Positions 1 through 64,000 of a DNA stretch of 64,000 nucleotides are shown in pieces. Within the stretch, counting starts at the first letter, position 1, and each line of letters starts with the position of its first letter. The position numbers and the translations under genes are program-made. The stretch lies in the NCBI GenBank assembly GCA_963805625.1, contig CAWDVE010000019.1, positions 512,001 through 576,000 of the forward strand, in the 5' to 3' direction. The stretch is from an uncultured Candidatus Rokubacteria bacterium. Lineage in GTDB: Bacteria > Methylomirabilota > Methylomirabilia > Rokubacteriales > DASRDR01. The notes below the pieces were generated by a model. It had not been told where the DNA came from, made no database searches, and saw only the letters and a program-made list of their open reading frames with translations.

Positions 1-429
1 GTCTCCGCCATACACGTGGATCGCTCCCGTGAACACGCGCAGGGGGTTCGTGACAGCATGCACCACGTTCTTGCCCAGCAGGACCGCGTCCCGGATGGCA
101 AGCTCCTTGCTCCCAGCGACGACCAGTCCCTCGGGGCTCCGGCGGTAGAACGTGTTGTCCTCACGGCCACCGTAGAGGCCGATGACCGCCCACATCCGGT
201 GGTCGTGGGGATAGATGGCCATGCCCGGCGCCCAGATGACGTTCAGGATGGTGAGCTCGGGAGAGCGATGCAGCGTGGTGACGCTCCCCAAGGTCGGCGA
301 TCCGAGCGCGCGCTCCACGTCCCCCGGCTGGGCGACCGCGCGCTCGACTAGTTCCCTGACGGCGATCTCAGGGGTCGATTCGCCCAGGGCCGTCCGACAG
401 TCGGCGATGAAGGTGTCGAGGTAGAACAT
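1..429 (-). CDS. cupin / cysteine dioxygenase-like metalloprotein (3' end outside window)
   Basis: Not in ORF track because it runs off the edge. My translation from ATG 429 (RBS GGAGG upstream): MFYLDTFIADCRTALGESTPE...LNVIWAPGMAIYPHDHRMWAVIGLYGGREDN...VHAVTNP...AIHVYG, with CDO-like PHDH and later His motifs. Confidence 0.75.
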   Translation of the reverse strand, partial: MFYLDTFIADCRTALGESTPEIAVRELVERAVAQPGDVERALGSPTLGSVTTLHRSPELTILNVIWAPGMAIYPHDHRMWAVIGLYGGREDNTFYRRSPEGLVVAGSKELAIRDAVLLGKNVVHAVTNPLRVFTGAIHVYGGD

Positions 430-634
430 GGCGATCCTCCTTGCGGCGGGACCAATCGAATGCCCGTTGCGTGCACCCTACGAGGATCACCGCACTTGTG
501 TCCACTGCATTATGTTGACTATAGTGAATGCCTTGAGGCATCCGGGTCATCAGTTCCGTCACGTGCCCCCGGTCCCGCTCCCCCGCGAGACGCGGGACTA
601 GGGCCGGCGCCGCCGCCCCTCCCGGGGTCCTGGC

Positions 635-1066
635 TCAGCGGTCCGGCGGTGGTCGGCGGCCGTCGGCGCGGTACCGGCGGTAGTCGGCGAGGATCAGCGT
701 GTGGTCGAACGCGAGCGGCTCGGGCAAGGCGTCGAGCGGGAAGACTCGGGCTTCGGCCGCGTCGTCCGCGCCGGTTGGAATGCCCCGGGCCCGGCCGATG
801 AAGACGACGCTCAGCGTCGGCCCGCGCGGGTCGCGGGCGGGGTTCGCGTAGACGTGGAAGAGCTCGGCGAGCTCGACGTCTAGCCCCGTCTCCTCTCGGA
901 GCTCGCGCTCGGCGGCCGCCGCCACGCTCTCGCCGGCTTCGACGAATCCGCCAGGCAGGGCCCACCCGGGCGGCGGGTGCTTTCGCCGCACGAGGACGAT
1001 GCCGCCGTCCGCCATCTCCGCGATGACGTCCACCGTTGGGAGCGGCCCGCGCGGCGGGGGGCTCAC
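635..1066 (-). CDS. NUDIX hydrolase (ADP-ribose pyrophosphatase-like)
   Basis: Nudix box GGFVEAGESVAAAAERELREETG; RDPRG and LAFDH motifs. Confidence 0.9.
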   Translation of the reverse strand: MSPPPRGPLPTVDVIAEMADGGIVLVRRKHPPPGWALPGGFVEAGESVAAAAERELREETGLDVELAELFHVYANPARDPRGPTLSVVFIGRARGIPTGADDAAEARVFPLDALPEPLAFDHTLILADYRRYRADGRRPPPDR

Positions 1067-1115
1067 GGTGCAGCCCGCGGGTCGGTTCGCGCACCCGGCT
1101 GTCGAGCCGGGAGGC

Positions 1116-2630
1116 TCAGAGCAGTCGCTCGATCGCGTTCAGGACGGTCTGCTCCACCGAGGACTCCGGCGTCGCCAGGACCTTCCGTTCCTTCGTCCAG
1201 AAGATGCGCTGCTCCTCGAACACCTCACGCTTCACCGATATCGACGTTTCGCTGCGCGAGACGGCGCGGACCACGATGTCCAGTGTGTGCCGCGTGCCCT
1301 CCGCGTAGACGACGAAGTCCTTGAAGGTCACGTTACGAGGCTCGGTTCGGATGACGCCCGTCGCCTGATCCGCGCGGTCGATGTCCCACCCGAGGCTACG
1401 CAGGACCGACTGGGTGACCATCCAGGTCCGCTCCACGGAGACCGGGAACACCCGAACCAGCTGGCCATCGGTTCCCCGTGAGGCAGGAGCCGGCGGAAGG
1501 GATGCGGTGACGGGCGGTGGAGACGCGGAAGACGATGGCATCTCGGTTCCCGGAGCGGGAGGGCTGCCCGTCGCTCGCTCCGACGGCGGGGAGCCAGGCG
1601 GCGCCGTGGCCGCGGGCGGAGCGGCGGCAGTCAGCTTAGATAGCTCTCCGACCAGCACGAGATCGTCCGAGGGCTCACGTGCGCCCCCTTGGCGTTCCAT
1701 CGTGATGCCGAAGATGTCGGGGGACCAGGTCGCCCGGGGCGGGGCGACACGGAGCGTGCCCGCGCCCTGCGAATCCACGGCGAGCAACCCGGCCGAGACG
1801 CGGTTCCCGAGGTTGATGCTGCCGAGCCAGAGCTGGTACGTGCGACCCGCCGGAGGCTGAGGGAGGCCCGACACGACGAGCGTGCCTCCCCCGATGGGCT
1901 CCCACTGGAGCTGTCCGCGCGCCCCTGTGGCCGCGCCGACGGGCACGAGCGAGATCACGCGCGATCCTGCCGTGGGCAGCGCCGTGCCGGGATCCGTCCG
2001 GGCGCTGAGCAGTCTCGGCGCGGTCGCGGACTGGCTCGACGGGGCGCCGAGCGGCGGGCGCTCCGAGGCTGGCGGCGACGGGGCTGGACGGCTCGCGACT
2101 CTGGGGGACGCCGGTTCAGGGGCTCGCTTTGCTGGCGGCGAAGAGGTGGTCGCCGGGGTCGTCGGGGCCGGCTCGGGCGCGCGCGTCACCGGCGGCGGGG
2201 GAGCGGCCGCCGTGGCCGGCTCGGGCGCGGGGATGGATGACGGCGGCGGCGCCGTCGCCGCCAACTCGGTCTCCACCGACGCTGCCGCCGGAGCCTGGGG
2301 CGGACTGACTGCGTTCGGCGAATGCTGCTCCTGCTGGCGAGACACGTTCACGGTGACGCGCGGGAGCGACGGCATCCACGCTTGGCGCCACACCAGCGCC
2401 AGGCCCGCGGCGACGCCTAACACGACGAGGGCCGCGAACAGTAGGGACTGGGATCGCGCACGCGTCCGGCGTCTCGACATGGCGCGCGCTCGCCCGAGAG
2501 TCGCCTGGGATCGTCCCTGAGCGATGGGTCTATCCGCCGGGGCATCTCGCGGCTGAAGGGGTTCTCCACACTGGAGACAGAACCCCTCACGCTCCGAGTA
2601 GTCGCGGTCACACTGAAGGCATCGCATCAT
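1116..2630 (-). CDS. membrane protein: N-terminal zinc ribbon, TM helix, Pro-rich linkers, RskA-like anti-sigma C-terminal domain, C-terminal alpha/beta domain
   Basis: CLQC...CLQCG; hydrophobic LLFAALVVLGVAAGLALVW; LPQPPAGRTYQLW...SAGLL...FGITMERQGG resembles the RskA C-terminal domain. Confidence 0.7.
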   Translation of the reverse strand: MMRCLQCDRDYSEREGFCLQCGEPLQPRDAPADRPIAQGRSQATLGRARAMSRRRTRARSQSLLFAALVVLGVAAGLALVWRQAWMPSLPRVTVNVSRQQEQHSPNAVSPPQAPAAASVETELAATAPPPSSIPAPEPATAAAPPPPVTRAPEPAPTTPATTSSPPAKRAPEPASPRVASRPAPSPPASERPPLGAPSSQSATAPRLLSARTDPGTALPTAGSRVISLVPVGAATGARGQLQWEPIGGGTLVVSGLPQPPAGRTYQLWLGSINLGNRVSAGLLAVDSQGAGTLRVAPPRATWSPDIFGITMERQGGAREPSDDLVLVGELSKLTAAAPPAATAPPGSPPSERATGSPPAPGTEMPSSSASPPPVTASLPPAPASRGTDGQLVRVFPVSVERTWMVTQSVLRSLGWDIDRADQATGVIRTEPRNVTFKDFVVYAEGTRHTLDIVVRAVSRSETSISVKREVFEEQRIFWTKERKVLATPESSVEQTVLNAIERLL

Positions 2631-2650
2631 GAGAAGAAACCCTCAAACTT

Positions 2651-2680
2651 ACGATAGGGGTCCCGCTCTTACCGTGTCAA
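2651..2680 (-). promoter_or_regulatory. sigma-70-type promoter
   Basis: Minus strand TTGACA-N18-TATCGT about 20 nt upstream of the 2630 start. Confidence 0.55.
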
Positions 2681-2735
2681 GCTTGGCGAGCCCCGGAAAG
2701 GCTGGCAAAATTCCCGGTCGGAGCGCGCGGCGCTA

Positions 2736-3296
2736 CTAGATCTGCCCGGTGAGCGCTTGCTCGAAGGCGGTGTAGACAGCCGGGTCGAACAGGACGAATC
2801 GGACCTCGACGACCCGTGTCCCGGCGGCCTGGACCGCCGTGATGGCCACGGGCGCCGCGAGATCCAGGGGATAGCCGTAGATCCCAGTCGAGATCGCGGG
2901 GAACGCGACGGTCGCGCAGCCGAGCGCGTCGGCCACCCGGAGCGACTCGACGTGGCAGCTTCGGAGGAGCGTCGAGCGATCCTCCCCTGGCGAGTAGACG
3001 GGACCGACCGTGTGGATCACCCAGCGGGCGAGAAGCCGTCCGGCTGGCGTCGCTGCCGCCTGGCCTGTGGGGAGGCCATCGGGAAAGCGCTCGGCGCGGA
3101 GGCGCCGGCAGGCTTCGAGGATCGCCGGGCCGCCCCTCCGGTGGATCGCGCCGTCGACGCCACCGCCGCCCATGAGGGTGGAGTTGGCGGCGTTGACGAG
3201 GGCGTCCGCCGACTGCTCGGTGATGTCGCCCCGGACGAGGACGATGCGCGGCACCGCTGGATCAGGCGAACGAGCCCCACTCGTACTCGTGCTCAC
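2736..3296 (-). CDS. ymdB: macro-domain O-acetyl-ADP-ribose deacetylase (YmdB-like)
   Basis: GDIT, VNAANSTLMGGGGVDGAIH, VIHTVGP, AFPAISTGIYGYP. Confidence 0.9.
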   Translation of the reverse strand: MSTSTSGARSPDPAVPRIVLVRGDITEQSADALVNAANSTLMGGGGVDGAIHRRGGPAILEACRRLRAERFPDGLPTGQAAATPAGRLLARWVIHTVGPVYSPGEDRSTLLRSCHVESLRVADALGCATVAFPAISTGIYGYPLDLAAPVAITAVQAAGTRVVEVRFVLFDPAVYTAFEQALTGQI

Positions 3297-4449
3297 CCCG
3301 GATCACCTGGCCGCGCGCGTCCCGGTCGATCGCGAACGGGGCGAGCGGGCTCGCGGCGAAGTCCGCGCCGCGGATGACCTCGGCCAGGGCCCGCCCCATG
3401 GAGGGGCCGAACTTGAATCCCTTGCCGTTGCCCCCGGCGAGGACGAACAAGCCTGGCACGCCAGGCACCGGCCCGGCGAGAGCGTGGCCGTCCGGCGTCC
3501 GCGAGTCGAGGCCCACCCACGTGCGGCCCGGCGACGCGTGCTCGAGCGCCGGGATCCGGGGGATGAGACGCGTCGCCGCCGAGACGAGCTCGTCAAGTGT
3601 CGGCGGGGCGAACTCGGCCTTGCCATGGAAGGGCTCCCCTCGGAAGCCGATCGAGTCCTCGTACCCGGCGCCGATCAGGAGTGCGTCGCCGATCTCGCCC
3701 CGGTACCATTGCTCGGCGGCGTGGTCGATGGTGCACGGCACACGGTCGAGGCCGGGCAGGCCGTGGAGGAGGCCGGCGCCGATCGGCATCGGGAACACGG
3801 GTAGGTCGACGCCGACCTCGGCCGCGAGCTCGCGCGTGCCCGCCCCGGCCGCCAGGACGACCGCCGTGGCCGGGATCCGGTCCGCGCCGAGCCGGATGCC
3901 GGCGGCGCGGCCGCCCTCGGTCAGGACATGCGCCGGGTCCGCATCCGTCAGGACGCGGCCGCCGCGATCGCGGACCCCCGCGAGGAGGCTTCCGATGCAA
4001 TCGGAGGGGTCGGCGTGGCCGCTGTCCGGCTCCCACGCGCCGGCGCCGATGCCGTCCGTCTCCACGCACGGGAGGATCCGCTTCACCCCCGCGGCGTCCA
4101 GCACCTCCGTGGGCACGCCCATAGCCTGCATGAGCGCCACGTTCTTCTCGAGCGTCGGGACCAGCATCGGGGGCACGATGAACAGGAAGCCGTTCCGGCG
4201 ATACCCGTTCTCCCCCCCGACCTCCGCGCTCCAGCGCCGGTGCATCCGCCAGCTCTCGACGGCGAAGTGCGCCTCGGGCGGATTGGCGTAGTGACAGCGA
4301 ATGTAGCCCGCGGTCCGGCCCGAGGCGCCGCCTGCCGGGAGTCCGCGGTCGACCACGACGACGCGGAGGCCCGCGCGCGCGGCGAAGCAGGCCGTGCTCG
4401 CGCCGGCGATGCCGGCGCCGACGACGACGAGATCGACGGGCTGCGCCAT
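3262..4449 (-). CDS. FAD-dependent oxidoreductase (DAO / sarcosine oxidase beta-like)
   Basis: VVVGAGIAG Rossmann motif, GASGRTAG, TPDG, GGNGKGFKFGP. Confidence 0.85.
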   Translation of the reverse strand: MAQPVDLVVVGAGIAGASTACFAARAGLRVVVVDRGLPAGGASGRTAGYIRCHYANPPEAHFAVESWRMHRRWSAEVGGENGYRRNGFLFIVPPMLVPTLEKNVALMQAMGVPTEVLDAAGVKRILPCVETDGIGAGAWEPDSGHADPSDCIGSLLAGVRDRGGRVLTDADPAHVLTEGGRAAGIRLGADRIPATAVVLAAGAGTRELAAEVGVDLPVFPMPIGAGLLHGLPGLDRVPCTIDHAAEQWYRGEIGDALLIGAGYEDSIGFRGEPFHGKAEFAPPTLDELVSAATRLIPRIPALEHASPGRTWVGLDSRTPDGHALAGPVPGVPGLFVLAGGNGKGFKFGPSMGRALAEVIRGADFAASPLAPFAIDRDARGQVIRGEHEYEWGSFA

Positions 4450-4461
4450 GACAGGCTTCTC

Positions 4462-4836
4462 CTATGGGTTCTCGATGCGTGTCGCGAATCGGATGCCGAA
4501 TCCGTCGGGGTCCGCGATCGTGAAGTCGCGGAGGCCGTAGTCGCGATCCGCGATCGGTGAGAGGACGCGGGCTCCCATCGCGGTCGCGCGGCACCACCAG
4601 GTGTCCACGTCCGGCACCATCACTCGCACGTTGGCGTGGGGTGACGGGGGCGCCTCGTAGTGAGGCCGCTCGTCGAGAAAGAGCCGGTGTCCTTCCCACG
4701 TGACTTCGGCGAAGCCTGTCTTCCGGCCCAGGATCTCGAACCCCACGCTTCGGTAGAAGTCCACAGCGCGGGCGAGATTCCGGACGTAGACCTCGACGAC
4801 CAGCTGTTCGGTGGCCGGGACGTAGGATGCGGCCAT
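4462..4836 (-). CDS. VOC/glyoxalase (bleomycin-resistance) family protein
   Basis: VRNLARAVDFY...GF and YGLRDFTIADPDGF motifs. Confidence 0.85.
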   Translation of the reverse strand: MAASYVPATEQLVVEVYVRNLARAVDFYRSVGFEILGRKTGFAEVTWEGHRLFLDERPHYEAPPSPHANVRVMVPDVDTWWCRATAMGARVLSPIADRDYGLRDFTIADPDGFGIRFATRIENP

Positions 4837-4861
4837 TGACGAGCGCCCGTGCCCCGCTCGG

Positions 4862-5704
4862 TCAGCCGTCGGCCCGGTTGACCCGCATCAGGTACCGGTA
4901 AGGATCGCTGGTCATCACGGCGCCCCCGGACACGAGGAGGACGGCACCCGACACCCACGCCGCCTCGTCCGCCGCGAAGTAGACCGCCGCGGCCGCGACG
5001 TCCGCGGGCTGACCCACCCGGCGCAGGGGATAGAACGCCGACCGCTTCTGCCGGTCCGCCTCCGTCGCCAACCACGGCGCCGTCAGCGGGGTCTCCACCA
5101 CGGCCGGCGCGATCGCGTTGACGCGGATCCGATGCTGGCCGAGCTCGACCGCCATGGTCTGGACGATGTTGTTCAGCGCGGCCTTGCACGCCCCGTAGAT
5201 GCCCTCGCCCCCAGGCGCCGCGTACAGGCTGTCGATCGACGAGAGGAAGATGATCGAGCCGCCCGTCCCCCGGTCGCGCATCACCCGCGCGGCTGCCTGG
5301 GCGCCGAAGACCTGGGCGGTGAGGTTCAGGCGCACCATGGCTTCCCACCCCGCCTCGGTGACGTCGAGCCACTCGGCCGTGCTGCCCGGCTCGTCCGTGA
5401 AGCCGCCTGCATTGTTGACCCAGACGTCGATCCGGCCGAGCCGCGCCGCCGCGGTGTCAGCCAGCGCCCGGATCTGGCCGAGATCGGTGACGTCCGTCGG
5501 CTGGACGACCGCCCGCCGCCCCTTGCCTTCGATCTCGCGCGCGACCGTCTCCAGATCCACGCGGTTCCGGGCCCCCAGCACCACGTCGGCGCCCCGGTCG
5601 GCGAAGGCGAGCGCGATTGCCCGGCCGAGGCCACGGCTCGCGCCGGTGACCACGCACGCCTTGCCCGCCAGCGAGAACACTGGCCCCCGTTCAGGCCCAG
5701 CCAT
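4862..5704 (-). CDS. short-chain dehydrogenase/reductase
   Basis: TGASRGLG, NNAG, YGACK (YxxxK), IRVNAIAP. Confidence 0.9.
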   Translation of the reverse strand: MAGPERGPVFSLAGKACVVTGASRGLGRAIALAFADRGADVVLGARNRVDLETVAREIEGKGRRAVVQPTDVTDLGQIRALADTAAARLGRIDVWVNNAGGFTDEPGSTAEWLDVTEAGWEAMVRLNLTAQVFGAQAAARVMRDRGTGGSIIFLSSIDSLYAAPGGEGIYGACKAALNNIVQTMAVELGQHRIRVNAIAPAVVETPLTAPWLATEADRQKRSAFYPLRRVGQPADVAAAAVYFAADEAAWVSGAVLLVSGGAVMTSDPYRYLMRVNRADG

Positions 5705-5769
5705 GGTGGATCCCTCCCCACACGTTATGTAGGCCCTACGTTGGGTCTAGGACCAGATGACGCACCCGC

Positions 5770-8085
5770 TCAGGCCCGGCCATCGTGCATCGCCTTCCAC
5801 ACCCGCTCGGGGCGGAGCGGCATGTCGATGTGCCGGACCTTGAACGAACGAAGCGCGTCGACCACGGCGTTCACCACCGCCGGCGTCGAGCCGATCGTCG
5901 CCGCCTCGCCGATGCCCTTGGCGCCGAGCGGGTTCACCGGCGTCGGCGTGACCGTCTGATCGGTGACGAAGGACGGCAGGTCATCCGCACGCGGGACGCA
6001 GTAGTCCATGAGCGAGCCGGTCACCAGCTGGCCGTCGGGCCCGTAGACCATCTCCTCCAGGAGTGCCTGCGCAATCCCCTGGGCGAGCCCTCCGTGCACC
6101 TGGCCCGCGACCAGGACCGGGCTCACGCGGACGCCGCAGTCGTCGACCGAGATGAAGTCCCGGACCGTGACCTGACCCGTGTCACGGTCGACCTCGACGA
6201 CCGCGATGTGGGCGCCGAAGGGGTAGAGGAGTTGGGGCGGCCGGAAGAAGTCGGTCGCCTCAAGACCCGATTCGATCGAATCGGGCAGCTTGTCGCCGTA
6301 CGCGTGCCCCGCGATCTGGGCGAGCGTGAGGGCGCGCGCCGGAACCCCCTTGACCTGGTATCGCCCGTCGTCGAAGACGACGTCGTCCTTCGCCGCCTCC
6401 AGCACGTGCGCCGCGATCGCGCGCGCGTGCTCCTGCACCTTGAGGGTTGCTCGCAAGATGGACGTGCCGCCGACCGCCAGGCTCCGGCTCCCGCCGGTCC
6501 CGTTGCCCATGGGGGTGTTGGACGTGTCACCGTGCCGGACCACGATCTGGTCAAAGGAGACGCCCAGGTGGTCCGCGATGATCTGGGCGAAGGTCGTCTC
6601 GTGGCCTTGGCCGTGAGCCGACGTGCCGGTATAGGCCGTTACCGTGCCCGAGGGCTCCACCCGGACGACGGCGCTCTCGAAGGGGCCGAAACCGCACATC
6701 TCGACGTAGCAGGCCATCCCGATACCGAGGAGCTTCCGATCGCCGCGCGCGAGCCGGGCGGCCTGGTCCTTGCGGAGCGCGTCGTACTTCGAGAGCTGGA
6801 GCGCCTTGGTCAGCGCGCGGTCGTACTCCCCGCTGTCGTAGCGCTGGCCCGTCGGCGTGGTGTAGGGGAAGGCGTCGGGGGCGATGAAGTTGCGCCGCCG
6901 CACCGTCTCGGGCGGCACACCCAGCTCCTGGGCGGCGAGGTCGACGATGCGCTCGATGTAGTAGCAGCCCTCCGGCCGGCCGGCGCCGCGGTAAGCCGCC
7001 ACCGGCGTCGTGTTGGTGAAGACGCAGGTCGAGCGGAGATCGACGTTGGGGATGCGGTAGACGCCGACCCCCATCATGAGCGCCAGGTCGGGGATGAACG
7101 TGAAGATCGGGTAGGCGCCGATGTCGGCGAGGACGTGCACTCGGAGCGCCGTGATGGTGCCGTCGCGCTCGACCGCCGCCTCCACGTCGGTCACGTGGGC
7201 GCGACCGTGCGTCGTCGCCACCATGTGCTCGACGCGCGTCTCGACCCACCGGAGCGGCAGCCGGTGGAGCTTCGCCATCGCCGCCAGCGCGGCGTCCTCC
7301 GGGTAGACCCCGAACTTCACCCCGAACCCGCCGCCGACCTCGGGGGCGATCACGCGGATCTGGTTCTGCTCGAGCCCGAGAAGGGTCGCGAGCCCGTTGC
7401 GCATCATGTGGGGCGCCTGGGTCGTGGCCCAGACCACCAGGCCGCCGGTGGTCGAATCGGGGGCGGCCACCGTCGCGCGCCCCTCGAGGGGCACGCCGCA
7501 GAGACGCTGGCTGACCATGCGCTGGCGCACGACCTTGAAAGCCCGGGCGAAGGCGGCGTCCGTGTCGCCGGCGGTGATGCGATTCTCGTGCTCCACATTG
7601 CCTGGCGCATCGGCGTGGACCTGGGAGGCGCCGGGCTTCCGGGCCTCGAGCGGATCGCTCACCGCGGGCAGCGGCTCCCAGTCGACGGCGACCTCGGCGG
7701 CGGCGTCGACCGCGAGCTCCTCGGTCGCGGCGATGACCGCGGCGACCGCCTCACCGACGTGGCGGACGCGGTCGACCGCGAGGGGGTAGTGCTTCCGGCC
7801 GATCGCCGCATGACCCTCGCCTCCCTCGGTCGACGCCTGGTCGACGGGCACGGGCCCGCAGTGGGGCTTGAGGTCGGTGCCGGTGACGACGGCGACGACC
7901 CCCGGACGCTTCAGCACGGCCGAGGCATCGATCCGGCGGATGCGCGCGTGCGCGTGCGGGCTCCGGACGAACGCCACGTAGTGGAGCCCCGGCAGGAAAA
8001 TGTCGCCCGTATACGTGGACGCGCCCGTGATTAGACGCGGGTCTTCCTTGCGCTTGACCTGGGCACCCATCATCTTCACGGCCAT
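5770..8085 (-). CDS. xanthine dehydrogenase family molybdopterin-binding large subunit (form II CoxL-like)
   Basis: EDPRLITG, VGGGFG, AYRGAGRPE, GQGHET, GQVHGG, KGIGEA. The AYRGAGR motif is form II, not the form I AYxCSFR. Confidence 0.9.
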   Translation of the reverse strand: MAVKMMGAQVKRKEDPRLITGASTYTGDIFLPGLHYVAFVRSPHAHARIRRIDASAVLKRPGVVAVVTGTDLKPHCGPVPVDQASTEGGEGHAAIGRKHYPLAVDRVRHVGEAVAAVIAATEELAVDAAAEVAVDWEPLPAVSDPLEARKPGASQVHADAPGNVEHENRITAGDTDAAFARAFKVVRQRMVSQRLCGVPLEGRATVAAPDSTTGGLVVWATTQAPHMMRNGLATLLGLEQNQIRVIAPEVGGGFGVKFGVYPEDAALAAMAKLHRLPLRWVETRVEHMVATTHGRAHVTDVEAAVERDGTITALRVHVLADIGAYPIFTFIPDLALMMGVGVYRIPNVDLRSTCVFTNTTPVAAYRGAGRPEGCYYIERIVDLAAQELGVPPETVRRRNFIAPDAFPYTTPTGQRYDSGEYDRALTKALQLSKYDALRKDQAARLARGDRKLLGIGMACYVEMCGFGPFESAVVRVEPSGTVTAYTGTSAHGQGHETTFAQIIADHLGVSFDQIVVRHGDTSNTPMGNGTGGSRSLAVGGTSILRATLKVQEHARAIAAHVLEAAKDDVVFDDGRYQVKGVPARALTLAQIAGHAYGDKLPDSIESGLEATDFFRPPQLLYPFGAHIAVVEVDRDTGQVTVRDFISVDDCGVRVSPVLVAGQVHGGLAQGIAQALLEEMVYGPDGQLVTGSLMDYCVPRADDLPSFVTDQTVTPTPVNPLGAKGIGEAATIGSTPAVVNAVVDALRSFKVRHIDMPLRPERVWKAMHDGRA

Positions 8086-8132
8086 CGGGATTCTCCCCTC
8101 AGTGGTTTAGGGTGGGTGATGCGGTCATCGGA

Positions 8133-8852
8133 TCAGACGAGCGGCCAGGGGTATCGCATGCCGGTCGCGTCCTCGGGGAACTGCTTGGCGGCGCCAAGCG
8201 CGCGAGCCCGCGCGAGGAGCGCAGCGCGCTCCTCCGGACCGAGGAGCTCGGCGAGCGGCTCCGGCAGGCCCTGGGCGGCGAGCCGGCTCACCGCCGCCCG
8301 GATCTCTCCGGGAATCGGGTCTCCCGAGAAGTCCCAAACGACGGTGCGGAGCTTCGGCTCGGCGTGGAAGCACAGGCCGTTGTCGATCGCGTACAGGCGG
8401 CCGTCTCGGCCCAGGAGGCAGTGCCCGCTCTTGCGGTCGGCGTTGTTCGCGACGAGATCGAAGGCGCAGAGGCGCGTGAGCGCCGCGCGATGCTCCGGGC
8501 GCTCGCGGAGCGTGAAGTAGTGCTCCTCGAACTCGGCCTCGACGAACAGCTGGATCGAGCCTGGGCCGTACGGGCCCTCGCGCGCGAGCGTCAGCGGGAC
8601 CAGGCCGAAGCCGAGGGTCTCAGAGAGGAGGTAGGCGGCCACCTCGCGCCGGTGGAGCCCCCGCGGGAAGTCCCAGAGCGGCCGCTCGCCGCGCAGGGGC
8701 TTGTACACCCCGAGGGCGGTGGCGGGCCCGCGGGTCACCTCCACGAGGAAGGTGGCGTTCGAGGCCCAGGGGAGCCGTCCCTTGACGGCGATCTCGCCCC
8801 GGGCGAGGAGCTCGATGGGGGCGGTGGCGGCAGCTCGCGGCATCGCGGGCAC
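8133..8852 (-). CDS. SCO1664-family PI3/4-kinase-like protein
   Basis: ASNATFL, VYKPLRGERPLWDFP, REVAAY, NNADRKSGHCL, IDNGLCF. Start placed at GTG 8852 (touching the upstream TAG) or ATG 8843. Confidence 0.85.
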   Translation of the reverse strand: MPAMPRAAATAPIELLARGEIAVKGRLPWASNATFLVEVTRGPATALGVYKPLRGERPLWDFPRGLHRREVAAYLLSETLGFGLVPLTLAREGPYGPGSIQLFVEAEFEEHYFTLRERPEHRAALTRLCAFDLVANNADRKSGHCLLGRDGRLYAIDNGLCFHAEPKLRTVVWDFSGDPIPGEIRAAVSRLAAQGLPEPLAELLGPEERAALLARARALGAAKQFPEDATGMRYPWPLV

Positions 8853-9454
8853 TAGTCGGAGCCGTGCCCGTTCGTGCGGGCGCAGCGGTGGCCACCCGGG
8901 TTCATCGGCCGGCCGCAGAGCCGGCATGTGGGTCGCCCGCCCTCGACGAGGACGCGCGCCCGCTCCACGAAGGCCGCCACCTGGAGCCGAGTGAGGTGGA
9001 CGCGCCCCGACGCCCGATCACCTTCGCCGGCCGCAGCCTCCTCCTCTGCTTCGGGCTCGGGCGGTTCGGGCTCGGCCTCCGAGTGGACCTCCGGCTCCGC
9101 CTCCCGGTCAGACTCCTCGGTCTCCGTCCCTTCCTGCTCCCGGGCCTCCTCGATGACGAGAACCACTCGGTCGGTCGCCTCGTCATAGCCGACCCCGATC
9201 GAGCCCACGATCCACGACGGCGTGACCGGCTCGACCAGTGCGAGGTCCGAGCCCGAGGCTGACGCCGGCGCGGACAGCCGCTCGAGGAGGCGGCCGAGGT
9301 ACTCGCCCAGCACGCGGACCTGCTCCTTCTCGCACTTGAGCGTGACCAGCGTGTCGCCCTCCCGGGTCTGGAGGTAGAAGACGCGCTGGCCCGGCGGGCC
9401 GATCGTGCCGGCGGTGAACAGGTCGGGGGTCGAGAAGTCGAACGAGTCACTCAT
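8852..9454 (-). CDS. DUF3090 family protein
   Basis: FTAGTIGPPGQRVFYLQ...KCEKEQV...GRPTCRLCGRPMNPGGHRCARTNG; acidic insertion. Confidence 0.85.
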   Translation of the reverse strand: MSDSFDFSTPDLFTAGTIGPPGQRVFYLQTREGDTLVTLKCEKEQVRVLGEYLGRLLERLSAPASASGSDLALVEPVTPSWIVGSIGVGYDEATDRVVLVIEEAREQEGTETEESDREAEPEVHSEAEPEPPEPEAEEEAAAGEGDRASGRVHLTRLQVAAFVERARVLVEGGRPTCRLCGRPMNPGGHRCARTNGHGSD

Positions 9455-9622
9455 GGGTACGCCCCGCTACTCTCCAACCCTTTTTCCCACGCTGACCCAT
9501 GCTGGCCCAGGCTGAAATGGACGGTCCTGATCGGATGCTCATCGCCCTCTGGCGGTCTCTGGCGACCTGTGGCTGGAGAGAGGGAGCCGGCCACGCAGAC
9601 GAGCGGGACTGCACGGAGTGGC

Positions 9623-10267
9623 TCACTGGCCGGCGAGGGGCGCGAGGTCGCCCCGCGTGGCGTTGACGGACAGGACCGTGGGACCCTCGGGCCCGTAGGC
9701 AATGGCCGTGACCGACGCGGTGAAGACCGCGATGCGCTGGAAGAGGTCCAGATGCGTGCCGAGCGCGTGAGCGACCGCGGTCTTGATCGGGTCCGCATGG
9801 GAGACCGCCACGACAGTCTGGCCCGGGTGATCGGCGACCAGGCGCGCGAGCGTTCCGGTCATCCGGGCCTGCATCTCGGTGAACGATTCGCCGCCAGGGA
9901 ACCGGAACCCGCTCGGGTAGCGCTGGACGACCTTCCACTCGGGCTTCCGGCGGAGGTCCTTCAGGGCGAGCCCTGTCCAGTCGCCGTAGTCGCACTCGAG
10001 AAGCCCGGGCTCGGTCGTGACGAGGAGCCCCGCCGCAGCCGCGATGGGCGCGGCCGTCTCCTGCGCCCGCTCGAGCGGAGAGGCGTAGACGGCGGCGACC
10101 CGCGGGAGGCGCGCGATGCGCCCGGCCACGTCGGTCGCCTCCTCACGTCCCTTCTCCGCCAGATGGAGACCCGGTGCCCGGCCAGGCAAGGTGACGCCGG
10201 TCGTCGACGTCTGCCCGTGACGCACGAGGAGCACCAGGGTCGTCTTCGCGCCGCGTCCGTTCCGGAT
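9623..10267 (-). CDS. histidine phosphatase / probable phosphomutase (MSMEG_4193 family)
   Basis: LLVRHGQT, SPLERAQETA, ECDYGDWTG, FPGGES, VSHADPIK. Start uncertain (see findings). Confidence 0.85.
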   Translation of the reverse strand: MRNGRGAKTTLVLLVRHGQTSTTGVTLPGRAPGLHLAEKGREEATDVAGRIARLPRVAAVYASPLERAQETAAPIAAAAGLLVTTEPGLLECDYGDWTGLALKDLRRKPEWKVVQRYPSGFRFPGGESFTEMQARMTGTLARLVADHPGQTVVAVSHADPIKTAVAHALGTHLDLFQRIAVFTASVTAIAYGPEGPTVLSVNATRGDLAPLAGQ

Positions 10268-10467
10268 GGGTGGGCTCCTTGCCTGCTCTCCCGGTAAGAG
10301 TAAAGCATCGCGTGGCGGGGTCAATCGGCCGGCGCAAGCCGCGGGCGGATCGGGGCGGTTCCGGTCCGACCTGCCCGGCCGGTGTCCAGCGCCGGCGCGA
10401 GGACGGAGGACGACGGGAAGCGACCCGTGGTACAACTCCGCAGGAAGCCCATCACACGGAGGTCGCC

Positions 10468-10650
10468 ATGCCCAACATCACGATTCAGTGGTACGCGGGA
10501 CGGACGGACCAGCAGCGGCGCGAGATCACGGCCGCCATCACCGACGCCATGGTCCGCATCGGCAAGACGACGGCCGATCAGGTTCACATCGTCTTCCAGG
10601 ACGTCGAGAAGTCGCATTGGGGCTACAACGGCAAGCTGGCCAGCGACTGA
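10468..10650 (+). CDS. 4-oxalocrotonate tautomerase family protein
   Basis: 60 aa MPNITIQWYAGRTDQQRRE..., catalytic Pro after Met, GRT motif, GGAGG RBS. Confidence 0.9.
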   Translation: MPNITIQWYAGRTDQQRREITAAITDAMVRIGKTTADQVHIVFQDVEKSHWGYNGKLASD

Positions 10651-10653
10651 CGG

Positions 10654-12033
10654 TCACGCCTGACCCCATAGGAGCATCAGGGCCGCGAAGGCCTTGATCG
10701 CGCGCCGCGCGTCCTCGAGCCGGATGTGCTCGTTGGGCGCGTGGATGAGGCTCCCGCTGTACCCGACTCCCGGCGGCAGCGCCGCCGGGGTGCCGTGGCT
10801 CGTGTAGAACCACGTCGACGACGAGCCGCCCATCCAGGGGAAAACGGCGGGCGGGCGCCCGTATACGTCCTGACAGGCCGCCAGCAGCGCCTGCCCGATG
10901 GGCGACGAGATCGGGGAGGCGCCGGGCTCGAAGGTGCTGTGCTGGATCACCTCGATGTCGGCGAACCCCTTCCGGCGGAGATGGGTCTTGAGCGCGCTCA
11001 GGATCGGGAGCGGCCGCTGGCCGGGCACCAGGCGAAAGTCGAGCTTCACCGCGGCGTGCGCCGGGTTGATCGTCTTGCTCCCCGGTCCCGTGTAGCCGGA
11101 CACGATGCCGTCGATGTTGCAGGTCGGATTGTAGCAGTAGGCGATCAGTCGCCCCAGCCGTGTCTTGCCGCCGAAGACCTCGGTGACGCCGTACGCCTTC
11201 TGCCACGCGCGCGGGTCGAAGGGATTCTTGCGCAGGAGGCCGAGCGCCTCGCGCGTGGGACGGGGCACGCCGTCGTAGAAGCCTGGGATCAGCACGCGTC
11301 CCCGTGAGTCTCGGATCACGCGAAGCGCCTCGAGGAGCCGCCAGGCGGGATTGGGGAGCGACGCGGCGAGCGAGCTGTGCTGATCCACGGCCGCCGTCTG
11401 GACCCGCAGCTCGACGTAGAGGATGCCCTTGCTCCCCATGTAGACCTCGGGGACTCCCTCCGGCGTGTGCCCGGCGCCCTCGATCGTCGCCCCGGCGCCC
11501 CGGAAGAGGGCAGGGTGCTGGCGCGCGAAGGCCGGCAGGTGGGGACTGCCGACCTCTTCCTCGCCCTCGACCATGAACCTGAGGTTCACCGGCACAGTCC
11601 CGACGACCTCCCGCACCGCGTGCAGGGCGTATGCCTGCGCCGCGGTGTTCCCCTTTGTATCGGCCACTCCCCGGGCAAAGAGCTTGCCGTCCTCGACGAC
11701 GGGGTCGAACGGCGGGCGCCGCCACTCTCCGATCGGGTCGACGGGCTGCACGTCGTAGTGGTTGTAGAGGATCAGCGTCGGTCCGCCCGGTGCGTCCGCG
11801 ACCTCACCGATCACCATCGGAGGCCCCCCGGGCACATCCATCAGCCGGGCCCCGATTCCGTGGCGCTCGAGGAGCGCCCGCGTCGCGTCGGCCCCCTCGG
11901 CTTCGGCCTCGCGGCGGGCGCTGATCGTCGGCACGCGGGCGTAGGCGCGGAGCTCCTCCACGAACTCGGCGAACCGGCGGTCGATCCGCGCGTACACGTC
12001 CTGGCGGGCCGACTTGGCGATGCGGTCGTTCAT
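10654..12033 (-). CDS. M20 family metallo-dipeptidase
   Basis: YNHYDVQP, RGVADTKG, EGEEEVGS, IHAPNE. Confidence 0.9.
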   Translation of the reverse strand: MNDRIAKSARQDVYARIDRRFAEFVEELRAYARVPTISARREAEAEGADATRALLERHGIGARLMDVPGGPPMVIGEVADAPGGPTLILYNHYDVQPVDPIGEWRRPPFDPVVEDGKLFARGVADTKGNTAAQAYALHAVREVVGTVPVNLRFMVEGEEEVGSPHLPAFARQHPALFRGAGATIEGAGHTPEGVPEVYMGSKGILYVELRVQTAAVDQHSSLAASLPNPAWRLLEALRVIRDSRGRVLIPGFYDGVPRPTREALGLLRKNPFDPRAWQKAYGVTEVFGGKTRLGRLIAYCYNPTCNIDGIVSGYTGPGSKTINPAHAAVKLDFRLVPGQRPLPILSALKTHLRRKGFADIEVIQHSTFEPGASPISSPIGQALLAACQDVYGRPPAVFPWMGGSSSTWFYTSHGTPAALPPGVGYSGSLIHAPNEHIRLEDARRAIKAFAALMLLWGQA

Positions 12034-12085
12034 GCGAACACCTCCGTCTGCAGATGGGCCGGAATGAGCCGGAATGAGCCGCGCC

Positions 12086-14518
12086 TCACATCAGCCCCAT
12101 CAGTTGCCACACCGGCACGCTCAGCAGCAAGGCCACCGGGCGGAGGAGGCCCTCGAGCACGAGCGACCAGCGCGCCTGCGCGTGGGTGAAGAGATCGCCC
12201 TCGCTCGCGAAGTACACGATCGCGTAGCCCGAGTTCACGTAGGGCAGGATCGTGTGGTCACCGGCGATGAGGGCGACCAGCACCGGGATGAACGGGTGGA
12301 AGCCGAGCCCCTCGGCGATCGGCATGGCGACGAGCGCGATGATGGTCGACGCCGTCATCCAGGGCACGAAGAAGTGGAGCACGAAGGCGATGATCGAGAT
12401 GGTCAGGACGAATCCGTAGGGGTTGCGGACCATGGCCGGCATCCCGCTCTGCACCAGCGAGGTCAGCCAGGTGTCGATGTGGAGCGTCGTGAACACGTTG
12501 CCGAGGCTCAGGATCACCCCGGCGTAGACGAGGAGTCCGAGCGTCCCGCCGCCCTGGAAGGCCGACTGATCGAGCGCGCCGAGCGTGAACAGGAACAGGA
12601 AGGCGCCCAGGGCGAGCCACGCGGGGGCGATCCCGTGGTACGGGCGGCTTGCGAACCCGACGATCAGGAGGACCAGCACGACGGCGCTCCAGATCTCGTT
12701 AGGGGTGAGGGGGCCGAGGAGCGCCTGCTGGAGCCGCACGGCGTCGAGGTTGACCCGTCCGGTCCGATGGGGCTTGAAGCGAAAGAGGAGCCAGAGGTAC
12801 GTGACGACGCCGATGATCACGAACGGGGGCAGCGCGATGAAGAACCAGCGCCACCAGGTGATCTGGCTCTTGGCCGCGGCCGGGAGCAGGTCGTGCACCA
12901 CCAGGCCGGTGAATGTCCCGGTCTGGAACAGCTCGCCCACCTGGAGGAACGTGAAGAACGTCATCAGGCCCACGGCGGCTGCGCCCGGACTGCGCGGCGC
13001 GAATCCCATCGCATCCGTGATCCCGCGCGCGATCGGCACCCCGAGGGCGATCCGGGTGGAGCCGCTCGTCAGGCCTGCGCTCATCAGGACGCCGGTGAGG
13101 CAGAGGACCATGCTCTGCGGGATGAACCGGGGCGGCAGGCGCTGGAGTGACAGCAGCACGAGCCGGAACATGAGGCCCGAGCGGGAGACCGCGACGCCCA
13201 CCGCCAGGAGCGTGAAGATCATGAGCCAGGCGGGCGCCGCGAAGCCTCCGAGAATGTCCGTGGGCGGTACCAGGCCGGGCAGCACGAGGGCCAGCGTCAG
13301 GAACAGCATGACGATGTAGTCGGGTAGCACGTCGGCCACGAGCAGCGGCACGGTCGCGATGAGGGCCCCGAGCGTGACGAGGCCGCCGCGCGCGAGCCCC
13401 TCTGGCAGGGGCAGGATCCACCCCAGCCCGAAGATCACGACCGCCGCGAGGGCGCTCAGTGCGCGCACCGTCGTGAGCTGGCGGGCGAGGCGCCCGAAGA
13501 GCGGCGCCGCGCGCTCGCGGCTGCCGGGCGCCGCCGGTCGCGCGGCGGCCACCATCCGCTCGCTGAGCCGCGTCCGCATGGCGGCGAGCCGGGTCCCGAG
13601 GGCTGGCGATCGTTCGCCGACCGCCGCGAGCCAGCGGTCGAGGTCTCCCGCGGACGCGGTCTGGAGCAGGTGGGCCTCGTGGGCGCCGAGCAGCCTCTCG
13701 GCGTCCTCGACCGCCCCCGCCGCGAGCGCGAGGTCCGTGGCCGCGACGACCTCGCCGGCTGCCGCCATCTCCTCGGCTGCGGCACGCAGCCAGGCCGGAT
13801 TCGGTTCGCGGAGGTCCGTGCCGGCGATCGCGAGGAAGGTGGCGTCGACGACCAGGTCCGATCCCTCGGCGCGCAGCAGACCGGACTGCTCGACGAGCTC
13901 GGTCAGCGCGCCGCCGTCCCCGGTGCGGGCGCACGTCCGGCGAAGCACCTCGGCGCCCCATCGCGGTCGGGCGGCGACACCTGCGACCAGCCGGGCGGCC
14001 GCCGGACTGAGGCGGCCGAGCGCGGCGGCGGTGAGCCGATGGCTGAACGCCCGGAGGGCGCCCGTCTCGTGGTTCATCGCGGTCAACCGGTGGCTCAGCG
14101 AGCGCTCGATGCTCCGGGCGATGCCGCGCTCGTGATCGAGGAGCGTCTCGAAGCGGGGCCGAGAGAGACGCCAGACCGTGAGGTCCGTGTCGGCCACCAC
14201 CGTCGCGGTGCGCGGCGAGTCGGTGAGGAGCGCCATCTCCCCGAATACCTCGCCGGGCCCGAGCGTCGTGAGGGGCTCGCCAGTGCCATCGCCGGAGGCG
14301 GGGACCGAGGCGCCGCCGGCTAGCACCCCCGCCTGGCCCTGCTTGATCACGTAGAGGCCGTCCGGCCGGTCACCCTGGCGGACGATGGCCTGGCCTGGCG
14401 CGAAGTGCATCTCCTCGAGCTCCCCGGCTAGCCGGGCGAGGTCCAGGCGCCCCAGGTGGGAGAAGAGCGGGGATCGGGCAAGCGCGGTCGCGGAGTCGGG
14501 ACGGCCGGGGTTTGACAT
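12086..14518 (-). CDS. cyclic-nucleotide-binding domain fused to SLC13/DASS family anion permease
   Basis: IVRQGD...GEVFGEMALLTDSPRTATV (cNMP); C-terminal multi-TM region with LGGFAAPAWL, SRSGLMFR, ITWWRWF. Start set at ATG 14518. Confidence 0.8.
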   Translation of the reverse strand: MSNPGRPDSATALARSPLFSHLGRLDLARLAGELEEMHFAPGQAIVRQGDRPDGLYVIKQGQAGVLAGGASVPASGDGTGEPLTTLGPGEVFGEMALLTDSPRTATVVADTDLTVWRLSRPRFETLLDHERGIARSIERSLSHRLTAMNHETGALRAFSHRLTAAALGRLSPAAARLVAGVAARPRWGAEVLRRTCARTGDGGALTELVEQSGLLRAEGSDLVVDATFLAIAGTDLREPNPAWLRAAAEEMAAAGEVVAATDLALAAGAVEDAERLLGAHEAHLLQTASAGDLDRWLAAVGERSPALGTRLAAMRTRLSERMVAAARPAAPGSRERAAPLFGRLARQLTTVRALSALAAVVIFGLGWILPLPEGLARGGLVTLGALIATVPLLVADVLPDYIVMLFLTLALVLPGLVPPTDILGGFAAPAWLMIFTLLAVGVAVSRSGLMFRLVLLSLQRLPPRFIPQSMVLCLTGVLMSAGLTSGSTRIALGVPIARGITDAMGFAPRSPGAAAVGLMTFFTFLQVGELFQTGTFTGLVVHDLLPAAAKSQITWWRWFFIALPPFVIIGVVTYLWLLFRFKPHRTGRVNLDAVRLQQALLGPLTPNEIWSAVVLVLLIVGFASRPYHGIAPAWLALGAFLFLFTLGALDQSAFQGGGTLGLLVYAGVILSLGNVFTTLHIDTWLTSLVQSGMPAMVRNPYGFVLTISIIAFVLHFFVPWMTASTIIALVAMPIAEGLGFHPFIPVLVALIAGDHTILPYVNSGYAIVYFASEGDLFTHAQARWSLVLEGLLRPVALLLSVPVWQLMGLM

Positions 14519-14712
14519 GAGTGCTATCGGGACGGCCGCTATCTTCGACGACCATCCGGTCGGCTGTAAAGAGGGCCCTCGCTTCCCTGTCGTGCTCCAC
14601 CCGCGCACCACCCGCGCCACCTGCACGATTGACCGCAGGTTGCGATGCGGCGACGCCCTGGCGCATGCTGGGGTGGCGCCGCCGGTCCCATCCGGCAGCC
14701 CGGGAGGCTCCG

Positions 14713-15567
14713 ATGCGCTGGAGAGACATGCGCCGCAGCGACAACGTGGAGGACCGTCGTGGGATGTCGATGGGCGGCGCGGGGATCAAGCTCGGCGGCG
14801 GAGGGCTGCTCCTGATCGTCGTGCTGAGCCTGCTGACAGGCACGAACCCCCTCGATCTCCTCAGCGGTCTGGAAGAGGCTGGGTCGCCCCCGGCGATCGA
14901 CACCGGACCCGAGCGGAAGCCGCCCGCGGACGATCCGCAGTCTGACTTCATCCGGGCGATCCTCGGGGACACCGAGGACACATGGGGCCGGCTCTTCGGC
15001 CAGGGCGGCGGGACCTACGAGCCGCCCCGGCTGGTCCTGTTCAGCGGCGCCGTCCAATCCGCGTGCGGCCAGGCGAGCGCCGCGGTCGGGCCCTTCTACT
15101 GCCCGCCCGACCGCCGCGTGTATCTGGACCTCCAGTTCTTCCAGGAGCTGAGCGAGCGCTTCGGGGCCCCGGGCGATTTCGCGCGCGCCTACGTCGTGGC
15201 CCACGAGATCGGGCATCACGTCCAGAACCTCCTGGGAGTCTCGGAGGGCGTGCAGCGGCAGCGCGGCCGGATGGACCAGGCGAGGGCCAACGCGCTCTCG
15301 GTGCGGCTCGAGCTCCAGGCGGACTGCTACGCCGGGGTCTGGGGCCACTCCGCCGCGCGGCGCAACATCCTCGAGCCGGGCGACGTCGAGGCCGCCCTGG
15401 CCGCGGCGACGGCGATCGGAGACGATCGCCTACAGAAGCAGTCGCGCGGGTACGTCGTGCCCGAGTCGTTCACCCACGGCTCATCCGCTCAGCGCGTCCG
15501 GTGGTTCCGGACCGGCCTCGAGACGGGGGACGTGCGGCGCTGCGACACGTTCGCGGCCCGGCAGTAG
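14713..15567 (+). CDS. ypfJ: neutral zinc metallopeptidase (YpfJ family)
   Basis: RRSDNVEDRRG, GPFYCP, AHEIGHHVQ, ELQADCYAG, FTHGSSAQR. Confidence 0.9.
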   Translation: MRWRDMRRSDNVEDRRGMSMGGAGIKLGGGGLLLIVVLSLLTGTNPLDLLSGLEEAGSPPAIDTGPERKPPADDPQSDFIRAILGDTEDTWGRLFGQGGGTYEPPRLVLFSGAVQSACGQASAAVGPFYCPPDRRVYLDLQFFQELSERFGAPGDFARAYVVAHEIGHHVQNLLGVSEGVQRQRGRMDQARANALSVRLELQADCYAGVWGHSAARRNILEPGDVEAALAAATAIGDDRLQKQSRGYVVPESFTHGSSAQRVRWFRTGLETGDVRRCDTFAARQ

Positions 15568-15649
15568 CGGGAGGCGCGGCGCCCCTCGGGGCGCGAGTCT
15601 GATTGCTGCGGGGGACTGGCTCCCGTTACTGTCCCCGCCGCGGGTGACC

Positions 15650-17155
15650 TCAGGACCTGTCGGCCAGCCGCGCTCCTGCCTGCCGCACGATCCCGATCAG
15701 GGCGTCGACGTCCGCCTCCGTCGTTCCGTAGTGGAGCACGCAGGCGCGCAGCGCGAACCGACCTCGCAGCACGGTGCCGGTGAGGAAGGCCTGCCCCTCG
15801 GCCTGGACCCGCTCCACCAGGAGCTTGTTCAGCGAGTCGAGCTGCGTGGCATCCTCGGTCCATCCCGGTGGCGCGTAGCGAAAGCACACGACCGAGAGCT
15901 CCGCGGGAGCCACGCACTCGAGGTCGGGCGCGTCGTCGACGGCAGCAGCCAGGCGATGCGCCAGGGCGACGTGACGACGGACCAGCGCGGCCACGCCGGT
16001 CCGGCCGAGGTGCTGGAGGACCATCCAGAGCTTGAGGGCCCGGAAGCCCCGGGTCTGCTGGAAGCCGTACTCCGAGTACCAGGGGAGCCCCCCGAAGCCC
16101 TTGCCCTCCTCCGTCCGGAGGTAGGGGGGCACGAGGCTCCACGTGTCCCGCAGGAGGCGTCCGTCCCGGACGAGCGCGCACCCGCACTCCACCGGCACGG
16201 AGAGCCACTTGTGCGGGTCGAGCGCGAGCGAGTCCGCGCGCCCGAGCCCCGCGTAGCGGGCAGCGAGGGCCGGGTCCGCAACGCCGATGGCGCCGTAGGC
16301 GCCGTCGACGTGGAACCAGAGCCCCTCCGTCTGGCAGAGGGTGGCCACATCGTCGAGCGGGTCGATCGCGCCGGTGTTGACGGTTCCCGCGCTCGCCGCC
16401 ACGCAGAAGGGACGGCGCCCGGCGGCACGGTCCCGGGCAATGGCAGCGCGGAGCGCTCCCACGTCCATCCGCAGGTCGTCGTCCACGGGGACCGTCCGCA
16501 CCCCGTCCCCGCCGAGGCCCAGGACCTCCGCCGCCTTCCGCATGCAGCTGTGGCTCTCCTCCGAGAGGTAGAGGACGAGGGGCGCGGGGGTGCCCCGGAG
16601 TCCCTGGGCCCGAACGTCCCAGCCGTCAACGGCCAAGGCGCGGTGCCGCGCGGCGGTGAGGCACGTGAGGGAGGCTGTGGACCCTCCGCTCACCAGGAGC
16701 CCCATGCTGCCCTCGACCGGGAAGCCGACGAGCTCCATCAGCCACCGGACGGCCGCGCGCTCGATGTAGATGGCCGCGTGGTCTCCGCCGGCGCAGCTCG
16801 GATCGAGGGCCGCCGCGAGGAAATCCGCCACGATGCCGACGGGTGCCGGCGGTGAGTTCACCCAGCCGAAGAACCGCGGATGCCCGTTCCCCATGGGATG
16901 CGTGAAGACCTCACGCCCGACGAGGGCGAGCAGGGTCTCGGGGGACACCCCTCGGTCGGGCAGGGGACGCTCGAGGAGCGTCGCGCGCTCCGCCGGGGTC
17001 ATCGGCGCGAAGACCGGCCGGTCGCGGATCCCGTCGAGGTGGTCGGCGATCAGGTCCACCGCCGCGTGAGCGAGTCGCCGGAACGTGTCCGGGGTCATGG
17101 CTGGCGGCGCGGGGTCGAGCGGGGTCAGAGCCGACGGTGTCGGTGTCGGGGTCAC
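15650..17155 (-). CDS. PLP-dependent group II (aromatic-L-amino-acid type) decarboxylase
   Basis: HPRFFG, AGTVNTGAIDPL, HVDGAYG, DPHKW (PLP Lys). GTG start overlaps the XRE stop (GTGA). Confidence 0.9.
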   Translation of the reverse strand: MTPTPTPSALTPLDPAPPAMTPDTFRRLAHAAVDLIADHLDGIRDRPVFAPMTPAERATLLERPLPDRGVSPETLLALVGREVFTHPMGNGHPRFFGWVNSPPAPVGIVADFLAAALDPSCAGGDHAAIYIERAAVRWLMELVGFPVEGSMGLLVSGGSTASLTCLTAARHRALAVDGWDVRAQGLRGTPAPLVLYLSEESHSCMRKAAEVLGLGGDGVRTVPVDDDLRMDVGALRAAIARDRAAGRRPFCVAASAGTVNTGAIDPLDDVATLCQTEGLWFHVDGAYGAIGVADPALAARYAGLGRADSLALDPHKWLSVPVECGCALVRDGRLLRDTWSLVPPYLRTEEGKGFGGLPWYSEYGFQQTRGFRALKLWMVLQHLGRTGVAALVRRHVALAHRLAAAVDDAPDLECVAPAELSVVCFRYAPPGWTEDATQLDSLNKLLVERVQAEGQAFLTGTVLRGRFALRACVLHYGTTEADVDALIGIVRQAGARLADRS

Positions 17156-17802
17156 GGGCGTCTCCTCACGCCGGCCGGGAGCACCCGCCCTCGCCGTGCG
17201 TGTGGGCTGCTCTCCACCAGCGCCATGGCGAGGTAGTACACGCAGGGCTCGCGGCCCGGGTTGACGAACTGGTGGTGGCAGTCCCCCGCGTAGTACGCGC
17301 TGTCGCCCGCGCGGAGCGTGTGAGGGGTGCCGTCGACCGTCAGCTGGAGGGTGCCGCGCTCCACGGCGAGGTACTCCCGGGAGCCACGTGCGTGAGGCGC
17401 GAAGACGCCGGCGTCCACCCCGGGCGCGATCGTCGTCCGCATCAGCTCGAACTCGACCCCGGGCAGCACGGGGGAGAGGATCCGGCGCTCCCACCCCGAG
17501 GGATCCCGCACGACGTCCTGGGCGGCGTGGCGCAGGATGACAACACGCGCGGCGCGCTCCTCGCCCAAAAGCCGCGCGATGCTCGTGTCGAGGGCGGTGG
17601 CGATGCGGTCGAAGACAAGGACGGTCGGCACCTTCCCACCGCGCTCGACGGCCGAGAGCATGCTCCGGCTGACCCCGGCCCGCCCAGCGACGGCGTCGAG
17701 CGACAGGCGTCGGTCGAGACGCGCCGCCCGGACCCGGGCCCCGAGCTCCGATACGTCGAGTCCCGTCGAGAACCGTGCGGTTACATTGCGCGTCGACACC
17801 AT
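17152..17802 (-). CDS. XRE-family HTH regulator with cupin domain
   Basis: LSLDAVAGRAGVSRSMLSAVERG HTH; C-terminal cupin H...EYL...H. Confidence 0.9.
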   Translation of the reverse strand: MVSTRNVTARFSTGLDVSELGARVRAARLDRRLSLDAVAGRAGVSRSMLSAVERGGKVPTVLVFDRIATALDTSIARLLGEERAARVVILRHAAQDVVRDPSGWERRILSPVLPGVEFELMRTTIAPGVDAGVFAPHARGSREYLAVERGTLQLTVDGTPHTLRAGDSAYYAGDCHHQFVNPGREPCVYYLAMALVESSPHARRGRVLPAGVRRRP

Positions 17803-17807
17803 GGTGG

Positions 17808-17836
17808 ATGATATTCCACTATAGTGGATGCCGCAA
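17808..17836 (-). promoter_or_regulatory. sigma-70 promoter with palindromic operator in the spacer
   Basis: Minus strand TTGCGG-N17-TATCAT; perfect 14-bp palindrome TCCACTATAGTGGA at 17815-17828; ATG follows 5 nt after the -10 box. Confidence 0.65.
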
Positions 17837-18003
17837 GCCTCGCCTCCCCGTCACACCGTGTAAGAACCATCGTGTAGCGGCTACCCGACCGGGGGGCCCC
17901 GGCCGGCCGGGTGACGGCCCGGCGGCGCCGGTGAGCTAGCGCGCTGCCCATATTGCAGCGGATTTAGGTGCCGGGCGAGCGTGGTTGCCAGCGATCGGAG
18001 GTG

Positions 18004-18019
18004 TGGCACTCATCTTGCC
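18004..18019 (+). promoter_or_regulatory. sigma-54 (-24/-12) promoter
   Basis: TGGCAC-TCATC-TTGC matches the TGGCAC-N5-TTGC consensus, just upstream of ATG 18033. Confidence 0.65.
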
Positions 18020-18032
18020 CGCGTTCAAACCG

Positions 18033-18287
18033 ATGCGGCCCTCGTCCGTTCAGCTAGCACCCCTCCTGCTCACCGTCCCCGACACTGCCCGTCGCCTCCG
18101 GCGCCACGAGCAGACCATCCGTGCCATGATCCGCCGAGGAGACCTGGCGGCGATCCGGTTGGGCCGCCTGGTGCGCGTCCTCGCGGCCACCGTCGATGGG
18201 GCCGGCGCGGGGATGGGGCAGGCCGCCGTCCGTCCACGGACGCCGCGACGTGCGCTCCGGCGGCTTCCCGTGCGGGCCCGCGCCTAG
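18033..18287 (+). CDS. excisionase-like (HTH_17) DNA-binding protein
   Basis: LLTVPDTARRLRRHEQTIRAMIRRGDLAAIRLGRLVRV is the typical Xis-like winged HTH pattern. Confidence 0.7.
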   Translation: MRPSSVQLAPLLLTVPDTARRLRRHEQTIRAMIRRGDLAAIRLGRLVRVLAATVDGAGAGMGQAAVRPRTPRRALRRLPVRARA

Positions 18288-18303
18288 CCCGGGGCCATCC
18301 GCG

Positions 18304-18831
18304 ATGTCGCGAGACGTGGAGCGCGCTGCGGAGGACCTCCTTGGCCGAGCCCGCCAGGAGCTTGCCGTAGCCGAGCAGGACGAGGCCGCGGAGCGTGCGG
18401 TGCTGATGGGCCTGATCGATCGGGATCGCCATCTCCGATACGCGATGGAGCAGGCGTCCACGACGATCCGGACGACCCGGGACGTCGAGGGCCTCCGTCA
18501 GATGCGTGCCCGGCTCGACACCCTCGAGCGGGAGCGCCACGCGCTGATGGCGAGCCGCCGCGAGCAGGAGATGACGGTCGATCAGCGGCGAGACCGTACC
18601 CGGACCACGCGGCTCGCGGTGGAGGAGCTCGAGCAGCGAGCCCTGCGGCTCCGCGAGATGATCCGCCACACCGAGCACCAGCTGATGATGCGCCAGCGCA
18701 CCATTGCCGAGCTCGAGGGTCACGTCCTGCGCCTTCTCGACGAGCTGCCCCGCGTCCGGACCTTGCACGGGGAAGCCGAGGCGCGCCTGGCCGGGCTCCG
18801 GCGCGAGCTCGCCGAGCTCGACGGCAGCTGA
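18304..18831 (+). CDS. hypothetical coiled-coil protein
   Basis: 175 aa, E/R/L-rich heptad pattern, high GC3 codon usage. Confidence 0.7.
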   Translation: MSRDVERAAEDLLGRARQELAVAEQDEAAERAVLMGLIDRDRHLRYAMEQASTTIRTTRDVEGLRQMRARLDTLERERHALMASRREQEMTVDQRRDRTRTTRLAVEELEQRALRLREMIRHTEHQLMMRQRTIAELEGHVLRLLDELPRVRTLHGEAEARLAGLRRELAELDGS

Positions 18832-18861
18832 CTCGCCCCCGGGAGCCCCGCCCGGGCGGGC

Positions 18862-20472
18862 TCAGTTGATCCGCTTCTCGCGGTCCCCCCACTCCTTGTT
18901 CCGCAGCACGAACTTCTGGATCTTTCCGGTCGACGTCTTCGGCAGGTCCCCGAACTCGATCGCTGCCGGGCACTTGAAGTGCGCGATGTGCTGGCGGCAG
19001 TGCTCGATGATCTCGGCCTCGGTCACCTGCGCACCCGGCTTGAGCGTCACGAACGCCTTGGGGCGCTCGCCCCACTTCTCGTCTGGGATCGCCACGACCG
19101 CGCACTCCATGACCGCCGGGTGTTTGGCCACGGCCTGCTCCACCTCGATAGTCGATATGTTCTCGCCGCCCGAGATGATGATGTCTTTCTTCCGGTCGCG
19201 CAGCTCGATGTAGCCGTCGGGGTGCCACACGGCGAGGTCGCCCGAGTGGAACCACCCGCCCCGGAATACCTCGGCCGTCGCCTGCGGGTTCTCGAAGTAC
19301 CCCGTCATCACGTTGTTGCCGCGCATCACGACCTCGCCGAGCGTCTCGCCGTCCATGGAGACGTCCTGCATCCCGTCGTCGACCACGCGCACGAGGTCGG
19401 CGATGACGTACCCCTGGCCCTGCCGGGCGGCCAGGCGGGCCCTTTCGTCCTGGGGCTGGGCATCCCACTCCGGGTGCCACGCGCAGACCGTATGGGGGCC
19501 GTACGTCTCGGTGAGCCCGTAGACGTGCACGGGACGGAAGCCGAGCCCCCGCATCTTACCGAGCAGGGTCGGGGAGGGAGGCGCCCCCGCCACCGCGGCG
19601 GTCACCGGGCGGACGAGCGGGTGGGCCTTGGGGTCGTTGACGATCCCGATCTGTACGGTGGGCGCGCCGCAGTAGTGGGTGATGCCCTCGGCGTCGATCA
19701 GGTCCCACACACGGCCGGACTCGACCCGCCGGAGGCACACGTGAGTCGCGCCGAACGCGGTGACCCCCCATGTGAAGCACCAGCCGTTGCAGTGGAACAT
19801 CGGCAGGGTCCACAGGTACCGGGCGTCGAACGAAAGCCCGGTCTCCAGGGTCTCGCCGATGGCGTTCAGATAGGCGCCCCGGTGATGGACCATGACGCCC
19901 TTCGGCCGGCCGGTCGTCCCCGAGGTGTAGTTGATCGAGATCGTCTCGTACTCGTCCTCCAGCCAGGGCTCGCACGGGTCAGGCGAGCCGGCCGCCAGGA
20001 AGTCCTCGTAGGGGTCGCCGGGGGCGCCGGTGTCGTCGATGCGCACGACGCGGAGCCCGGCCGGAATCGATCGCAGCGCGGGCTCGAATTCCCGGTCGAC
20101 GAAGAGGACCTTCGCGCCCGAGTGCTCCAGGATGTAGCCGATCTCGTCCCCGCTGAGCCGGGTGTTGATGGGGACGAGGACCAGGCCGCCTGCGGGCACC
20201 CCGAAGTGCGCCTCCAGCATCGCCGGCGTGTTCGGCGCGATGATGGCCACGCGGTCGAGATGGCGGAGCCCGAGCGCGCGCAGGTGCGACGCCAGCCGGT
20301 TCGCTCGCTCCTCGAACTGGCGGTAGGTGTACCGCCGCGCCCCGTGGATCACCGCGATCCGGTCAGGGAACACGTACGCGCTGCGACGCAGGAACGAGAC
20401 CGGCGTCAGCTCGGTGCGATAGGGTTGCCGCTCCCGATCGACCCCCACGACCTTCTTCGCGTTCGGAGACAT
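18862..20472 (-). CDS. acyl-CoA synthetase (AMP-binding)
   Basis: YTSGTTGRPKG, YGLTET, WFHSGD, DRKKDIIISGGEN, PKTSTGKIQK. Confidence 0.92.
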   Translation of the reverse strand: MSPNAKKVVGVDRERQPYRTELTPVSFLRRSAYVFPDRIAVIHGARRYTYRQFEERANRLASHLRALGLRHLDRVAIIAPNTPAMLEAHFGVPAGGLVLVPINTRLSGDEIGYILEHSGAKVLFVDREFEPALRSIPAGLRVVRIDDTGAPGDPYEDFLAAGSPDPCEPWLEDEYETISINYTSGTTGRPKGVMVHHRGAYLNAIGETLETGLSFDARYLWTLPMFHCNGWCFTWGVTAFGATHVCLRRVESGRVWDLIDAEGITHYCGAPTVQIGIVNDPKAHPLVRPVTAAVAGAPPSPTLLGKMRGLGFRPVHVYGLTETYGPHTVCAWHPEWDAQPQDERARLAARQGQGYVIADLVRVVDDGMQDVSMDGETLGEVVMRGNNVMTGYFENPQATAEVFRGGWFHSGDLAVWHPDGYIELRDRKKDIIISGGENISTIEVEQAVAKHPAVMECAVVAIPDEKWGERPKAFVTLKPGAQVTEAEIIEHCRQHIAHFKCPAAIEFGDLPKTSTGKIQKFVLRNKEWGDREKRIN

Positions 20473-20545
20473 CCGGTCACCTCCGTCCAGGGATGGCCGC
20501 CATCTTACCTGAGAGCGAGGGGCGAGAGGCCGCGCAGTTCCGACC

Positions 20546-21210
20546 CTACGGCTGCCAGAAGCGCGGGTAGAGCCCGAGCAGTTGGGGGAGGACGGACCGC
20601 ACCTCGGGACGGCGGCGGGCCTCGACGTAGCGCGCCCGGATGGCCGGGTCCCGGAGGTTTACCACCCCTTGGAGGCAGCACATGATCGACTCGGGGTCGT
20701 CGGTGTGGGGAAGGCCCAGCGCGTGGCCGATCTCGTGCGCCGCCACCTGGAACAGGACCGTCTCGCGCGAGGTCGCGCCCATCGCGGTCGGCTCCGCGAG
20801 GTCGATCCGGACCGGGAGGCGAATCACGCCGGCGTCGTCCACGTCCAGGTGCGCGTAGCCGAGCGGCCGGTCGGTCGCCACCGGGACGAATCGGATCACG
20901 ACGTCGGCTCCCTCCTCGCGGTCCTGCCAGCGGAACAGCTCGACGCCGAGCCCTTCCCGGGCGACGGCGTTCCAGTCGTCCACCGCGCGGCGGAGCGGCG
21001 CCTCGAGCGCGGCGTCTCGCGGCGGGACGAGGTGGACGGCGAGCGGCAGGCGGTCCCGCGAATGGCCGATAGGCCGGGCCGTGTCGACCGTCTCCGACGC
21101 GCGGGCCCCACCGGCCGCGGCGAGCGCGCCCGCGAGCAGGAGCAGGGTCAGGGCGCGGCGAGCGGCAACGGCGGCCCGCGTGGCGAGGGCTCTGGAGCGG
21201 GTCGGACCGG
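20546..21210 (-). CDS. secreted matrixin-like (metzincin) metalloprotease; start uncertain
   Basis: HEIGHALGLPH plus SIM Met-turn; signal-like ALTLLLLAGALAAAGGARA. No canonical start seen just before the signal. Confidence 0.7.
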
Positions 21211-23952
21211 TTACGGCAGCGGTCCGGCGACGACGACCGTCGCCCGGTCCGGATGGAGGTGGGCGCGCGCCGCCTCGTTCACCTGCTGGACGGTGACGGC
21301 CCGGTAGTAGCCCGCGTAGCGGTCGATGTAGTCCGCGCCGAGGTTGAAGAAATCCATGGCCCACAGGATCTCGGCGACCCCCGCGCTGGTCTCGAGCCTG
21401 AGCGGGAAGCGACCGGTGAGGTAGGCGACTGCCTCCTCGACCTCGCGGGGCGTCACGCCGTCCCGGCGGATACGTTGGATCTCGGACTCGAGCGCGGCCA
21501 CTGCCTTTCGGGCGTTCGCGGGGTTCGTGCCCAGGGCCACGCGGAAGGGGCCCGGGGAGAGGCCCGCGTCGAAGTAGCCGTAGACGGAGTAGGCCAGACC
21601 CTGGTCGTCGCGAATGGCCGTGCTGAGCCGGCTGGTCAGCGCGCTGCCGCCGAGGACGAGAGCCATGACCTGGGTGGAGTAGAAGTCAGGGTCGCTCCGG
21701 CGGAGTCCGCCGGCGTGGCCCCAGATGATCGTCGCCTGGCTCTTGTCCGGGATGGGGATCTCCACCGCCCCGGGCGCCGCCTGGAGCGACAGGTCGGGTG
21801 GGACGATGGGCCAGGTCTCGGGATTGCGCGGCCAGTCGCCCAGCCGCTTCTGGAGCGCCTCCCGGACCTGCTCGGGCGCCACGTCCCCCGCCACGACGAC
21901 GATCATCCGGTCGGGGCCGTACTGGCGGCGGTGAAAGGCGACGAGGTCGTCCCGCGTCGTCGCGGCGATCGTCTTCTCCGATTCCTCGAAAGTCTCCGGG
22001 CGGAGTATGTGGCCCGGCGGATAGACGGCTCGGTCGAAGGCAAGCCCGGCGACCCGGTCTGGATTCGTCTTCGCCTGGGCGATCCCCGCTAGCGCCTCGC
22101 TCTTGAGCCGATCGAAGTCGGCGGCCGGAAACGTGGGCTGCCGGAGCATCTCGGTGAAGAGATCCAGCACCAGATCGAGGTCCCGCGTGAGCGCTTGGCC
22201 AGTGATGGTCGTCACCAGCGTGTCGGCGCTGGCTCCGAGGCCTGCGCCCACGTCCTCGAGCGCCGTGGCGAAGCCGAGCGCGTTGCGTTTCTCGGTGCCG
22301 CGGCTCAGCATGGCGGCGGTGAATCCCGCCACGCCGAGCCGGCCCGGAGACTGGGCGAGCGACCCCGCCGGGACGCTTGCCCGGAGCGCGACGGTCGGGG
22401 TCGCGTGATTCTCCTGCACGATGACGGAGATGCCGTTGTCGAGCGCGAACCGCGTCACCTGGCGGTTCGGCGCCCGGGTTACGGGCGCGCGGGGCAGGGG
22501 AATGGGCCGGTCGCCGCGCTTCGGCCGCTCGACCCGGGCCGACGCCTCTCGCGGGGGCGGCGGGGCGGGCCCGCCGCCGTCGGACGGGACGAAGTGCCCG
22601 ACCGTGCGGGTATCGACGCTGAACGTGCGCCGGGCCACCGCCTGGACGTCGGCCGCCGTGAGAGCCCGGATGCGATCGAGGTAGGTCGTGAGGTAGCGCC
22701 AGTCGCCGATCATGGCCCAGTAGCCGAGCTGACGGGCCTGCGCGGTCACGCTGTTCGTCTGGAACACGAAGTCGGCCTCGGCGCGCCGCTGGGCGCGGGC
22801 CAGCTCCTCGTCGGTGATGGGAGTCGCCGTCACGCGCTCCACCTCCTCGAGGAGGGCGGTCTCCAGCCGCTCGGCCGTGACACCAGGGCGGGCGGTGGCG
22901 CTCACGGAGAAGAGGAAGGGATCCCGGAGGCTCGGCGATCCGGCGTCGACGCGCGCCGCCACGCCCTTCTCGACGAGCGCCTGGTAGAGCCGGCTCGTCC
23001 GCCCCTCGCCGAGTACTCCGGCGAGCACGTCGAGCGCATAGGTGTCCGGATGCAGGGCGGGCGGTGCCTTCCAGGCGATCAGCGCCATGGGCAGGGATCC
23101 CGAACGCCGCACGGTGACGCGCCGCTCCCCGCGCTGCGGGGGCTCGACCGTGTGGACCTCGGCAGGCTTGGGAATCGGCTTGATGGGGCCGAAGTACTGC
23201 CGGACCAGCCGGAGCGCGTCGGCGGCCGTGACGTCACCGACGACGACCGCGACCGCGTTGCCGGGGCCGTAGTGCGTCCGGTAGTACTGGTAGATGGCGT
23301 CCCGAGACACGTTCTCGACGTCGCTCCGCCAGCCGATCACCGGCCAGTTGTAGGGATGGGCCTGGAAGGCCACCGACACCACGGCCTGCCACAGGAGCCG
23401 TCCGGGGCTGTTCTCGCCGCCCTCCAGCTCGCTCCGCACCACGGTCATCTCGGCGTCCAGGTCCGCCTTGTCGATCCGGCTGTTGACCATCCGGTCGGCC
23501 TCGACGCGCATCGCGAGGTCGAGCCGGTCGGCGGCGATCGTCGCGTAGTAGTTCGTCCAGTCGTAGTAGGTGCTCGCGTTGAAGGCGGCGCCGTTGAGGG
23601 ACAGGGTCCGGGCGATCTCGCCCAGCCGGTATTGCCGCGTACCCTTGAAGAGCATGTGCTCGAGGAGGTGGGACACCCCGGTGATTCCCGTGTGCTCGTT
23701 GCGCGACCCGACCCGGTACCAGACGCTGAAGCTGACGACCGGTGCGCTCCGGACCTCCTTGACGAGCACGGTGAGGCCGTTCGGCAGCACGGTCTCCTGG
23801 ACGCCCGTGGTCAGAGCCGACGCGGCGGAGGGGGCGGGCGGGGTGGCCCCGCGCGCGGCGCCGCCGACGGCCCCCAGCAGCGCGAGCAGGGCCAGGAGGG
23901 CGGCGAGTCGCGGAGTCGGACGACGGACTCGCAGGACGCGGGGCGGGCTCAC
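21211..23952 (-). CDS. M16 family (pitrilysin/insulinase-like) zinc protease, exported
   Basis: HLLEHMLFKG (HxxEH), NASTYYD, second inactive M16 half, IRDDQGLAY; signal peptide. Start set at GTG 23952. Confidence 0.9.
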   Translation of the reverse strand: MSPPRVLRVRRPTPRLAALLALLALLGAVGGAARGATPPAPSAASALTTGVQETVLPNGLTVLVKEVRSAPVVSFSVWYRVGSRNEHTGITGVSHLLEHMLFKGTRQYRLGEIARTLSLNGAAFNASTYYDWTNYYATIAADRLDLAMRVEADRMVNSRIDKADLDAEMTVVRSELEGGENSPGRLLWQAVVSVAFQAHPYNWPVIGWRSDVENVSRDAIYQYYRTHYGPGNAVAVVVGDVTAADALRLVRQYFGPIKPIPKPAEVHTVEPPQRGERRVTVRRSGSLPMALIAWKAPPALHPDTYALDVLAGVLGEGRTSRLYQALVEKGVAARVDAGSPSLRDPFLFSVSATARPGVTAERLETALLEEVERVTATPITDEELARAQRRAEADFVFQTNSVTAQARQLGYWAMIGDWRYLTTYLDRIRALTAADVQAVARRTFSVDTRTVGHFVPSDGGGPAPPPPREASARVERPKRGDRPIPLPRAPVTRAPNRQVTRFALDNGISVIVQENHATPTVALRASVPAGSLAQSPGRLGVAGFTAAMLSRGTEKRNALGFATALEDVGAGLGASADTLVTTITGQALTRDLDLVLDLFTEMLRQPTFPAADFDRLKSEALAGIAQAKTNPDRVAGLAFDRAVYPPGHILRPETFEESEKTIAATTRDDLVAFHRRQYGPDRMIVVVAGDVAPEQVREALQKRLGDWPRNPETWPIVPPDLSLQAAPGAVEIPIPDKSQATIIWGHAGGLRRSDPDFYSTQVMALVLGGSALTSRLSTAIRDDQGLAYSVYGYFDAGLSPGPFRVALGTNPANARKAVAALESEIQRIRRDGVTPREVEEAVAYLTGRFPLRLETSAGVAEILWAMDFFNLGADYIDRYAGYYRAVTVQQVNEAARAHLHPDRATVVVAGPLP

Positions 23953-24107
23953 ACTCCCAGTATAGGGCCTCGCACCACGCGCGGGCCGGGTGATGCCGTC
24001 GTCGAGGCCGGCCGGGGGCCGAGCGAAGCGTGGTATCTTGAGGCGGTCGCCGCGCCGCCCGGCCGGCATGTCTCCGACGACCCCCAAGCGACGAGGATCA
24101 GGAATAC

Positions 24108-25685
24108 ATGAGCACCCAGGAGAACACGCGCCCGGCGCCGACGCTCGGCCTCACCCCGGATGAGATCGCGGTCCGCTACGCGACGCTCCAGGCGAAGCTG
24201 GTCCCGCTCTGGAAGTCGATCGCCAGCCTGAACCGAGATCCCCAGACGATCGTCGTCGTCCCGTCGATCACGCTCGACGCGCTGAACATGCCGTCGTCCG
24301 TGCTCCAGGCCATGGAGGAGCGCTTCCTCTTCATGCTCTTCCTGCTCCGCCAGCCCAGCGCGCGCATGATCTACGTCACGTCGCGGACGATCTTGCCTGA
24401 CGTGGTGGACTACTACCTCGGGCTCCTGCCCGGAGTCATCCCGGCCCATGCGCGGGCCCGCTTCTTCAATCCGGTGCCCCACGACAGCACGTTGCGGCCC
24501 CTGTCGCTCAAGATCCTCGAGCGGCCGAGGCTTCTCGCCCAGATCCGGGACCTCATCCCGGACAAGGACCGCGCCCATCTCGTGCCCTACAACACCACCG
24601 AGCTCGAGCGGGACCTGGCGATCCGGCTCGGCATCCCCATGTACGGCGCCGATCCCCGGCACTTCGAACTGGGAACCAAGAGCGGCTGCCGGAAGCTGTT
24701 CGGCCGGGCCGGCGTCTCGTATCCCTTCGGGGCCGAGGACCTCCGGACCGCCGACGACGTCGTCGAAGCCATCCGCCGGCTCCGGGCCGCGCGACCGGGG
24801 GTGCGGTCGGCGATGGTCAAGCACAATGAGGGCGTCTCCGGGGCGGGCAACGCGGTGGTGAAGCTCGAGGGGCTGCCCCCGCCCGGCGACGCGGCCGAGC
24901 GCGCCGCCATCGTGGAACGGGTCGACGCGATGCAGTTCGAGAGCCCGCGCCAGCGGTACGATTCGTACATGGCCAAGCTCGGCGAGCTGGCCGGGATCGT
25001 CGAGGAGCGGGTCATCGGCGAGGAGATCCGGAGCCCGAGCGTCCAGCTTCGCATTACGCCGCTCGGCCAGCTCGAGGTGCTCTCCACGCACGACCAGGTG
25101 CTCGGCGGGCCCAGCGGACAGAGCTATCTCGGCTGCCGCTTCCCGGCAGATCCCGCCTACGCGGCGGTCATCACGCGGGACGCGGTGAAGGTGGGGCAGG
25201 AGCTGGTCGGAGAGGGCGTCCTCGGGCGCTTCGCCTTCGACTTCGTGGTCGTCCGGAACGGCGGGGCCTGGACGCCCTACGCGATCGAGCTGAACCTCCG
25301 GAAGGGCGGGACGACCCACCCGTTCCTGACGCTCCAGTTCCTGACCGACGGGAGGTACGACCCCGAGGCGGCGACGTTCACGCCGCCGAGCGGTCGGCCG
25401 AAGTGCTTCGTCGCGACGGACCATCTCGAGTCGGAGCTGTACCGCGGCCTCCTGCCGCAGGACGTCTTCGACATCATGGTGCGGCACGGGCTCCACTTCA
25501 ATCAGACGAGGCAGACCGGGGTCGTGCTCCACATGCTGACAGCGCTCTCGGAGCGGGGGCGGCTCGGACTCACCGCCGTCGGCGAGTCACAGGCGGAGGC
25601 CGACGAGATCTACCAGCGGGCCGTCGACGTCCTCGACCGTGAGGCCGAGGAGGCCATGCGGCAGGACCCGCTGCCGGCGCTGTGA
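24108..25685 (+). CDS. ATP-grasp peptide/amide ligase, PGM1-related
   Basis: VVVPSIT, EERFLF, KHNEGVSGAGN, SPSVQ, STHDQVLGG, AIELNLRKGGTTHP. Confidence 0.75.
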   Translation: MSTQENTRPAPTLGLTPDEIAVRYATLQAKLVPLWKSIASLNRDPQTIVVVPSITLDALNMPSSVLQAMEERFLFMLFLLRQPSARMIYVTSRTILPDVVDYYLGLLPGVIPAHARARFFNPVPHDSTLRPLSLKILERPRLLAQIRDLIPDKDRAHLVPYNTTELERDLAIRLGIPMYGADPRHFELGTKSGCRKLFGRAGVSYPFGAEDLRTADDVVEAIRRLRAARPGVRSAMVKHNEGVSGAGNAVVKLEGLPPPGDAAERAAIVERVDAMQFESPRQRYDSYMAKLGELAGIVEERVIGEEIRSPSVQLRITPLGQLEVLSTHDQVLGGPSGQSYLGCRFPADPAYAAVITRDAVKVGQELVGEGVLGRFAFDFVVVRNGGAWTPYAIELNLRKGGTTHPFLTLQFLTDGRYDPEAATFTPPSGRPKCFVATDHLESELYRGLLPQDVFDIMVRHGLHFNQTRQTGVVLHMLTALSERGRLGLTAVGESQAEADEIYQRAVDVLDREAEEAMRQDPLPAL

Positions 25686-25748
25686 GCCCGCCGGCCGCCC
25701 AAGCGGACCTGTCCCCGATCAAACTCCGCGCGACGCGAGCGTAGCCCG

Positions 25749-26246
25749 GTGAGCGAGAACTGGTCGGACCCGGAGCTGCTTCGCGCCGTCTTCGAGGGTA
25801 CCGAGGTCCTCCGGAAGCCGATCAGCGGGATCATCACCGGACACCACGTGCTTCCGTACGTTCTCGTCGGGCCCCACTGGGACCAGCCCGGCCGGTCGGT
25901 GGAGGTGCGCGGCCGGATCCGCGTCTCTCCCCGCCTCGTGGTTCCCGTCCGCACGGACGGCCCGACCTATGGCGACGTGTTCTCGGACCGAGAAGTGATG
26001 CACCAGGCGCTCGTCGCCCGGGTCTTCAGCTTCAAGTACGCGCCGAAGGTGCTCGTCGAGAGCGAGGACCTCCGCATCCAGCGTCAGGACCGCGCGCCGC
26101 AGGCGCACCTCGAGCTGGTCCTCGACGAGCTGCTCCGCCAGGAGGTCATCAACACCGGTGTCATCCGCTCCCCGGACGTCCGCTACTATCCCGTGTCCAT
26201 CGACCGGTTCATCCGGGAGATCCTCGATCAGGAGTTCCGCGACTAG
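25749..26246 (+). CDS. conserved hypothetical protein
   Basis: 165 aa globular-looking ORF with strong GC3 bias; no motif recognised. Confidence 0.7.
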   Translation: MSENWSDPELLRAVFEGTEVLRKPISGIITGHHVLPYVLVGPHWDQPGRSVEVRGRIRVSPRLVVPVRTDGPTYGDVFSDREVMHQALVARVFSFKYAPKVLVESEDLRIQRQDRAPQAHLELVLDELLRQEVINTGVIRSPDVRYYPVSIDRFIREILDQEFRD

Positions 26247-26372
26247 GGCAAAGCAACCAGCCCGGCGCGGGAGAGGAGAAGCTGTGAAGGGTGCCAACCC
26301 CCGAGCGGAGTGCGATAGCGTCTCAGTGGGTGTGGGACGAGATCGCGAACCGCTCACCGCCAGGAGGTTGGC

Positions 26373-26642
26373 ATGCACTACTGTGGGCGGGATGTCTCGC
26401 GGAAGTCAACGCATGTGGCCATCGAGGACGCACAGGGGCGACGAGTGCAGCGCAACTGCTGGCCCATCTGCTGTGGGTGGGCGGCCTTCCCGAGCCCGTG
26501 CACGTGCCGAGTCACCGGACCCGGGAGCTGCGGGGGTGGTTGGTGGCGCGGCGGCGACTGGTGCACATGCGGACGAAGCTGCTCAACGTGGTCCGCGGCT
26601 TGGCGTGGCAACAGCGGATCGAGCTGCGGGGACCGGAGGGCG
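26373..26642 (+). pseudogene. IS110-family transposase remnant (internal deletion, frameshift, truncation)
   Basis: GGAGG RBS, then MHYCGRDVSRKSTHVAIEDAQG (first DEDD Asp motif); another frame gives AQLLAHLL...VHVPS...ELRGWLVARRRLVHMRTKLLNVVRGL. Confidence 0.75.
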
Positions 26643-27692
26643 TCAGGGCGCGGGTCGGCCGGCCTCCTGCCGCACCCACTCGTCGAACGGCCCGGAGACA
26701 CGGACCACCTCGTTGAGCAGCCACAGGGAGCGCGAGACGAGGACCAGGAGGAGATCGCCCGCGATCCCCGCCTTGCGGGTCTCCGGCGTGACCGGGACGA
26801 ACGCGAGGCCCCGGAGGAAGCTGCCGTTGCGGGTGGTGGCGAAGTCGAGGCGGCGGCCCTCGGGTGTGACCGCGAAGACCTGACCCGTCCGCCGCTGGAC
26901 CACGAACAGCGCCCCTCCCGGGCTCTGCGAGAAGCCGGCCGGCAAGGGTCCCTGGAGAACCGACTGCACGCGGCCATCGGGCGTGATGCGCGAGATCTCG
27001 CCGCTGCCCGCGCCGAACGGGGTCTCCGCCGTGCCGTCGCCTCCCACCCAGAGGTTGCCGGCCTCGTCCATCGTCAGGATGCGCGGCCGGAGGACCGTGG
27101 CGTGGCGACGGCTGACGAGGTTGCCGCGCGCGTCCAGGCGGACGATCGCGCCCTCCTCGCGGTCAGTGACGTAGAGGTCGCCCGTGGAATCGATCACCAC
27201 CCCCTCGGGGTGACGCAGGACGGGCTCCGCTCCCGGCGCGGGCCGTCCGCCGGCGAAGAGCACCGGCTTCCCGTCGAGGAACCGGTAGAGCGCTCCCAGC
27301 CGTCGCTCTCGATCGTAGGTCGTCACCCACACCGGCCCTCGCGGCGCCACGGCGCCGATCTGTGGGTTCGGCAAGGGCGGTCCGTAGAGGTAGCGCTTCT
27401 CGTTGTCGGGAGTCAGCCGGGCTCCGCCCGCGGGAACCCGGTAGATGGCCGAGAGGTCCTCGATGTCACCCACGCGGAAGCGCGCCCCCGTCCGTGACAT
27501 GTAGAGAGTGCCCGCGGCGTCGAGGCCGAGCGTTCCCACGGACGGAATGCCGCTGACGCCGCGCTCGCCCGAGGTATCGAACCCCTGGCCTGTCACGTAT
27601 ACCTCGCTCGTGAAGCCTGGCGGGAGTCCGATGTCGGCACGCGCGGGGGTGGTGAGGAGGAGGAGCGCGAGGAAGCCGAGCCACACCGTCAT
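26643..27692 (-). CDS. secreted beta-propeller (NHL / SMP-30-like) protein
   Basis: Signal peptide; repeats such as PEGVVIDSTGDLYVTD and PRILTMDEAGNLWVG. Confidence 0.75.
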   Translation of the reverse strand: MTVWLGFLALLLLTTPARADIGLPPGFTSEVYVTGQGFDTSGERGVSGIPSVGTLGLDAAGTLYMSRTGARFRVGDIEDLSAIYRVPAGGARLTPDNEKRYLYGPPLPNPQIGAVAPRGPVWVTTYDRERRLGALYRFLDGKPVLFAGGRPAPGAEPVLRHPEGVVIDSTGDLYVTDREEGAIVRLDARGNLVSRRHATVLRPRILTMDEAGNLWVGGDGTAETPFGAGSGEISRITPDGRVQSVLQGPLPAGFSQSPGGALFVVQRRTGQVFAVTPEGRRLDFATTRNGSFLRGLAFVPVTPETRKAGIAGDLLLVLVSRSLWLLNEVVRVSGPFDEWVRQEAGRPAP

Positions 27693-27852
27693 CCGGATCC
27701 TCCTGGGACGCCGTGCATCGGCGCGTGTCCGTCGGGAGCGCAGTGGTGCGGCGACCCTGGCTGAGTATACGCCCGTCGACCGGCTGTCCAGCGGAGTACG
27801 ATGGGACGACGCGCGACCGCGCGGGACGGCCCGCTTACCGAGGAGGCGACTG

Positions 27853-29421
27853 GTGACGACACCGACGAGGGGACCTGCGGTAACCGGGGCCGCGAGTCCT
27901 GCCGGGACCCAGGCTCTCGCGGCGCGCCGGGGCGCCGCCGGCGGAGACGTCTATCGGCCGCTCGGCCGCACCGGCCTGATGGTGTGCCGTCTCGGCTTCG
28001 GCGGCTACCGGGTCAACGACGAGACCCCCGTGCACCGGAGCGCGCTCGAGCGGGCGCTGGCGGGCGGCGTGAACCTCGTCGACACCTCGACGAACTACAC
28101 CGACGGCGGCAGCGAGCGGCTGGCGGGGCGCGTCGTCGGCGACGCGATCCGGAGGGGACGCATCGCGCGCGAGGAGATCGTCGTCGTCTCGAAGATCGGC
28201 TACGTGCAAGGGGAGAACCTCGCCCTCACCCAGGCGCGCGAGACCGCCGGACGCCCGTTCCCCGAGATGGTGCACTACCAGCCGGGCTGCTGGCATTGCG
28301 TGCACCCAGAGTTCCTCGAGGACCAGCTGGCGCGGTCGCTCGACCGCCTGGGCCTCGAGACGCTCGACGTCTGCCTGCTCCACAACCCCGAGTACTTCCT
28401 CTCCGCCGCGGCCCACAACGGCGGGGGGAAGCTCGAAGGGGTCCGGGACGAGTTCTATCGCCGCCTCGCCGTGGCGTTTCGCTTCCTCGAGGAGCGCGTG
28501 GCGGCGGGGACGCTCGGGTGGTACGGCGTGTCGTCGAACACGGTCACGCACTCCGTGGAGGACCCGGAGGCCACCAGTCTCACCCGGATGCTGGCCGCCG
28601 CCGAGGAGGCGGGTGGCTCCGGCCACCACTTCGGAGTCCTCCAGCTCCCGATGAACCTCTTCGAGGCGGGCGGCATCCTCGAGCCGAACAACCCGCCGGA
28701 CGCGCCGACTGCTTCGCAGCGCACCGTGCTCGAGCTCGCGTCGGCGGAGCGGATCGGCGTCCTGGTCAATCGGCCGCTCAACGCCGTCGTGGGGCGCGGG
28801 ATGGTGCGGCTGGCGGACTTCGCCGTGGCGCCGGCCAGCGCCGTCGATCGCCAGCTGGAGGCCGTCCGGAGGCTGGAGGCCGAGTACCGGAAGGAGATCG
28901 CCGCGCATCTTCGCGTGGGCCCGGACAGCGACAAGCCCGAGAACTTCCTTCGCTGGGCGGATCAGCTCGCCAGCGTCCGGGAGCGCGTTGCGAGCGTGAC
29001 GTACTGGGAGCAGATCGAGTGGCAGGTACGGGGTCTCACGACGCGAGTGGTTGGCGCCCTCGACGCGGGGATCGCGGGAGAGGTCGCCGGCAGGTGGCGC
29101 GCGTGGCGCGATCGCTATCTGCCCGAGCTCGATCGGCTGCTCGATGGGTTCCGGGCGGAGGCGGGCGGCCGGAGCGGGGAGCAGAGCCGGGCCATCGCCG
29201 CCGCTGTCGACCCGCTGCTCCCGCCGGAGCGACGGGGGGCCACGCTCTCGCAGAAGACCCTCTGGACGCTCGCCAGCACGCCCGGGGTCACCACGGTCCT
29301 CGTCGGGATGCGGCGACCGGCGTACGTGGAGGACGCGACAGGCGTCCTCGGCTGGCCGTCCCTCGCCGACCCGCGCCCGGTTTACGAAGCGCTCCGCGGC
29401 CTTCGCCTGCCCGGCGTCTGA
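27853..29421 (+). CDS. aldo/keto reductase with helical insertion
   Basis: YRPLGRTGL, LGFG, VDTSTNY, VSKIG, LLHNPE, VLVGMRRP. AGGAGG RBS before GTG 27853. Confidence 0.85.
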   Translation: MTTPTRGPAVTGAASPAGTQALAARRGAAGGDVYRPLGRTGLMVCRLGFGGYRVNDETPVHRSALERALAGGVNLVDTSTNYTDGGSERLAGRVVGDAIRRGRIAREEIVVVSKIGYVQGENLALTQARETAGRPFPEMVHYQPGCWHCVHPEFLEDQLARSLDRLGLETLDVCLLHNPEYFLSAAAHNGGGKLEGVRDEFYRRLAVAFRFLEERVAAGTLGWYGVSSNTVTHSVEDPEATSLTRMLAAAEEAGGSGHHFGVLQLPMNLFEAGGILEPNNPPDAPTASQRTVLELASAERIGVLVNRPLNAVVGRGMVRLADFAVAPASAVDRQLEAVRRLEAEYRKEIAAHLRVGPDSDKPENFLRWADQLASVRERVASVTYWEQIEWQVRGLTTRVVGALDAGIAGEVAGRWRAWRDRYLPELDRLLDGFRAEAGGRSGEQSRAIAAAVDPLLPPERRGATLSQKTLWTLASTPGVTTVLVGMRRPAYVEDATGVLGWPSLADPRPVYEALRGLRLPGV

Positions 29422-29443
29422 CGGCCGCCGTCGCGGGCGCGCG

Positions 29444-30394
29444 TCAGCGCGGGAGGGCACGCTCCAGACGAGGGCGAACCTCCGTGGCGAAGCGGGTCAT
29501 CGACTCCTCGTCGTAGGGGGCGGGGAAGCCGGCGAGCAGGTGGCGGTAGCCGGGTCCGATCTCCAGGTAGGGACGGATCGCCTCGGCGACCTCGTCGGGC
29601 GTGCCGACGGGCTGGTTGGTCCAGAGCGGGGCTCGCCCGTTGGCCTCGAACAGCTTCTCGAACACACGTTGTGCCTCGGCGCGCGTGTCGCGGATCACCA
29701 CGGCTCCCACGACGGTTGTGCGCTCGATCTCGCGGTGATCGCGGCCTACCGTGCGGCAGTGCTCTTGGAGGATCGCCTCCTTCCGGCGCACCGTGTCGAT
29801 GCCTCCGCCGATGTTGCACGCATCCCCGTAGCGCGCGACCAGCTTGAGGGTCACCTTCTCGCCGCCGCCTCCGATCAGGAGGGGGAGCCGCGTCTGCACG
29901 GGCGCGGGCAGGTTCCGGACCGACTCGGCGTGATAGCGGACGCCTGCGGCTGATGGTGTCTCGCCGCGGAGCATGGCGCGGATCACGGGCAGCGCCTCTC
30001 CGAGCCAGCGGAGCCGCTCGGGGGCGCCCGAGCCGAAAGGCAGCCCGTAGGCGGCGTGCTCGTCTGCGTGCCATGCCGCCCCGATACCGAGGATCGCGCG
30101 GCCGCCCGAGATGTGGTCGAGAGTGGTCGCCATCTTCGCGGTCAGCGTCGGCTCGCGGAACGTGTTGGCCGCGACCATGAGTCCGATGCGGATGCGCGTG
30201 GTCGCCTGCGCCCATGCGGCGAGCGTCATCCAGCCCTCGAGGATCGGCCCGTTCGAGTCGCCCACGATGGGGTAGAGATGGTCCCACGTCCAGAGCGACT
30301 CGTAGCCGAGGCGGTCCGCCCGCTGCCCGGCCTCGAGGAGCGCCGGCCAGTGTGTGTACTGGTTCCAGCAGAGGGCGCCGATTCTGAGGGTCAT
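29444..30394 (-). CDS. LLM-class (probably F420-dependent) oxidoreductase
   Basis: WTWDH, LEGWMTLAAWA, TLDHISGGR, IGGGGEKVTL. Confidence 0.85.
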   Translation of the reverse strand: MTLRIGALCWNQYTHWPALLEAGQRADRLGYESLWTWDHLYPIVGDSNGPILEGWMTLAAWAQATTRIRIGLMVAANTFREPTLTAKMATTLDHISGGRAILGIGAAWHADEHAAYGLPFGSGAPERLRWLGEALPVIRAMLRGETPSAAGVRYHAESVRNLPAPVQTRLPLLIGGGGEKVTLKLVARYGDACNIGGGIDTVRRKEAILQEHCRTVGRDHREIERTTVVGAVVIRDTRAEAQRVFEKLFEANGRAPLWTNQPVGTPDEVAEAIRPYLEIGPGYRHLLAGFPAPYDEESMTRFATEVRPRLERALPR

Positions 30395-31464
30395 GGAAGG
30401 CCTCCCGGGAGCCCGAATGCTTCGGCAAGGAGCTCGTAGGAGCGGAGCCGCGCCTTCGGGTCGTGGGTGATGGTGACGACGACCAGCTCGTCGACGCCGT
30501 AGTCGGCTGACAGGGCGAGCAGACGGGCGCGCACCTGCTCGGGCGTGCCGGCCACCGTGCGCCGGCGCGCGTGCTCCACGATGGCGCGCTCACGCGGTGA
30601 GTACGGGTAGCGCTCCGCTTCCTCGACGGACGGGTAGGGGCCGGCCCGTCCGGTGTAAAGACGGACGATGAACAGGTCGCGGCTCCGTGAGAGGCGCTCG
30701 GCCTCCGCCTCGGTGTCCGCGCACACGGCGAAGACCGCGGCGCTGGCCCGCGCCGCGCGGAGGCTGGGCGAGGGCCGGAACGCCCGGACGTACGCGCGCG
30801 TCACCGCCGCCCCGCCGTCCGCGTTGATGAAGTGGGCGAACGAGAATGCCGTGCCGAAGTGGGCGGCGCAGGCCGCGCTCGCGTCGGTCGAGCCGAGGAG
30901 CCAGATCTCGGGGGTGCCCAGACCGGCTGGCATCGCGCGCACGCTGGCGAACCGGTGATCGGGCGGCAGCCTGTCCGTCAGGAAGCCGATGAGATCGCCG
31001 ACTTGCTCGGGAAAGCGCGAGACCTCGCTCTCCGCCCACGGGTCGGGGACGCCAGGGCCGGCGGGCGCCTCGGCGCCACGGCGGAGGGCGAGCGCGGCAC
31101 GCGCGTCGCTCCCTGGCGCGCGTCCGATCCCGAGATCGATGCGTCCCGGGTGGAGCGTCTCGAGCATCCGGAACTGCTCGGCCACCTTGAGCGGGCTGTA
31201 GTGAGTGAGCATGACGCCGCCCGACCCCACGCGGATCCGGCGTGTCCCGGCCGCGACCGCGGCGATGAGGATCTCGGGGGCCGCGTCGGCGAGTCCGGGC
31301 GTGGAGTGATGCTCGGCGAGCCAGTAGCGGTGGTAGCCGAGCCGGTCGGCGGCCTGTGCGAGGTCGAGGGTCTCCCGGATCGCCTCCCCCGGGGTCTGTC
31401 CTTCCCGGACCGGTGACTGGTCCAGGACGCTCAGGCGGAGGCTGGTTGGCTCGTCGCCGGCCAC
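30391..31464 (-). CDS. LLM-class flavin-dependent oxidoreductase (luciferase-like, YhbW type)
   Basis: LSVLDQSP, YWLAEHH, GSGGVML, RIDLGIGRAPG, FAHFIN. Confidence 0.9.
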   Translation of the reverse strand: MAGDEPTSLRLSVLDQSPVREGQTPGEAIRETLDLAQAADRLGYHRYWLAEHHSTPGLADAAPEILIAAVAAGTRRIRVGSGGVMLTHYSPLKVAEQFRMLETLHPGRIDLGIGRAPGSDARAALALRRGAEAPAGPGVPDPWAESEVSRFPEQVGDLIGFLTDRLPPDHRFASVRAMPAGLGTPEIWLLGSTDASAACAAHFGTAFSFAHFINADGGAAVTRAYVRAFRPSPSLRAARASAAVFAVCADTEAEAERLSRSRDLFIVRLYTGRAGPYPSVEEAERYPYSPRERAIVEHARRRTVAGTPEQVRARLLALSADYGVDELVVVTITHDPKARLRSYELLAEAFGLPGGLP

Positions 31465-31539
31465 ACGAACAGTCTAGCGCGACCCCGCCCGATCGTCCTG
31501 GCCCGCGCCGAGGAGCCCGAGCGAACGCGACGGGACTTG

Positions 31540-31983
31540 CTACGGCTGGCGGGGGCGTTCGAACTCCAGATCGATGGCCTTCAGACGCTCGACCAGCCGA
31601 TCGAGCTCGGCCGTGCGTGCGACGTACGCGCCGAGGGCGATCCGGAGGGCGCGGGCATCCGCGGCATACTGACTGGTCGGATAGTCACGCAGCAGCCGGT
31701 CGAGGTGCGCCGCGGCCTGACGGTACTCGCGCCTGCCGTTCGCGGTGAGCACGAGCGCCCGCGCCAAGTTGTAGAGAGCCTGATCGTGAATGGAAGCGTC
31801 GGGGAATCGTCGCACCACGTCTTCGAGGGTACGGACGGCCGCTGACGGGTTCCCGCCCCGCAGCTGGGCATCGCCCTCGCGAACGAGCCTGTCCGCTTCC
31901 AGCGAGGATGTCAGACGTGTCCAGGCTGCCGTGCTGCAGGCCGAGAGCGCCATCAGCGCCACCAGCAGTATCAGGCGCCTCAT
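31540..31983 (-). CDS. TPR-containing lipoprotein (QseG/BamD-like)
   Basis: Lipobox LSAC; TPR helices ending in FP/YP; C-terminal ERLKAIDLE. Confidence 0.7.
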   Translation of the reverse strand: MRRLILLVALMALSACSTAAWTRLTSSLEADRLVREGDAQLRGGNPSAAVRTLEDVVRRFPDASIHDQALYNLARALVLTANGRREYRQAAAHLDRLLRDYPTSQYAADARALRIALGAYVARTAELDRLVERLKAIDLEFERPRQP

Positions 31984-33395
31984 GACTCGGGCCCCTCCAC
32001 GGGAAGCGTGAACGCGAAGCAGCTGCCGTGCCCCTCCTGGGACTCGACCCAGACCCGCCCTCCGTGGGCCAGGACGAAGCCTTTCACGATCGCGAGGCCT
32101 AGGCCCGTTCCGCCCCGCTCCGTGTGAGCCTGCTCGTAGCGCTCGAAGACGGTCGTCTGGAGATTGGCCGGGATGCCGATCCCGGTATCGGAGACCTTCA
32201 CCACGACATCGTGATCGACGACCTCGGCGTGGAGGGTGATCAGCCCGGCGGCCTTGCTAAACTTCACCGCGTTCGCCAGGAGGTTCACCAGGACCTGGTG
32301 AATCCGTTTCGCGTCCAGGACGAGCTTCGGGATCGAGTCCGACACCGTGACCTCCAGATGCAGGCTGCGGTCCTCGGCCCACGGCCGGATCTCGTCCACC
32401 GCGTCCTGGATCAGGGAGGCCACGTCGGTGGGATCGAGGTCGAGCTGGAGCTTGCCGGTCTTGAGCTTGCCCAGATCGAGGAGCTGGTTCACCAGGCTCA
32501 GGAGACGGGCCGTGTTCATCCGGATGTTCTCGACGAGCGACGCCTGACGGTCGCCCAGCACGCCCGGCGCTCCCTTCCCGAGCCGCTCGGCCGACCAGTC
32601 GATGACCGTGAGCGGTGTCCGCAGGTCATGGGTGATCGCCGAGAAGAGGTGCTGCTTGAGGGTGTCGAGCTCCCGGAGCCGCGCTGCCATGCGGTTGAAG
32701 CCGCTCGTCAGCTCGGCGATCTCGTCACTCCCGCGGACGGGGATGGGCTCGGAGACCTTCCGTCGCTCGACGTCCCACGCTGCGGCTCGGAGCTCCCGCA
32801 GGGGGCGGGCGATCCTCAGGCTCGCGAACAGAGCGATTGCGAGGGACACCGCCAGGCTGGTGACGATCGCGAGGAGCGCCACGAGCCGGCTCTGCTCCTC
32901 GAGGCGTCCCACCACGGCTCCGCGCTGGCGCAGCTCAGTGCTGGATTGCCCGTAGAGTCGCTGGACCAGCGTCTCGAGCTGCACCGCAGCCTGCTCGACA
33001 CCCGCTTTCTCGGCCGGTGGACGCTCGCCAACCATCCGGTAGCGGCGAAGCTGCTCGGCTGCGCCCGCAAGCGTCTGGCGCTCCTCCGGTGTCGAGACCA
33101 GGTCGCCCAGGGTGGACAGGTCGCCCTCGATTGCGCGAGCGCGCTCGGCGAAGAGCCGCACGTAGGCGGCGTCGCGGAGGACCACGTGGCGCGCCTCCAG
33201 GCGGCGAAGCGCGGCGACTCCCTCCAGAAGGCCGACCTCCAGTCGAACCGCGGGCAGCGCGCGCTCGATGATGGCGCGGTTCTCGGCCGTCAGCCGTCTC
33301 GTCGTGAGGAGGCTCCACCCGGCGAGGGACAGTACCACCCCCGTGAGCAGGGCGAAGGCCAGGAAGAGCTTGTGGCTCAATCTGAGTGCTGGCAC
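31980..33395 (-). CDS. HAMP-domain sensor histidine kinase (GlrK/QseE-like)
   Basis: Two TM helices, HAMP, THDLRTPL H-box, NLLANAVKF, DTGIGI, GTGLGL. Confidence 0.88.
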   Translation of the reverse strand: MPALRLSHKLFLAFALLTGVVLSLAGWSLLTTRRLTAENRAIIERALPAVRLEVGLLEGVAALRRLEARHVVLRDAAYVRLFAERARAIEGDLSTLGDLVSTPEERQTLAGAAEQLRRYRMVGERPPAEKAGVEQAAVQLETLVQRLYGQSSTELRQRGAVVGRLEEQSRLVALLAIVTSLAVSLAIALFASLRIARPLRELRAAAWDVERRKVSEPIPVRGSDEIAELTSGFNRMAARLRELDTLKQHLFSAITHDLRTPLTVIDWSAERLGKGAPGVLGDRQASLVENIRMNTARLLSLVNQLLDLGKLKTGKLQLDLDPTDVASLIQDAVDEIRPWAEDRSLHLEVTVSDSIPKLVLDAKRIHQVLVNLLANAVKFSKAAGLITLHAEVVDHDVVVKVSDTGIGIPANLQTTVFERYEQAHTERGGTGLGLAIVKGFVLAHGGRVWVESQEGHGSCFAFTLPVEGPES

Positions 33396-33421
33396 CGGAC
33401 GGAGCCCTCCTGCACTCCACT

Positions 33422-33437
33422 TACAAGCCGGATGCCA
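33422..33437 (-). promoter_or_regulatory. possible sigma-54 promoter for the kinase-lipoprotein pair
   Basis: Minus strand TGGCAT-CCGGC-TTGTA (GT rather than GC at -12). Confidence 0.35.
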
Positions 33438-33715
33438 GATGGCACCGGTATCTTGTGGGCCAGGAAGTCTTGGTCTCTCGCGGGGTTCGGCGCCAGGGAC
33501 ACTCGACGCTGGTACCTGCGCCGGCCGCCGGGGGGGTCTCTCCTGACGAAATACGGGAAGCGGCTGGCCCGAATGCGACCGGTATCATTGTCGGGGGGCT
33601 CGGTAGGAGTCGCCACAGGAGAAACCGGGGCGTCCCAGGGCCCAGGCTCTCGGGGCCATGGGTCCGGATGCTAGACTTCGTGGAGGGCCCGCGCCGTCGC
33701 GCGGTCCGGTACGCC

Positions 33716-34948
33716 ATGAGGAGCCGCGAGACCCAGACCGCACGGTCGTTCCGCGCGTCAGGAGGCCTCCCTGGGGCCCTCCGAGCCGATCCACGCACAG
33801 GGACGTTCTGGATCCGGCAGGCGGTCCTTCTCCTCGGGCTGGCTCTAGCCCTTTTGACGATCCCCGTCAGCTCCCTGGCTCAGGGAGGCGCGATCCTCCG
33901 GATCCTCGACCGTGCGTCCCTCCTCGATGACGGCGATCCGGACTCGCTCCGCACGGCGGTGGCGCAGAGCCTCGCCTGGCTCGACCGGCAGCCGGGCGGA
34001 CGCTGGCTCGCGTTCGGCCCGCGCCGCGTGACGGCCGGAGAGTACGCAGCGGGGCTGCGCCGGCTGCTCATGCTGCTCGCCGGGAATCCACCTCCGGAGA
34101 TGCTCGAGGAGCGTGTCCTCGCCGAGTTCGACGTGCTGTCGGCCATCGGGCGGGCCGACGGCGCGGTCCTCCTGACCGGATACCACGAGCCCGTGGTCGA
34201 CGCCTCGGACCGGCCGAGCCCCCAGTACCCCGTCCCGGTTCTCGGGCTGCCGGCGGGCTTCACCGGCGGCTGGCGATATCCCCGCTTCCTGAGCCGGGCG
34301 GAGATCGAAGCCGGCCGGCTCGGAGCGGCGGCCCGGCCTCTTGCGTGGGCCCGCGACCCGGTCGACGTCTTCTTCATGGAAGTGGAGGGGAGCGGCACCC
34401 TCCGCTTCCCGGACGGGCGCCAGATGCGCATCGGCCCCGCGGCCACCAACGGTCACCCGTACCGGTCGATCGGGCGCCTCCTCATCGACGAGGGGCGACT
34501 TACCGAGGAGACCGTTTCCATGGACGCGATCCGCTCGTGGCTCGTGGAGAATCCGTCGGAGCGCGCCCGCGTCCTCCGGTACAACCAGTCCGTCGTCTTC
34601 TTCAGGCGGCTCGAGGGGCCTCCTCTCGGGAGCCTCGGCGTGCCGCTCACCCCGGCCCGCTCCATCGCCACGGACGCGCGGCTGTTCCCGGCCGGTGGGC
34701 TTGCATTCGTCCGGACAGAGCGCCCGTTGCGGCTTTCCGACGGACGGGTAGGCTGGAGCCCGGTCAGTCGATTCGTCCTCAACCAGGACACGGGCGGAGC
34801 CATCCGCGGCCCGGGGCGCGTCGATCTGTTCTGGGGGCGCGGCGACGATGCCGAGCTGGCGGCCAGCCAGATGAAGCAGCTCGGCGAGCTGTACTTCCTC
34901 GTGCCCAAGCCCTCTCGCCGGGTCGTCGCGGCTCCCGCCCAGCCCTGA
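33716..34948 (+). CDS. mltA: membrane-bound lytic murein transglycosylase A (copy 1)
   Basis: LTGYHEP, FFMEVEGSG, NGHPYRSIG, QDTGGAIRGPGRVDLFWG. Start uncertain. Confidence 0.88.
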   Translation: MRSRETQTARSFRASGGLPGALRADPRTGTFWIRQAVLLLGLALALLTIPVSSLAQGGAILRILDRASLLDDGDPDSLRTAVAQSLAWLDRQPGGRWLAFGPRRVTAGEYAAGLRRLLMLLAGNPPPEMLEERVLAEFDVLSAIGRADGAVLLTGYHEPVVDASDRPSPQYPVPVLGLPAGFTGGWRYPRFLSRAEIEAGRLGAAARPLAWARDPVDVFFMEVEGSGTLRFPDGRQMRIGPAATNGHPYRSIGRLLIDEGRLTEETVSMDAIRSWLVENPSERARVLRYNQSVVFFRRLEGPPLGSLGVPLTPARSIATDARLFPAGGLAFVRTERPLRLSDGRVGWSPVSRFVLNQDTGGAIRGPGRVDLFWGRGDDAELAASQMKQLGELYFLVPKPSRRVVAAPAQP

Positions 34949-35041
34949 GGAGTCGGCGACCGGCCCGCGGTACAATCGCGACGCGAGGCGCCGCGGGGAG
35001 CTGGCCCGTGACTGACGGCCCGCCCGAGGAGACTGCGTCCC

Positions 35042-35554
35042 ATGACGACACGAAGTAACCTCGACGAGGCGGAGCAGGCAGCCGTCGCGACGGCGGAGCG
35101 GCTCGGCGTGCCGCTCGAGCTGATCCCGTGCGATCCGGCATACGCGGATACCGCGGCCTTCTGTGCGCACTACGGGTACCCGGTCGAGCGGGCTGCGAAC
35201 ACGCTCGTCGTCGCCTCGAAGAAGGAGCCCAAGCAGTACGCGGCGTGCGTGGTCCTCGCCACGACCCGGCTCGACGTCAACCACGCGGTTCGCGACCTGC
35301 TAGGAGCGGCGAAGTGCTCGTTCGCCTCGTCGGAGGAGATGAGCGCGCTGACGGGCATGAAGGTCGGCGGCGTGACTGCCTTCGGGCTCCCCGAGGGCCT
35401 GCCGCTCTACGTCGACGCGCGAGTGCTGGATCTCGACTGGGTCATCCTCGGCACCGGAGGCCGGAACGGCAAGATCCGCATCACCCCCGAGGTGTTTCAC
35501 CGGATCCCCGGCGTCAAGATCGTGGAGGGGCTCGCGGTGGCCCAGCGGAGCTGA
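35042..35554 (+). CDS. YbaK/ProX aminoacyl-tRNA editing domain protein
   Basis: ANTLVV, SFAS, LTGMKVGGVTAFGL, LGTGGR. Confidence 0.8.
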   Translation: MTTRSNLDEAEQAAVATAERLGVPLELIPCDPAYADTAAFCAHYGYPVERAANTLVVASKKEPKQYAACVVLATTRLDVNHAVRDLLGAAKCSFASSEEMSALTGMKVGGVTAFGLPEGLPLYVDARVLDLDWVILGTGGRNGKIRITPEVFHRIPGVKIVEGLAVAQRS

Positions 35555-35558
35555 GGGC

Positions 35559-35843
35559 GTGGCGGGCGCAGCGGGCATCGTGATCGTCGTGGGCCGCGAT
35601 CAGAGGGAGCTCTACGAGTACTTCCGGTGGGGCTTCGGCCAGACGGCCGGCGTGGAGGTCGTCCTCGACCGCCGGCTCGGAGAGCGCCGCGGCCGTCGGA
35701 ACGGTCACGGGCCGCCGGACGACCGCCGAAAGTCCGATCGGCGGCGGGCCGCCGCCACGCGAGCCGAGCTCCTCGCGCGCGGCTTCCTGATCGCCCGGCG
35801 CGATCCCCGCGCCGGGGCACGGGACTGGGGGACGCTCCGATGA
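35559..35843 (+). CDS. small hypothetical protein with repeated DRR/ERR motifs
   Basis: IVIVVGRDQRELYEYF...VEVVLDRRLGERR...DDRRKSDRR...ARGFLI. Confidence 0.65.
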   Translation: MAGAAGIVIVVGRDQRELYEYFRWGFGQTAGVEVVLDRRLGERRGRRNGHGPPDDRRKSDRRRAAATRAELLARGFLIARRDPRAGARDWGTLR

Positions 35844-35941
35844 GCCCACAGGCCACCACAGACCGAAGGCCGTGCAATCGCCGTTCGATCGACTCCCGCA
35901 GAGCCCCACAGGCGGAAGGCCGTCCAAGGATAGCCCGATGA
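35840..35941 (+). repeat. 102-bp dispersed intergenic element, copy A (33-codon mini-ORF)
   Basis: 84/102 nt identical by manual alignment to 63186-63287 (-); internal repeat of consensus CCACAGGCCGAAGGCCGTCCAA; flanked by direct repeat CCGATGAGC (35837-35845, 35935-35943). Confidence 0.85.
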
Positions 35942-37335
35942 GCGACGTCGAGCTCGGGTTCCTCGGAATCGCGGAGCTCGGCCCCCGGCTGGCTGCCCGG
36001 TCGCTCTCGCCCGTCGAGCTCTGCCAGGCGCTGCTCCGGCGCTGTCAGCACCTCGAGCCCACGCTGAACGCGTTCATCACGCTGGACGCCGAGCGCATCC
36101 TGGCCGAGGCGCGCGTCGCCGAGCGAGAGCTCTCGGCCGGTCGCCCCCGGGGTCCGCTCCATGGCGTACCGGTGGCCGTCAAGGATCTCTGCTGGACGCG
36201 AGGCGAGCGCACGACCGGGGGCTCCAAGGTCTTCTCGGGTTTCGTGCCCGAGGAGGACGCGAGCGTCGTGGCCCGGCTCAGGGAAGCCGGCGCGATCGTC
36301 TTCGGAAAGACCAACACGCCCGAGTTCGCGTACGGTCCGCTGAACGCGTATCACTACGGACCGTCCCGGAACCCCTGGGATCCGGCGCGGTTCACCGGCG
36401 GCTCCAGCATGGGCGCGGCGGCAGCCCTGGCCGGTGGCCTGGCTCCGGGTGCGCTCGGGAGCGACACGGGCGGGTCCATCCGCGGTCCCGCACACTGGTC
36501 GGGGGTCACGGGGCTCATGCCGACGTACGGGCGTGTCCCGCTCCGCGGAGTCGTCGCGCTGGCGACGACTCTCGATCACGTGGGTCCGATGACCCGCTCG
36601 GCGCTCGACGCGGCCCTCCTCCTGCAGGTTCTCGCCGGCCACGACCCGCTCGACTCGACATCGGTGGACGTACCCGTTCCGGACTACGCTCGCGAGACCA
36701 CGCGGTCGGTGCGCCGCCTCCGGGTGGGAGTTCCCCGCGGGTACCTCTGGGATCTCGTCGCGCCCGCGATCGGAACCGCGGTCGAGGTGGCGCTCGACGA
36801 GCTCCGGCGGCTCGGACTCTCGACCGAGGACGTGGAGATTCCGGAATGGGAGGCGGCGGCCGACGCGAGCCTCGTCCTCATCCGCTCGGAGGCCGCGACC
36901 GAGTACCGGCGGGTCCTGATGGAGCGTCCCCAGGATTTGATTCCCGAGGTGCGGGAGCGCCTCGAGGCCGGCGTGCGGACGTCGGCGGTCGAGTACATCG
37001 AAGCGCGCCGCGCGGCGGACCGCTGCGCTCACGCCCTCCGCCGGCTCTTCGCCCGGGTCGATCTCCTGGCTCTCCCCGGGCGTGCCCAGACGGCACCCAA
37101 GATGGACCCGAGCGGGCGCCTGCTGGAGCCCCTGTCGCCGCGAAACTACACCGCGCCGCTGAACTATCCGGGCGTGCCGGCTCTAACCGTCCCGTGCGGC
37201 TTCGACGCGGAGGGCCTCCCCATCGGAATCCAGCTGGTCGGAAGCCACTGGGCTGAGAGCACCCTCTTGAACGTGGCGCACGCCTATCAGCAGGCGACCG
37301 ACTGGCACCGGCGCCGGCCGCCGCTCTGCGTGTGA
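35938..37335 (+). CDS. amidase-signature family enzyme (GatA-like)
   Basis: GPLHGVPVAVKDL, GKTNTPEFA, GGSSMG, GSDTGGSIRGPA, GLPIGIQL. Confidence 0.9.
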   Translation: MSDVELGFLGIAELGPRLAARSLSPVELCQALLRRCQHLEPTLNAFITLDAERILAEARVAERELSAGRPRGPLHGVPVAVKDLCWTRGERTTGGSKVFSGFVPEEDASVVARLREAGAIVFGKTNTPEFAYGPLNAYHYGPSRNPWDPARFTGGSSMGAAAALAGGLAPGALGSDTGGSIRGPAHWSGVTGLMPTYGRVPLRGVVALATTLDHVGPMTRSALDAALLLQVLAGHDPLDSTSVDVPVPDYARETTRSVRRLRVGVPRGYLWDLVAPAIGTAVEVALDELRRLGLSTEDVEIPEWEAAADASLVLIRSEAATEYRRVLMERPQDLIPEVRERLEAGVRTSAVEYIEARRAADRCAHALRRLFARVDLLALPGRAQTAPKMDPSGRLLEPLSPRNYTAPLNYPGVPALTVPCGFDAEGLPIGIQLVGSHWAESTLLNVAHAYQQATDWHRRRPPLCV

Positions 37336-37775
37336 CGAGAGCCGCGGTGGCGGACGCCGCGCCGACGTGCAGCGCGTGCGGCGGGCGCTGGCCGGATCCG
37401 TCGGACCGGATCGCGGAGCTTCGGGAGAGCATTCTCTACCTCCACACGGACCAGTTCTTCCCCGGCTGGTCGGTCCTCGTGCTTCGCCGGCACGCAACCG
37501 AGCTCTTCGATCTCGAGCGAGAGGAGCGGGCGCGGGTCATGGACGAGGTGAGCGACGTCGCCGAGACGCTCAAGTCGGCGTTCGACGCTCGCAAGGTCAA
37601 CTACGCGCTGTTCGGTAACATGGTTCCGCACATGCACTGGCACCTGATCCCGCGCCTCGCCACCGATCCGGCCGCGCACGAGCCCGTGTTCGCCGTCTTG
37701 CACGACCCGGTCCGGCTCCCGAGGATGGAGCGCGCGGACCGGATCGCCCGGATCCGCAGCCGGCTCGGCCGGTGA
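37332..37775 (+). CDS. HIT family hydrolase
   Basis: GNMVPHMHWHLIPR histidine triad; N-terminal CxxC. Confidence 0.88.
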   Translation: MTRAAVADAAPTCSACGGRWPDPSDRIAELRESILYLHTDQFFPGWSVLVLRRHATELFDLEREERARVMDEVSDVAETLKSAFDARKVNYALFGNMVPHMHWHLIPRLATDPAAHEPVFAVLHDPVRLPRMERADRIARIRSRLGR

Positions 37776-39034
37776 GCGCTCGGTCCCTCTTCGTGCGCTT
37801 CCCGCTGGCGGGGGCGGTCGCGCTGGCCGTGAGCGTGGCGCTCGGCGCCGGCTGTGCCGCGTGGCGGGCGCCTGCCGTCATCGAGCCTGCCACGGCCTTG
37901 CGGCCGGTCAGGAACGCGCCCGCCCTCCGGGACGACGCCGATCCCGCCTCGCTCCGCGCGGCGGTCGTGGAGAGCCTCGCGTGGCTCGCGGCCCAGCCCG
38001 GAGACCACGTCTTCGTGGCAGGACCCCGCCGCGTCACGGTGGCGGAGCAGACGCGGGCGCTCCAGGGCCTGCTCGGCGTCCTGGTGGAGGCGTCGGGACC
38101 CGAGCGTCTGGCCGCGTACGTCCGCGAGACGTTCGAGCTGCTCGAGGCCGTGGGCGGACCGGAGGGACGGATGCTCGTGACCGGCTACTACGAGCCGGTG
38201 GTCGAGGCGTCCGAGCGTCCGAGCGCGGAGTACGGAGTGCCGGTTCTCGGACTCCCTGACGATCTGGTCGAGGTCCGCCTCGAGGCGTTCGATCCCCGCT
38301 ATCGCGGAGAGCGGCTATTCGGCCGAGTCGAGGGCCGGCGGCTGGTTCCGTACTGGCGGCGGGCCGACATCGCCGCGGGCCGCCTCGCCGGCCGCGGCCT
38401 GGAGCTCGCATGGGCGCGTGACCCGGTCGACGTGTTCTTCATGGAGATCCAGGGGAGCGGGACGCTTCGCTTTCCCGATGGTCGCGAGCGTCGCGTGGGC
38501 TACGCCGGCGCCAACGGCCGGGCGTACCGCGCCATCGGGCGCCTCCTGATCGACGAGGGACACGTCCCCCGCGACGCCATGTCGATGCAAGCGATTCGCG
38601 AATGGCTCCGTGTTCACCCGGGCGAGCGGCAGCGCGTGCTCCAGCACAACGAGTCCTACATCTTCTTCCGGCCGCTGTCGGGGCCGCCGGAGGGGAGCCT
38701 GGGCCGCCCTCTCACCCCCGGGCGCTCCGTCGCGACCGACGCGCGACTCTTTCCGCCCGGCACCCTGGCCTTCCTCGACACCGAGCAGCCGGAGCGGGCC
38801 CCGGACGGCACGGTCCGCTGGGTACCCCTCGCGCGCTTCGTCCTCAACCAGGACACGGGCGGCGCGCTCCGGGGCGCCGGGCGGGTCGACTTCTTCTGGG
38901 GACGCGGCGAGGCGGCGGCTTTCGCCGCGGGCCTGATGCGGCAGCCCGGCCGGCTCTACTTCCTCGTGCCCAGGGCGGCGGCCGTCGCCACGTCGGGACT
39001 GGTCCGTGAGAACGCAGGGAGCCAGGCGCCCTAG
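37772..39034 (+). CDS. mltA: membrane-bound lytic murein transglycosylase A (copy 2, lipoprotein)
   Basis: Lipobox LGAGC; VTGYYEP, FFMEIQGSG, QDTGGALRGAGRVDFFWG. Confidence 0.9.
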   Translation: MSARSLFVRFPLAGAVALAVSVALGAGCAAWRAPAVIEPATALRPVRNAPALRDDADPASLRAAVVESLAWLAAQPGDHVFVAGPRRVTVAEQTRALQGLLGVLVEASGPERLAAYVRETFELLEAVGGPEGRMLVTGYYEPVVEASERPSAEYGVPVLGLPDDLVEVRLEAFDPRYRGERLFGRVEGRRLVPYWRRADIAAGRLAGRGLELAWARDPVDVFFMEIQGSGTLRFPDGRERRVGYAGANGRAYRAIGRLLIDEGHVPRDAMSMQAIREWLRVHPGERQRVLQHNESYIFFRPLSGPPEGSLGRPLTPGRSVATDARLFPPGTLAFLDTEQPERAPDGTVRWVPLARFVLNQDTGGALRGAGRVDFFWGRGEAAAFAAGLMRQPGRLYFLVPRAAAVATSGLVRENAGSQAP

Positions 39035-39496
39035 GGGGCCGCCGGACCGTCGATGCCGATGACGCCGACGGCGAAGTGGAGCGTTATGCCGGCAAGGGGA
39101 TGGTTGAGATCGAGGCGCACACTGTACCCTCTCGGACCTCCTTGACCCGCACGACTCGAGTCGAGCCGTCGGGGCCCCGTAGGCCTCCTCCGGCGCGACC
39201 GTCACTCGCTTTTCCTCCCCGACACCCATTCCGACTGCGGCGCGCTCGAGCCCCACGGTGACCTGATGCTCGCCCTGCGTGAAGACGAGCGGGTCGGCCT
39301 CGGTGCTCGCGTCGCGGACCGCGCCCGCGTCGTCGCGCATCGTGTACTCCAGGCGCACGGAGCCTTCCGCCACGACACGTCCGCCGGGAGTGACGATTCC
39401 TGACGCCGGCTGGGAGGAATTGGGCAGAATACGGAGCCTCACCAGTCCTGTGGCCAGTCCACAAACCGCCAGCGCGATCAACGCTTTCCGGAACAT
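39031..39496 (-). pseudogene. FKBP-type PPIase (SlyD-like), frameshifted and deleted
   Basis: Three frames: ...LEYT...PLVFTQGEHQVTVGLERA..GMGVGEEKRVTVAPEEAYG / GPDGSTRVVRVKEVREGT / VRLDLNHPLAGITLHFAV...TAG. Confidence 0.8.
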
Positions 39497-39537
39497 GCGT
39501 CCCCACGTCGTCCGCGTTCCGGGCCGATGGATTTCTC

Positions 39538-39553
39538 GGGCACATGCTTTGCA
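39538..39553 (+). promoter_or_regulatory. sigma-54 (-24/-12) promoter of the REC-pilB-like-pilT-pilU operon
   Basis: GGGCAC-ATGCT-TTGCA (GG-N10-GC), about 55 nt upstream of GTG 39608. Confidence 0.6.
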
Positions 39554-39607
39554 CCCTAGATCAGGCCGGCTGTGGTGCGCAAACGCAAGAGTCACGGAGG
39601 ACAGGTC

Positions 39608-40027
39608 GTGTCTGATAGCGAGCTGGGTGCCGCGAGCGATCATCCCGACTCTCGCCCCTTGGCGATCGTCGCCGACGACGAGGCCGAGGTGCGCCGGCTG
39701 ATCAGCGAGGTCCTCGCGGAGGTGGGCTTCGAGACCCTTCCCGCCCGGGACGGGTTCGAGCTCCTCGACCTTGCCGCGCGACACCGGCCGCAACTCATCG
39801 TCGCGGACGTGATGATGCCCAGCATGGACGGCTACACGGCGGTCGCCCGCCTGCGGGGGCAGCCCGCGACGGCCGGTACCCCCATCATCATGATCACGGG
39901 CTGCACCGACCCCGCATACGGGCAGCTCAGCGAGGGTGTGGGAGCTTCGGCTCACGTGACCAAGCCGTTCTCTCCCTTCCTCCTCGGTGAGCTGGCTCAG
40001 GAGATGGTCCGGAGGTCGCGCGTGTGA
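39608..40027 (+). CDS. single-domain response regulator (REC)
   Basis: IVADDE, ADVMMPSMDG (phospho-Asp), IIMITG, TKPF; GGAGG RBS. Confidence 0.88.
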   Translation: MSDSELGAASDHPDSRPLAIVADDEAEVRRLISEVLAEVGFETLPARDGFELLDLAARHRPQLIVADVMMPSMDGYTAVARLRGQPATAGTPIIMITGCTDPAYGQLSEGVGASAHVTKPFSPFLLGELAQEMVRRSRV

Positions 40028-41424
40028 GCACGCGCCAGCGTCTGGGCGACGTGCTGTTGGAGCGCGAGCTCATCACGCGAGCGCAGCTCGACGAGGCGCT
40101 GGCGCGCCACCGATTGAATGGGCGCCGCCTTGGCGAGGTGCTCCTGTCGATGGGCGCCATCACCCAGGAGCAGCTCACCTGGGGCCTGTCCGAGGCCCTC
40201 CACATCCCCTTCGTCGAGCTATCGGACGAGATGGTGGACCTGGACGTCGCGCGGTCGCTGCCCGAGGCGGTGCTCCGCCGTCACGAGGCGGTGCCGATCC
40301 TCCGGGTAGCCGACGAGATGACGGTGCTCGTGGCCGATCCGACGAACCGCCAGGCCGCGATCGAGCTTGAGGCCCTGAGCGGCTCCCGGGTCTCCATGGC
40401 GCTGGCGGCCCGGGAGGCCGTGCTCCACTTTCTCGATCACGCCTTCCCGGATTCGAAGGGGGCAGGACACCAGGGCCCGGGTGCGAACGGGCAGACCGGG
40501 CAGGTCGTGGACCTCACCGGCGTCAGCCAGGTGTTCGCACTCCTCCTCGGGGCCGTCCGGGACCGGGCGAGCGAGCTGTACCTCGAGCCGGCCCCGAACG
40601 GCGTCCTCGTCCGCGTCCGGGTCGACGGCCGGCTGCTCGACCGTGCCTGGTTCGACCGCGAGCTGCTCGCGCCGATCACGTTCCGGCTCCGCGTGCTTGC
40701 GGGGCTCCGGGGCGAGCCCGCGCCGAGGCTGGCTCGTGTCCGGACCCGGCTCGAAGGACGCGACACCGAGCTCGAGTTCTTCTTCTTCCCGACGCTGTCG
40801 GGGGAGGCCGTCACGGTGCGCTTCCAGCCCATGGTCGTGGAGGCCCCCACGCTCCTGACGCTCGGCGCGAGCGAGCCCGTCCACCGGCTGCTCGTGGAGC
40901 TCGTCGGAGACGTCACGACACCCGCCAGCCCGGGCGGGCTCGTCGTCGTGGCCGGTCCTGACGCGAGGGCCCGGGCGGAGGTCCTCTACGCTCTCGCCCG
41001 GGCCGCCGCGGCGCCCGGGCGGCGCGTCCTGACCCTCGAGCGGCGCGCCTCGTTCGTGGTGCCCGGGTTCCTCCAGGTCGAGCTTCCCGTCGACTTCGGG
41101 ACGGAGGCCCCCACGGTGCTGAGCCAGCCGGCGGACGTGATCCTCGTCGAGGACGTCACCCCGCCGCCCCTGGCTGCCGCGGCCCTGGCCACCGCCGAGC
41201 AGGGCACGCTCGTCCTGGCCGGCCTCGGTCTCGGCTCGGCGCGGAGCGCGCTGACCTATCTCGCGACGGTCGACCTGCGCGGCCCGCTGCTCGGGCTGAC
41301 CCGGGGCGTCGTCGGCGTGCGGCGCCACGGGCGCGGTCTGACCGTCGATGCCCTCTCCCTTACCCCGGCCCTCCGCCGGGACCTGATCGAGCGAAAGGAC
41401 CCATGGACGTCGCCGAGCTCTTGA
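40024..41424 (+). CDS. PilB/GspE-like protein with MshEN domain and degenerate ATPase domain
   Basis: RLGDVLL...QLDEAL and RLGEVLL...QL tandem MshEN motif; ASELYLEP, RVRVDGRL; Walker A reads GPDARARA. Confidence 0.8.
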   Translation: MSTRQRLGDVLLERELITRAQLDEALARHRLNGRRLGEVLLSMGAITQEQLTWGLSEALHIPFVELSDEMVDLDVARSLPEAVLRRHEAVPILRVADEMTVLVADPTNRQAAIELEALSGSRVSMALAAREAVLHFLDHAFPDSKGAGHQGPGANGQTGQVVDLTGVSQVFALLLGAVRDRASELYLEPAPNGVLVRVRVDGRLLDRAWFDRELLAPITFRLRVLAGLRGEPAPRLARVRTRLEGRDTELEFFFFPTLSGEAVTVRFQPMVVEAPTLLTLGASEPVHRLLVELVGDVTTPASPGGLVVVAGPDARARAEVLYALARAAAAPGRRVLTLERRASFVVPGFLQVELPVDFGTEAPTVLSQPADVILVEDVTPPPLAAAALATAEQGTLVLAGLGLGSARSALTYLATVDLRGPLLGLTRGVVGVRRHGRGLTVDALSLTPALRRDLIERKDPWTSPSS

Positions 41425-42488
41425 TTCTCACGAAGGAGCGAGGTGGATCCGACCTCCACCTGTCCGCTGGAGCACAGCCGCTGATGCGACTCCACGGCCA
41501 ACTCACGCCCATCGAGGACCGCCCTCTCAGCCGGGACGAGGTCCACAAGATGGTCTACGAGATCCTCAACGACGACCAGCGGCGGCTGTTCGAGGAGCAG
41601 CGCGACCTGGACTTCGCCATCGAGATCGGGGAGCACGCGCGGTTCCGCGTCAACGTGTTCAACCAGCGGAACGGCGAGGGGGCGGTGTTCCGGGTGATCC
41701 CCACGCAGATCCGGTCATTCCAGGAGCTCGGTCTGCCGGAGGTCATGCAGACGCTGGCCCTTCGGGAGAACGGCCTGGTGCTGGTCACCGGTCCGACCGG
41801 CTCGGGCAAGTCGACGACACTGGCGGCCATGATCGACCTCGTGAACGCGACCCAGAAGAAGCACATCATCACGCTCGAGGACCCGATCGAGTTCGTCCAC
41901 CGGTCCAAGGGTTGCCTCGTGAACCAGCGGGAGACGGGGTCGCACACGAAGTCGTTCGCGGCGGCGCTCCGGGCGGCCCTCCGGGAGGACCCCGATGTCA
42001 TCCTCGTGGGCGAGATGCGGGACCTCGAGACGATCAGTCTCGCGCTGACGGCTGCGGAGACGGGGCATCTCGTCTTCGCCACGCTTCACACCAAGAGCGC
42101 GCCGAAGACGATCGACCGCATCATCGATGCATTCCCGCCCGCGCAGCAGCAGCAGGTGCGCGTGCAGCTGGCCGAGGCCCTCCAGGGCGTGGTCTCGCAG
42201 CTCCTGTTCCCGACGAAGGACAAGAAGGGACGGGTGGCCGCCTTCGAGATCATGGTGGCGACCGTGGCCATCCGAAACCTCATCCGGGAAGGGAAGACCC
42301 ACCAGATGCCTTCCTCGATCCAGACGGGCACACAGCACGGCATGCAGAGCCTGGAGCAGGCCCTCCGGAACCTCGTGATGCAGGGTCGGATCGATCGGGC
42401 GCACGCCGAGGGGGTCCTGCAGTCGTCCTCGTCTGGCTCTGGCGGTACGCTCGGTCCAGCTCCTGCCGCGGCCACGGGTGGTCGGTAG
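41403..42488 (+). CDS. pilT: type IV pilus retraction ATPase PilT
   Basis: SDLHL, GPTGSGKST, EDPIE, LREDPDVILVGEMRD, TLHT, AIRNLIRE. Confidence 0.95.
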   Translation: MDVAELLILTKERGGSDLHLSAGAQPLMRLHGQLTPIEDRPLSRDEVHKMVYEILNDDQRRLFEEQRDLDFAIEIGEHARFRVNVFNQRNGEGAVFRVIPTQIRSFQELGLPEVMQTLALRENGLVLVTGPTGSGKSTTLAAMIDLVNATQKKHIITLEDPIEFVHRSKGCLVNQRETGSHTKSFAAALRAALREDPDVILVGEMRDLETISLALTAAETGHLVFATLHTKSAPKTIDRIIDAFPPAQQQQVRVQLAEALQGVVSQLLFPTKDKKGRVAAFEIMVATVAIRNLIREGKTHQMPSSIQTGTQHGMQSLEQALRNLVMQGRIDRAHAEGVLQSSSSGSGGTLGPAPAAATGGR

Positions 42489-42494
42489 GACCCC

Positions 42495-43562
42495 GTGACG
42501 ACGTTCGACGCGGTGCTCACCGAGGCCGTCTCGAGCGGGGCGTCGGATGTCTACTTCCTGGAGGGCGTTCCCCCCGCGATCAAGGTGGATGGCCTCGTGA
42601 ACCCCGTCGCCGGCGCGGCCGCGCTCGATGCCGCGGCGATGCGCGGCATTCTCGAGCGGCTCCTGCCGGTGCGAGAGCGGACCGCCTTCGCGGAGGTCGG
42701 CGAGGCGAACCTGTCGCACATGCACCCCATCCTCGGCCGTTTCCGCGTGAACTGCTACCGGGCGATGGGAGTCTCGGGCGCGGTGCTCCGCCGGGTGAAG
42801 ACGGAGGTGCCGACGCTCGAGTCGCTCGAGCTGCCGTCGCTCCTGGGCACCCTGGCGCTGGAGCGCCAGGGGCTGATCCTCCTGGTGGGCGCGACGGGCG
42901 CGGGGAAGTCCACGACCGTCGCCGCCATGCTCCACCACCGCATCACGCGGTCCCGCGGCCACGTAGTGACGATCGAGGATCCGGTGGAGTTCCTGCACGA
43001 CTCGGATCAGAGCATCGTGTCGCAGCGCGAGGTGGGGATCGACACCGAATCCTATCTGGTGGGCCTGCGCAACGCGCTCCGACAGGCCCCCGACGCCATC
43101 TTCGTCGGCGAGCTCCGGGATCCCGAGACGGTGGCGGTCGCGCTGCATTCCGCCGAGACCGGCCACCTCGTCGTGTCCACGCTTCACGCGACGAACGCGA
43201 CGACGGCCATCGAGCGCCTGCTCAACTTCTTTCAGCCCGAGGTGCGGACCTCGACGCTCCTCCAGCTGTCGCTCACGCTCCGTGCCGTGGTCGCGCAGCG
43301 GCTCGTTCCTCGGGTCGAGGGAAAGGGTCGGGCCGCCGCCACCGAGATCATGTTGGTCACGCCGCGCATCCAGGCGCTGATCCGGCGCGGCGAGCTCGAA
43401 ACCGTGCGGCAGGCGATCGAGGAGGGCTCAAACGAGGGGCTCCAGACCTTCGACCAGGCGCTGTTCGACCTCCTCCAGCGTAAGGCCATCGGACAGGACG
43501 ACGCCGTCCGTTTCGCCGACAGCCCGAACAACCTCCGGCTCCGAATGAAGGGCATCCGCTAG
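42495..43562 (+). CDS. pilU: type IV pilus ATPase PilU (PilT family)
   Basis: GATGAGKST, EDPVE, LRQAPDAIFVGELRD, TLHATNA, QTFDQALF...ADSPNNLRLR. Confidence 0.88.
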   Translation: MTTFDAVLTEAVSSGASDVYFLEGVPPAIKVDGLVNPVAGAAALDAAAMRGILERLLPVRERTAFAEVGEANLSHMHPILGRFRVNCYRAMGVSGAVLRRVKTEVPTLESLELPSLLGTLALERQGLILLVGATGAGKSTTVAAMLHHRITRSRGHVVTIEDPVEFLHDSDQSIVSQREVGIDTESYLVGLRNALRQAPDAIFVGELRDPETVAVALHSAETGHLVVSTLHATNATTAIERLLNFFQPEVRTSTLLQLSLTLRAVVAQRLVPRVEGKGRAAATEIMLVTPRIQALIRRGELETVRQAIEEGSNEGLQTFDQALFDLLQRKAIGQDDAVRFADSPNNLRLRMKGIR

Positions 43563-43663
43563 GCGGTCGGCGGCCGTGCGGCCGCGATCAACCGCCCGGG
43601 CTCGGGCTCGGAGCTGAAACCGGGTGTGCGGGCGATGATCGACGGGCGCCGACCTTCGAGGTC

Positions 43664-46051
43664 TCACTCACTCGAACTCGTGGATTCCGACCCAACTGGC
43701 AGGGTGAAGGTGAACGTGGACCCCTGGCCCACCTGGCTCCGGACCCACATCTGCCCCCCGTGTAACTCCACGAACTTCTTGGCCAGTGTCAGCCCGAGCC
43801 CCGTGCCCTCGGGCCGCTGGAGGCCAGCGACCCCCACCTGGCGGAACTCTTCGAAAATTGCTGCTTGATCCTCCGGCGCGATTCCGATCCCGGTGTCGCT
43901 GACCGAGATCTCGATGACGCCATCCGAGGGCGTTGCCGTGCTGGTGACCCGCCCACCCTCAGGGGTGAACTTCACGGCGTTGGAGAGGAGATTCAGCAGT
44001 ATCTGCTTGACCTTCCGCTCGTCAGCTACGATGTCTCCCACGCGCCCGTCCACGGCCTGGGCGAGGGTGATCCCGTGCCGGGTCGCACGCTCCCGAACCA
44101 GGGTCAGCGCATTGTCGAGGGCGGTGGGCAGGTGGAAACGCCCGAGCTCCAGCTCAAGCCGTCCGGCCTCCACCTTGGAAAGGTCGAGAATGTCGTTGAT
44201 CAGCGAGAGGAGATGACGGCCGGAGGCCAGAATGTCCCGGAGGTACTCGGCCTGCTTCTCGTTCACGTCCCCGAACATCTGCTCTGCCAGGACCTCCGAA
44301 AAGCCAATGACGGCATTGAGCGGCGTCCGCAGCTCGTGGGACATGTTGGCGAGGAACTCGGACTTGTGGCGGCTAGCCGCTTCGAGTTGTCTGCCCTTGC
44401 TCTCGATCTCTCGAAAGAGACGTGCATTCTCGATCGCCAGGGCCGACTGCGCGGCAAACGTCTCCAGCAGTCCGGTCAGTTCGGCCGGGAACTCGCCCGG
44501 GTCTCGTCGCCGCACGACGAGACCGCCGATGATCCGCTCCTCTCGCACGAGGGGCACGGCAAGGAGGGCGCGGACTCCGGACTTGACCGCGAGATCGTGT
44601 AGACGTCCACCGTATGCCCCGGGCGTCAGGACGTCGGCGACCTGCACGGGCTGTCCGGAGGCCACGGCCCGCCCCACCGCTCCTTCACCGTACCGTATGG
44701 GCACCGCGCGAAGCTCAGCCACGTGCTCGTCGGTCATCCCGTGGCTGACACTCACCATGAACTGCTGGGTCGTCTCGTCGTACTCGTAGATCGTGCCCTC
44801 GTCGGCCCCGACGAGCTGCACCGCGTGCATCACGATGCTGTTGAGCACTGCCTGGAGGTCGAGGGTCGAGCTGACCGCCCGACCTATCTCAGCGAGCGCG
44901 GTCAGCCGCTGTAGCGCCTCCATGAGGTCCCGCGTTCGCTCGGCGACCCTCCGCTCGAGATTCGCGTGTGACTCCTCGAGTCGCACCGCCGTCCGGTTGA
45001 ACTCGTCGCCGAGCGTCTCCAGCTCGTCGCCGGTCCGGACCTGTATGCGGTGACTCAGATCGCCTGCGCCGATCCGCGCGGCCCCGGTCTGGAGGACGCG
45101 GATCGGGGCAACCATGCGTCGGGCCAGGAGCACGCTCGCCAGAACCGAGAGCACGAGACCGAGAGCGAAGAGAATGATGCTGCGGACGATCGAGGCCTGA
45201 AGGGGTGCGAATGCCTCGCCGAGCGGCTGCTCCACGAACACGACCCATCCGAGCGGCGCGACGGGGGCATACGCGGCGAGGAACTGCCCACCGTGCAGGC
45301 CCGGGCCCACCATGCCGACTCGCTCGTCGCCCGAGGCCGATCGAGGGCCGCGTGCGGAACGGACCTGGGGCAGGGCGGATAGATCACGCTTCTGAAGGAC
45401 CAGGCTGATGTCCGGGTGGGCGACCAGGCGGCCGAGCGAGTCGACGACGTACGCATACCCCGCCTTGCCGATCCGGATCCGGGAGACCACGTCCCAGATG
45501 GCCTTCAGGTTGACCTCGGCGACGGTGACCTCTACGCGGTATTCGGTCACGGGCACCGCGATGGTCATGTAGGGTTCGGACTCGTTCCGGAAATACACTG
45601 GGCTGAAGTACGTCGTACCAGCTCTGGCCTCGAGAAACTTCGGCGCTCGCGAGTAGTCCTCCTCGCTGCCGATGGCGTCCAGGGCCATGCGGGACACTCG
45701 AAGCCGTTCTTTTCCGGACGCGTCGAGGTGACTGATCTCGGTAATCGCCGGGACGTTGCGGAGCAGCCGGAGATAGTCGATCTCCCGCTGCTCCTGTGCC
45801 GCCACCGGATCGTCGAAGGCGGCCTGGGTCGTCCAGCGCACCTGCCGCTCGATGTCTTGGACGAACTGCTCGATCCTCCCCGCCGCCGCTACCGCTTGCT
45901 CGTGCTCGATCCGGACGAGCGCCGCCTTGGTCTCCTGGTAGGAAAAGTAAAGGTCGACCGCGCTGCTGACCAGGAGTACGCCGCCGACCAGGAGGAGGAG
46001 GACGACGACGTACTTTCGGAAGAGTCGACCTCGCGACCCTGACTCGTTCAT
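43664..46051 (-). CDS. Cache-HAMP-GAF sensor histidine kinase
   Basis: TM, dCache (YAYVVD...AHPD), TM, HAMP, GAF, SHELRTPL, NLLSNAVKF, GTGLGL. Confidence 0.9.
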   Translation of the reverse strand: MNESGSRGRLFRKYVVVLLLLVGGVLLVSSAVDLYFSYQETKAALVRIEHEQAVAAAGRIEQFVQDIERQVRWTTQAAFDDPVAAQEQREIDYLRLLRNVPAITEISHLDASGKERLRVSRMALDAIGSEEDYSRAPKFLEARAGTTYFSPVYFRNESEPYMTIAVPVTEYRVEVTVAEVNLKAIWDVVSRIRIGKAGYAYVVDSLGRLVAHPDISLVLQKRDLSALPQVRSARGPRSASGDERVGMVGPGLHGGQFLAAYAPVAPLGWVVFVEQPLGEAFAPLQASIVRSIILFALGLVLSVLASVLLARRMVAPIRVLQTGAARIGAGDLSHRIQVRTGDELETLGDEFNRTAVRLEESHANLERRVAERTRDLMEALQRLTALAEIGRAVSSTLDLQAVLNSIVMHAVQLVGADEGTIYEYDETTQQFMVSVSHGMTDEHVAELRAVPIRYGEGAVGRAVASGQPVQVADVLTPGAYGGRLHDLAVKSGVRALLAVPLVREERIIGGLVVRRRDPGEFPAELTGLLETFAAQSALAIENARLFREIESKGRQLEAASRHKSEFLANMSHELRTPLNAVIGFSEVLAEQMFGDVNEKQAEYLRDILASGRHLLSLINDILDLSKVEAGRLELELGRFHLPTALDNALTLVRERATRHGITLAQAVDGRVGDIVADERKVKQILLNLLSNAVKFTPEGGRVTSTATPSDGVIEISVSDTGIGIAPEDQAAIFEEFRQVGVAGLQRPEGTGLGLTLAKKFVELHGGQMWVRSQVGQGSTFTFTLPVGSESTSSSE

Positions 46052-47046
46052 CGTTGCAACCTGTCGGCGCGGAGCAAGACCTTCCGCGGTACCGTCAGTC
46101 CGAGGAGGTTGGCGGTCTTGAGATTCACCACGAGGTCAATCTTGTCGGCCCCTTCCACGGGCAGGTCCTGGGGGCGTGCCCCTCGCAAGATCTTCGCCAC
46201 CAACCGCGCTGCCTGAACCCCCTGCGCGTAATAGTCGGGCCCGTAGGAGACGAGACCGCCGTTGCCGACCCAGAGCGCCGCCGGAAAGACGGCCGGTATG
46301 CGGGCCGCCAGCGACGCTTCCAGGAGCACGGCCGGTATGTCCATCGTCGCGATGTCCGGGGGCAACAGTGCGTCGCCGGGTCCAAGTTCCTTGAGGGCCC
46401 GCTCGAGGTCCTCCGCGGTGCGCACCGGGCGGTCCACCACCCGAAGCTTCAACCGTGGTCCCGCTTCCTGGGCCTTCCGGGCCGCTGCCACAGAGGAGGG
46501 GTCGCCAGGATAATAAATGACCCAGATACGCTGGACGGCCGGTACGAGCTTCTGCAGAGTCTCAATGCGCTTCGGCACCAGCTCGGTGGTCAGGTTCGAC
46601 ACGCCGGTGACGTTCCCGCCCGGATGCGCGAGCTGTGCGACGATTCCGACGGCCACTGGATCTCCCACAAGGGTGAAAACGATGGGGACTTTCTGCGTGG
46701 CGTGTTTGGCTGCCCGGGTAGCAGCCTCGTTGCTGGTAAAGAGCAGATCGACCTGCGCCTTTACCAGGGCGGCCGTGGCGGCATTCGTGGCTGACGGATC
46801 GCCCTTGGTGAAATGGATGTCGAATGTGACGTCCCGGTCCTCGTCGAGCCCCAGTTCCTTGAGGCCGGCCTTGAGTCCCTCAACGGTGGGGTGGTTCGCC
46901 GTCCACGCCTCGTTGAGCACGCCGACGCGGTAGGGACGGCGCCCTTCCTCGGCGTCAGCCTTCGCGGAGAGAAGCACAAGAACGACCGCGAGTGCCCCCA
47001 ACGCGCAAATCGAGAGGAAGCGAGAAGATCTCAGCGCTGATTCCAC
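46048..47046 (-). CDS. ABC transporter substrate-binding protein (ABC_sub_bind type), orphan
   Basis: PIVF...DPV...HPGGNVTG, GGLVSYG, ILRGARPQDLPVE, NLKTA. Stop overlaps the kinase start. Confidence 0.88.
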   Translation of the reverse strand: MESALRSSRFLSICALGALAVVLVLLSAKADAEEGRRPYRVGVLNEAWTANHPTVEGLKAGLKELGLDEDRDVTFDIHFTKGDPSATNAATAALVKAQVDLLFTSNEAATRAAKHATQKVPIVFTLVGDPVAVGIVAQLAHPGGNVTGVSNLTTELVPKRIETLQKLVPAVQRIWVIYYPGDPSSVAAARKAQEAGPRLKLRVVDRPVRTAEDLERALKELGPGDALLPPDIATMDIPAVLLEASLAARIPAVFPAALWVGNGGLVSYGPDYYAQGVQAARLVAKILRGARPQDLPVEGADKIDLVVNLKTANLLGLTVPRKVLLRADRLQR

Positions 47047-47222
47047 GGGGGTGTCGGAGGGCGGGGCTTGCCAGGGTCCAGCTCCTCAGGCCACCCGATT
47101 ACGTTCTTGTCGTCCCGCCACTGGACCATGAGCGCCGCGCGATCGGAAGGCCGTCCTTGTTCGCCCGGGGGGCTGCCGATATGAATCAGTCCGCCGACCG
47201 CACGGTCACGATCAAAACTCAC
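47031..47222 (-). pseudogene. C-terminal remnant of a branched-chain-amino-acid-type ABC substrate-binding protein
   Basis: MVQWRDDKNVIGWPEELDPGKPRPPTPPWNQR resembles the QWQ...VWP...P.PPW C-terminus of LivJ-like proteins (recalled, not searched). Confidence 0.5.
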
Positions 47223-47275
47223 AAAGCCGAGGCCAACGATGGTGTCGCTGGTCTTCTTGGCGACGTAAATTCATT

Positions 47276-48244
47276 CTACTTGGTAACCCCGGCCTCTCTC
47301 ATCAGCACGCCCATCAACTCATCCTGCTCCGCCAGGAACTTGCTGAAATCGGCCGATCCCTTGTACAGGATACGGAAGGGACCATGATTCATGAGATCCA
47401 CGAACTCCTTGCTTCTGACGATCCTGCCGACAGCCTTCTCGTATACAGCCACGATTTCCGGTGAAGTGCCCTTGGGCAAAGCGATACCGCGCCACGTCCC
47501 CGTGCTGTAGTTGAGGCCCAACTCCTTCAACGTGGGGACGTTCGGGAAGGCCGGATCTCGCTTCTCCGCCATGGTCGCCAGGGCGCGAACTTTCCCGGCC
47601 TCGATCAGTGCGCGGCCCTCGACGAGGCTGGCCGTTACGACCTTTACACGGCCCGCGACCAGATCATCCAATGCGGTGGCTGCGCCCGTACTCGGGACGA
47701 ACGGCAAGGCATCAACCGGGATTCCTGCAGTCTTGAGCATGCCCGCCCGGGCCAGGTCCCAGATCCCGCCCTTGGCGGCTCCAGCGGCCCAAACTTTGCC
47801 CGGATTCGATTTCACGTAATCCAGGAGGTCTCTCAGCGTTTTCCAATCAGACGTGGTGGCAACTTGTACGCCGGCAGCATCGAGGTTGAGCAGGGCCACC
47901 GGCGTGAAGTCCTTGTAGGTGGGGATCTGTCGGAGAGGCGTCAAGTCCGTCCAGTGCAGCATGGCCAGGTCGACCGTCACCATCGTGATGGTATGGCCGT
48001 CCGGAGCAGCCGTTGCGCCAGCGGTATGGCCCAGCATGCCGCCGCCACCCTCGCGATTGACGACGGTGACCGGCTGGCCGAGCTCCTTCTCGAGGAGGGG
48101 CGCCATCATCCGGGCGATCCGATCTGTGCCGCCGCCCGCTGTCCAGGGAACGATGAATTGGACGGGTCGGCTGGGCACCTTTGGCTGAGCTGAGGCAAGC
48201 GCTGGCCATGTTGCAACCAGCGCAAGAGCCAAGATCGCAATCAC
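47276..48244 (-). CDS. tripartite tricarboxylate transporter substrate-binding protein (TctC/Bug)
   Basis: IVPWTAGGGTD, VVNREGGGG, APDGHT, VPTLKELG, WRGIALPKGT. Confidence 0.9.
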   Translation of the reverse strand: MIAILALALVATWPALASAQPKVPSRPVQFIVPWTAGGGTDRIARMMAPLLEKELGQPVTVVNREGGGGMLGHTAGATAAPDGHTITMVTVDLAMLHWTDLTPLRQIPTYKDFTPVALLNLDAAGVQVATTSDWKTLRDLLDYVKSNPGKVWAAGAAKGGIWDLARAGMLKTAGIPVDALPFVPSTGAATALDDLVAGRVKVVTASLVEGRALIEAGKVRALATMAEKRDPAFPNVPTLKELGLNYSTGTWRGIALPKGTSPEIVAVYEKAVGRIVRSKEFVDLMNHGPFRILYKGSADFSKFLAEQDELMGVLMREAGVTK

Positions 48245-48477
48245 CGCTCGGATTCTGATCCAGTGTCGCAGGGCTCTTCCTCGCTAGTCTTAGTAACGCG
48301 CCATTTGGACGACAGCGCCCTTCTGGTCTTGGTGTGCTTCAAGCGGCGCCGGTCGCCCAGGTGCATCGGATTGGCCAGCTTCGCGTACTTCCGGAAGGTC
48401 GGCGATACAAGTGCTCTGTCTGCGACCCATACCCCCAGGCAAGCATAGCCCAGCCGCTGCGCGTTACCAAGAGAGCG

Positions 48478-49915
48478 TATCGCGCCATCTAAAATGTTAC
48501 CGAGCGGAAAGAGACGCGCCATCTGGAATGTAACCCTCGAGGGCCCCGTGGCCGGAGGAGGGTTACATGATGAGTCGCCGTGCGCGGTGGGAGGTCCTCA
48601 CGGCTGTCTACCCGCGCTACCGGGGCGCGGCCCGGGTCGAGCGGGGGAGGATCCTCGATGAGTTCTGTGAGACCACGGGCTACCAGCGCAAGTACGCGCT
48701 GCGGCTTCTCAACGGGCCGCCCCCGGGCCCCGAGCGGCCCCGTCGTCGGCGGCGCCCCGCCACGTACGGGCTGGCGGTGATCCAGGCGTTGACCGCGATC
48801 TGGGAGGCCGCGGGGTATCCCTGGTCTGTGCGGTTGAAGGCGCTGCTCCCCCTGTGGCTGCCCTGGGCACGCCGGCGCCTCCGGCTGTCCGCCACCGTGT
48901 GCCAGCAGCTCCGCGCGATCAGCCCCCGCCAGATCGACCGGCGCCTGGCCGCAACCAAGCGGCAGCGCACGACGCGCCGCTATGGCGGGACCCGACCGGG
49001 CACTCTCCTCAAGCACCACATTCCGCTGAAGACCGATCACTGGGATGTGACCGTGCCGGGCTTCACCGAGCTGGACTTGGTCGCGCATGCGGGCCATCGG
49101 GCCGATGGCGAGTTCGCCCATTCCCTGAACGTCACGGACATCCACACCACCTGGGTGGAGACCCGGGCGGTCCTCGGCCGCGGCGAACGCGGCGTCCAGA
49201 CGGCCTTGGACGAGATCCGGCAGGTCCTGCCCTTCCGCCTCCGGGGGATCGACTCCGACAACGGGTCCGAGTTCATCAACCATCATCTCTACCGCTACTG
49301 CCAGGCGCAGGAGATCCAGTTCACACGCGGCCGACCGTACAAGAAGGACGACAACGCCCACATCGAGCAGAAGAACTGGACGCACGTCCGGAAGCTCGTA
49401 GGCTACTGGCGCTACGACACGCCGGCGGCGGTGACCGCGCTGAATGCGCTCTATCGGCACGAGCTCCGGCTCTTGCACAACCTCTTCCTGCCGTCGGTCA
49501 AACTCCTCAGCAAGGAACGGGTCGGCGCGCGGTTGCGCCGTCACTACGATGCTCCGCGCACGCCCCTCGAGCGGGTCCAGAGCTGCCCCGAGGCGGATTC
49601 CCAGGCGGTGCGCGAACTCGTCCGCCTACGCGATCAGCTGGATCCCTTCGCCCTGGCCGAGGCCATCGATCGGAAGATCGAGCGGCTCGTCGCCTTGGCC
49701 ACGCCCGCGCGGGTGGCGGGCGTGCCCATCCCCACGGCGGCGAACTTCCCGCCCATCATCCCGGCACCGCCGAAGCCGCACCCGGGCCGCCCGCCCGGCA
49801 CCCCGGACTTCACCTTTGCCAACCACCTACGCCGGCCCCAGGCTCGGTCTCCGAGGGTTACATGTTAGATGGCTCGACGATTCACCCCTCGGTATCTTTC
49901 TTAGATGGCTTGACA
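48478..49915 (+). mobile_element. insertion sequence with DDE (rve-type) transposase and multi-motif imperfect terminal inverted repeats
   Basis: Left end TATCGCGCCATCTAAAATGTTACCGAG...GCCATCTGGAATGTAACCCTCG matches the reverse complement of the right end TGTCAAGCCATCTAAGAAAGATACCGAG...GCCATCTAACATGTAACCCTCG. No clear target duplication. Confidence 0.75.
48567..49868 (+). CDS. DDE-type integrase/transposase
   Basis: ELDLVAH (D1), IDSDNGSEF (D2), RPYKKDDNAHIEQKN (E); N-terminal ILDEFC...GY.RKYA HTH. Confidence 0.9.
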   Translation: MMSRRARWEVLTAVYPRYRGAARVERGRILDEFCETTGYQRKYALRLLNGPPPGPERPRRRRRPATYGLAVIQALTAIWEAAGYPWSVRLKALLPLWLPWARRRLRLSATVCQQLRAISPRQIDRRLAATKRQRTTRRYGGTRPGTLLKHHIPLKTDHWDVTVPGFTELDLVAHAGHRADGEFAHSLNVTDIHTTWVETRAVLGRGERGVQTALDEIRQVLPFRLRGIDSDNGSEFINHHLYRYCQAQEIQFTRGRPYKKDDNAHIEQKNWTHVRKLVGYWRYDTPAAVTALNALYRHELRLLHNLFLPSVKLLSKERVGARLRRHYDAPRTPLERVQSCPEADSQAVRELVRLRDQLDPFALAEAIDRKIERLVALATPARVAGVPIPTAANFPPIIPAPPKPHPGRPPGTPDFTFANHLRRPQARSPRVTC

Positions 49916-50122
49916 GGGAGAGTGGCGCCAGGAGGGCGAGCCGAGGTAGAAGGAGTAGGCGCGATAGCTGTCCTTGTAGGCTTCGAAGCTGTTGGGCGCG
50001 CCGAGAGTGCACAGGGCGAGTAGCAGCACAGCGGGAACGAACAGGCGAGCAGCGTACGGCTCGAGCATCTCCCGGATGCGCCAGTGCGCCAGGATGACCG
50101 CGCTCGGAAACCCGCCGAGCAA

Positions 50123-50332
50123 TCAACCGGGCGAGCCCGGGCTCGAAGCAGAATCCGGACGCACGGGCGGTTGACGGCGGACGACCGTGACTACCACCTC
50201 GGACGGCTGGCTCTTCCGTCCGCGTGCATCGACGACCTCGAGCCGGAATCGGTGCCGGCCCAGCGGCAGTCCGGCATCGACGACCACTGTGGGCCTTCGG
50301 GTCTCAACGGGCCGGTTGGGCTCGAATCGCAT
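50123..50332 (-). CDS. small beta-rich protein (half PKD-like domain)
   Basis: LPLGRHRFRLEVVDARGRKSQP is homologous to the first half of the upstream protein. Confidence 0.7.
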   Translation of the reverse strand: MRFEPNRPVETRRPTVVVDAGLPLGRHRFRLEVVDARGRKSQPSEVVVTVVRRQPPVRPDSASSPGSPG

Positions 50333-50338
50333 ACCGGC

Positions 50339-50665
50339 CTATTGCACGAGGGTCCAGATGTACCGGACGATCGTGCCGCCGCCGACGTCCCGTGACTCCG
50401 TGCCGCTGAGCGTGAACTCCTGGCCGAAGGGCACGGTTCGCGGTGCGCTGATGATCGCCGACGGTGCTTGAGTATCCAGGACGACGACGCGTGCCTGCAC
50501 GGGCTGAGAACGGTTGCCCGAATCATCGATGACCTCGAGCTGGAAGATGTGGGCGCCCACCGGTAGCGGACGGCCGGGATCGACGGCGACGACCAGGGTC
50601 GCGTCGGGCGCGGCGGCTTCGACCGGCTGGTTCACTTGCAGGTCGGCGGACGTGATGCGCGGCAT
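50339..50665 (-). CDS. small PKD/Ig-like beta-sandwich protein, apparently circularly permuted
   Basis: AAAGGAG RBS; LPVGAHIFQLEVIDDSGNRSQP...APSAIISAPRTV...FTLSGTESRD...IVRYIWT. Confidence 0.75.
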   Translation of the reverse strand: MPRITSADLQVNQPVEAAAPDATLVVAVDPGRPLPVGAHIFQLEVIDDSGNRSQPVQARVVVLDTQAPSAIISAPRTVPFGQEFTLSGTESRDVGGGTIVRYIWTLVQ

Positions 50666-50752
50666 GGGCGTGGCTCCTTTCTGCGGGCCGGCGGCGACAC
50701 GGCTTCGCCGCATACCCTGAAGGACGTCGTCATCCGAGAGCCCGGTCCGGTG

Positions 50753-51388
50753 TCACGGGCGGCCGAGCGCCTGACGTACGACGGGCAGGAGGCGCTCGGC
50801 GAGGATCACCTGGCCCTGCTCGTCTGGGTGGAGCCCGTCGTAGGTGTGGCCGGGGACCACACCGTCGAGGAAGTCCTCGACCAGCGTCGCGCCCTCCGCC
50901 CGCGCGATCTTGCGGAGATGCCGTCGGTAGCCGTCGCCACCCACGCTGGGCAGACTGATGTGGACGAGGATCACGCCGGCCCCCTGCGACCGAATCCGCT
51001 GAGTGATCGTTCGGAGATTCGCGACGGTGCGCTCGGGTGGCCACTGTCCGAACATGTCGTTGACGCCCAGTTCGACGACGACCAGTCGGGGGCGGTGGGC
51101 CAGCACGTCCCGGTCGAGACGCAGTAGGCCCCCCTCGGTCGTGTCGCCCGAGATGCCCGCGTTGACGACGGGGAGCCCGAGCGCCTGTCCCAGCCGGTGC
51201 GGGAACGCCACGTCCTCGGAGAGCCGGTGTCCCGAGGTGATGCTGTCGCCGAGGAACACGACGGTCGGACCGATCGACGGCGCACCAGCCTCCTGGGACC
51301 GGCGCGTCGCGTGGGGCCACAGGGTCCAGCCGACGCCGATCAGGAGCACTGCGACCAGTAGGTACAGCACGCCTCGACGCGAGCCCAC
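50753..51388 (-). CDS. SGNH/GDSL hydrolase (TesA-like arylesterase)
   Basis: FLGDSIT, NAGISGDTT, ELGVND, DGLHP; N-terminal TM/signal. Confidence 0.88.
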   Translation of the reverse strand: MGSRRGVLYLLVAVLLIGVGWTLWPHATRRSQEAGAPSIGPTVVFLGDSITSGHRLSEDVAFPHRLGQALGLPVVNAGISGDTTEGGLLRLDRDVLAHRPRLVVVELGVNDMFGQWPPERTVANLRTITQRIRSQGAGVILVHISLPSVGGDGYRRHLRKIARAEGATLVEDFLDGVVPGHTYDGLHPDEQGQVILAERLLPVVRQALGRP

Positions 51389-51485
51389 GCTAGGATCTTG
51401 CGGCGATCCGGGATTTCGGGCAACCGGCGGCGGCGACGCCGGCCACGGCAGCGGTTCGCGGCGCCGCGTCTGGTACCATCGGGAC

Positions 51486-52340
51486 ATGGAGACCGGGCAA
51501 CCCGGCGAGCGAGTCGGCGCGCGGACGGGGGATGGCCATCCGTCGCTCGGCCGCCGGACCGTGCTCGGGATGGCGCTCGCGTGGGCGATCGCCCGTCCCC
51601 GCCGCGCCGCCGCAGAGACCGAGGCCCGCAAGGGCGCCTTCAGCGCGCGGGCCGCCATCCTCTTCGGCGCCTTCCGATTCGAGGAGAGCGGTGTCATCGA
51701 GGAGACGATCGACCGCGGCGCCGGTCGCTACGAGGTGCGGATCACCGGCGGGGGTCTGGAGATGACCACCGAGATCGAGTCAACCGGCATTCTTCGCGAG
51801 GGGCGCTGGGCGCCGCTCCGGTTCACGGACCGTTTCGTGGTCTACGGCCGGGAGTCGCGGCTCGAGATCACCTATGACCATGCGCGCCGTCTCGTCCAGT
51901 ACCGGGGCCGGAGCGAGACGTTTGTCCTCCGGCGCCTCCGGATGACGGACGACACGCTGGCGGTGCCCGCGGGCATGCACGTGGACGACGTCGTCAGCGC
52001 GACCCTGAACTACGCGGAGGGCCGGTGGCCGGCGGAGGCTGACGGCAGGCTCGTCACCCAGGTCGTGCGCCGACAGCGAACCCGGGGCGAGCGCCCGGAC
52101 GACGCGGAGCGTCGCTACCGTGCGGAGCTGGTGCCCTTCGAGCTCCGCGTGGGGTCGGACGCGAGCGGCCGGGCGACCGCGGTCCTGGACATGACGCCGT
52201 TCTCGTCGTGGGCGCGTGAGGAGGAGCCGGCGCGGATCGTCTTCGGCGCCGACCGGCGTCCCGAGTCGATCACCGCCACTCTCATCCTGGGAACCAGCCT
52301 GGCGATCAGGATCGGACCGGCGCCCGTCGTAGCCTCGTAG
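51486..52340 (+). CDS. hypothetical exported beta-rich protein, possible Tat signal
   Basis: GRRTVL...AAA signal-like segment followed by alternating beta strands. Confidence 0.65.
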   Translation: METGQPGERVGARTGDGHPSLGRRTVLGMALAWAIARPRRAAAETEARKGAFSARAAILFGAFRFEESGVIEETIDRGAGRYEVRITGGGLEMTTEIESTGILREGRWAPLRFTDRFVVYGRESRLEITYDHARRLVQYRGRSETFVLRRLRMTDDTLAVPAGMHVDDVVSATLNYAEGRWPAEADGRLVTQVVRRQRTRGERPDDAERRYRAELVPFELRVGSDASGRATAVLDMTPFSSWAREEEPARIVFGADRRPESITATLILGTSLAIRIGPAPVVAS

Positions 52341-52355
52341 GGCGCCCGACCGGCC

Positions 52356-54659
52356 CTACGCGGCCGGCAGGCGGATCGTGAACGTCGTGCCGCGCCCGAA
52401 CTCCGAGTCGACGTCGATGGTCCCGCCGTAGCTCGAGATGATGCCGGAGACGATGGAGAGCCCGAGCCCCGTTCCGCTTTCCTTGGTCGTGAAGAACGGC
52501 TCGAAGATCCGCCGCCGCACGTCCGGGGGGATGCCGGTTCCGGTATCGGTGATCGACAGCAGGACCCAGTCTCCCTCGTGGCGCGTCTCGAGGGTTATGG
52601 ACCCTCCCCGTGGCATGGCGTCGACCGAGTTCAGCACGAGGTTGATCAGGGCCTCGCGGAGCTCCGCTGCGCGGGCCTGGATTCCGGGCACCGAACCCAG
52701 CTGCTGAGTGACCATGATCGGCGTGCCCTTGAGGTCGCTCTGCGACCAGCGCGGCCGCACGATCTCGATCGCCTGGCGGACGACCTCTCTGAGGTCCACG
52801 TGCTCGAGCCGGCGATCGACGTCCCGGCGGGCGAAGCGCCGGATGCGGCCGACCGTCTCCACGCCATCGCGGACGGCCTGCTCGATCGTCGACAGACCCC
52901 GCTGGAGGCGCTCGGGTGAGGGCTCGCGGGCGATGAGCTGCGTGTGTCCGAGGATCGCCTGGAGCAGGTTTGTGAAGTCGTGGGCCATGCCCATGGCCAG
53001 CTGACCGAGAGCGGATAGCTTCTCGGACCGGGCCAGCTGCTCCTCCCACCGACGCTGCTCGGTGACGTCGCGGACGATCAGGAGAAGCCCCGTCTCCTGA
53101 CGCCCGCCCCAGGGGATGGGCGAGCAGGTCGCGGTGAGATCCTGGACGGCGCGGTCGCCCTCCGCCTGGAGGCGCAGCACCACCGTCCGGCTTGCCCGCG
53201 GGGCCGCCAGCACCGGCTCGAGCTGTACCATCACGGCCGGCGGCATCGCGTCGCCGACGAGCTTGCCGCGCGCTTCGTCGGTTCCGCGGCCGAACATGCG
53301 CTCGGCCGCGGGGTTCCACGTGACGACCCGGCCCGCCGGATCGACCGCCACGATGGACTCGGCCGCCGACTCGATGAGGTTCTCCAGGAACGACTTGGCC
53401 TCCGAGAGCTCCCGGTGCAGGTTCGCGTTCCGGACGATCAGGGCGACCGACTCCGAGAACATCCGGAGCAGTTCCCGCTCGCTCGGGTCGAGCTCGCGGC
53501 TGGTTCCGACGACAAGCGCACCGAGGTGCCGTCCCTGCGCGACCAGGGGGAAGACGGCCCGTTCGGCCGTCTCGCTCCCCGCCGGCTCTCCCGGGTCGAG
53601 GAGGACCTGGACGCGCTCGTAACCTGCGCCCTGCTGGAGGTGATCGGTGATCGCGGCGAGCGTCCGGTCGAGCGCGGGGTCGACGAGCACGGCCGTGGAG
53701 ATTTGCCGCAGGATCTCGCCCTGGACCGCTCTGAGCGACTGCTCCGAGGCCTGGCGGGCGGCGGCAGTGAGGAGGGCAGACGTGCGCACGGCCGTGACCA
53801 TCAGATCCATCACGGGCCGGAGGGCTGCGAGGTCAGTACCGCCGGGCGCCGTCCGGCGATGGTAGAGCGCGAGGTGGGCCCACACGCGAGGCAGCCCCTC
53901 GTCCACCGTCGGCACGACCATGGCCGCCTCGAAGCCAAGGGCATCGAGCTCGGCCGGCCACGGCAACGGCCAGGCGAGGCCCGGCCGGCTGCCGACGGGC
54001 TCCCGGACGCCGTGTAGCGCCGTCCGCCAGGCGGCAACCACCGCGTCGCCCACTGCCGCCGGCAGCTCGGAGTGCACGATCGCGGCCGGTTCCGTGCTCA
54101 GGAAGGACGCCGCGGCGGCACCCGTCACGCGCTGGGCTTCGTGCAGCATGGCGCGCAGGAGTCTGGCGAGGTCGCCTCCCTGCACGGGATCCCGCCGCTG
54201 CGCGAGATCACGCATCTTTCCGATCAAGGGCGCGAGCGCGACCCCCGGGCCTTCCGTGCGCTGTCGCCGTCGGGCGAGGGCCCGCTCCGCGGCTTCCTGG
54301 AGCTCCCGGGGCGCGAATGGCTTTACCAGGTAGTCCATCGCGCCGAATCGCATCGCCCGTTGGACCGTGTCGAGCGACGCGTAGGCCGTGATCATCACGA
54401 CCTCCACGCCGGCATCGATCGCCTTGACGCGCTCGAGGAGCTGGACGCCATCCATCCGCGGCATCTTCACGTCCATGAAGATCACGTCCGGGCGAAGCCC
54501 GGGCAGGACCGCCAGCACCTCCTCGCCGCTCCCGGCCGTGAAGACCTGGTAGCGCGGCTTGAGGATCATGCGGATGGCCTCGCGCGGGCCTTCCTCGTCG
54601 TCCACGACCAATACGCGCGGCTCGGTCATGCGGGAGCCCCCCCCTGGGTCTCGGCTCAC
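52356..54659 (-). CDS. hybrid kinase: REC - GAF-like - PAS - HisKA - HATPase
   Basis: VLVVDDE, MDVKMP, KPF; WNPAAERMFG; AHDFTNLL; NLVLNSVDA, DTGTGI, FFTTK.SGTGLGL. Confidence 0.88.
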   Translation of the reverse strand: MSRDPGGGSRMTEPRVLVVDDEEGPREAIRMILKPRYQVFTAGSGEEVLAVLPGLRPDVIFMDVKMPRMDGVQLLERVKAIDAGVEVVMITAYASLDTVQRAMRFGAMDYLVKPFAPRELQEAAERALARRRQRTEGPGVALAPLIGKMRDLAQRRDPVQGGDLARLLRAMLHEAQRVTGAAAASFLSTEPAAIVHSELPAAVGDAVVAAWRTALHGVREPVGSRPGLAWPLPWPAELDALGFEAAMVVPTVDEGLPRVWAHLALYHRRTAPGGTDLAALRPVMDLMVTAVRTSALLTAAARQASEQSLRAVQGEILRQISTAVLVDPALDRTLAAITDHLQQGAGYERVQVLLDPGEPAGSETAERAVFPLVAQGRHLGALVVGTSRELDPSERELLRMFSESVALIVRNANLHRELSEAKSFLENLIESAAESIVAVDPAGRVVTWNPAAERMFGRGTDEARGKLVGDAMPPAVMVQLEPVLAAPRASRTVVLRLQAEGDRAVQDLTATCSPIPWGGRQETGLLLIVRDVTEQRRWEEQLARSEKLSALGQLAMGMAHDFTNLLQAILGHTQLIAREPSPERLQRGLSTIEQAVRDGVETVGRIRRFARRDVDRRLEHVDLREVVRQAIEIVRPRWSQSDLKGTPIMVTQQLGSVPGIQARAAELREALINLVLNSVDAMPRGGSITLETRHEGDWVLLSITDTGTGIPPDVRRRIFEPFFTTKESGTGLGLSIVSGIISSYGGTIDVDSEFGRGTTFTIRLPAA

Positions 54660-56674
54660 TGATGAGTTCGCGGCAGCGTCAGGACGAAGCGGATCTCGCC
54701 CTCCTGGCCGCCGAGCGTCAAGGTCCCGCCGTGGCCTTCGACGATCTTCTGTGTCACGCCTGGACCGACGTCGAGTAGCTTGTCCGAGGCGATCGCGAGC
54801 GGGCTGAACAGGTGCTCGCGCTCGAGAGTCGAGAGCTGAGCGGGGCGTCCCGTGAGTGAGAGGCGCACTCGGCCGGGATCCTCCGGGGACGTCTGCAGGT
54901 GGATGGCCACGCGACCATCCGCATCGACGCGGTTGGCGAGGAATCGGACGAGGTAGCCGATCGCCTTGGTCAGTTGCTCGCGATCGGCCTTGACGACGAG
55001 GCCCTTCTGCGGCGCATAGAGGATCGCCGTCAGCTGCTCGGTGCGCTCCGGGACCTGGAGCAGGAAGAGCGCGGCGTCGCTCGGCCCCTTCGACCGCTCC
55101 AGGCGGACCGAGAGCTCCTCCAGCGCGTCGTGCAAGAGCTGCCGGACGTCGCAGAAGTCCACCTTGTAGTCGCGGTCACCGGCGAGTGTGATGAGCTTGT
55201 CGACGAGCGAGATCAGGCGCTGGGTGTCCTTGCCGACGACTGTGAGGAACGTTTCCCGGAACTCAGGGTCCTCGTACCGGTGCGGGAGCAGCTCGAGGAA
55301 CGTGTAGATCGACACGAGAGGGTTCTTGATCTCGTCCGTCAGGCGGAGCAGCACCCGGTTGAGGAGATCGAGCGTCTGGCTCGTCTGGCGCTCCCGGTGA
55401 AGCTTGTGCCGTGGCGTCGGGTCGTCGACCAGCATGACGGCGCCGCACGGGGTGCCGGTGGCGTCGAGGATCCGGGATGTGCTGAGCTCGAGCGTGATCT
55501 GGCGGCGGGGTAGCTCCACCTCCACTAACCGGAGCTCCCGCCCGCCCCGCACGGTCTCGTAGAGCAGGTCGCCGAGCGGCGAGGGCAGGACGCGGAGGTC
55601 CTGCCCGAGGACGTCGCCGAGGGAGAGCTCGAGAATCTGCTCCGCCCGGCGGTTGAATCGGGTCACCCGTCCGGAGGCGTCGATGGTGATGGCGCCGCTC
55701 TGGAGGTGGGTCAGGACCTGCTCGATGAAGCTGTGCTGGGCCCGGACGGTGTTGAAGAGGGCGATGTCCTCGACCGCCATGGCGACCTGGCTCGCCAGCG
55801 TGAAGAGCCGCTCCAGATCCTCTGAGCCGTAGGGCTGTCCCGTGACCCGCGGCCCGAGCACGAGGATTCCGACCAGCTTGGCCTGGACCCACAGCGGTAC
55901 CGCGACCTCGCCTCCCAGGAGCGCGAGCTCCCGGGCCGCCTCGAGCCAGTCGGGCTCCCGCTCGAGCTCGCCCCGCACGGCCAGCCGCACGTGCTGTCGA
56001 AACCAGTCGGCGAGCCCCTCACCGCTCTCCAGACGGAGCCGCTCGGCCAGATCGGGGTTGAGCCCCCGGAAGCCACGCGGCCGGTACCGGTGCTCGTCGT
56101 CGACCAGGAGGAGCGCCACTCGCCCCGGCCGCACGAGCTCGGTGATCGCGTCCAGGAAGAACTCGACGACACGCTCGATGTCGAAGTGCGCGGAGAGGAG
56201 CTTGCCCAGCTCCTTCAGCACCGTTCCGAGCGCCGTCGAGCTTCCATGGCCGTTCGTCGCAGCCGGGGCCGAGGCCGGCTCCCGCCGCGTCCGGTCCCGC
56301 CGAAGCGAAGCGACCTCCAGCTCGAGGCGCCGCACGCGGAGTCCCTGGTCGATCGCCAGCCGGAGCGGGGTGTCCGGTGTGTCGCGGGGCAGCGCGAGGT
56401 CGCAGCGGTCCACTCCCGGGGGAACCGGATCGTCGGGAGCCAGGAGCCCGACCAGGAACGGTCGCGACGCGATGGCGGCCGCTGTCGCCAGCTCGTCCGG
56501 GTCCACGTTGGCCGACCCGAAGTCCAGGAGGAGCAGGTCGGCCTGGCCGGCGGCACCCGGCTCGAGAGCCCGGGCCAGCGATCCGCTGGCCCCGAAGTCG
56601 AGGCTGCCGTTCAGGAGCCGGCGCAGGCGGGCGGCCAGGCCGGCATCGCGCGAGAGCACGCGGACCGTTCTCAT
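54656..56674 (-). CDS. pseudo-receiver - GAF - PAS - degenerate histidine kinase (pseudokinase)
   Basis: H-box reads LTDEIKNPL (His->Asp); N, G1 and G2 boxes lost (KAIGYLVRFL, LTGRPA, LLDVGPGV). Confidence 0.8.
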   Translation of the reverse strand: MRTVRVLSRDAGLAARLRRLLNGSLDFGASGSLARALEPGAAGQADLLLLDFGSANVDPDELATAAAIASRPFLVGLLAPDDPVPPGVDRCDLALPRDTPDTPLRLAIDQGLRVRRLELEVASLRRDRTRREPASAPAATNGHGSSTALGTVLKELGKLLSAHFDIERVVEFFLDAITELVRPGRVALLLVDDEHRYRPRGFRGLNPDLAERLRLESGEGLADWFRQHVRLAVRGELEREPDWLEAARELALLGGEVAVPLWVQAKLVGILVLGPRVTGQPYGSEDLERLFTLASQVAMAVEDIALFNTVRAQHSFIEQVLTHLQSGAITIDASGRVTRFNRRAEQILELSLGDVLGQDLRVLPSPLGDLLYETVRGGRELRLVEVELPRRQITLELSTSRILDATGTPCGAVMLVDDPTPRHKLHRERQTSQTLDLLNRVLLRLTDEIKNPLVSIYTFLELLPHRYEDPEFRETFLTVVGKDTQRLISLVDKLITLAGDRDYKVDFCDVRQLLHDALEELSVRLERSKGPSDAALFLLQVPERTEQLTAILYAPQKGLVVKADREQLTKAIGYLVRFLANRVDADGRVAIHLQTSPEDPGRVRLSLTGRPAQLSTLEREHLFSPLAIASDKLLDVGPGVTQKIVEGHGGTLTLGGQEGEIRFVLTLPRTHQ

Positions 56675-59160
56675 CGCGCCACCTCGGGCCGCACGGTCTC
56701 GGCCACGGAGCCGACGAGCGCGGGGAACTGCACCACGAAGGTGATGCCGAGCCCGGCCGGACCGGGATCCGCCCAGAGCGCCGCGCGGTGCGCGTCCGCG
56801 ATGCTGCGGCAGATCGCGAGCCCGAGGCCCGTTCCGCTGGACTTCGTCGTGAAGAACGGCTCGAAGACCCGGGCGAGATCCTCGCGCGGGATCCCGGGGC
56901 CGGTGTCCGTGACCCGGACCGTCACCAAGCCGCGGTCCGCGCGCTCGCGATCGGCCCGGACGGTCACCGTCAGGGTGCCGCCCGCGGTCATGGCTTCCAG
57001 GCCGTTCAAGAACAGGTTCAGGAAGAGCTGCTTGAGCTGGTCGAGCTCGCCCAGGATCGGTGGCAGATCACGCTCGATCTCGACCACCGAGCGCACCCGC
57101 CGGCGATCGGCCTCTCCACGAAGCAGGTCGAGCGTCTCCGCCAGGGGCACCTGGAGGTCGAGCGGGCGCAGCGGGAACGCAGTGGGGACCGCCAGGGCCC
57201 GGAGCCGCCCCAGGAGCTGTTCGATGCGGTGGATCTCCTTGACGGCGACCTTCGCGAAGGTCGAGCGGAACTCGTGGTCGTCGGCTCGCTCGGGCAGGAG
57301 CTCCGCGAACGTCTTGATCGCCACGAGCGGGTTCCGGATCTCGTGAGCGATGCCGGTTGCCATCGCGCCGAGGGCGGAGAGGCGATCGGTGCGCCGCTTG
57401 TCCTCCTCGAGCGCCTTGAGCCGCGAGTGGTCGTTGAGCACGGCGATCGCTCCGCTGACCGCCCCCTTGTGGTCGTGAAGCGCCGACGTGTGGACCACCA
57501 GGGGCAGAATCCGCCCCTCGGGATGGCTCACCGTCACCTCCGTCTCGGACTCCGACTGCTCGACGAGGCTCGACCGGAGGACGGCTCGAATGGCGGGGTC
57601 CAGCACATCGAGCGGCCGGCCCACCACGCGGGCGGCCTCGATCCCGAGAATGCGCTCTGCCGCCGGATTGAGGGTCATGACGACGCCGTCTTCCCGGGCG
57701 GCGATGACGCCCGAGTCCATGCGGCCGAGCAGACGCTCGTTGTACTCCTTGATCGAGACGATCTCGTGGTAGAGCTGCGCGTTCTTGAGCCCGATGGCGA
57801 GCTCGCTCGCCAGGGTCTCCAGGAGGTCGAGCTCGTCGCCAAAGAACGAATCGCCGGAGAGCTTGGGGCCGATCAGGATGATCGCCATCAGCCGGCCGTC
57901 CCGGACCGGCACGGCCGCCTCGGCACCCCAGGCCCGGAGATCCTGGAGCACGGTAGTCGGGTCCACGCTGCCGGGCCGAGCCCCGACAAGATCCCAGACG
58001 AGCGCGGCCGTCCCGTCCGACAGCTCCTGGACGAGCGGGCTCGTCCCTGACACCGGCTCCGCAGGCCACACGAAGGTCGGATCGACGTGCCGGGCCACGA
58101 GGGGTGTAAAGGCGTCGCGGTCCCGGATCCGCACGAGGATGGCAAGGCTCTCGAGACGGAGGGCACGGTCGATCAGGTCCGCCATGGCCATCGCAACCCG
58201 CGCGGGGTCGGCAAAGGTGCCCATCGCCCGGCTCCCCTCGCGGACGAGGGCACGCGTGTCGTAGGCCGGCCGGTACAAGTACCGGTCGGCGAGATGGCGC
58301 ATGCGCGGCGCGAATCCGAGGAACAGAGCGGAGGCGGCCAGGCCCAGCACCACCGCGCCGGCGGGCGAGAGCGTCGGGTTCGCCTCGGGGAAGAGCGCGT
58401 CCAGGAGGATCTCACCCCCGATCAGCAGGGCCGCCGTCAGCAGCCAGCCCGCCGCGTAGGCCGCTGACCGGCTGATGACGACCCGCACGTCCATGAGCCG
58501 GTACCGCAGGATGCAGTGGGCAGTAAAGCCGAGCCAGAGTAGCGTGAAATAGGGCCCGTACACGCCGAGCCGCGAGGATCCGGTGACGAGCGGCACGACG
58601 ACGCCGAGCGTGAGGGCGCCCGCCGCCGTGAGCCCGGCCCCGAGGAAGACGTAGTGGAGCTGGGCCCGGGCGAAGCCCGTGGTGTGTCGGAGCTTGCCCG
58701 CCAGGTGGGCGAGGGCCCAGGCAGAGCACAGGATCATGTACGCTCCGAGCAACCGGAAGGCCGGTCCGTACACCGGCTGCAGGTAGTTGGCCTCCTCGAG
58801 CCGCACGTCGGCCACAATCCAGGGCGAGAACGACAGGCCCGACATGAACAGGCCGAGGAAGGTCACCACCTGGGCGAGGGCCGGCCGGCGGGCCGCCGGC
58901 CGCGGGAACACCACCGCGAAGTGAGCGAACGTCACCGGGACGAGGGCTGCTGTCGCCCAGAGCACGCGCACCACGGCGAGGACCACCACCGGGTCGACCA
59001 GGCTCCGGCGGATGCCGACCAGGGTGCCCCACACAGCGAGGGTCGTCGCGAACGCCGCAAACCACCGGTTCACCGCGCGACCGGGGTTTCGCACCCAGAC
59101 CACGACCGCCAGCGCCACCTCGATCAGCGCGACCAGAAAGAGGCCGACGATCGGCGTCAT
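56671..59160 (-). CDS. multi-TM (HisKA_7TM-like) - GAF - PAS sensor histidine kinase
   Basis: About 8-9 hydrophobic helices in the first ~280 aa (NPGRAVNRWF..., ILRYRLMD), GAF GPKLSGD, AHEIRNPL, NLFLNG, DTGPGI, GTGLGL. Confidence 0.88.
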   Translation of the reverse strand: MTPIVGLFLVALIEVALAVVVWVRNPGRAVNRWFAAFATTLAVWGTLVGIRRSLVDPVVVLAVVRVLWATAALVPVTFAHFAVVFPRPAARRPALAQVVTFLGLFMSGLSFSPWIVADVRLEEANYLQPVYGPAFRLLGAYMILCSAWALAHLAGKLRHTTGFARAQLHYVFLGAGLTAAGALTLGVVVPLVTGSSRLGVYGPYFTLLWLGFTAHCILRYRLMDVRVVISRSAAYAAGWLLTAALLIGGEILLDALFPEANPTLSPAGAVVLGLAASALFLGFAPRMRHLADRYLYRPAYDTRALVREGSRAMGTFADPARVAMAMADLIDRALRLESLAILVRIRDRDAFTPLVARHVDPTFVWPAEPVSGTSPLVQELSDGTAALVWDLVGARPGSVDPTTVLQDLRAWGAEAAVPVRDGRLMAIILIGPKLSGDSFFGDELDLLETLASELAIGLKNAQLYHEIVSIKEYNERLLGRMDSGVIAAREDGVVMTLNPAAERILGIEAARVVGRPLDVLDPAIRAVLRSSLVEQSESETEVTVSHPEGRILPLVVHTSALHDHKGAVSGAIAVLNDHSRLKALEEDKRRTDRLSALGAMATGIAHEIRNPLVAIKTFAELLPERADDHEFRSTFAKVAVKEIHRIEQLLGRLRALAVPTAFPLRPLDLQVPLAETLDLLRGEADRRRVRSVVEIERDLPPILGELDQLKQLFLNLFLNGLEAMTAGGTLTVTVRADRERADRGLVTVRVTDTGPGIPREDLARVFEPFFTTKSSGTGLGLAICRSIADAHRAALWADPGPAGLGITFVVQFPALVGSVAETVRPEVAR

Positions 59161-59172
59161 GGCAGTGCGGGG

Positions 59173-60402
59173 CTAGTTGTCGTCCGGGCGGCCGAGGATG
59201 ACCGCCGAGTGTGTGGGGCCGATGGCGCGCGAGGTGACCAGGACGCGGTTCACCCGGGCGGGCCGACCCCGGCCGGGCACGTAATCGAGGTCGCACTCGG
59301 GGGCGGGGATGTCGTGGTTCATGGTCGGAGGAACGAACTGCTCCGCCAGCGAGAAGCAGGCAGCCACCACCTGGAGGGCCCCACCCGCCGCGAACGGCTG
59401 GCCGATCATCGCCTTGATCGAGGTCACCGGGACGTTGTACGCGTGCCGGCCGAGCACGGCGCGATACGCCGCGCTCTCGGCCCGGTCGTGGCACGGTACG
59501 CCACCCCCGTGCGCGTTGACGTGGTCGATCTCCCCCGGGTCCAGGCGCGCTTCCTTGAGCGCCGCCCGCATGGCGGCCTGGAGTGACGCGCCCTCGGGGT
59601 TCACCGTACGGAGATCCAGGCCGTCGGTGCCGCTGCCGTACCCCAGCACCTCAGCGTAGACGTGGGCGCCCCGTGCCCGCGAGTGATCGAGATCTTCCAG
59701 CACATACATCCCGGCGCCCTCGCCCAGGACTGAGCCGTCGCTGAGCGCGTCGTAGGGGCGCAGCGCCTGCGCCGGCGGGCCGCTCCAGCGCGAGAGCCAA
59801 CCGAGCTTGCCCCAGGCCGCATGCACGGAGGTCGCCAGGGGTGCGTCGGCGGCTCCGGCCAGCGCGCCGACGATGCGGCCGGCGCCGATTTGGGCACACG
59901 CCCACTGGATCACGTCCACACCCGAGGCACAGCCGGAGCCAAGCGTCATGGTCTGGCCCTGGAGGCCCAGATCCACGGCCGCATGGTTCGTCAGGGCGTG
60001 CCCGATGCTCTCGACGACCATCGAGGCATCGCGCCGGCGCATCGACCGGCCCTGCAGCCGCTCGAGGACCTCCTGGAACTCGGCCACCGCGCTGGCGCCG
60101 CTCGCGACGCAGACCGCGAACCCGCTGGCAGCCCGGAGGCCTGGCAGGCCCGCGTCGTCGTACGCCATTCGGGCGGCGGCCATGCCGAACTGGGCGAAGC
60201 GCCCCGCAGGCGTGAGCCGCTCACCGGCCAGCTCGAAGCCCTTGACCTCGGCCGCGACCCGGCAGGCGAACGGCGCCGGGTCGAAACGGGTGATCGGTCC
60301 CACCCCGAGCGCTCCTTCACGGAGTCCGTGCCAGAACGGCTTGACGCCAATCCCGATCGGCGTCACGGCTCCGAGGCCGGTGATGACGACGCGACGTCTC
60401 AC
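59173..60402 (-). CDS. beta-ketoacyl-ACP synthase family protein, atypical (Cys-His-Gln)
   Basis: RRVVITGLG, GSGCASG, GEGAG, NAHGGG, SIKAMIGQPFAAGG. Confidence 0.85.
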   Translation of the reverse strand: MRRRVVITGLGAVTPIGIGVKPFWHGLREGALGVGPITRFDPAPFACRVAAEVKGFELAGERLTPAGRFAQFGMAAARMAYDDAGLPGLRAASGFAVCVASGASAVAEFQEVLERLQGRSMRRRDASMVVESIGHALTNHAAVDLGLQGQTMTLGSGCASGVDVIQWACAQIGAGRIVGALAGAADAPLATSVHAAWGKLGWLSRWSGPPAQALRPYDALSDGSVLGEGAGMYVLEDLDHSRARGAHVYAEVLGYGSGTDGLDLRTVNPEGASLQAAMRAALKEARLDPGEIDHVNAHGGGVPCHDRAESAAYRAVLGRHAYNVPVTSIKAMIGQPFAAGGALQVVAACFSLAEQFVPPTMNHDIPAPECDLDYVPGRGRPARVNRVLVTSRAIGPTHSAVILGRPDDN

Positions 60403-60653
60403 CCAGGCGCCTGTTTGAGGCGGCTCTCGACCAGAGCCACCATGTCCGCCACCGTCTTGAGCTTGGTCAGCTCCTCCTCGGGCACCTCGATGTCAAACTT
60501 GCGCTCGACCGAGATGGCGAGCTCGACCGCGTCGAGGGAATCGAGGCCGAGATCCTCGACCAGCTTCGCCTCCGGCACCAGCTGCTCCGGCGGCAGTCCG
60601 AGCCGTGCTGACATGATCTCCCGAAGCCCATCCGCGACGTCTTGCGCCGCCAC
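60399..60653 (-). CDS. acpP: acyl carrier protein
   Basis: DLGLDSLDAVEL phosphopantetheine Ser motif; 84 aa, acidic. Confidence 0.92.
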   Translation of the reverse strand: MAAQDVADGLREIMSARLGLPPEQLVPEAKLVEDLGLDSLDAVELAISVERKFDIEVPEEELTKLKTVADMVALVESRLKQAPG

Positions 60654-61883
60654 TCATGCCTCCCCGCGGCTCAGGACCAGGATCGAGTTGGTCCCGCCGA
60701 ACGCGAACGAGTTCGACATCGCTACCCGGATCGGGACACGGCGGGCCTGGTTTGGCACGTAGTCCAGGTCGCACGCGGGATCCGGCGTCGTGTAGTTGAT
60801 CGTGGGGGGCAGGACTCCGTGGTGGAGAGCGAGCGCCGTCGCGATGGCTTCCACGCCTCCGGCGGCTCCCACGAGGTGGCCCGTCATCGATTTGATCGAG
60901 CTGACCGCCAGGCGCCGGGCATGCTCGCCGAAGACGGCCTTGATCGCCTCGGTCTCGTGCTGATCGTTCAGCGGGGTGGACGTCCCGTGCGCGTTGACGT
61001 AGTCCACCGCTTCCGGGGCGAGCTTCGCGTCCGCGAGGGCGAGCCGCATCGCCCGGGCGGGCCCGTCGGACGACGAGGCCGTCGGGTGGTTGGCGTCGGC
61101 CGAGAGCCCGTACCCCACCACCTCGGCGTAGATGCGGGCGCCCCGCGCCCGCGCCGCCTCCAGGATCTCGAGGACGAGGATCCCCGCGCCCTCCGCGAGG
61201 ACAAACCCGTCGCGATCCTTGTCGAATGGGCGGCTGGCAAGAGTCGGGGCATCGTTCCGTGTCGACAGCGCCCGGATCGACGAGAAGCCGGCGACGACCA
61301 GGGGATGGATGAGGGCGTCGGTTCCCCCGGCGAGCATGACGTCGGCGTCGCCGCGCTGGATCGTCCGGAAGGCGTCGCCGACGGCCTGGCTGCTCGCGGC
61401 ACAGGCCGTGGTGGGGCTGAAGATCGGCCCGCGTGCCGCCGTCCGCATGGACACCCACCCGGCCGCCATGTTGGGCAGGCTGCCCGGCAGCGCGTACGCG
61501 CTCACGGCCGCGATGCCCTCGCGCTGGAGCAGGTCCCACGAGGATAGGAGGAGAGGCACTCCGCCCATGCCGGTTCCGATCGACACGCCGACCCGGTCGT
61601 TCTGGCCATCGATCTTGACGCCGGAGTCCGCGAGCGCCGCTTGCGCGGAGATGAGCGCGTAGTGGATGAACCCATCGGTCCGCACGATGTCCCGCCGGGG
61701 TAGGTGAGCGGCGGCGTCGAAGTCAGGAATCTCTCCCGCGATCTGGCTCGGGTAAGGTGAGGGGTCAAATCGAGTGATCCGGCGGACCCCGCTCCGGCCG
61801 TGAGTCAGCCCGTCCCAGAAGGCGTCGATGCCGACGCCCAGGGGTGAAACCACGCCCAGACCGGTGACCACGACGCGCCGCAT
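60654..61883 (-). CDS. fabF: beta-ketoacyl-ACP synthase II (FabF-like)
   Basis: TACAAS (Cys), NAHGTST (His), KSMTGHLVGAAG (His), SNSFAFGG. Confidence 0.9.
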   Translation of the reverse strand: MRRVVVTGLGVVSPLGVGIDAFWDGLTHGRSGVRRITRFDPSPYPSQIAGEIPDFDAAAHLPRRDIVRTDGFIHYALISAQAALADSGVKIDGQNDRVGVSIGTGMGGVPLLLSSWDLLQREGIAAVSAYALPGSLPNMAAGWVSMRTAARGPIFSPTTACAASSQAVGDAFRTIQRGDADVMLAGGTDALIHPLVVAGFSSIRALSTRNDAPTLASRPFDKDRDGFVLAEGAGILVLEILEAARARGARIYAEVVGYGLSADANHPTASSSDGPARAMRLALADAKLAPEAVDYVNAHGTSTPLNDQHETEAIKAVFGEHARRLAVSSIKSMTGHLVGAAGGVEAIATALALHHGVLPPTINYTTPDPACDLDYVPNQARRVPIRVAMSNSFAFGGTNSILVLSRGEA

Positions 61884-62109
61884 GCGCCTCCTGGAGCGAG
61901 CTCAGAGTGCGTGAAAGTCCGACGTGACGCTAAGTTACACCTAAAATCTCGTGTTGGACCGAAAAGAAAATGGCGCCACCAGATCGAGTGGGACGGCTGG
62001 GGAAGGACCCCATGTGAGGGGCGCTCGTCACGTGTTCGGTCGGATGGACCCCGCCCTGCATCCGCCCAGCGTGTTGCCGCCGAGTCGCCGGCCCCAGAGC
62101 TCGTCGCGA

Positions 62110-63189
62110 TCAGGCTGGCCCGGGCGACCCGGTGGCGCCGGCGCGAGCGAGGATCTCGGCCACGAGCTCCCGATGCTCGGCGCAGCCGATGACGTCCAGG
62201 TCAGGGCAGGGCCGCGTCCGCTCGACCCACCGCCGGAGAGCCGCCCGGCGCCCGCACGCCGCCTGGGCGGCGTCCGGGGTCAGCGCCCCGCTCGCGAGCG
62301 CTTGGCCCACGGCCGCGACCGCCTCAGCTCGTGTCTCGGGCTCACGGCAGACGAGGGCGAGATCGCCGCCCACGGTGAGGAACCGCGCGGCCGCGATACC
62401 GACGCCCCAGGCGCTCCTGACTGCCGCCATCTCGAGATCGTCGCTCAGGACGAGGCCCCCGAAGTCGAGCTCCCGCCGCAGGAGTCCCGCGACGACGCCG
62501 GTTGACAGCGAGGCGGGCCACTCCGGATCGAGGGCCGGGTACCGCACGTGGGCCACCATGACTGCGGGGCATCCGGCCGCGAGGGCTCGGCGGAACGGCA
62601 GCAGCTCCGTCCGTTCGAGCTCGCCGACCGGGGCGTCCACCTCTGGGAGGGCCACGTGGGAATCGAGGGGCGTCCGCCCATGACCCGGGAAATGCTTGGC
62701 CACTGGTATGAGGCCTTCCGCCAGGGCTGCGCGGGTGAACGCCGTGCCGCAGGCCGCGACCGCCTCGGCGTCCTCCGCGTACGCTCGGTCGCCGATGACG
62801 ACGCTTTCCGGGTCCGTCCGGCAATCGAGGACCGGCGTGAGCCCGGAGTCGAACCCCGCGGCGCGCAGTTCGCGGGCCATCGCTCTGGCCACGCGCCCGG
62901 CGAGCGCGGGCTCGCCCGTCCGGCCGATCGTCGCCGCGGGAGGAAAGCACGTGAATGGCGGCGGGAGGCGATGGACGCGCCCGCCCTCGTGGTCTACGAG
63001 CACGAGCACGTCTGGGCCGAGCTCGCGCGCTGCCGAGGTCAGCGAGAGGACCGCGTCGAGGGTGGGGCAGTTTCGCGCGAAGAGCACGACGCCGCCCAGC
63101 CCAGCTTCGGCGGCCAGGTCGGCGATGGCCTCCGGCAGCGCGGTGCCCTCGAACCCGAGCGCGAGGAGCTCTCCGGCGCCGGTGCTCAT
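62110..63189 (-). CDS. nagZ: beta-N-acetylhexosaminidase (GH3, NagZ)
   Basis: GVVLFARN, VDHEGGRV, KHFPGHG...DSH, SDDLEM. Confidence 0.9.
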   Translation of the reverse strand: MSTGAGELLALGFEGTALPEAIADLAAEAGLGGVVLFARNCPTLDAVLSLTSAARELGPDVLVLVDHEGGRVHRLPPPFTCFPPAATIGRTGEPALAGRVARAMARELRAAGFDSGLTPVLDCRTDPESVVIGDRAYAEDAEAVAACGTAFTRAALAEGLIPVAKHFPGHGRTPLDSHVALPEVDAPVGELERTELLPFRRALAAGCPAVMVAHVRYPALDPEWPASLSTGVVAGLLRRELDFGGLVLSDDLEMAAVRSAWGVGIAAARFLTVGGDLALVCREPETRAEAVAAVGQALASGALTPDAAQAACGRRAALRRWVERTRPCPDLDVIGCAEHRELVAEILARAGATGSPGPA

Positions 63190-63287
63190 TGGGCTACCTT
63201 TGGACGGCCTTCGGCCGGTGGGGCTCCGCGGGCGTTGATTCGACGGCGATTGGACGGCCATCGGCCTGTGGCGGCCTGCGGGTTCAC
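63186..63287 (-). repeat. 102-bp dispersed intergenic element, copy B (33-codon mini-ORF)
   Basis: Homologous to 35840-35941. GTG overlaps the ampG TGA and the TGA overlaps the nagZ ATG. One more repeat unit lies at ~63296-63325 inside the ampG 3' end. Confidence 0.85.
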
Positions 63288-64000
63288 TGGCCCGCCCTGT
63301 CGGACGGCTTTCGGCCTGTTGGCTCGCCTCGCCCGGCTGTCGGGCTGGGGGGGAGCCAGGATGCGATGAGCGGGACGAGACAGAGGCCGGGGAGCGACGC
63401 GAGAAAGGTGAGCGCGAAGTACGGGCCGTAGCCCCACCGCTCGGCGCCGATGCCGCTCACCGCGCCCGCGAGGCGGCCCGTGAACGAGAAGAGCGAGGAG
63501 AGGAACGCGTACTGGAGCGTGGCTCGCTCTGGATCGCAGACGGCTAGGAAGAATCCGAGGAACGCGGCGGTCCCGAGCCCGCCCGCGAATGAGTCGATCA
63601 TGGACGCCGCGTACAGGGCCGGCCAGGGCAGCTCCCACAGGGCGACCGCAGCGTAGCCGAGGTTCGAGACCGCCTGAGGCACGCCGAGCGCCCACAGGGC
63701 GGTCAGGGTGCCGTAGCGCTGCATGAAGGCGCCACCCGCCAGGGCCCCGGCGATCGAGAGCCCGATGCCGAGAGCCGTCGGGACCAGCCCGATCTCGAAG
63801 AGCGAGCGCCCACGGTCCACCCAGAATGGCTTAACCATCGGGCCGATCGCGAACTCGCCCAGCTTGTAGGTGAGGACGAAGAGGATGAGCGGGACCGCGC
63901 GCCAGGTGCCGATCCAGCCCACGAAGGGGGCGAGCCAGTGCCGGCGCGCCTCGGCGGGGACGTCGACCCGCGGGATCCGTCGGACTGCCAGGCCGAGCCC
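63284..64000 (-). CDS. ampG: AmpG-family muropeptide MFS permease (5' end outside window)
   Basis: LFVLTYKLGE...MVKPFWVDRG, GGLGTAAF, ATLQYAFLSSL; directly upstream of nagZ. Confidence 0.85.
   Translation of the reverse strand, partial: GLGLAVRRIPRVDVPAEARRHWLAPFVGWIGTWRAVPLILFVLTYKLGEFAIGPMVKPFWVDRGRSLFEIGLVPTALGIGLSIAGALAGGAFMQRYGTLTALWALGVPQAVSNLGYAAVALWELPWPALYAASMIDSFAGGLGTAAFLGFFLAVCDPERATLQYAFLSSLFSFTGRLAGAVSGIGAERWGYGPYFALTFLASLPGLCLVPLIASWLPPSPTAGRGEPTGRKPSDRAGQ

Follow-up and report, generated by a model that had tools for sequence, protein, structure and literature searches.

A dispersed, probably mobile repeat at the stop/start overlaps of Rokubacteria operons, with an internal frame predicted to relay ribosomes

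The DNA analysed here (the window) is a stretch of 64,000 nucleotides from an uncultured Candidatus Rokubacteria bacterium. It contains two 102-nt elements, copies A and B, each bridging the gap between two genes of the same orientation, together with two more degenerate members of the same kind. The features concerned, with positions counted from the first letter of the window, are:

25682..25752, + strand: copy C, a degenerate 71-nt member overlooked in the preliminary description
35559..35843, + strand: 94-aa ORF upstream of copy A, its TGA overlapping the head of copy A; no Pfam hit
35840..35941, + strand: copy A, 102 nt, a 33-codon bridging frame of the long form (doubled head, two core modules)
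35857..35875, + strand: core module 1 of copy A, GGCC-GAA-GGCC type with 2 mismatches
35907..35925, + strand: core module 2 of copy A, within a 21-nt frame-neutral module, missing in the allele of the close relative G013
35927..35943, + strand: tail of copy A, a purine-rich stretch, a second-frame TAG and then ATGA
35938..37335, + strand: amidase gene downstream of copy A (Pfam PF01425)
62110..63189, - strand: GH3 (NagZ-like) gene downstream of copy B (Pfam PF00933)
63186..63287, - strand: copy B, 102 nt, a 33-codon bridging frame leading from the ampG-like to the nagZ-like gene
63284..63327, - strand: degenerate older unit, tandem to copy B on its upstream side and within the 3' end of ampG

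Re-measurement upholds the preliminary description of copies A and B as two 102-nt elements with 33 open codons and a stop/start overlap at each end. Both terminate in a TGA overlapping ATGAGC and both are long forms that carry a second core. The recount also agrees on 18 base differences between them, which fall across 16 codons and include 2 synonymous ones; an ATG/GTG change at the start comes in addition. The ATGA in the tail of copy A is both the stop of the mini-frame and the start of the amidase gene, and this tail pairs weakly with the anti-Shine-Dalgarno sequence (-5.0 kcal/mol). The gene upstream of copy B encodes an MFS (AmpG-like) protein; the names ampG and nagZ are taken over from the preliminary description and are compatible with the MFS and GH3 Pfam families found. 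In the G013 orthologues of both copies the exact frame is lost and the frame ends at the TAG of the tail. Elsewhere in the window, two related MltA-like genes lie 3 kb apart on the + strand (33386-34948, with Pfam MltA and 3D hits, and 37772-39034), and two tandem ketoacyl-synthase-like ORFs flank an acyl-carrier-like ORF downstream of nagZ (59173-61883, - strand; judged from the translations).

Copy C has likewise lost the exact frame: its 20 codons end at the tail TAG (25742-25744), 4 nt ahead of the downstream GTG (25749). Its site is a plain ATGA overlap in the relative G003 and holds a longer insert in G013. The older unit in ampG, for which the C-termini of relatives were compared, is read as an AmpG-like C-terminal tail because its head is CGA and not TGA.

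Copies A and B belong to a much larger set. A profile built from core matches gives 79 hits of at least 12 bits, a threshold that misses degenerate copies such as copy C, in 67 loci of the source genome (G000) and none in the reversed genome, so the family is not a product of chance. The 19-nt core with at most one mismatch occurs 34 times in G000 and is present in 13 of 14 congeners; the count across the genome and its relatives that the preliminary description proposed does turn up many more copies. It is also present in one other genus (G019, 362 copies) and absent from five further genera, and the doubled-head pattern is seen in 11 of 14 congeners and in none of 46 other relatives. Exact searches of 185,579 genomes returned 35 loci for head plus core, 34 of them titled Rokubacteria or Methylomirabilota, and 88 matches for the core, with 76 of the 80 listed carrying those titles; among the matches listed (80 of 88 for the core) none is titled as a mycobacterium. 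The flanks of the single Actinomycetota-titled match are almost identical to those of a Rokubacteria hit, and its title is therefore probably a matter of labelling. Rfam at the gathering threshold, IMG/VR, plasmids and phages gave no match to the repeat, and the literature searched, with subscription papers mostly beyond its scope, holds no account of it in Rokubacteria. The repeat is a real, well-supported dispersed family, separate in sequence and, as far as these exact searches show, all but restricted to Rokubacteria.

A copy opens with an RTGA head and at least one 10-nt head unit; the GGCC-GAA-GGCC core comes next, followed by variable middle units of 14 nt and by the tail, which closes with GGTAGCCCAGTGA. 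Head-to-tail lengths range from 42 to 146 nt with modes at 60 and 84 nt. The master form is a 60-nt frame, corresponding to a 56-nt insert, and accounts for 26 of 73 head-to-tail copies; the second mode (9 of 73) is the master plus 10 and 14 nt, and both the 84- and the 102-nt forms carry added internal modules. The preliminary description had taken 102 nt to be a fixed length, which does not hold, with single-step relays spanning 21-141 nt. Head-to-tail tandems of the repeat occur, and the 21-nt core module is also found inserted alone, after a start codon or within another repeat (loci L077 and L081); about 10 of 35 loci examined read as short N-terminal additions of this lone-module kind. 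In G019 most of the cores are nested in large palindromic repeats that belong to other families, as judged from 52 matches within 304 kb around the listed hits. At least three such families host the core there (L041-L060), one of them with long C-run and G-run arms, and several likewise end at start codons. Conservation of the hairpin core is good, with 200 of 268 exact, and variation is greatest at the middle base of the loop (24 of 268); only five compensatory pairs were seen, in a set with a background of about 13 in 52, and these give weak support. Whole copies fold no better than shuffled ones (z from +0.3 to -0.7).

Out of 192 core clusters in G000, G013 and G003, 148 have both flanks called, 43 have an uncalled flank and 1 lies at an edge; 126 of the 148 are in sense between co-directional genes, 5 are antisense and 17 mixed, where 39% is the expectation per orientation. 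Measured against baselines that are rough because genes were called with our own hexamer model covering 79% of the genome, the upstream stop is an RTGA for 77 of 98 non-redundant copies vs. 268 of 1114 element-free gaps (shared orthologues removed), so that most copies do sit at RTGA junctions, as had been supposed from the first two. Counts for headed copies leave out the 62 of 155 copies that lack a strict head. With the same rough baseline, 50 of the 77 headed copies followed by a same-strand gene lie on the upstream stop, compared with 223 of the 1087 corresponding start sites genome-wide, and the other 27 lie off any called upstream stop. Seven of 93 headed copies are at a stop with no same-strand gene called afterwards.

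With ends set by motif alone, 60 of 73 copies have a head-to-tail length divisible by three, 56 of these being open, although the set includes kin and orthologues across genomes and part of the signal is inherited from an in-frame master and from orthologues; leaving aside the 60- and 84-nt masters, 25 of 38 lengths are in frame. In a non-redundant set of 70 copies whose upstream stop is located within the head, 39 are in the relay phase, against an expected third (p about 1e-4) and against 275 of 723 (38%) among element-free junctions. When restarts are traced through these 70 copies, 37 relay exactly, 20 come to a stop no more than 10 nt from a start in the downstream frame, often at the TAG of the tail, 8 fuse and 5 fail. 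The next start is reached by 65 of the 70 as they are, by 55 after addition of 1 nt in silico (15 failures) and by 31 after addition of 2 nt (39 failures). The TGA, the TAG and the start codon of the tail occupy three different frames, which accounts for this tolerance of frame shifts. Among copies shared by G000 and G013 that differ in length, 11 of 24 changes are multiples of three, little above chance. It is likely, on the strength of these predicted frames, that ribosomes are relayed across the repeat. Alternatively, the repeat could be mobile and its mini-frame incidental, with the downstream gene initiated de novo at the start codon and purine-rich tail that the element provides, and with in-frame lengths as a by-product of the master. 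Such an account would accommodate the 33 of 70 copies that lack an exact relay, the orthologous alleles that switch frame, the weak pairing of the tail with the 16S end (-4.5 to -6.2 kcal/mol) and the 27 headed copies off a called stop, but it has difficulty with the in-frame excess among non-master lengths, with a common long form that adds 10 + 14 = 24 nt, with the rise from 5 to 39 failures upon a 2-nt shift and with the preference for coupled sites over available start sites, and we regard it as rather unlikely.

The peptide itself looks little constrained, which had been suggested from copies A and B alone and now extends to the family, while in-frame lengths are enriched. The core is read in all three frames (35, 21 and 14 of 70 copies), two of them within copy A alone. 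Substitutions are 31 synonymous to 61 non-synonymous, with 26% synonymous expected, and variability at the third codon position does not exceed that at the other two. Our own idea that the interior might be depleted in sense-strand stops was discarded (58 sense vs. 61 antisense). The open frames with start and stop, including a 19-codon frame common to 26 copies, could suggest a family of small protein genes, but a conserved core read in three frames largely refutes this, and given in addition the mostly non-synonymous changes and the unremarkable third position we consider such genes extremely improbable.

Sites without the repeat are recognisable among relatives. Junction A is filled in G000, G013 and G002 and a plain overlap with an upstream gene in six relatives (G006, G009, G001, G011, G005 and G003), a count that excludes G014, G004, G007, G012 and G008; a core flag at this junction in G014 was set aside, being a match with 4 mismatches that lies within the small ORF. 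The C-terminus of the 94-aa ORF falls on the overlap in five empty alleles. At junction B, G000 and G013 carry the insert, seven relatives (G012, G008, G004, G011, G001, G005 and G007) have a plain overlap, and the spacing is of another kind in G002, G009, G003 and G014. The empty alleles that the preliminary description proposed to look for therefore exist at both junctions, as plain NTGA overlaps. Genome-wide, the core is absent in G000 at 52 of 57 alignable G003 copies and at 25 of 56 alignable G013 copies, although at least two of these 25 'empty' pairs hold a degenerate copy and two are probable paralogues; for five more genomes, 17 of 26 alignable loci are empty in G000 (two of them being one site). 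Exact 56-nt inserts are seen at L074, L292 and L297. Because the empty alleles come from relatives and not from ancestors, some may be explained by loss through recombination between the end repeats. In the empty alleles L005, L007, L011 and L012 the amidase frame starts at a CTG within a CTGA overlap, which suggests coupling-dependent CTG starts. Core-free short spacers forming bridging frames occur at the ampG-nagZ junction of G003 (L030, 33 nt) and in G014 (L023); they are possibly decayed members or independent inserts.

Site occupancy also bears on whether the repeat could be a domesticated regulatory leader cassette that co-regulates the genes downstream. A short member lies at what we take, from translated ends, to be the rplP-rpmC junction in five genomes, namely G000 (contig C21, near 123925) and four relatives (L276, L277, L284 and L298); it is 45 nt long and in frame in four of the five, making this a candidate old, domesticated site. 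A few such old sites kept in frame and the conservation of the hairpin core would be in keeping with a leader, an option that the preliminary description had also entertained. Against this, the downstream genes, 102 of 118 of which have Pfam hits, fall into dozens of families with no common function, sites vary between genomes with about 95% identical flanks, and there is no Rfam match, stable fold or conserved peptide. We hold such a leader role to be very unlikely.

To see how the repeat enters its sites, its ends were compared in 27 filled/empty pairs, a small sample in which the empty sites are those of relatives, not ancestors. NTGA flanks both ends. Where the two ends differ at the position just ahead of TGA, the empty site agrees with the left one in 10 cases, with the right in 0 and with neither in 1; at the first base after TGA it matches left in 5, right in 1 and neither in 3, and at the third base right in 14, left in 4 and neither in 3. 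The informative bases of the NTGA thus track the left end only, as they would not in a target duplication. Because the match switches from left to right by the third base, the repeat probably enters about 5-6 bases into an NTGA-S-C site, where it would keep the native overlap at its left and rebuild the downstream start at its right with a GTGAG of its own. A native left and an element-borne right start imply that there is no true target duplication. The 9-bp direct repeat reported for copy A (35837-35845 and 35935-35943; copy B is without one) is present, but its reading as an insertion footprint finds no support in this comparison, under which its left occurrence is native and its right one a variant of the tail. 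Unlike these usual ends, three other loci (L128, L182 and contig C20 of G000 near 37303) have the first 20-25 nt of the downstream gene duplicated on both sides.

The search for a mobiliser covered Y1 transposases, IS110, reverse transcriptase and neighbouring genes. The linked RAYT/IS200-type transposase that had been considered was not found: none of 10 Y1/RAYT loci carries the repeat, and G019, with its 362 cores, has no Y1 hit. The Y1/RAYT-type genes of the genus (L199-L208) have an unrelated inverted repeat of their own, of 26-42 nt, which brackets all five examined; several seem to share one conserved locus, and the G000 gene looks truncated. Thirty IS110 loci from a longer list, scanned by motif, gave only isolated weak matches, with ends not common to the repeat. 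One genome, G008, has 39 IS110-type transposase matches vs. 0-10 in other genomes of the family. Neither the sole reverse transcriptase of G000 nor the 118 downstream neighbours showed a link to the repeat. Our guess, held with low confidence, is that an enzyme reading hairpins in single-stranded DNA could act in trans. RNA data were available from four runs with small shares. One identical 272-nt contig from RNA library X1 spans copy A, but the contigs are strandless, DNA carry-over is possible and X1 has no long near-identical piece over 44001-64000; the contig therefore shows the sequence in a second data set and not its transcription.

Taken together, we think it probable that these copies represent a non-autonomous and likely mobile repeat, dispersed over operons in which it occupies stop/start overlaps of 4 nt. 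Operons likely tolerate it there because ribosomes, as predicted, restart across a junk frame. A ribosome finishing the upstream gene would restart on the head of the repeat, read the short frame and restart again on the start codon that the repeat supplies. From the tail sequence, all three frames would deliver it, by the TGA overlap, by the TAG 4 nt before the start or by in-frame fusion, and such a tail could let copies survive slippage of the 10-, 14- and 21-nt modules. The preliminary idea of a non-autonomous repeat that avoids polarity thus keeps its footing in the further copies, the RTGA sites, the in-frame lengths and the empty alleles, and loses the fixed 102 nt. In practical terms, inserts of this kind lead annotation to call spurious small genes and spurious N- or C-terminal extensions, and their variability suffices for strain typing. 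Of more specialist interest are the ends that lack a duplication, the tail that serves three frames and the 21-nt module that also occurs free.

How does this repeat compare with known small elements? REP/BIME sequences associated with RAYT transposases have a short GC hairpin with a GNA-type loop, and insertion of the IS200/IS605 type takes place just 3' of a short motif without duplication. The repeat resembles these systems in its GC hairpin with a GNA-type loop and in duplication-free insertion 3' of a short motif, and differs from REP/RAYT in being strand-oriented, in its place at start codons and in the lack of a long palindrome and of any association with the 10 Y1 loci. Among other elements, the accessible part of one account describes Correia, RUP and Nezha MITEs as small dispersed repeats with filled and empty sites, and neisserial REP2 as bringing a ribosome-binding site and start codon and carrying a promoter (PMC3184786). 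The repeat shares with them its small, dispersed nature and its filled and empty sites, and REP2, as described there, also supplies a start codon. In contrast to MITEs, no terminal inverted repeats, stable fold or target duplication are seen here; REP2 has its promoter, and stop/start bridging does not feature in that partial description of it.

The closest parallel in the material at hand is with the MIRUs, the mycobacterial interspersed repetitive units. According to the accessible parts of two accounts, both of which summarise the design proposed by Supply et al. 1997, MIRUs are seemingly mobile, insert at start codons and have an internal ORF coupled at -4 with little effect on expression (PMC12548453); they are 40-100 bp long, number 40-50 copies, have filled and empty sites with tetranucleotide repeats, and their ORF ends overlap the neighbouring genes (PMC3184786). 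As far as these descriptions go, our repeat shares the 40-100 bp size class, the tens of copies (67 loci here) lying between genes of operons, the direction of the flanking genes (126 of 148), an ORF of its own overlapping both neighbours at -4 (exactly so in copies A and B and in 37 of 70), filled and empty sites with a tetranucleotide on both sides, insertion at start codons and tandem units. It differs in belonging to another phylum, its exact motifs being found, among the matches listed, almost only in Rokubacteria records; in a flanking tetranucleotide that is native on the left and element-borne on the right, where that of MIRUs is described as a duplication; in a tail with a second stop and a fusion frame; and in a 21-nt hairpin module that is found inserted by itself too, and within palindromic repeats of unrelated kinds. 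Compared by description, the repeat works like a MIRU; judged on its distribution, descent from MIRUs is unlikely. The comparison also suggests that elements of this kind can have a flanking tetranucleotide without target duplication, a point that bears on how they move. A bolder idea, which we hold to be doubtful, is that the 21-nt GNA-hairpin module is the real mobile unit, moving as a single strand without duplication: here it would have built a cassette that recognises coupling junctions themselves, beyond a sequence motif, and restores the start codon through a tail that is fail-safe in all three frames, in the sister genus it would ride large palindromic repeats, and MIRU-like elements would form a convergent cross-phylum class with a shared mobiliser. 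If this were true, the filled/empty pairs of G000 and G013 would be material for finding that mobiliser. With the repeat described here, the MIRU lifestyle, which the accessible literature describes for mycobacteria, extends to Rokubacteria, and the old MIRU proposal gains counts behind it: filled/empty pairs by the dozen, a bias in frame and a peptide under little constraint.

Follow-up and report, generated by a model that had tools for sequence, protein, structure and literature searches.

A candidate lipid-signalling cassette pairing an altered ketosynthase with a seven-helix membrane kinase in soil Rokubacteria

Why are two ketosynthases and an acyl carrier protein encoded in one operon with three kinase-like proteins? 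The question is raised by six minus-strand genes in the window, a stretch of 64,000 nucleotides from an uncultured Candidatus Rokubacteria bacterium. A sequence-only reading of this DNA had proposed that the ketosynthase pair makes a small lipophilic signal, read by the membrane kinase and relayed through a hybrid kinase. Our comparison across the order moves the focus to the second ketosynthase, KS2, and the adjacent kinase, HK1. We see about an even prospect that the two are inherited together as a pair, with KS2 converting a fatty-acyl chain into a small lipophilic signal, the seven-helix domain of HK1 binding that signal, and HK2 and HK3 as the predicted relay.

The six-gene block and the housekeeping fab genes

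All six proposed open reading frames are present, with junctions largely as first described: the stop of KS1 (60654..61883, minus strand) abuts the GTG of the acyl carrier protein gene (ACP; 60399..60653, minus strand), ACP and KS2 share a GTGA overlap, 12 nt separate KS2 from HK1, and HK1 overlaps HK2 by ATGA. A further GTGA overlap, claimed between HK2 and HK3, exists in the DNA, where the longest HK3 frame opens at GTG 54659, but ATG 54629 is the likelier start, since a G-rich run lies just 5' of it and close homologues align from that methionine; this start leaves a 26-nt gap. Among the other genomes of the family (f1, 20 genomes), loci were fetched from 18, and 14 of these keep the full gene order, the remaining four loci being frameshifted (one), cut by a contig end (one) or eroded (two). 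Comparison with three congeners shows purifying selection on each of the six genes (dN/dS 0.05-0.43; KS2 0.05-0.12). A promoter scan returned no sigma-70-like sites, and terminator-like sites did not exceed the chance level. Three public RNA runs contained 5-11% of the sequence words, as short contigs uninformative on transcription, strand or level. A GDSL hydrolase gene and a convergent DUF3108-like gene (51486..52340, plus strand) adjoin the cassette in the window. The latter neighbours the cassette across the order, lying divergent and upstream in family f2; its membership is uncertain, as it is retained in two genomes (G004 and G050) where KS2 (and kinases) were lost.

KS1 is a canonical FabF-type ketosynthase of 409 aa. 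It scores 568.6 bits on the fabF model TIGR03150 (cut-off 493.75), groups with housekeeping FabFs in the tree, and retains Cys161, His299, His336 and both pantetheine threonines, a set intact in 16 of 16 KS1 sequences. It is a paralogue of the housekeeping FabF encoded on contig C10, to which it is 55% identical. There, separate from the block, lies the cluster yceD-rpmF-plsX-fabD-fabG-acpP-fabF, which bears out the earlier view that the block is not the housekeeping fab cluster; as also noted before, no fabD, fabG, fabH, plsX, reductase or exporter gene lies within it. The dedicated ACP carries a DSL attachment motif, scores above the TIGR00517 cut-off and travels with KS1. KS1 orthologues occur in 18 of the 20 f1 genomes versus 4 of 162 other genomes of the order, and in no fetched locus outside f1 does KS1 or ACP lie beside KS2. 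The ketosynthase-ACP-ketosynthase arrangement, first taken for the functional module, is therefore an f1-specific add-on of KS1 and ACP to a conserved unit of KS2 and a HisKA_7TM kinase. The same rarity of KS1, together with the loss of normal condensation residues from KS2 described below, argues against the ketosynthase pair as the synthase.

This distribution also bears on whether KS1 and KS2 form a heterodimer resembling the ketosynthase and chain-length factor of a minimal type II polyketide synthase, with the kinases regulating its product. Chain-length factors typically lack the catalytic Cys and form an obligate pair with their ketosynthase. Two ketosynthases flanking an ACP in one operon, in an order kept in 14 other f1 genomes, would suit such a complex, but the KS2 Cys is kept in 42 of 42 sequences, KS2 has no KS1 partner at any of the fetched loci outside f1, the genomes G004, G022, G026 and G150 carry KS1 but no KS2, KS1 falls among the housekeeping FabFs, and the block holds no cyclase or reductase gene. 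We consider this arrangement very unlikely, and the earlier impression that the block does not look like a complete type II polyketide synthase agrees with these findings. In two of the four loci outside f1, genes of the KS1 clade neighbour ACP, FeeM and ThiF genes, which suggests that this clade serves small acyl-metabolite clusters there. An N-acyl-amino-acid/oxazolone route in the window genome was considered and rejected: in that genome (G000), the FeeM, nitroreductase and MacB of the G026 cluster had no tblastn match and ThiF had a weak one. A FeeM-family GNAT was also rejected as a partner, being a weak family member located beside a plsY-type gene on contig C13.

Linkage and shared history of KS2 and the 7TM kinase

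A 7TM domain is encoded within 241 nt 3' of the KS2 end in all 58 KS2 genes, 34 of these loci having been fetched via ketosynthase matches and 24 via pseudokinase matches, which are linked by design. The adjacency on which the first proposal was to be judged is conserved, and the pair behaves as a unit: in G071 and G109 KS2 and the adjacent kinase (kinase A) have relocated jointly, and in G050 both are missing while a second kinase (kinase B) remains. Persistence of kinase B without a matching KS2 fits a ligand-binding receptor; 7TM kinases also occur without a matching ketosynthase at L164, L168 and L201. Ketosynthases from separate tree branches precede 7TM kinases in Nitrospirota, and the same holds for 7 of 80 metagenome loci, from a scan of 1/64 parts of the collection. 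A genome-contig scan with generic FabF patterns, covering 1/64 parts and returning mostly ordinary FabF and type II polyketide synthase loci, found a 7TM kinase downstream in 2 of 80. In two Nitrospirota ketosynthase-ACP operons the 7TM kinase is preceded by a thioester-reductase-family or methyltransferase gene, and a methyltransferase occupies this enzyme slot at L164, suggesting that the slot holds chain-release-type enzymes elsewhere. FadL-type uptake channels flank the related cassettes L102 and L157.

Among 24 genomes outside f1, tree distances of KS2 and the 7TM domain of kinase A gave a rank correlation of 0.85, as compared to 0.14 for KS2 and the 7TM domain of kinase B and 0.28 for KS2 and HK2; the 7TM domain of kinase B and HK2 gave 0.74. 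The association of KS2 with its adjacent sensor was retained given HK2 (partial correlation 0.84, permutation p = 0.0005), and a correlation of 0.75 with the GAF-PAS region of kinase A indicates that the whole kinase often moves with KS2. In AU tests on 11 genomes, G042+G030, the grouping seen for HK2/HK3, was rejected for KS2 and for the 7TM domain of kinase A; G042+G027, the grouping seen for KS2, was rejected for HK2/HK3 as well as for the GAF-PAS and core parts of kinase A. The tree groups were named after the trees had been seen, and related genomes are not independent. Correlations and AU tests both support pairing of KS2 with the sensor, the outcome anticipated by the sequence-only reading. 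Of the linked, co-evolving synthase and receptor genes by which quorum-sensing systems are recognised, the linkage and shared history are found here, with KS2 as the putative synthase.

Two or three KS2/7TM types are found within each of the genera g16, g20, g24 and g25. Outside f1, GC3 is 0.51-0.70 in the KS2 and 7TM coding regions versus 0.79-0.98 in HK2/HK3; it is uniform in f1 (0.86-0.99), so the dialect pattern is seen in relatives and not in the window's own family. Judged from these comparisons, the KS2/sensor types, with their joint relocation and loss, resemble quorum-sensing pherotypes. As KS2 and the exon-like 7TM block are physically adjacent, their co-transfer is partly expected; any recombination tract carries neighbouring DNA along, as would hold for two functionally unrelated genes that travel together as mere neighbours. 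That explanation is scarcely credible against an adjacency unbroken in 58 genes, the joint moves in G071 and G109, the joint loss in G050, and the ketosynthases of separate branches that precede 7TM kinases in Nitrospirota and the seven metagenome loci.

The altered ketosynthase and its sensor kinase

KS2 (59173..60402, minus strand), the conserved core of the system, matches Pfam ketoacyl-synt and FabF structures, and its predicted fold has a TM-score of 0.95-0.96 to FabF. Whilst KS1 passes the TIGR03150 cut-off with all checked residues kept, KS2 falls below it at 323.5 bits. Cys158, His298 and Lys330 are retained and the second His is Gln335, and with this replacement 32 of the 42 KS2 sequences no longer have a Cys-His-His triad. 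Both threonines, which hold the pantetheine arm in place in ketosynthases that elongate chains according to the available text of PMC9006962, are missing from all 42; the first site holds Asn or Ser in 39 and Gly in the window's genus, and a conserved Arg/Lys position is Gly throughout (42/42). With Cys, His and Lys kept but both threonines and usually the second His lost, KS2 probably does not elongate chains, and the absent threonines and the Gly suggest that it may bind acyl-ACP poorly, which would count against a synthase role. The clade has residues of its own at Glu131 (41/42), His135 (40/42), Asp163 (42/42) and His392 (38/42).

The first of these invites comparison with PpyS, a ketosynthase-fold enzyme described in the accessible part of PMC4578411 as forming its signal by head-to-head condensation, with the conserved Glu E105 as base. 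Glu131 is at most a candidate for such a base beside the acyl-Cys; the KS2 model is a monomer. PpyS is FabH-derived, and PluR, a LuxR-like protein, is the receptor of its signal, whereas KS2 is FabF-type and paired with a membrane kinase; KS2 falls outside the FabH-derived clade of PpyS, OleA and DarB, and the DarB model gave no KS2 match at E 0.001.

The main rival to a signal synthase is a cytoplasmic sensing subunit: KS2 would use its Cys to capture an acyl chain, an electrophilic lipid or an inhibitor of fatty-acid synthesis, dock on the inner face of HK1 and report the cell's own lipid state, with KS1 and ACP loading it in f1. An invariant Cys alongside a lost elongation set is what such a subunit would show, and among nine aligned kinase-linked ketosynthases from outside the order, seven have lost one or both His, in differing ways, and kept the Cys, a pattern no less compatible with binding than with catalysis. 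KS2 lacks an ACP or release enzyme outside f1, its tight translational coupling and co-exchange with the kinase would fit a protein-protein interface, and binding between synthase and receptor has a precedent in CqsA, which inhibits CqsS without need for catalysis (PMC13729885, in the text available). We nevertheless think this rather unlikely, because kinase B and the 7TM kinases of L164, L168 and L201 persist without a matching ketosynthase, the new near-invariant polar residues (Glu131, His135, Asp163 and His392) look catalytic, and a gauge of internal lipid would leave the interchangeable types in one genus without a clear reason.

If KS2 is instead a synthase, the predicted receptor is HK1 (56671..59160, minus strand), a membrane sensor kinase with HisKA_7TM, GAF, PAS, HisKA and HATPase_c domains, its H-box His at His606, and the sole 7TM kinase found in the window genome. 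The HisKA_7TM domain (residues 7-225, about 58486-59142) scores 36.9 bits on PF16927 against a gathering score of 28.6 and is accompanied by two further predicted helices; 39 of 41 homologues match the same family. In the sensor model (pLDDT 90.4, 7+2 helices) the fold is GPCR-like, a fold that in itself shows no function: the 50 VIA matches listed were all GPCRs or GPCR-like, the best among those listed having Z 16.9 (helical bundles typically reach Z 14), rmsd 3.3 and 207 aligned residues. Foldseek matches were at E 0.01 or worse. No bacterial receptor was among the listed fold matches, and a sequence search with the sensor profile found no match among solved structures, which leaves room for such a relative. 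The analogy to LuxN drawn by the first reading finds a trace in relatives, as the membrane part of the LuxN model (NF041945) is matched between profile positions 112 and 311 by 4 of 41 homologue sensor regions (best E 1.6e-4; composition by itself can produce matches between hydrophobic segments), but not in the window, where the HK1 sensor region has no LuxN-model match. Full membership of the LuxN family is not indicated, the homologues scoring 12-19.9 bits against a cut-off of 1550 and HK1 having no receiver. The available text of PMC5007282 gives LuxN nine predicted helices, the HK1 model having 7+2, and locates acyl-signal binding by LuxN between helices 4 and 7. Type-specific 7TM residues showed no enrichment on the outer side (5/20 versus 9/26, p = 0.53), and the accessible parts of the literature naming the HisKA_7TM domain report no ligand.

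Such kinases could also sense an outside lipid from other organisms, which KS2 would edit or destroy as a hydrolase or acyl transferase, no signal being self-made. A Cys and one His would be enough for acyl transfer or hydrolysis, and the FadL-type channels at L102 and L157 and the GDSL hydrolase and DUF3108-like neighbours in the window would be in keeping with lipid handling of this sort. Recruitment of a complete KS1 and ACP upstream in f1 points to synthesis, and the reductase- and methyltransferase-family genes in the Nitrospirota slot also speak against lipid editing, which we hold to be quite improbable.

Downstream, HK2 (54656..56674, minus strand) is a soluble protein with a degenerate receiver-like N-terminus, recognisable from Pfam receiver matches in distant orthologues, followed by GAF, PAS and HisKA domains. 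It had been called a pseudokinase, rightly so: Asp447 replaces the phospho-His, the N and G boxes are degenerate, and no HATPase_c match was found at E 0.01. The His to Asp change is shared by 22 of 22 aligned rows from the order; two Nitrospirota rows keep His. HK3 (52356..54629, minus strand) is a soluble REC-GAF-PAS-HisKA-HATPase kinase with receiver Asp and H-box intact. The block holds no DNA-binding output gene.

A proposed circuit and its relation to known systems

We propose that signal synthesis by KS2 would run as follows. In f1, KS1 and its own ACP would build the acyl chain, whilst in other families the chain would come from housekeeping fatty-acid synthesis. KS2 would take the chain on Cys158 and release it by a non-decarboxylative step, which may be head-to-head condensation as in PpyS and OleA, acyl transfer or hydrolysis. 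The product would enter the membrane, bind the GPCR-shaped, at most weakly LuxN-like domain of HK1 and switch its kinase or phosphatase activity. HK2 may then tune HK1 or HK3 by heterodimerisation, and the HK3 receiver would take the phosphate and pass it to an unlinked output. The KS2/sensor types would correspond to signal dialects, or pherotypes.

In operon make-up the cassette resembles the Ralstonia Phc system, where one operon (phcB-phcS-phcR-phcQ) encodes the enzyme for an acyl signal together with a membrane sensor kinase and soluble receiver/kinase proteins that have no DNA-binding domain, as described in the available text of PMC8578825; related cassettes L102 and L164 carry a methyltransferase in the enzyme slot. 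The Phc enzyme is a methyltransferase, whereas here it is a FabF-fold protein, joined by a His-less pseudokinase. With the Vibrio pairs LuxM/LuxN and CqsA/CqsS the cassette shares a multi-helix membrane kinase and an acyl signal predicted to be bound within the membrane; it differs in synthase class, in the cytoplasmic GAF and PAS domains of HK1 with no attached receiver, and in having no LuxU/LuxO-type relay in the window block. In the Bacillus comQXPA pherotypes the signal genes are polymorphic, and the receptor has a variable N-terminus before a conserved cytoplasmic kinase part (PMC4008528, in the text available); the KS2-kinase cassettes follow the same pattern of variable sensor and conserved kinase, although the comQXPA signal is a peptide and the cassette types here are defined solely by phylogeny. 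Searches of the open-licence literature, supplements aside, found no paper that describes pairing of a ketosynthase with a 7TM kinase.

Taken together, this analysis suggests that the exchange of KS2 and sensor in soil Rokubacteria likely marks an undescribed cell-to-cell lipid signal with several dialects. More tentatively, and with doubt prevailing, Rokubacteria and several other uncultured phyla might share a signalling family not known before: a FabF-derived ketosynthase that does not elongate chains would make a new class of acyl signal for a GPCR-shaped kinase, KS2 may also dock on the receptor, pairs would be swapped as lipid pherotypes, and a second receptor would eavesdrop on other types. 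The pseudokinase core, present in 136 of 183 genomes of the order, points to a near-core regulatory circuit of an uncultured soil order and not to a one-off cluster. A genetically paired enzyme offers a direct route to the HisKA_7TM ligand, and cognate and non-cognate pairs within single genera provide natural specificity controls. If true, the proposal would bring a new class of signal synthase, a ligand for a GPCR-shaped family of bacterial receptors, and a pherotype-like diversification of a lipid signal.

The six-gene locus and its surroundings

ORF calling and Pfam/NCBIfam searches confirmed six genes on the minus strand, at the positions assigned to them by the sequence-only reading. KS1 (60654-61883) is a canonical FabF and is followed by an ACP (60399-60653), KS2 (59173-60402) is a divergent FabF-fold protein, HK1 (56671-59160) is a HisKA_7TM-GAF-PAS kinase, HK2 (54656-56674) is a GAF-PAS-HisKA protein with no HATPase match, and HK3 (from 52356) is a REC-GAF-PAS kinase. 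The first four junctions are as that reading gave them (abutting genes, GTGA overlap, 12-nt gap and ATGA overlap); it had started HK3 at a GTG overlapping HK2, for which an ATG at 54629 is the likelier start. The GC content of the block is in line with that of the remainder of the window. A separate, housekeeping plsX-fabD-fabG-acpP-fabF cluster sits on a different contig, and the FabH-family matches of the genome are also located elsewhere. The organisms named for KS2 homologues, and Atlas clusters of the gene next to the cassette, indicate Candidatus Rokubacteria (Methylomirabilota).

A DUF3108-like gene (51486-52340, plus strand) lies beside the cassette across the order, on a side that switches between families; in the window's own family, f1, a GDSL hydrolase gene (50753-51370, minus strand) is divergent from it. 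Upstream of KS1, here and in most f1 loci, are genes for a GH3 beta-N-acetylhexosaminidase (62110-63261) and an MFS transporter (63284-64000), both on the minus strand, probably a peptidoglycan-recycling pair that is merely syntenic with the cassette. Inspection by eye also revealed a 433-aa integrase/transposase-like ORF (48567-49868, plus strand) within a lower-GC stretch (44-50 kb, GC 0.63-0.67) and, from translations, a HAMP/GAF-type histidine kinase with an upstream ABC substrate-binding-like gene (43664-47046, minus strand). The window genome carries a second lipid cluster (locus L002:6780-17076; G000:C4, about 23.8-34 kb), in which an ACP is surrounded by four genes with ketosynthase domains; the other members encode a lipid A-type acyltransferase, a glycosyltransferase, FtsX/ABC transporter components and a CDP-alcohol phosphatidyltransferase.

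Conservation and exchange of KS2 with its kinase

Of the 18 other f1 genomes with fetched loci (the family has 20), 14 preserve all six genes in order; among the exceptions, G014 carries a frameshift and in G017 the contig ends within the locus. Natural erosion of the cassette was observed inside the window's genus: in G004 (L037) KS1-ACP survives and KS2 and the three kinases are gone, and internal deletions in G008 (L038) leave KS1, ACP and HK1, truncate KS2 and HK3, and remove HK2. Loci outside f1 typically run in the order KS2, an adjacent 7TM kinase (kinase A), a second 7TM kinase (kinase B), HK2 and HK3, and no fetched locus there gave a KS1 or ACP match beside KS2. KS1 orthologues (cut-off E 1e-165) occur in 23 of 183 genomes, namely 18/20 in f1, 3/159 in family f2, one in f3 and the window genome, and HK2 profile matches (E 1e-120, counting G055 once) in 136/183. 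Outside f1, KS1-ACP is isolated in G022, runs to the contig end in G081, and heads clusters with FeeM and ThiF genes in G026 (L062:7411-12949) and G150 (L257:7932-11415). FeeM in these clusters is an N-acyl amino acid synthase, the G026 cluster additionally holds a nitroreductase and a MacB/FtsX permease, and the KS1-ACP-FeeM-ThiF arrangement resembles reported oxazolone clusters (10.1101/2020.06.11.147165). The KS-kinase adjacency noted in the sequence-only reading is conserved: a 7TM domain begins within 241 nt after KS2 in 58 of 58 cases where a fetched locus includes the 3' end of KS2 (34 loci from ketosynthase matches, 24 from HK2 matches). On these orders, counts, adjacencies and placements, KS1-ACP is a portable unit predicted to build chains, and the core is KS2 plus the 7TM kinase.

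Co-phylogeny of KS2 and its sensor was supported: across 24 genomes with both kinases, the tree-distance correlation between KS2 and the 7TM domain of kinase A was 0.85, as against 0.14 for the 7TM of kinase B and 0.28 for HK2, and the 7TM of kinase B correlated with HK2 at 0.74. KS2 also tracks the GAF-PAS region of kinase A (0.75, in a second set of 24; correlation counts exclude frameshifted loci and f1), therefore the entire kinase often moves. In trees of 11 genomes, G042 groups with G030 by HK2, by HK3 and by both the GAF-PAS region and the core of kinase A, and with G027 by KS2 and the 7TM of kinase A; AU tests rejected the swapped groupings both ways, for groups named post hoc with the trees already seen. 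Between G042 and G030, identity is 84-86% for HK2/HK3, 53% for KS2 and 34% for the kinase A 7TM. Third-position GC outside f1 is 0.51-0.70 in KS2 and 7TM coding regions and 0.79-0.98 in HK2 and HK3, the 7TM of kinase B (0.56-0.67) falling below the core of that kinase (0.77-0.96). The f1 values are 0.86-0.99 throughout. More than one KS2/7TM type occurs inside each of four genera, KS2 and kinase A have relocated jointly in G071 and G109, and in G050 transposase-like ORFs (by eye) stand in place of KS2 and kinase A, leaving kinase B, HK2 and HK3. This co-exchange resembles the Bacillus comQXPA pherotypes, described as varying in signal and receptor N-terminus (PMC4008528). Physical linkage accounts for part of the co-movement, and type-specific 7TM residues showed no enrichment on the outer side.

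A divergent ketosynthase and its adjacent kinase

KS2 forms a separate clade (SH-aLRT 100) with a predicted FabF-like fold (pLDDT 88.8, TM-score 0.95-0.96). Elongating ketosynthases are described as using a Cys-His-His triad, and mutation of either pantetheine-anchoring threonine as impairing activity (PMC9006962). KS1 keeps the triad and both threonines in 16/16 sequences. Every one of 42 KS2 sequences has the catalytic Cys, the first His with the Asp that follows it, and the Lys, and the second His is Gln in 32/42; both threonines are absent throughout (0/42), the first site being Asn (27), Ser (12) or Gly (3) and the second hydrophobic, and a conserved ketosynthase Arg/Lys is Gly in 42/42. 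Novel conserved polar residues are Glu131 (41/42), His135 (40/42) and Asp163 (42/42); position 392 is His in 38/42 and Arg in the window's KS2. KS2 is not decaying, since dN/dS against three congeners is 0.05-0.12, and we infer that it bears an acyl group on Cys without elongating. Among nine aligned kinase-linked ketosynthases from outside the order, Cys is present in 9/9, one or both histidines are missing in 7/9, and 2/9 are canonical.

HK1 is the sole 7TM kinase found in the window genome. The model of its N-terminus (pLDDT 90.4) shows seven helices, the fourth and fifth separated by a beta-hairpin, and two further long helices; structural comparison matched residues 1-230 to GPCR-type folds (best Z 16.9, rmsd 3.3, 207 aligned), a result to be read knowing that helical bundles score high and that the best Foldseek E was only 0.01. 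GPCR-like folds in histidine kinases have previously been published (PMC13581589). HisKA_7TM matches the sensor regions of 39/41 homologues, and the membrane part of the LuxN model matches weakly in 4/41 and not in the HK1 sensor region of the window. The pseudokinase label given to HK2 was upheld, its phospho-His being Asp in 22/22 rows of the order and its N and G boxes degenerate; HK3 retains the receiver Asp and the H-box.

In the likeliest reading, which has about an even chance of being right, KS2 is a signal synthase and HK1 its cognate receptor. In f1, the acyl chain would come from KS1 and ACP; a non-decarboxylative step on KS2 would set it free, the seven-helix domain of HK1 would bind the product, and tuning and relay of the phosphate would fall to HK2 and HK3. 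This reading has precedents in PpyS, described as a FabH-derived enzyme performing head-to-head condensation via Glu105 (PMC4578411), in the Ralstonia phc operon (PMC8578825) and in LuxN (PMC5007282). The loss of the pantetheine anchors favours the main rival, which we consider rather unlikely, that KS2 is an acyl-sensing subunit docked on HK1; the independence of kinase B from KS2 and the conservation of the new polar residues of KS2 speak against it. Synthase and subunit can, by analogy, be compatible roles, because CqsA is described as both making CAI-1 and binding CqsS (PMC13729885).

Related cassettes and standing of the locus

By the tests run, the cassette belongs to none of the Phc, Lux, Cqs, PpyS or type II PKS families, and we found no published description of it in the open-licence literature. 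Scans each covering 1/64 of a genome or metagenome collection revealed related arrangements beyond the order. Among 80 genome loci, two from Nitrospirota have, in this order, genes for a KS, an ACP, a methyltransferase or reductase-family protein, a 7TM kinase, a pseudokinase-like protein and a receiver protein. Across 80 metagenome loci, a ketosynthase immediately precedes the 7TM kinase in seven and lies two genes after it in one, with a methyltransferase instead in another. Sigma-54 activators and HD-GYP proteins are among the outputs encoded in these non-order loci, and two of the cassettes are flanked by FadL-type channels. A larger cassette belonging to the same family (L157:411-14352) carries a sigma-54 gene, a REC kinase and a FadL-type channel on one side, and a radical-SAM-family gene, a degenerate KS, a 7TM kinase, a pseudokinase, a sigma-54 activator and a REC-GAF-HD protein on the other.

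The sequence-only reading had proposed that KS-ACP-KS makes a lipid signal, read by the membrane kinase and relayed through the hybrid kinase; its underlying observation is confirmed, and its interpretation as a signal system is supported in part. In layout and evolution, the cassette is like a synthase-receptor quorum-sensing locus.
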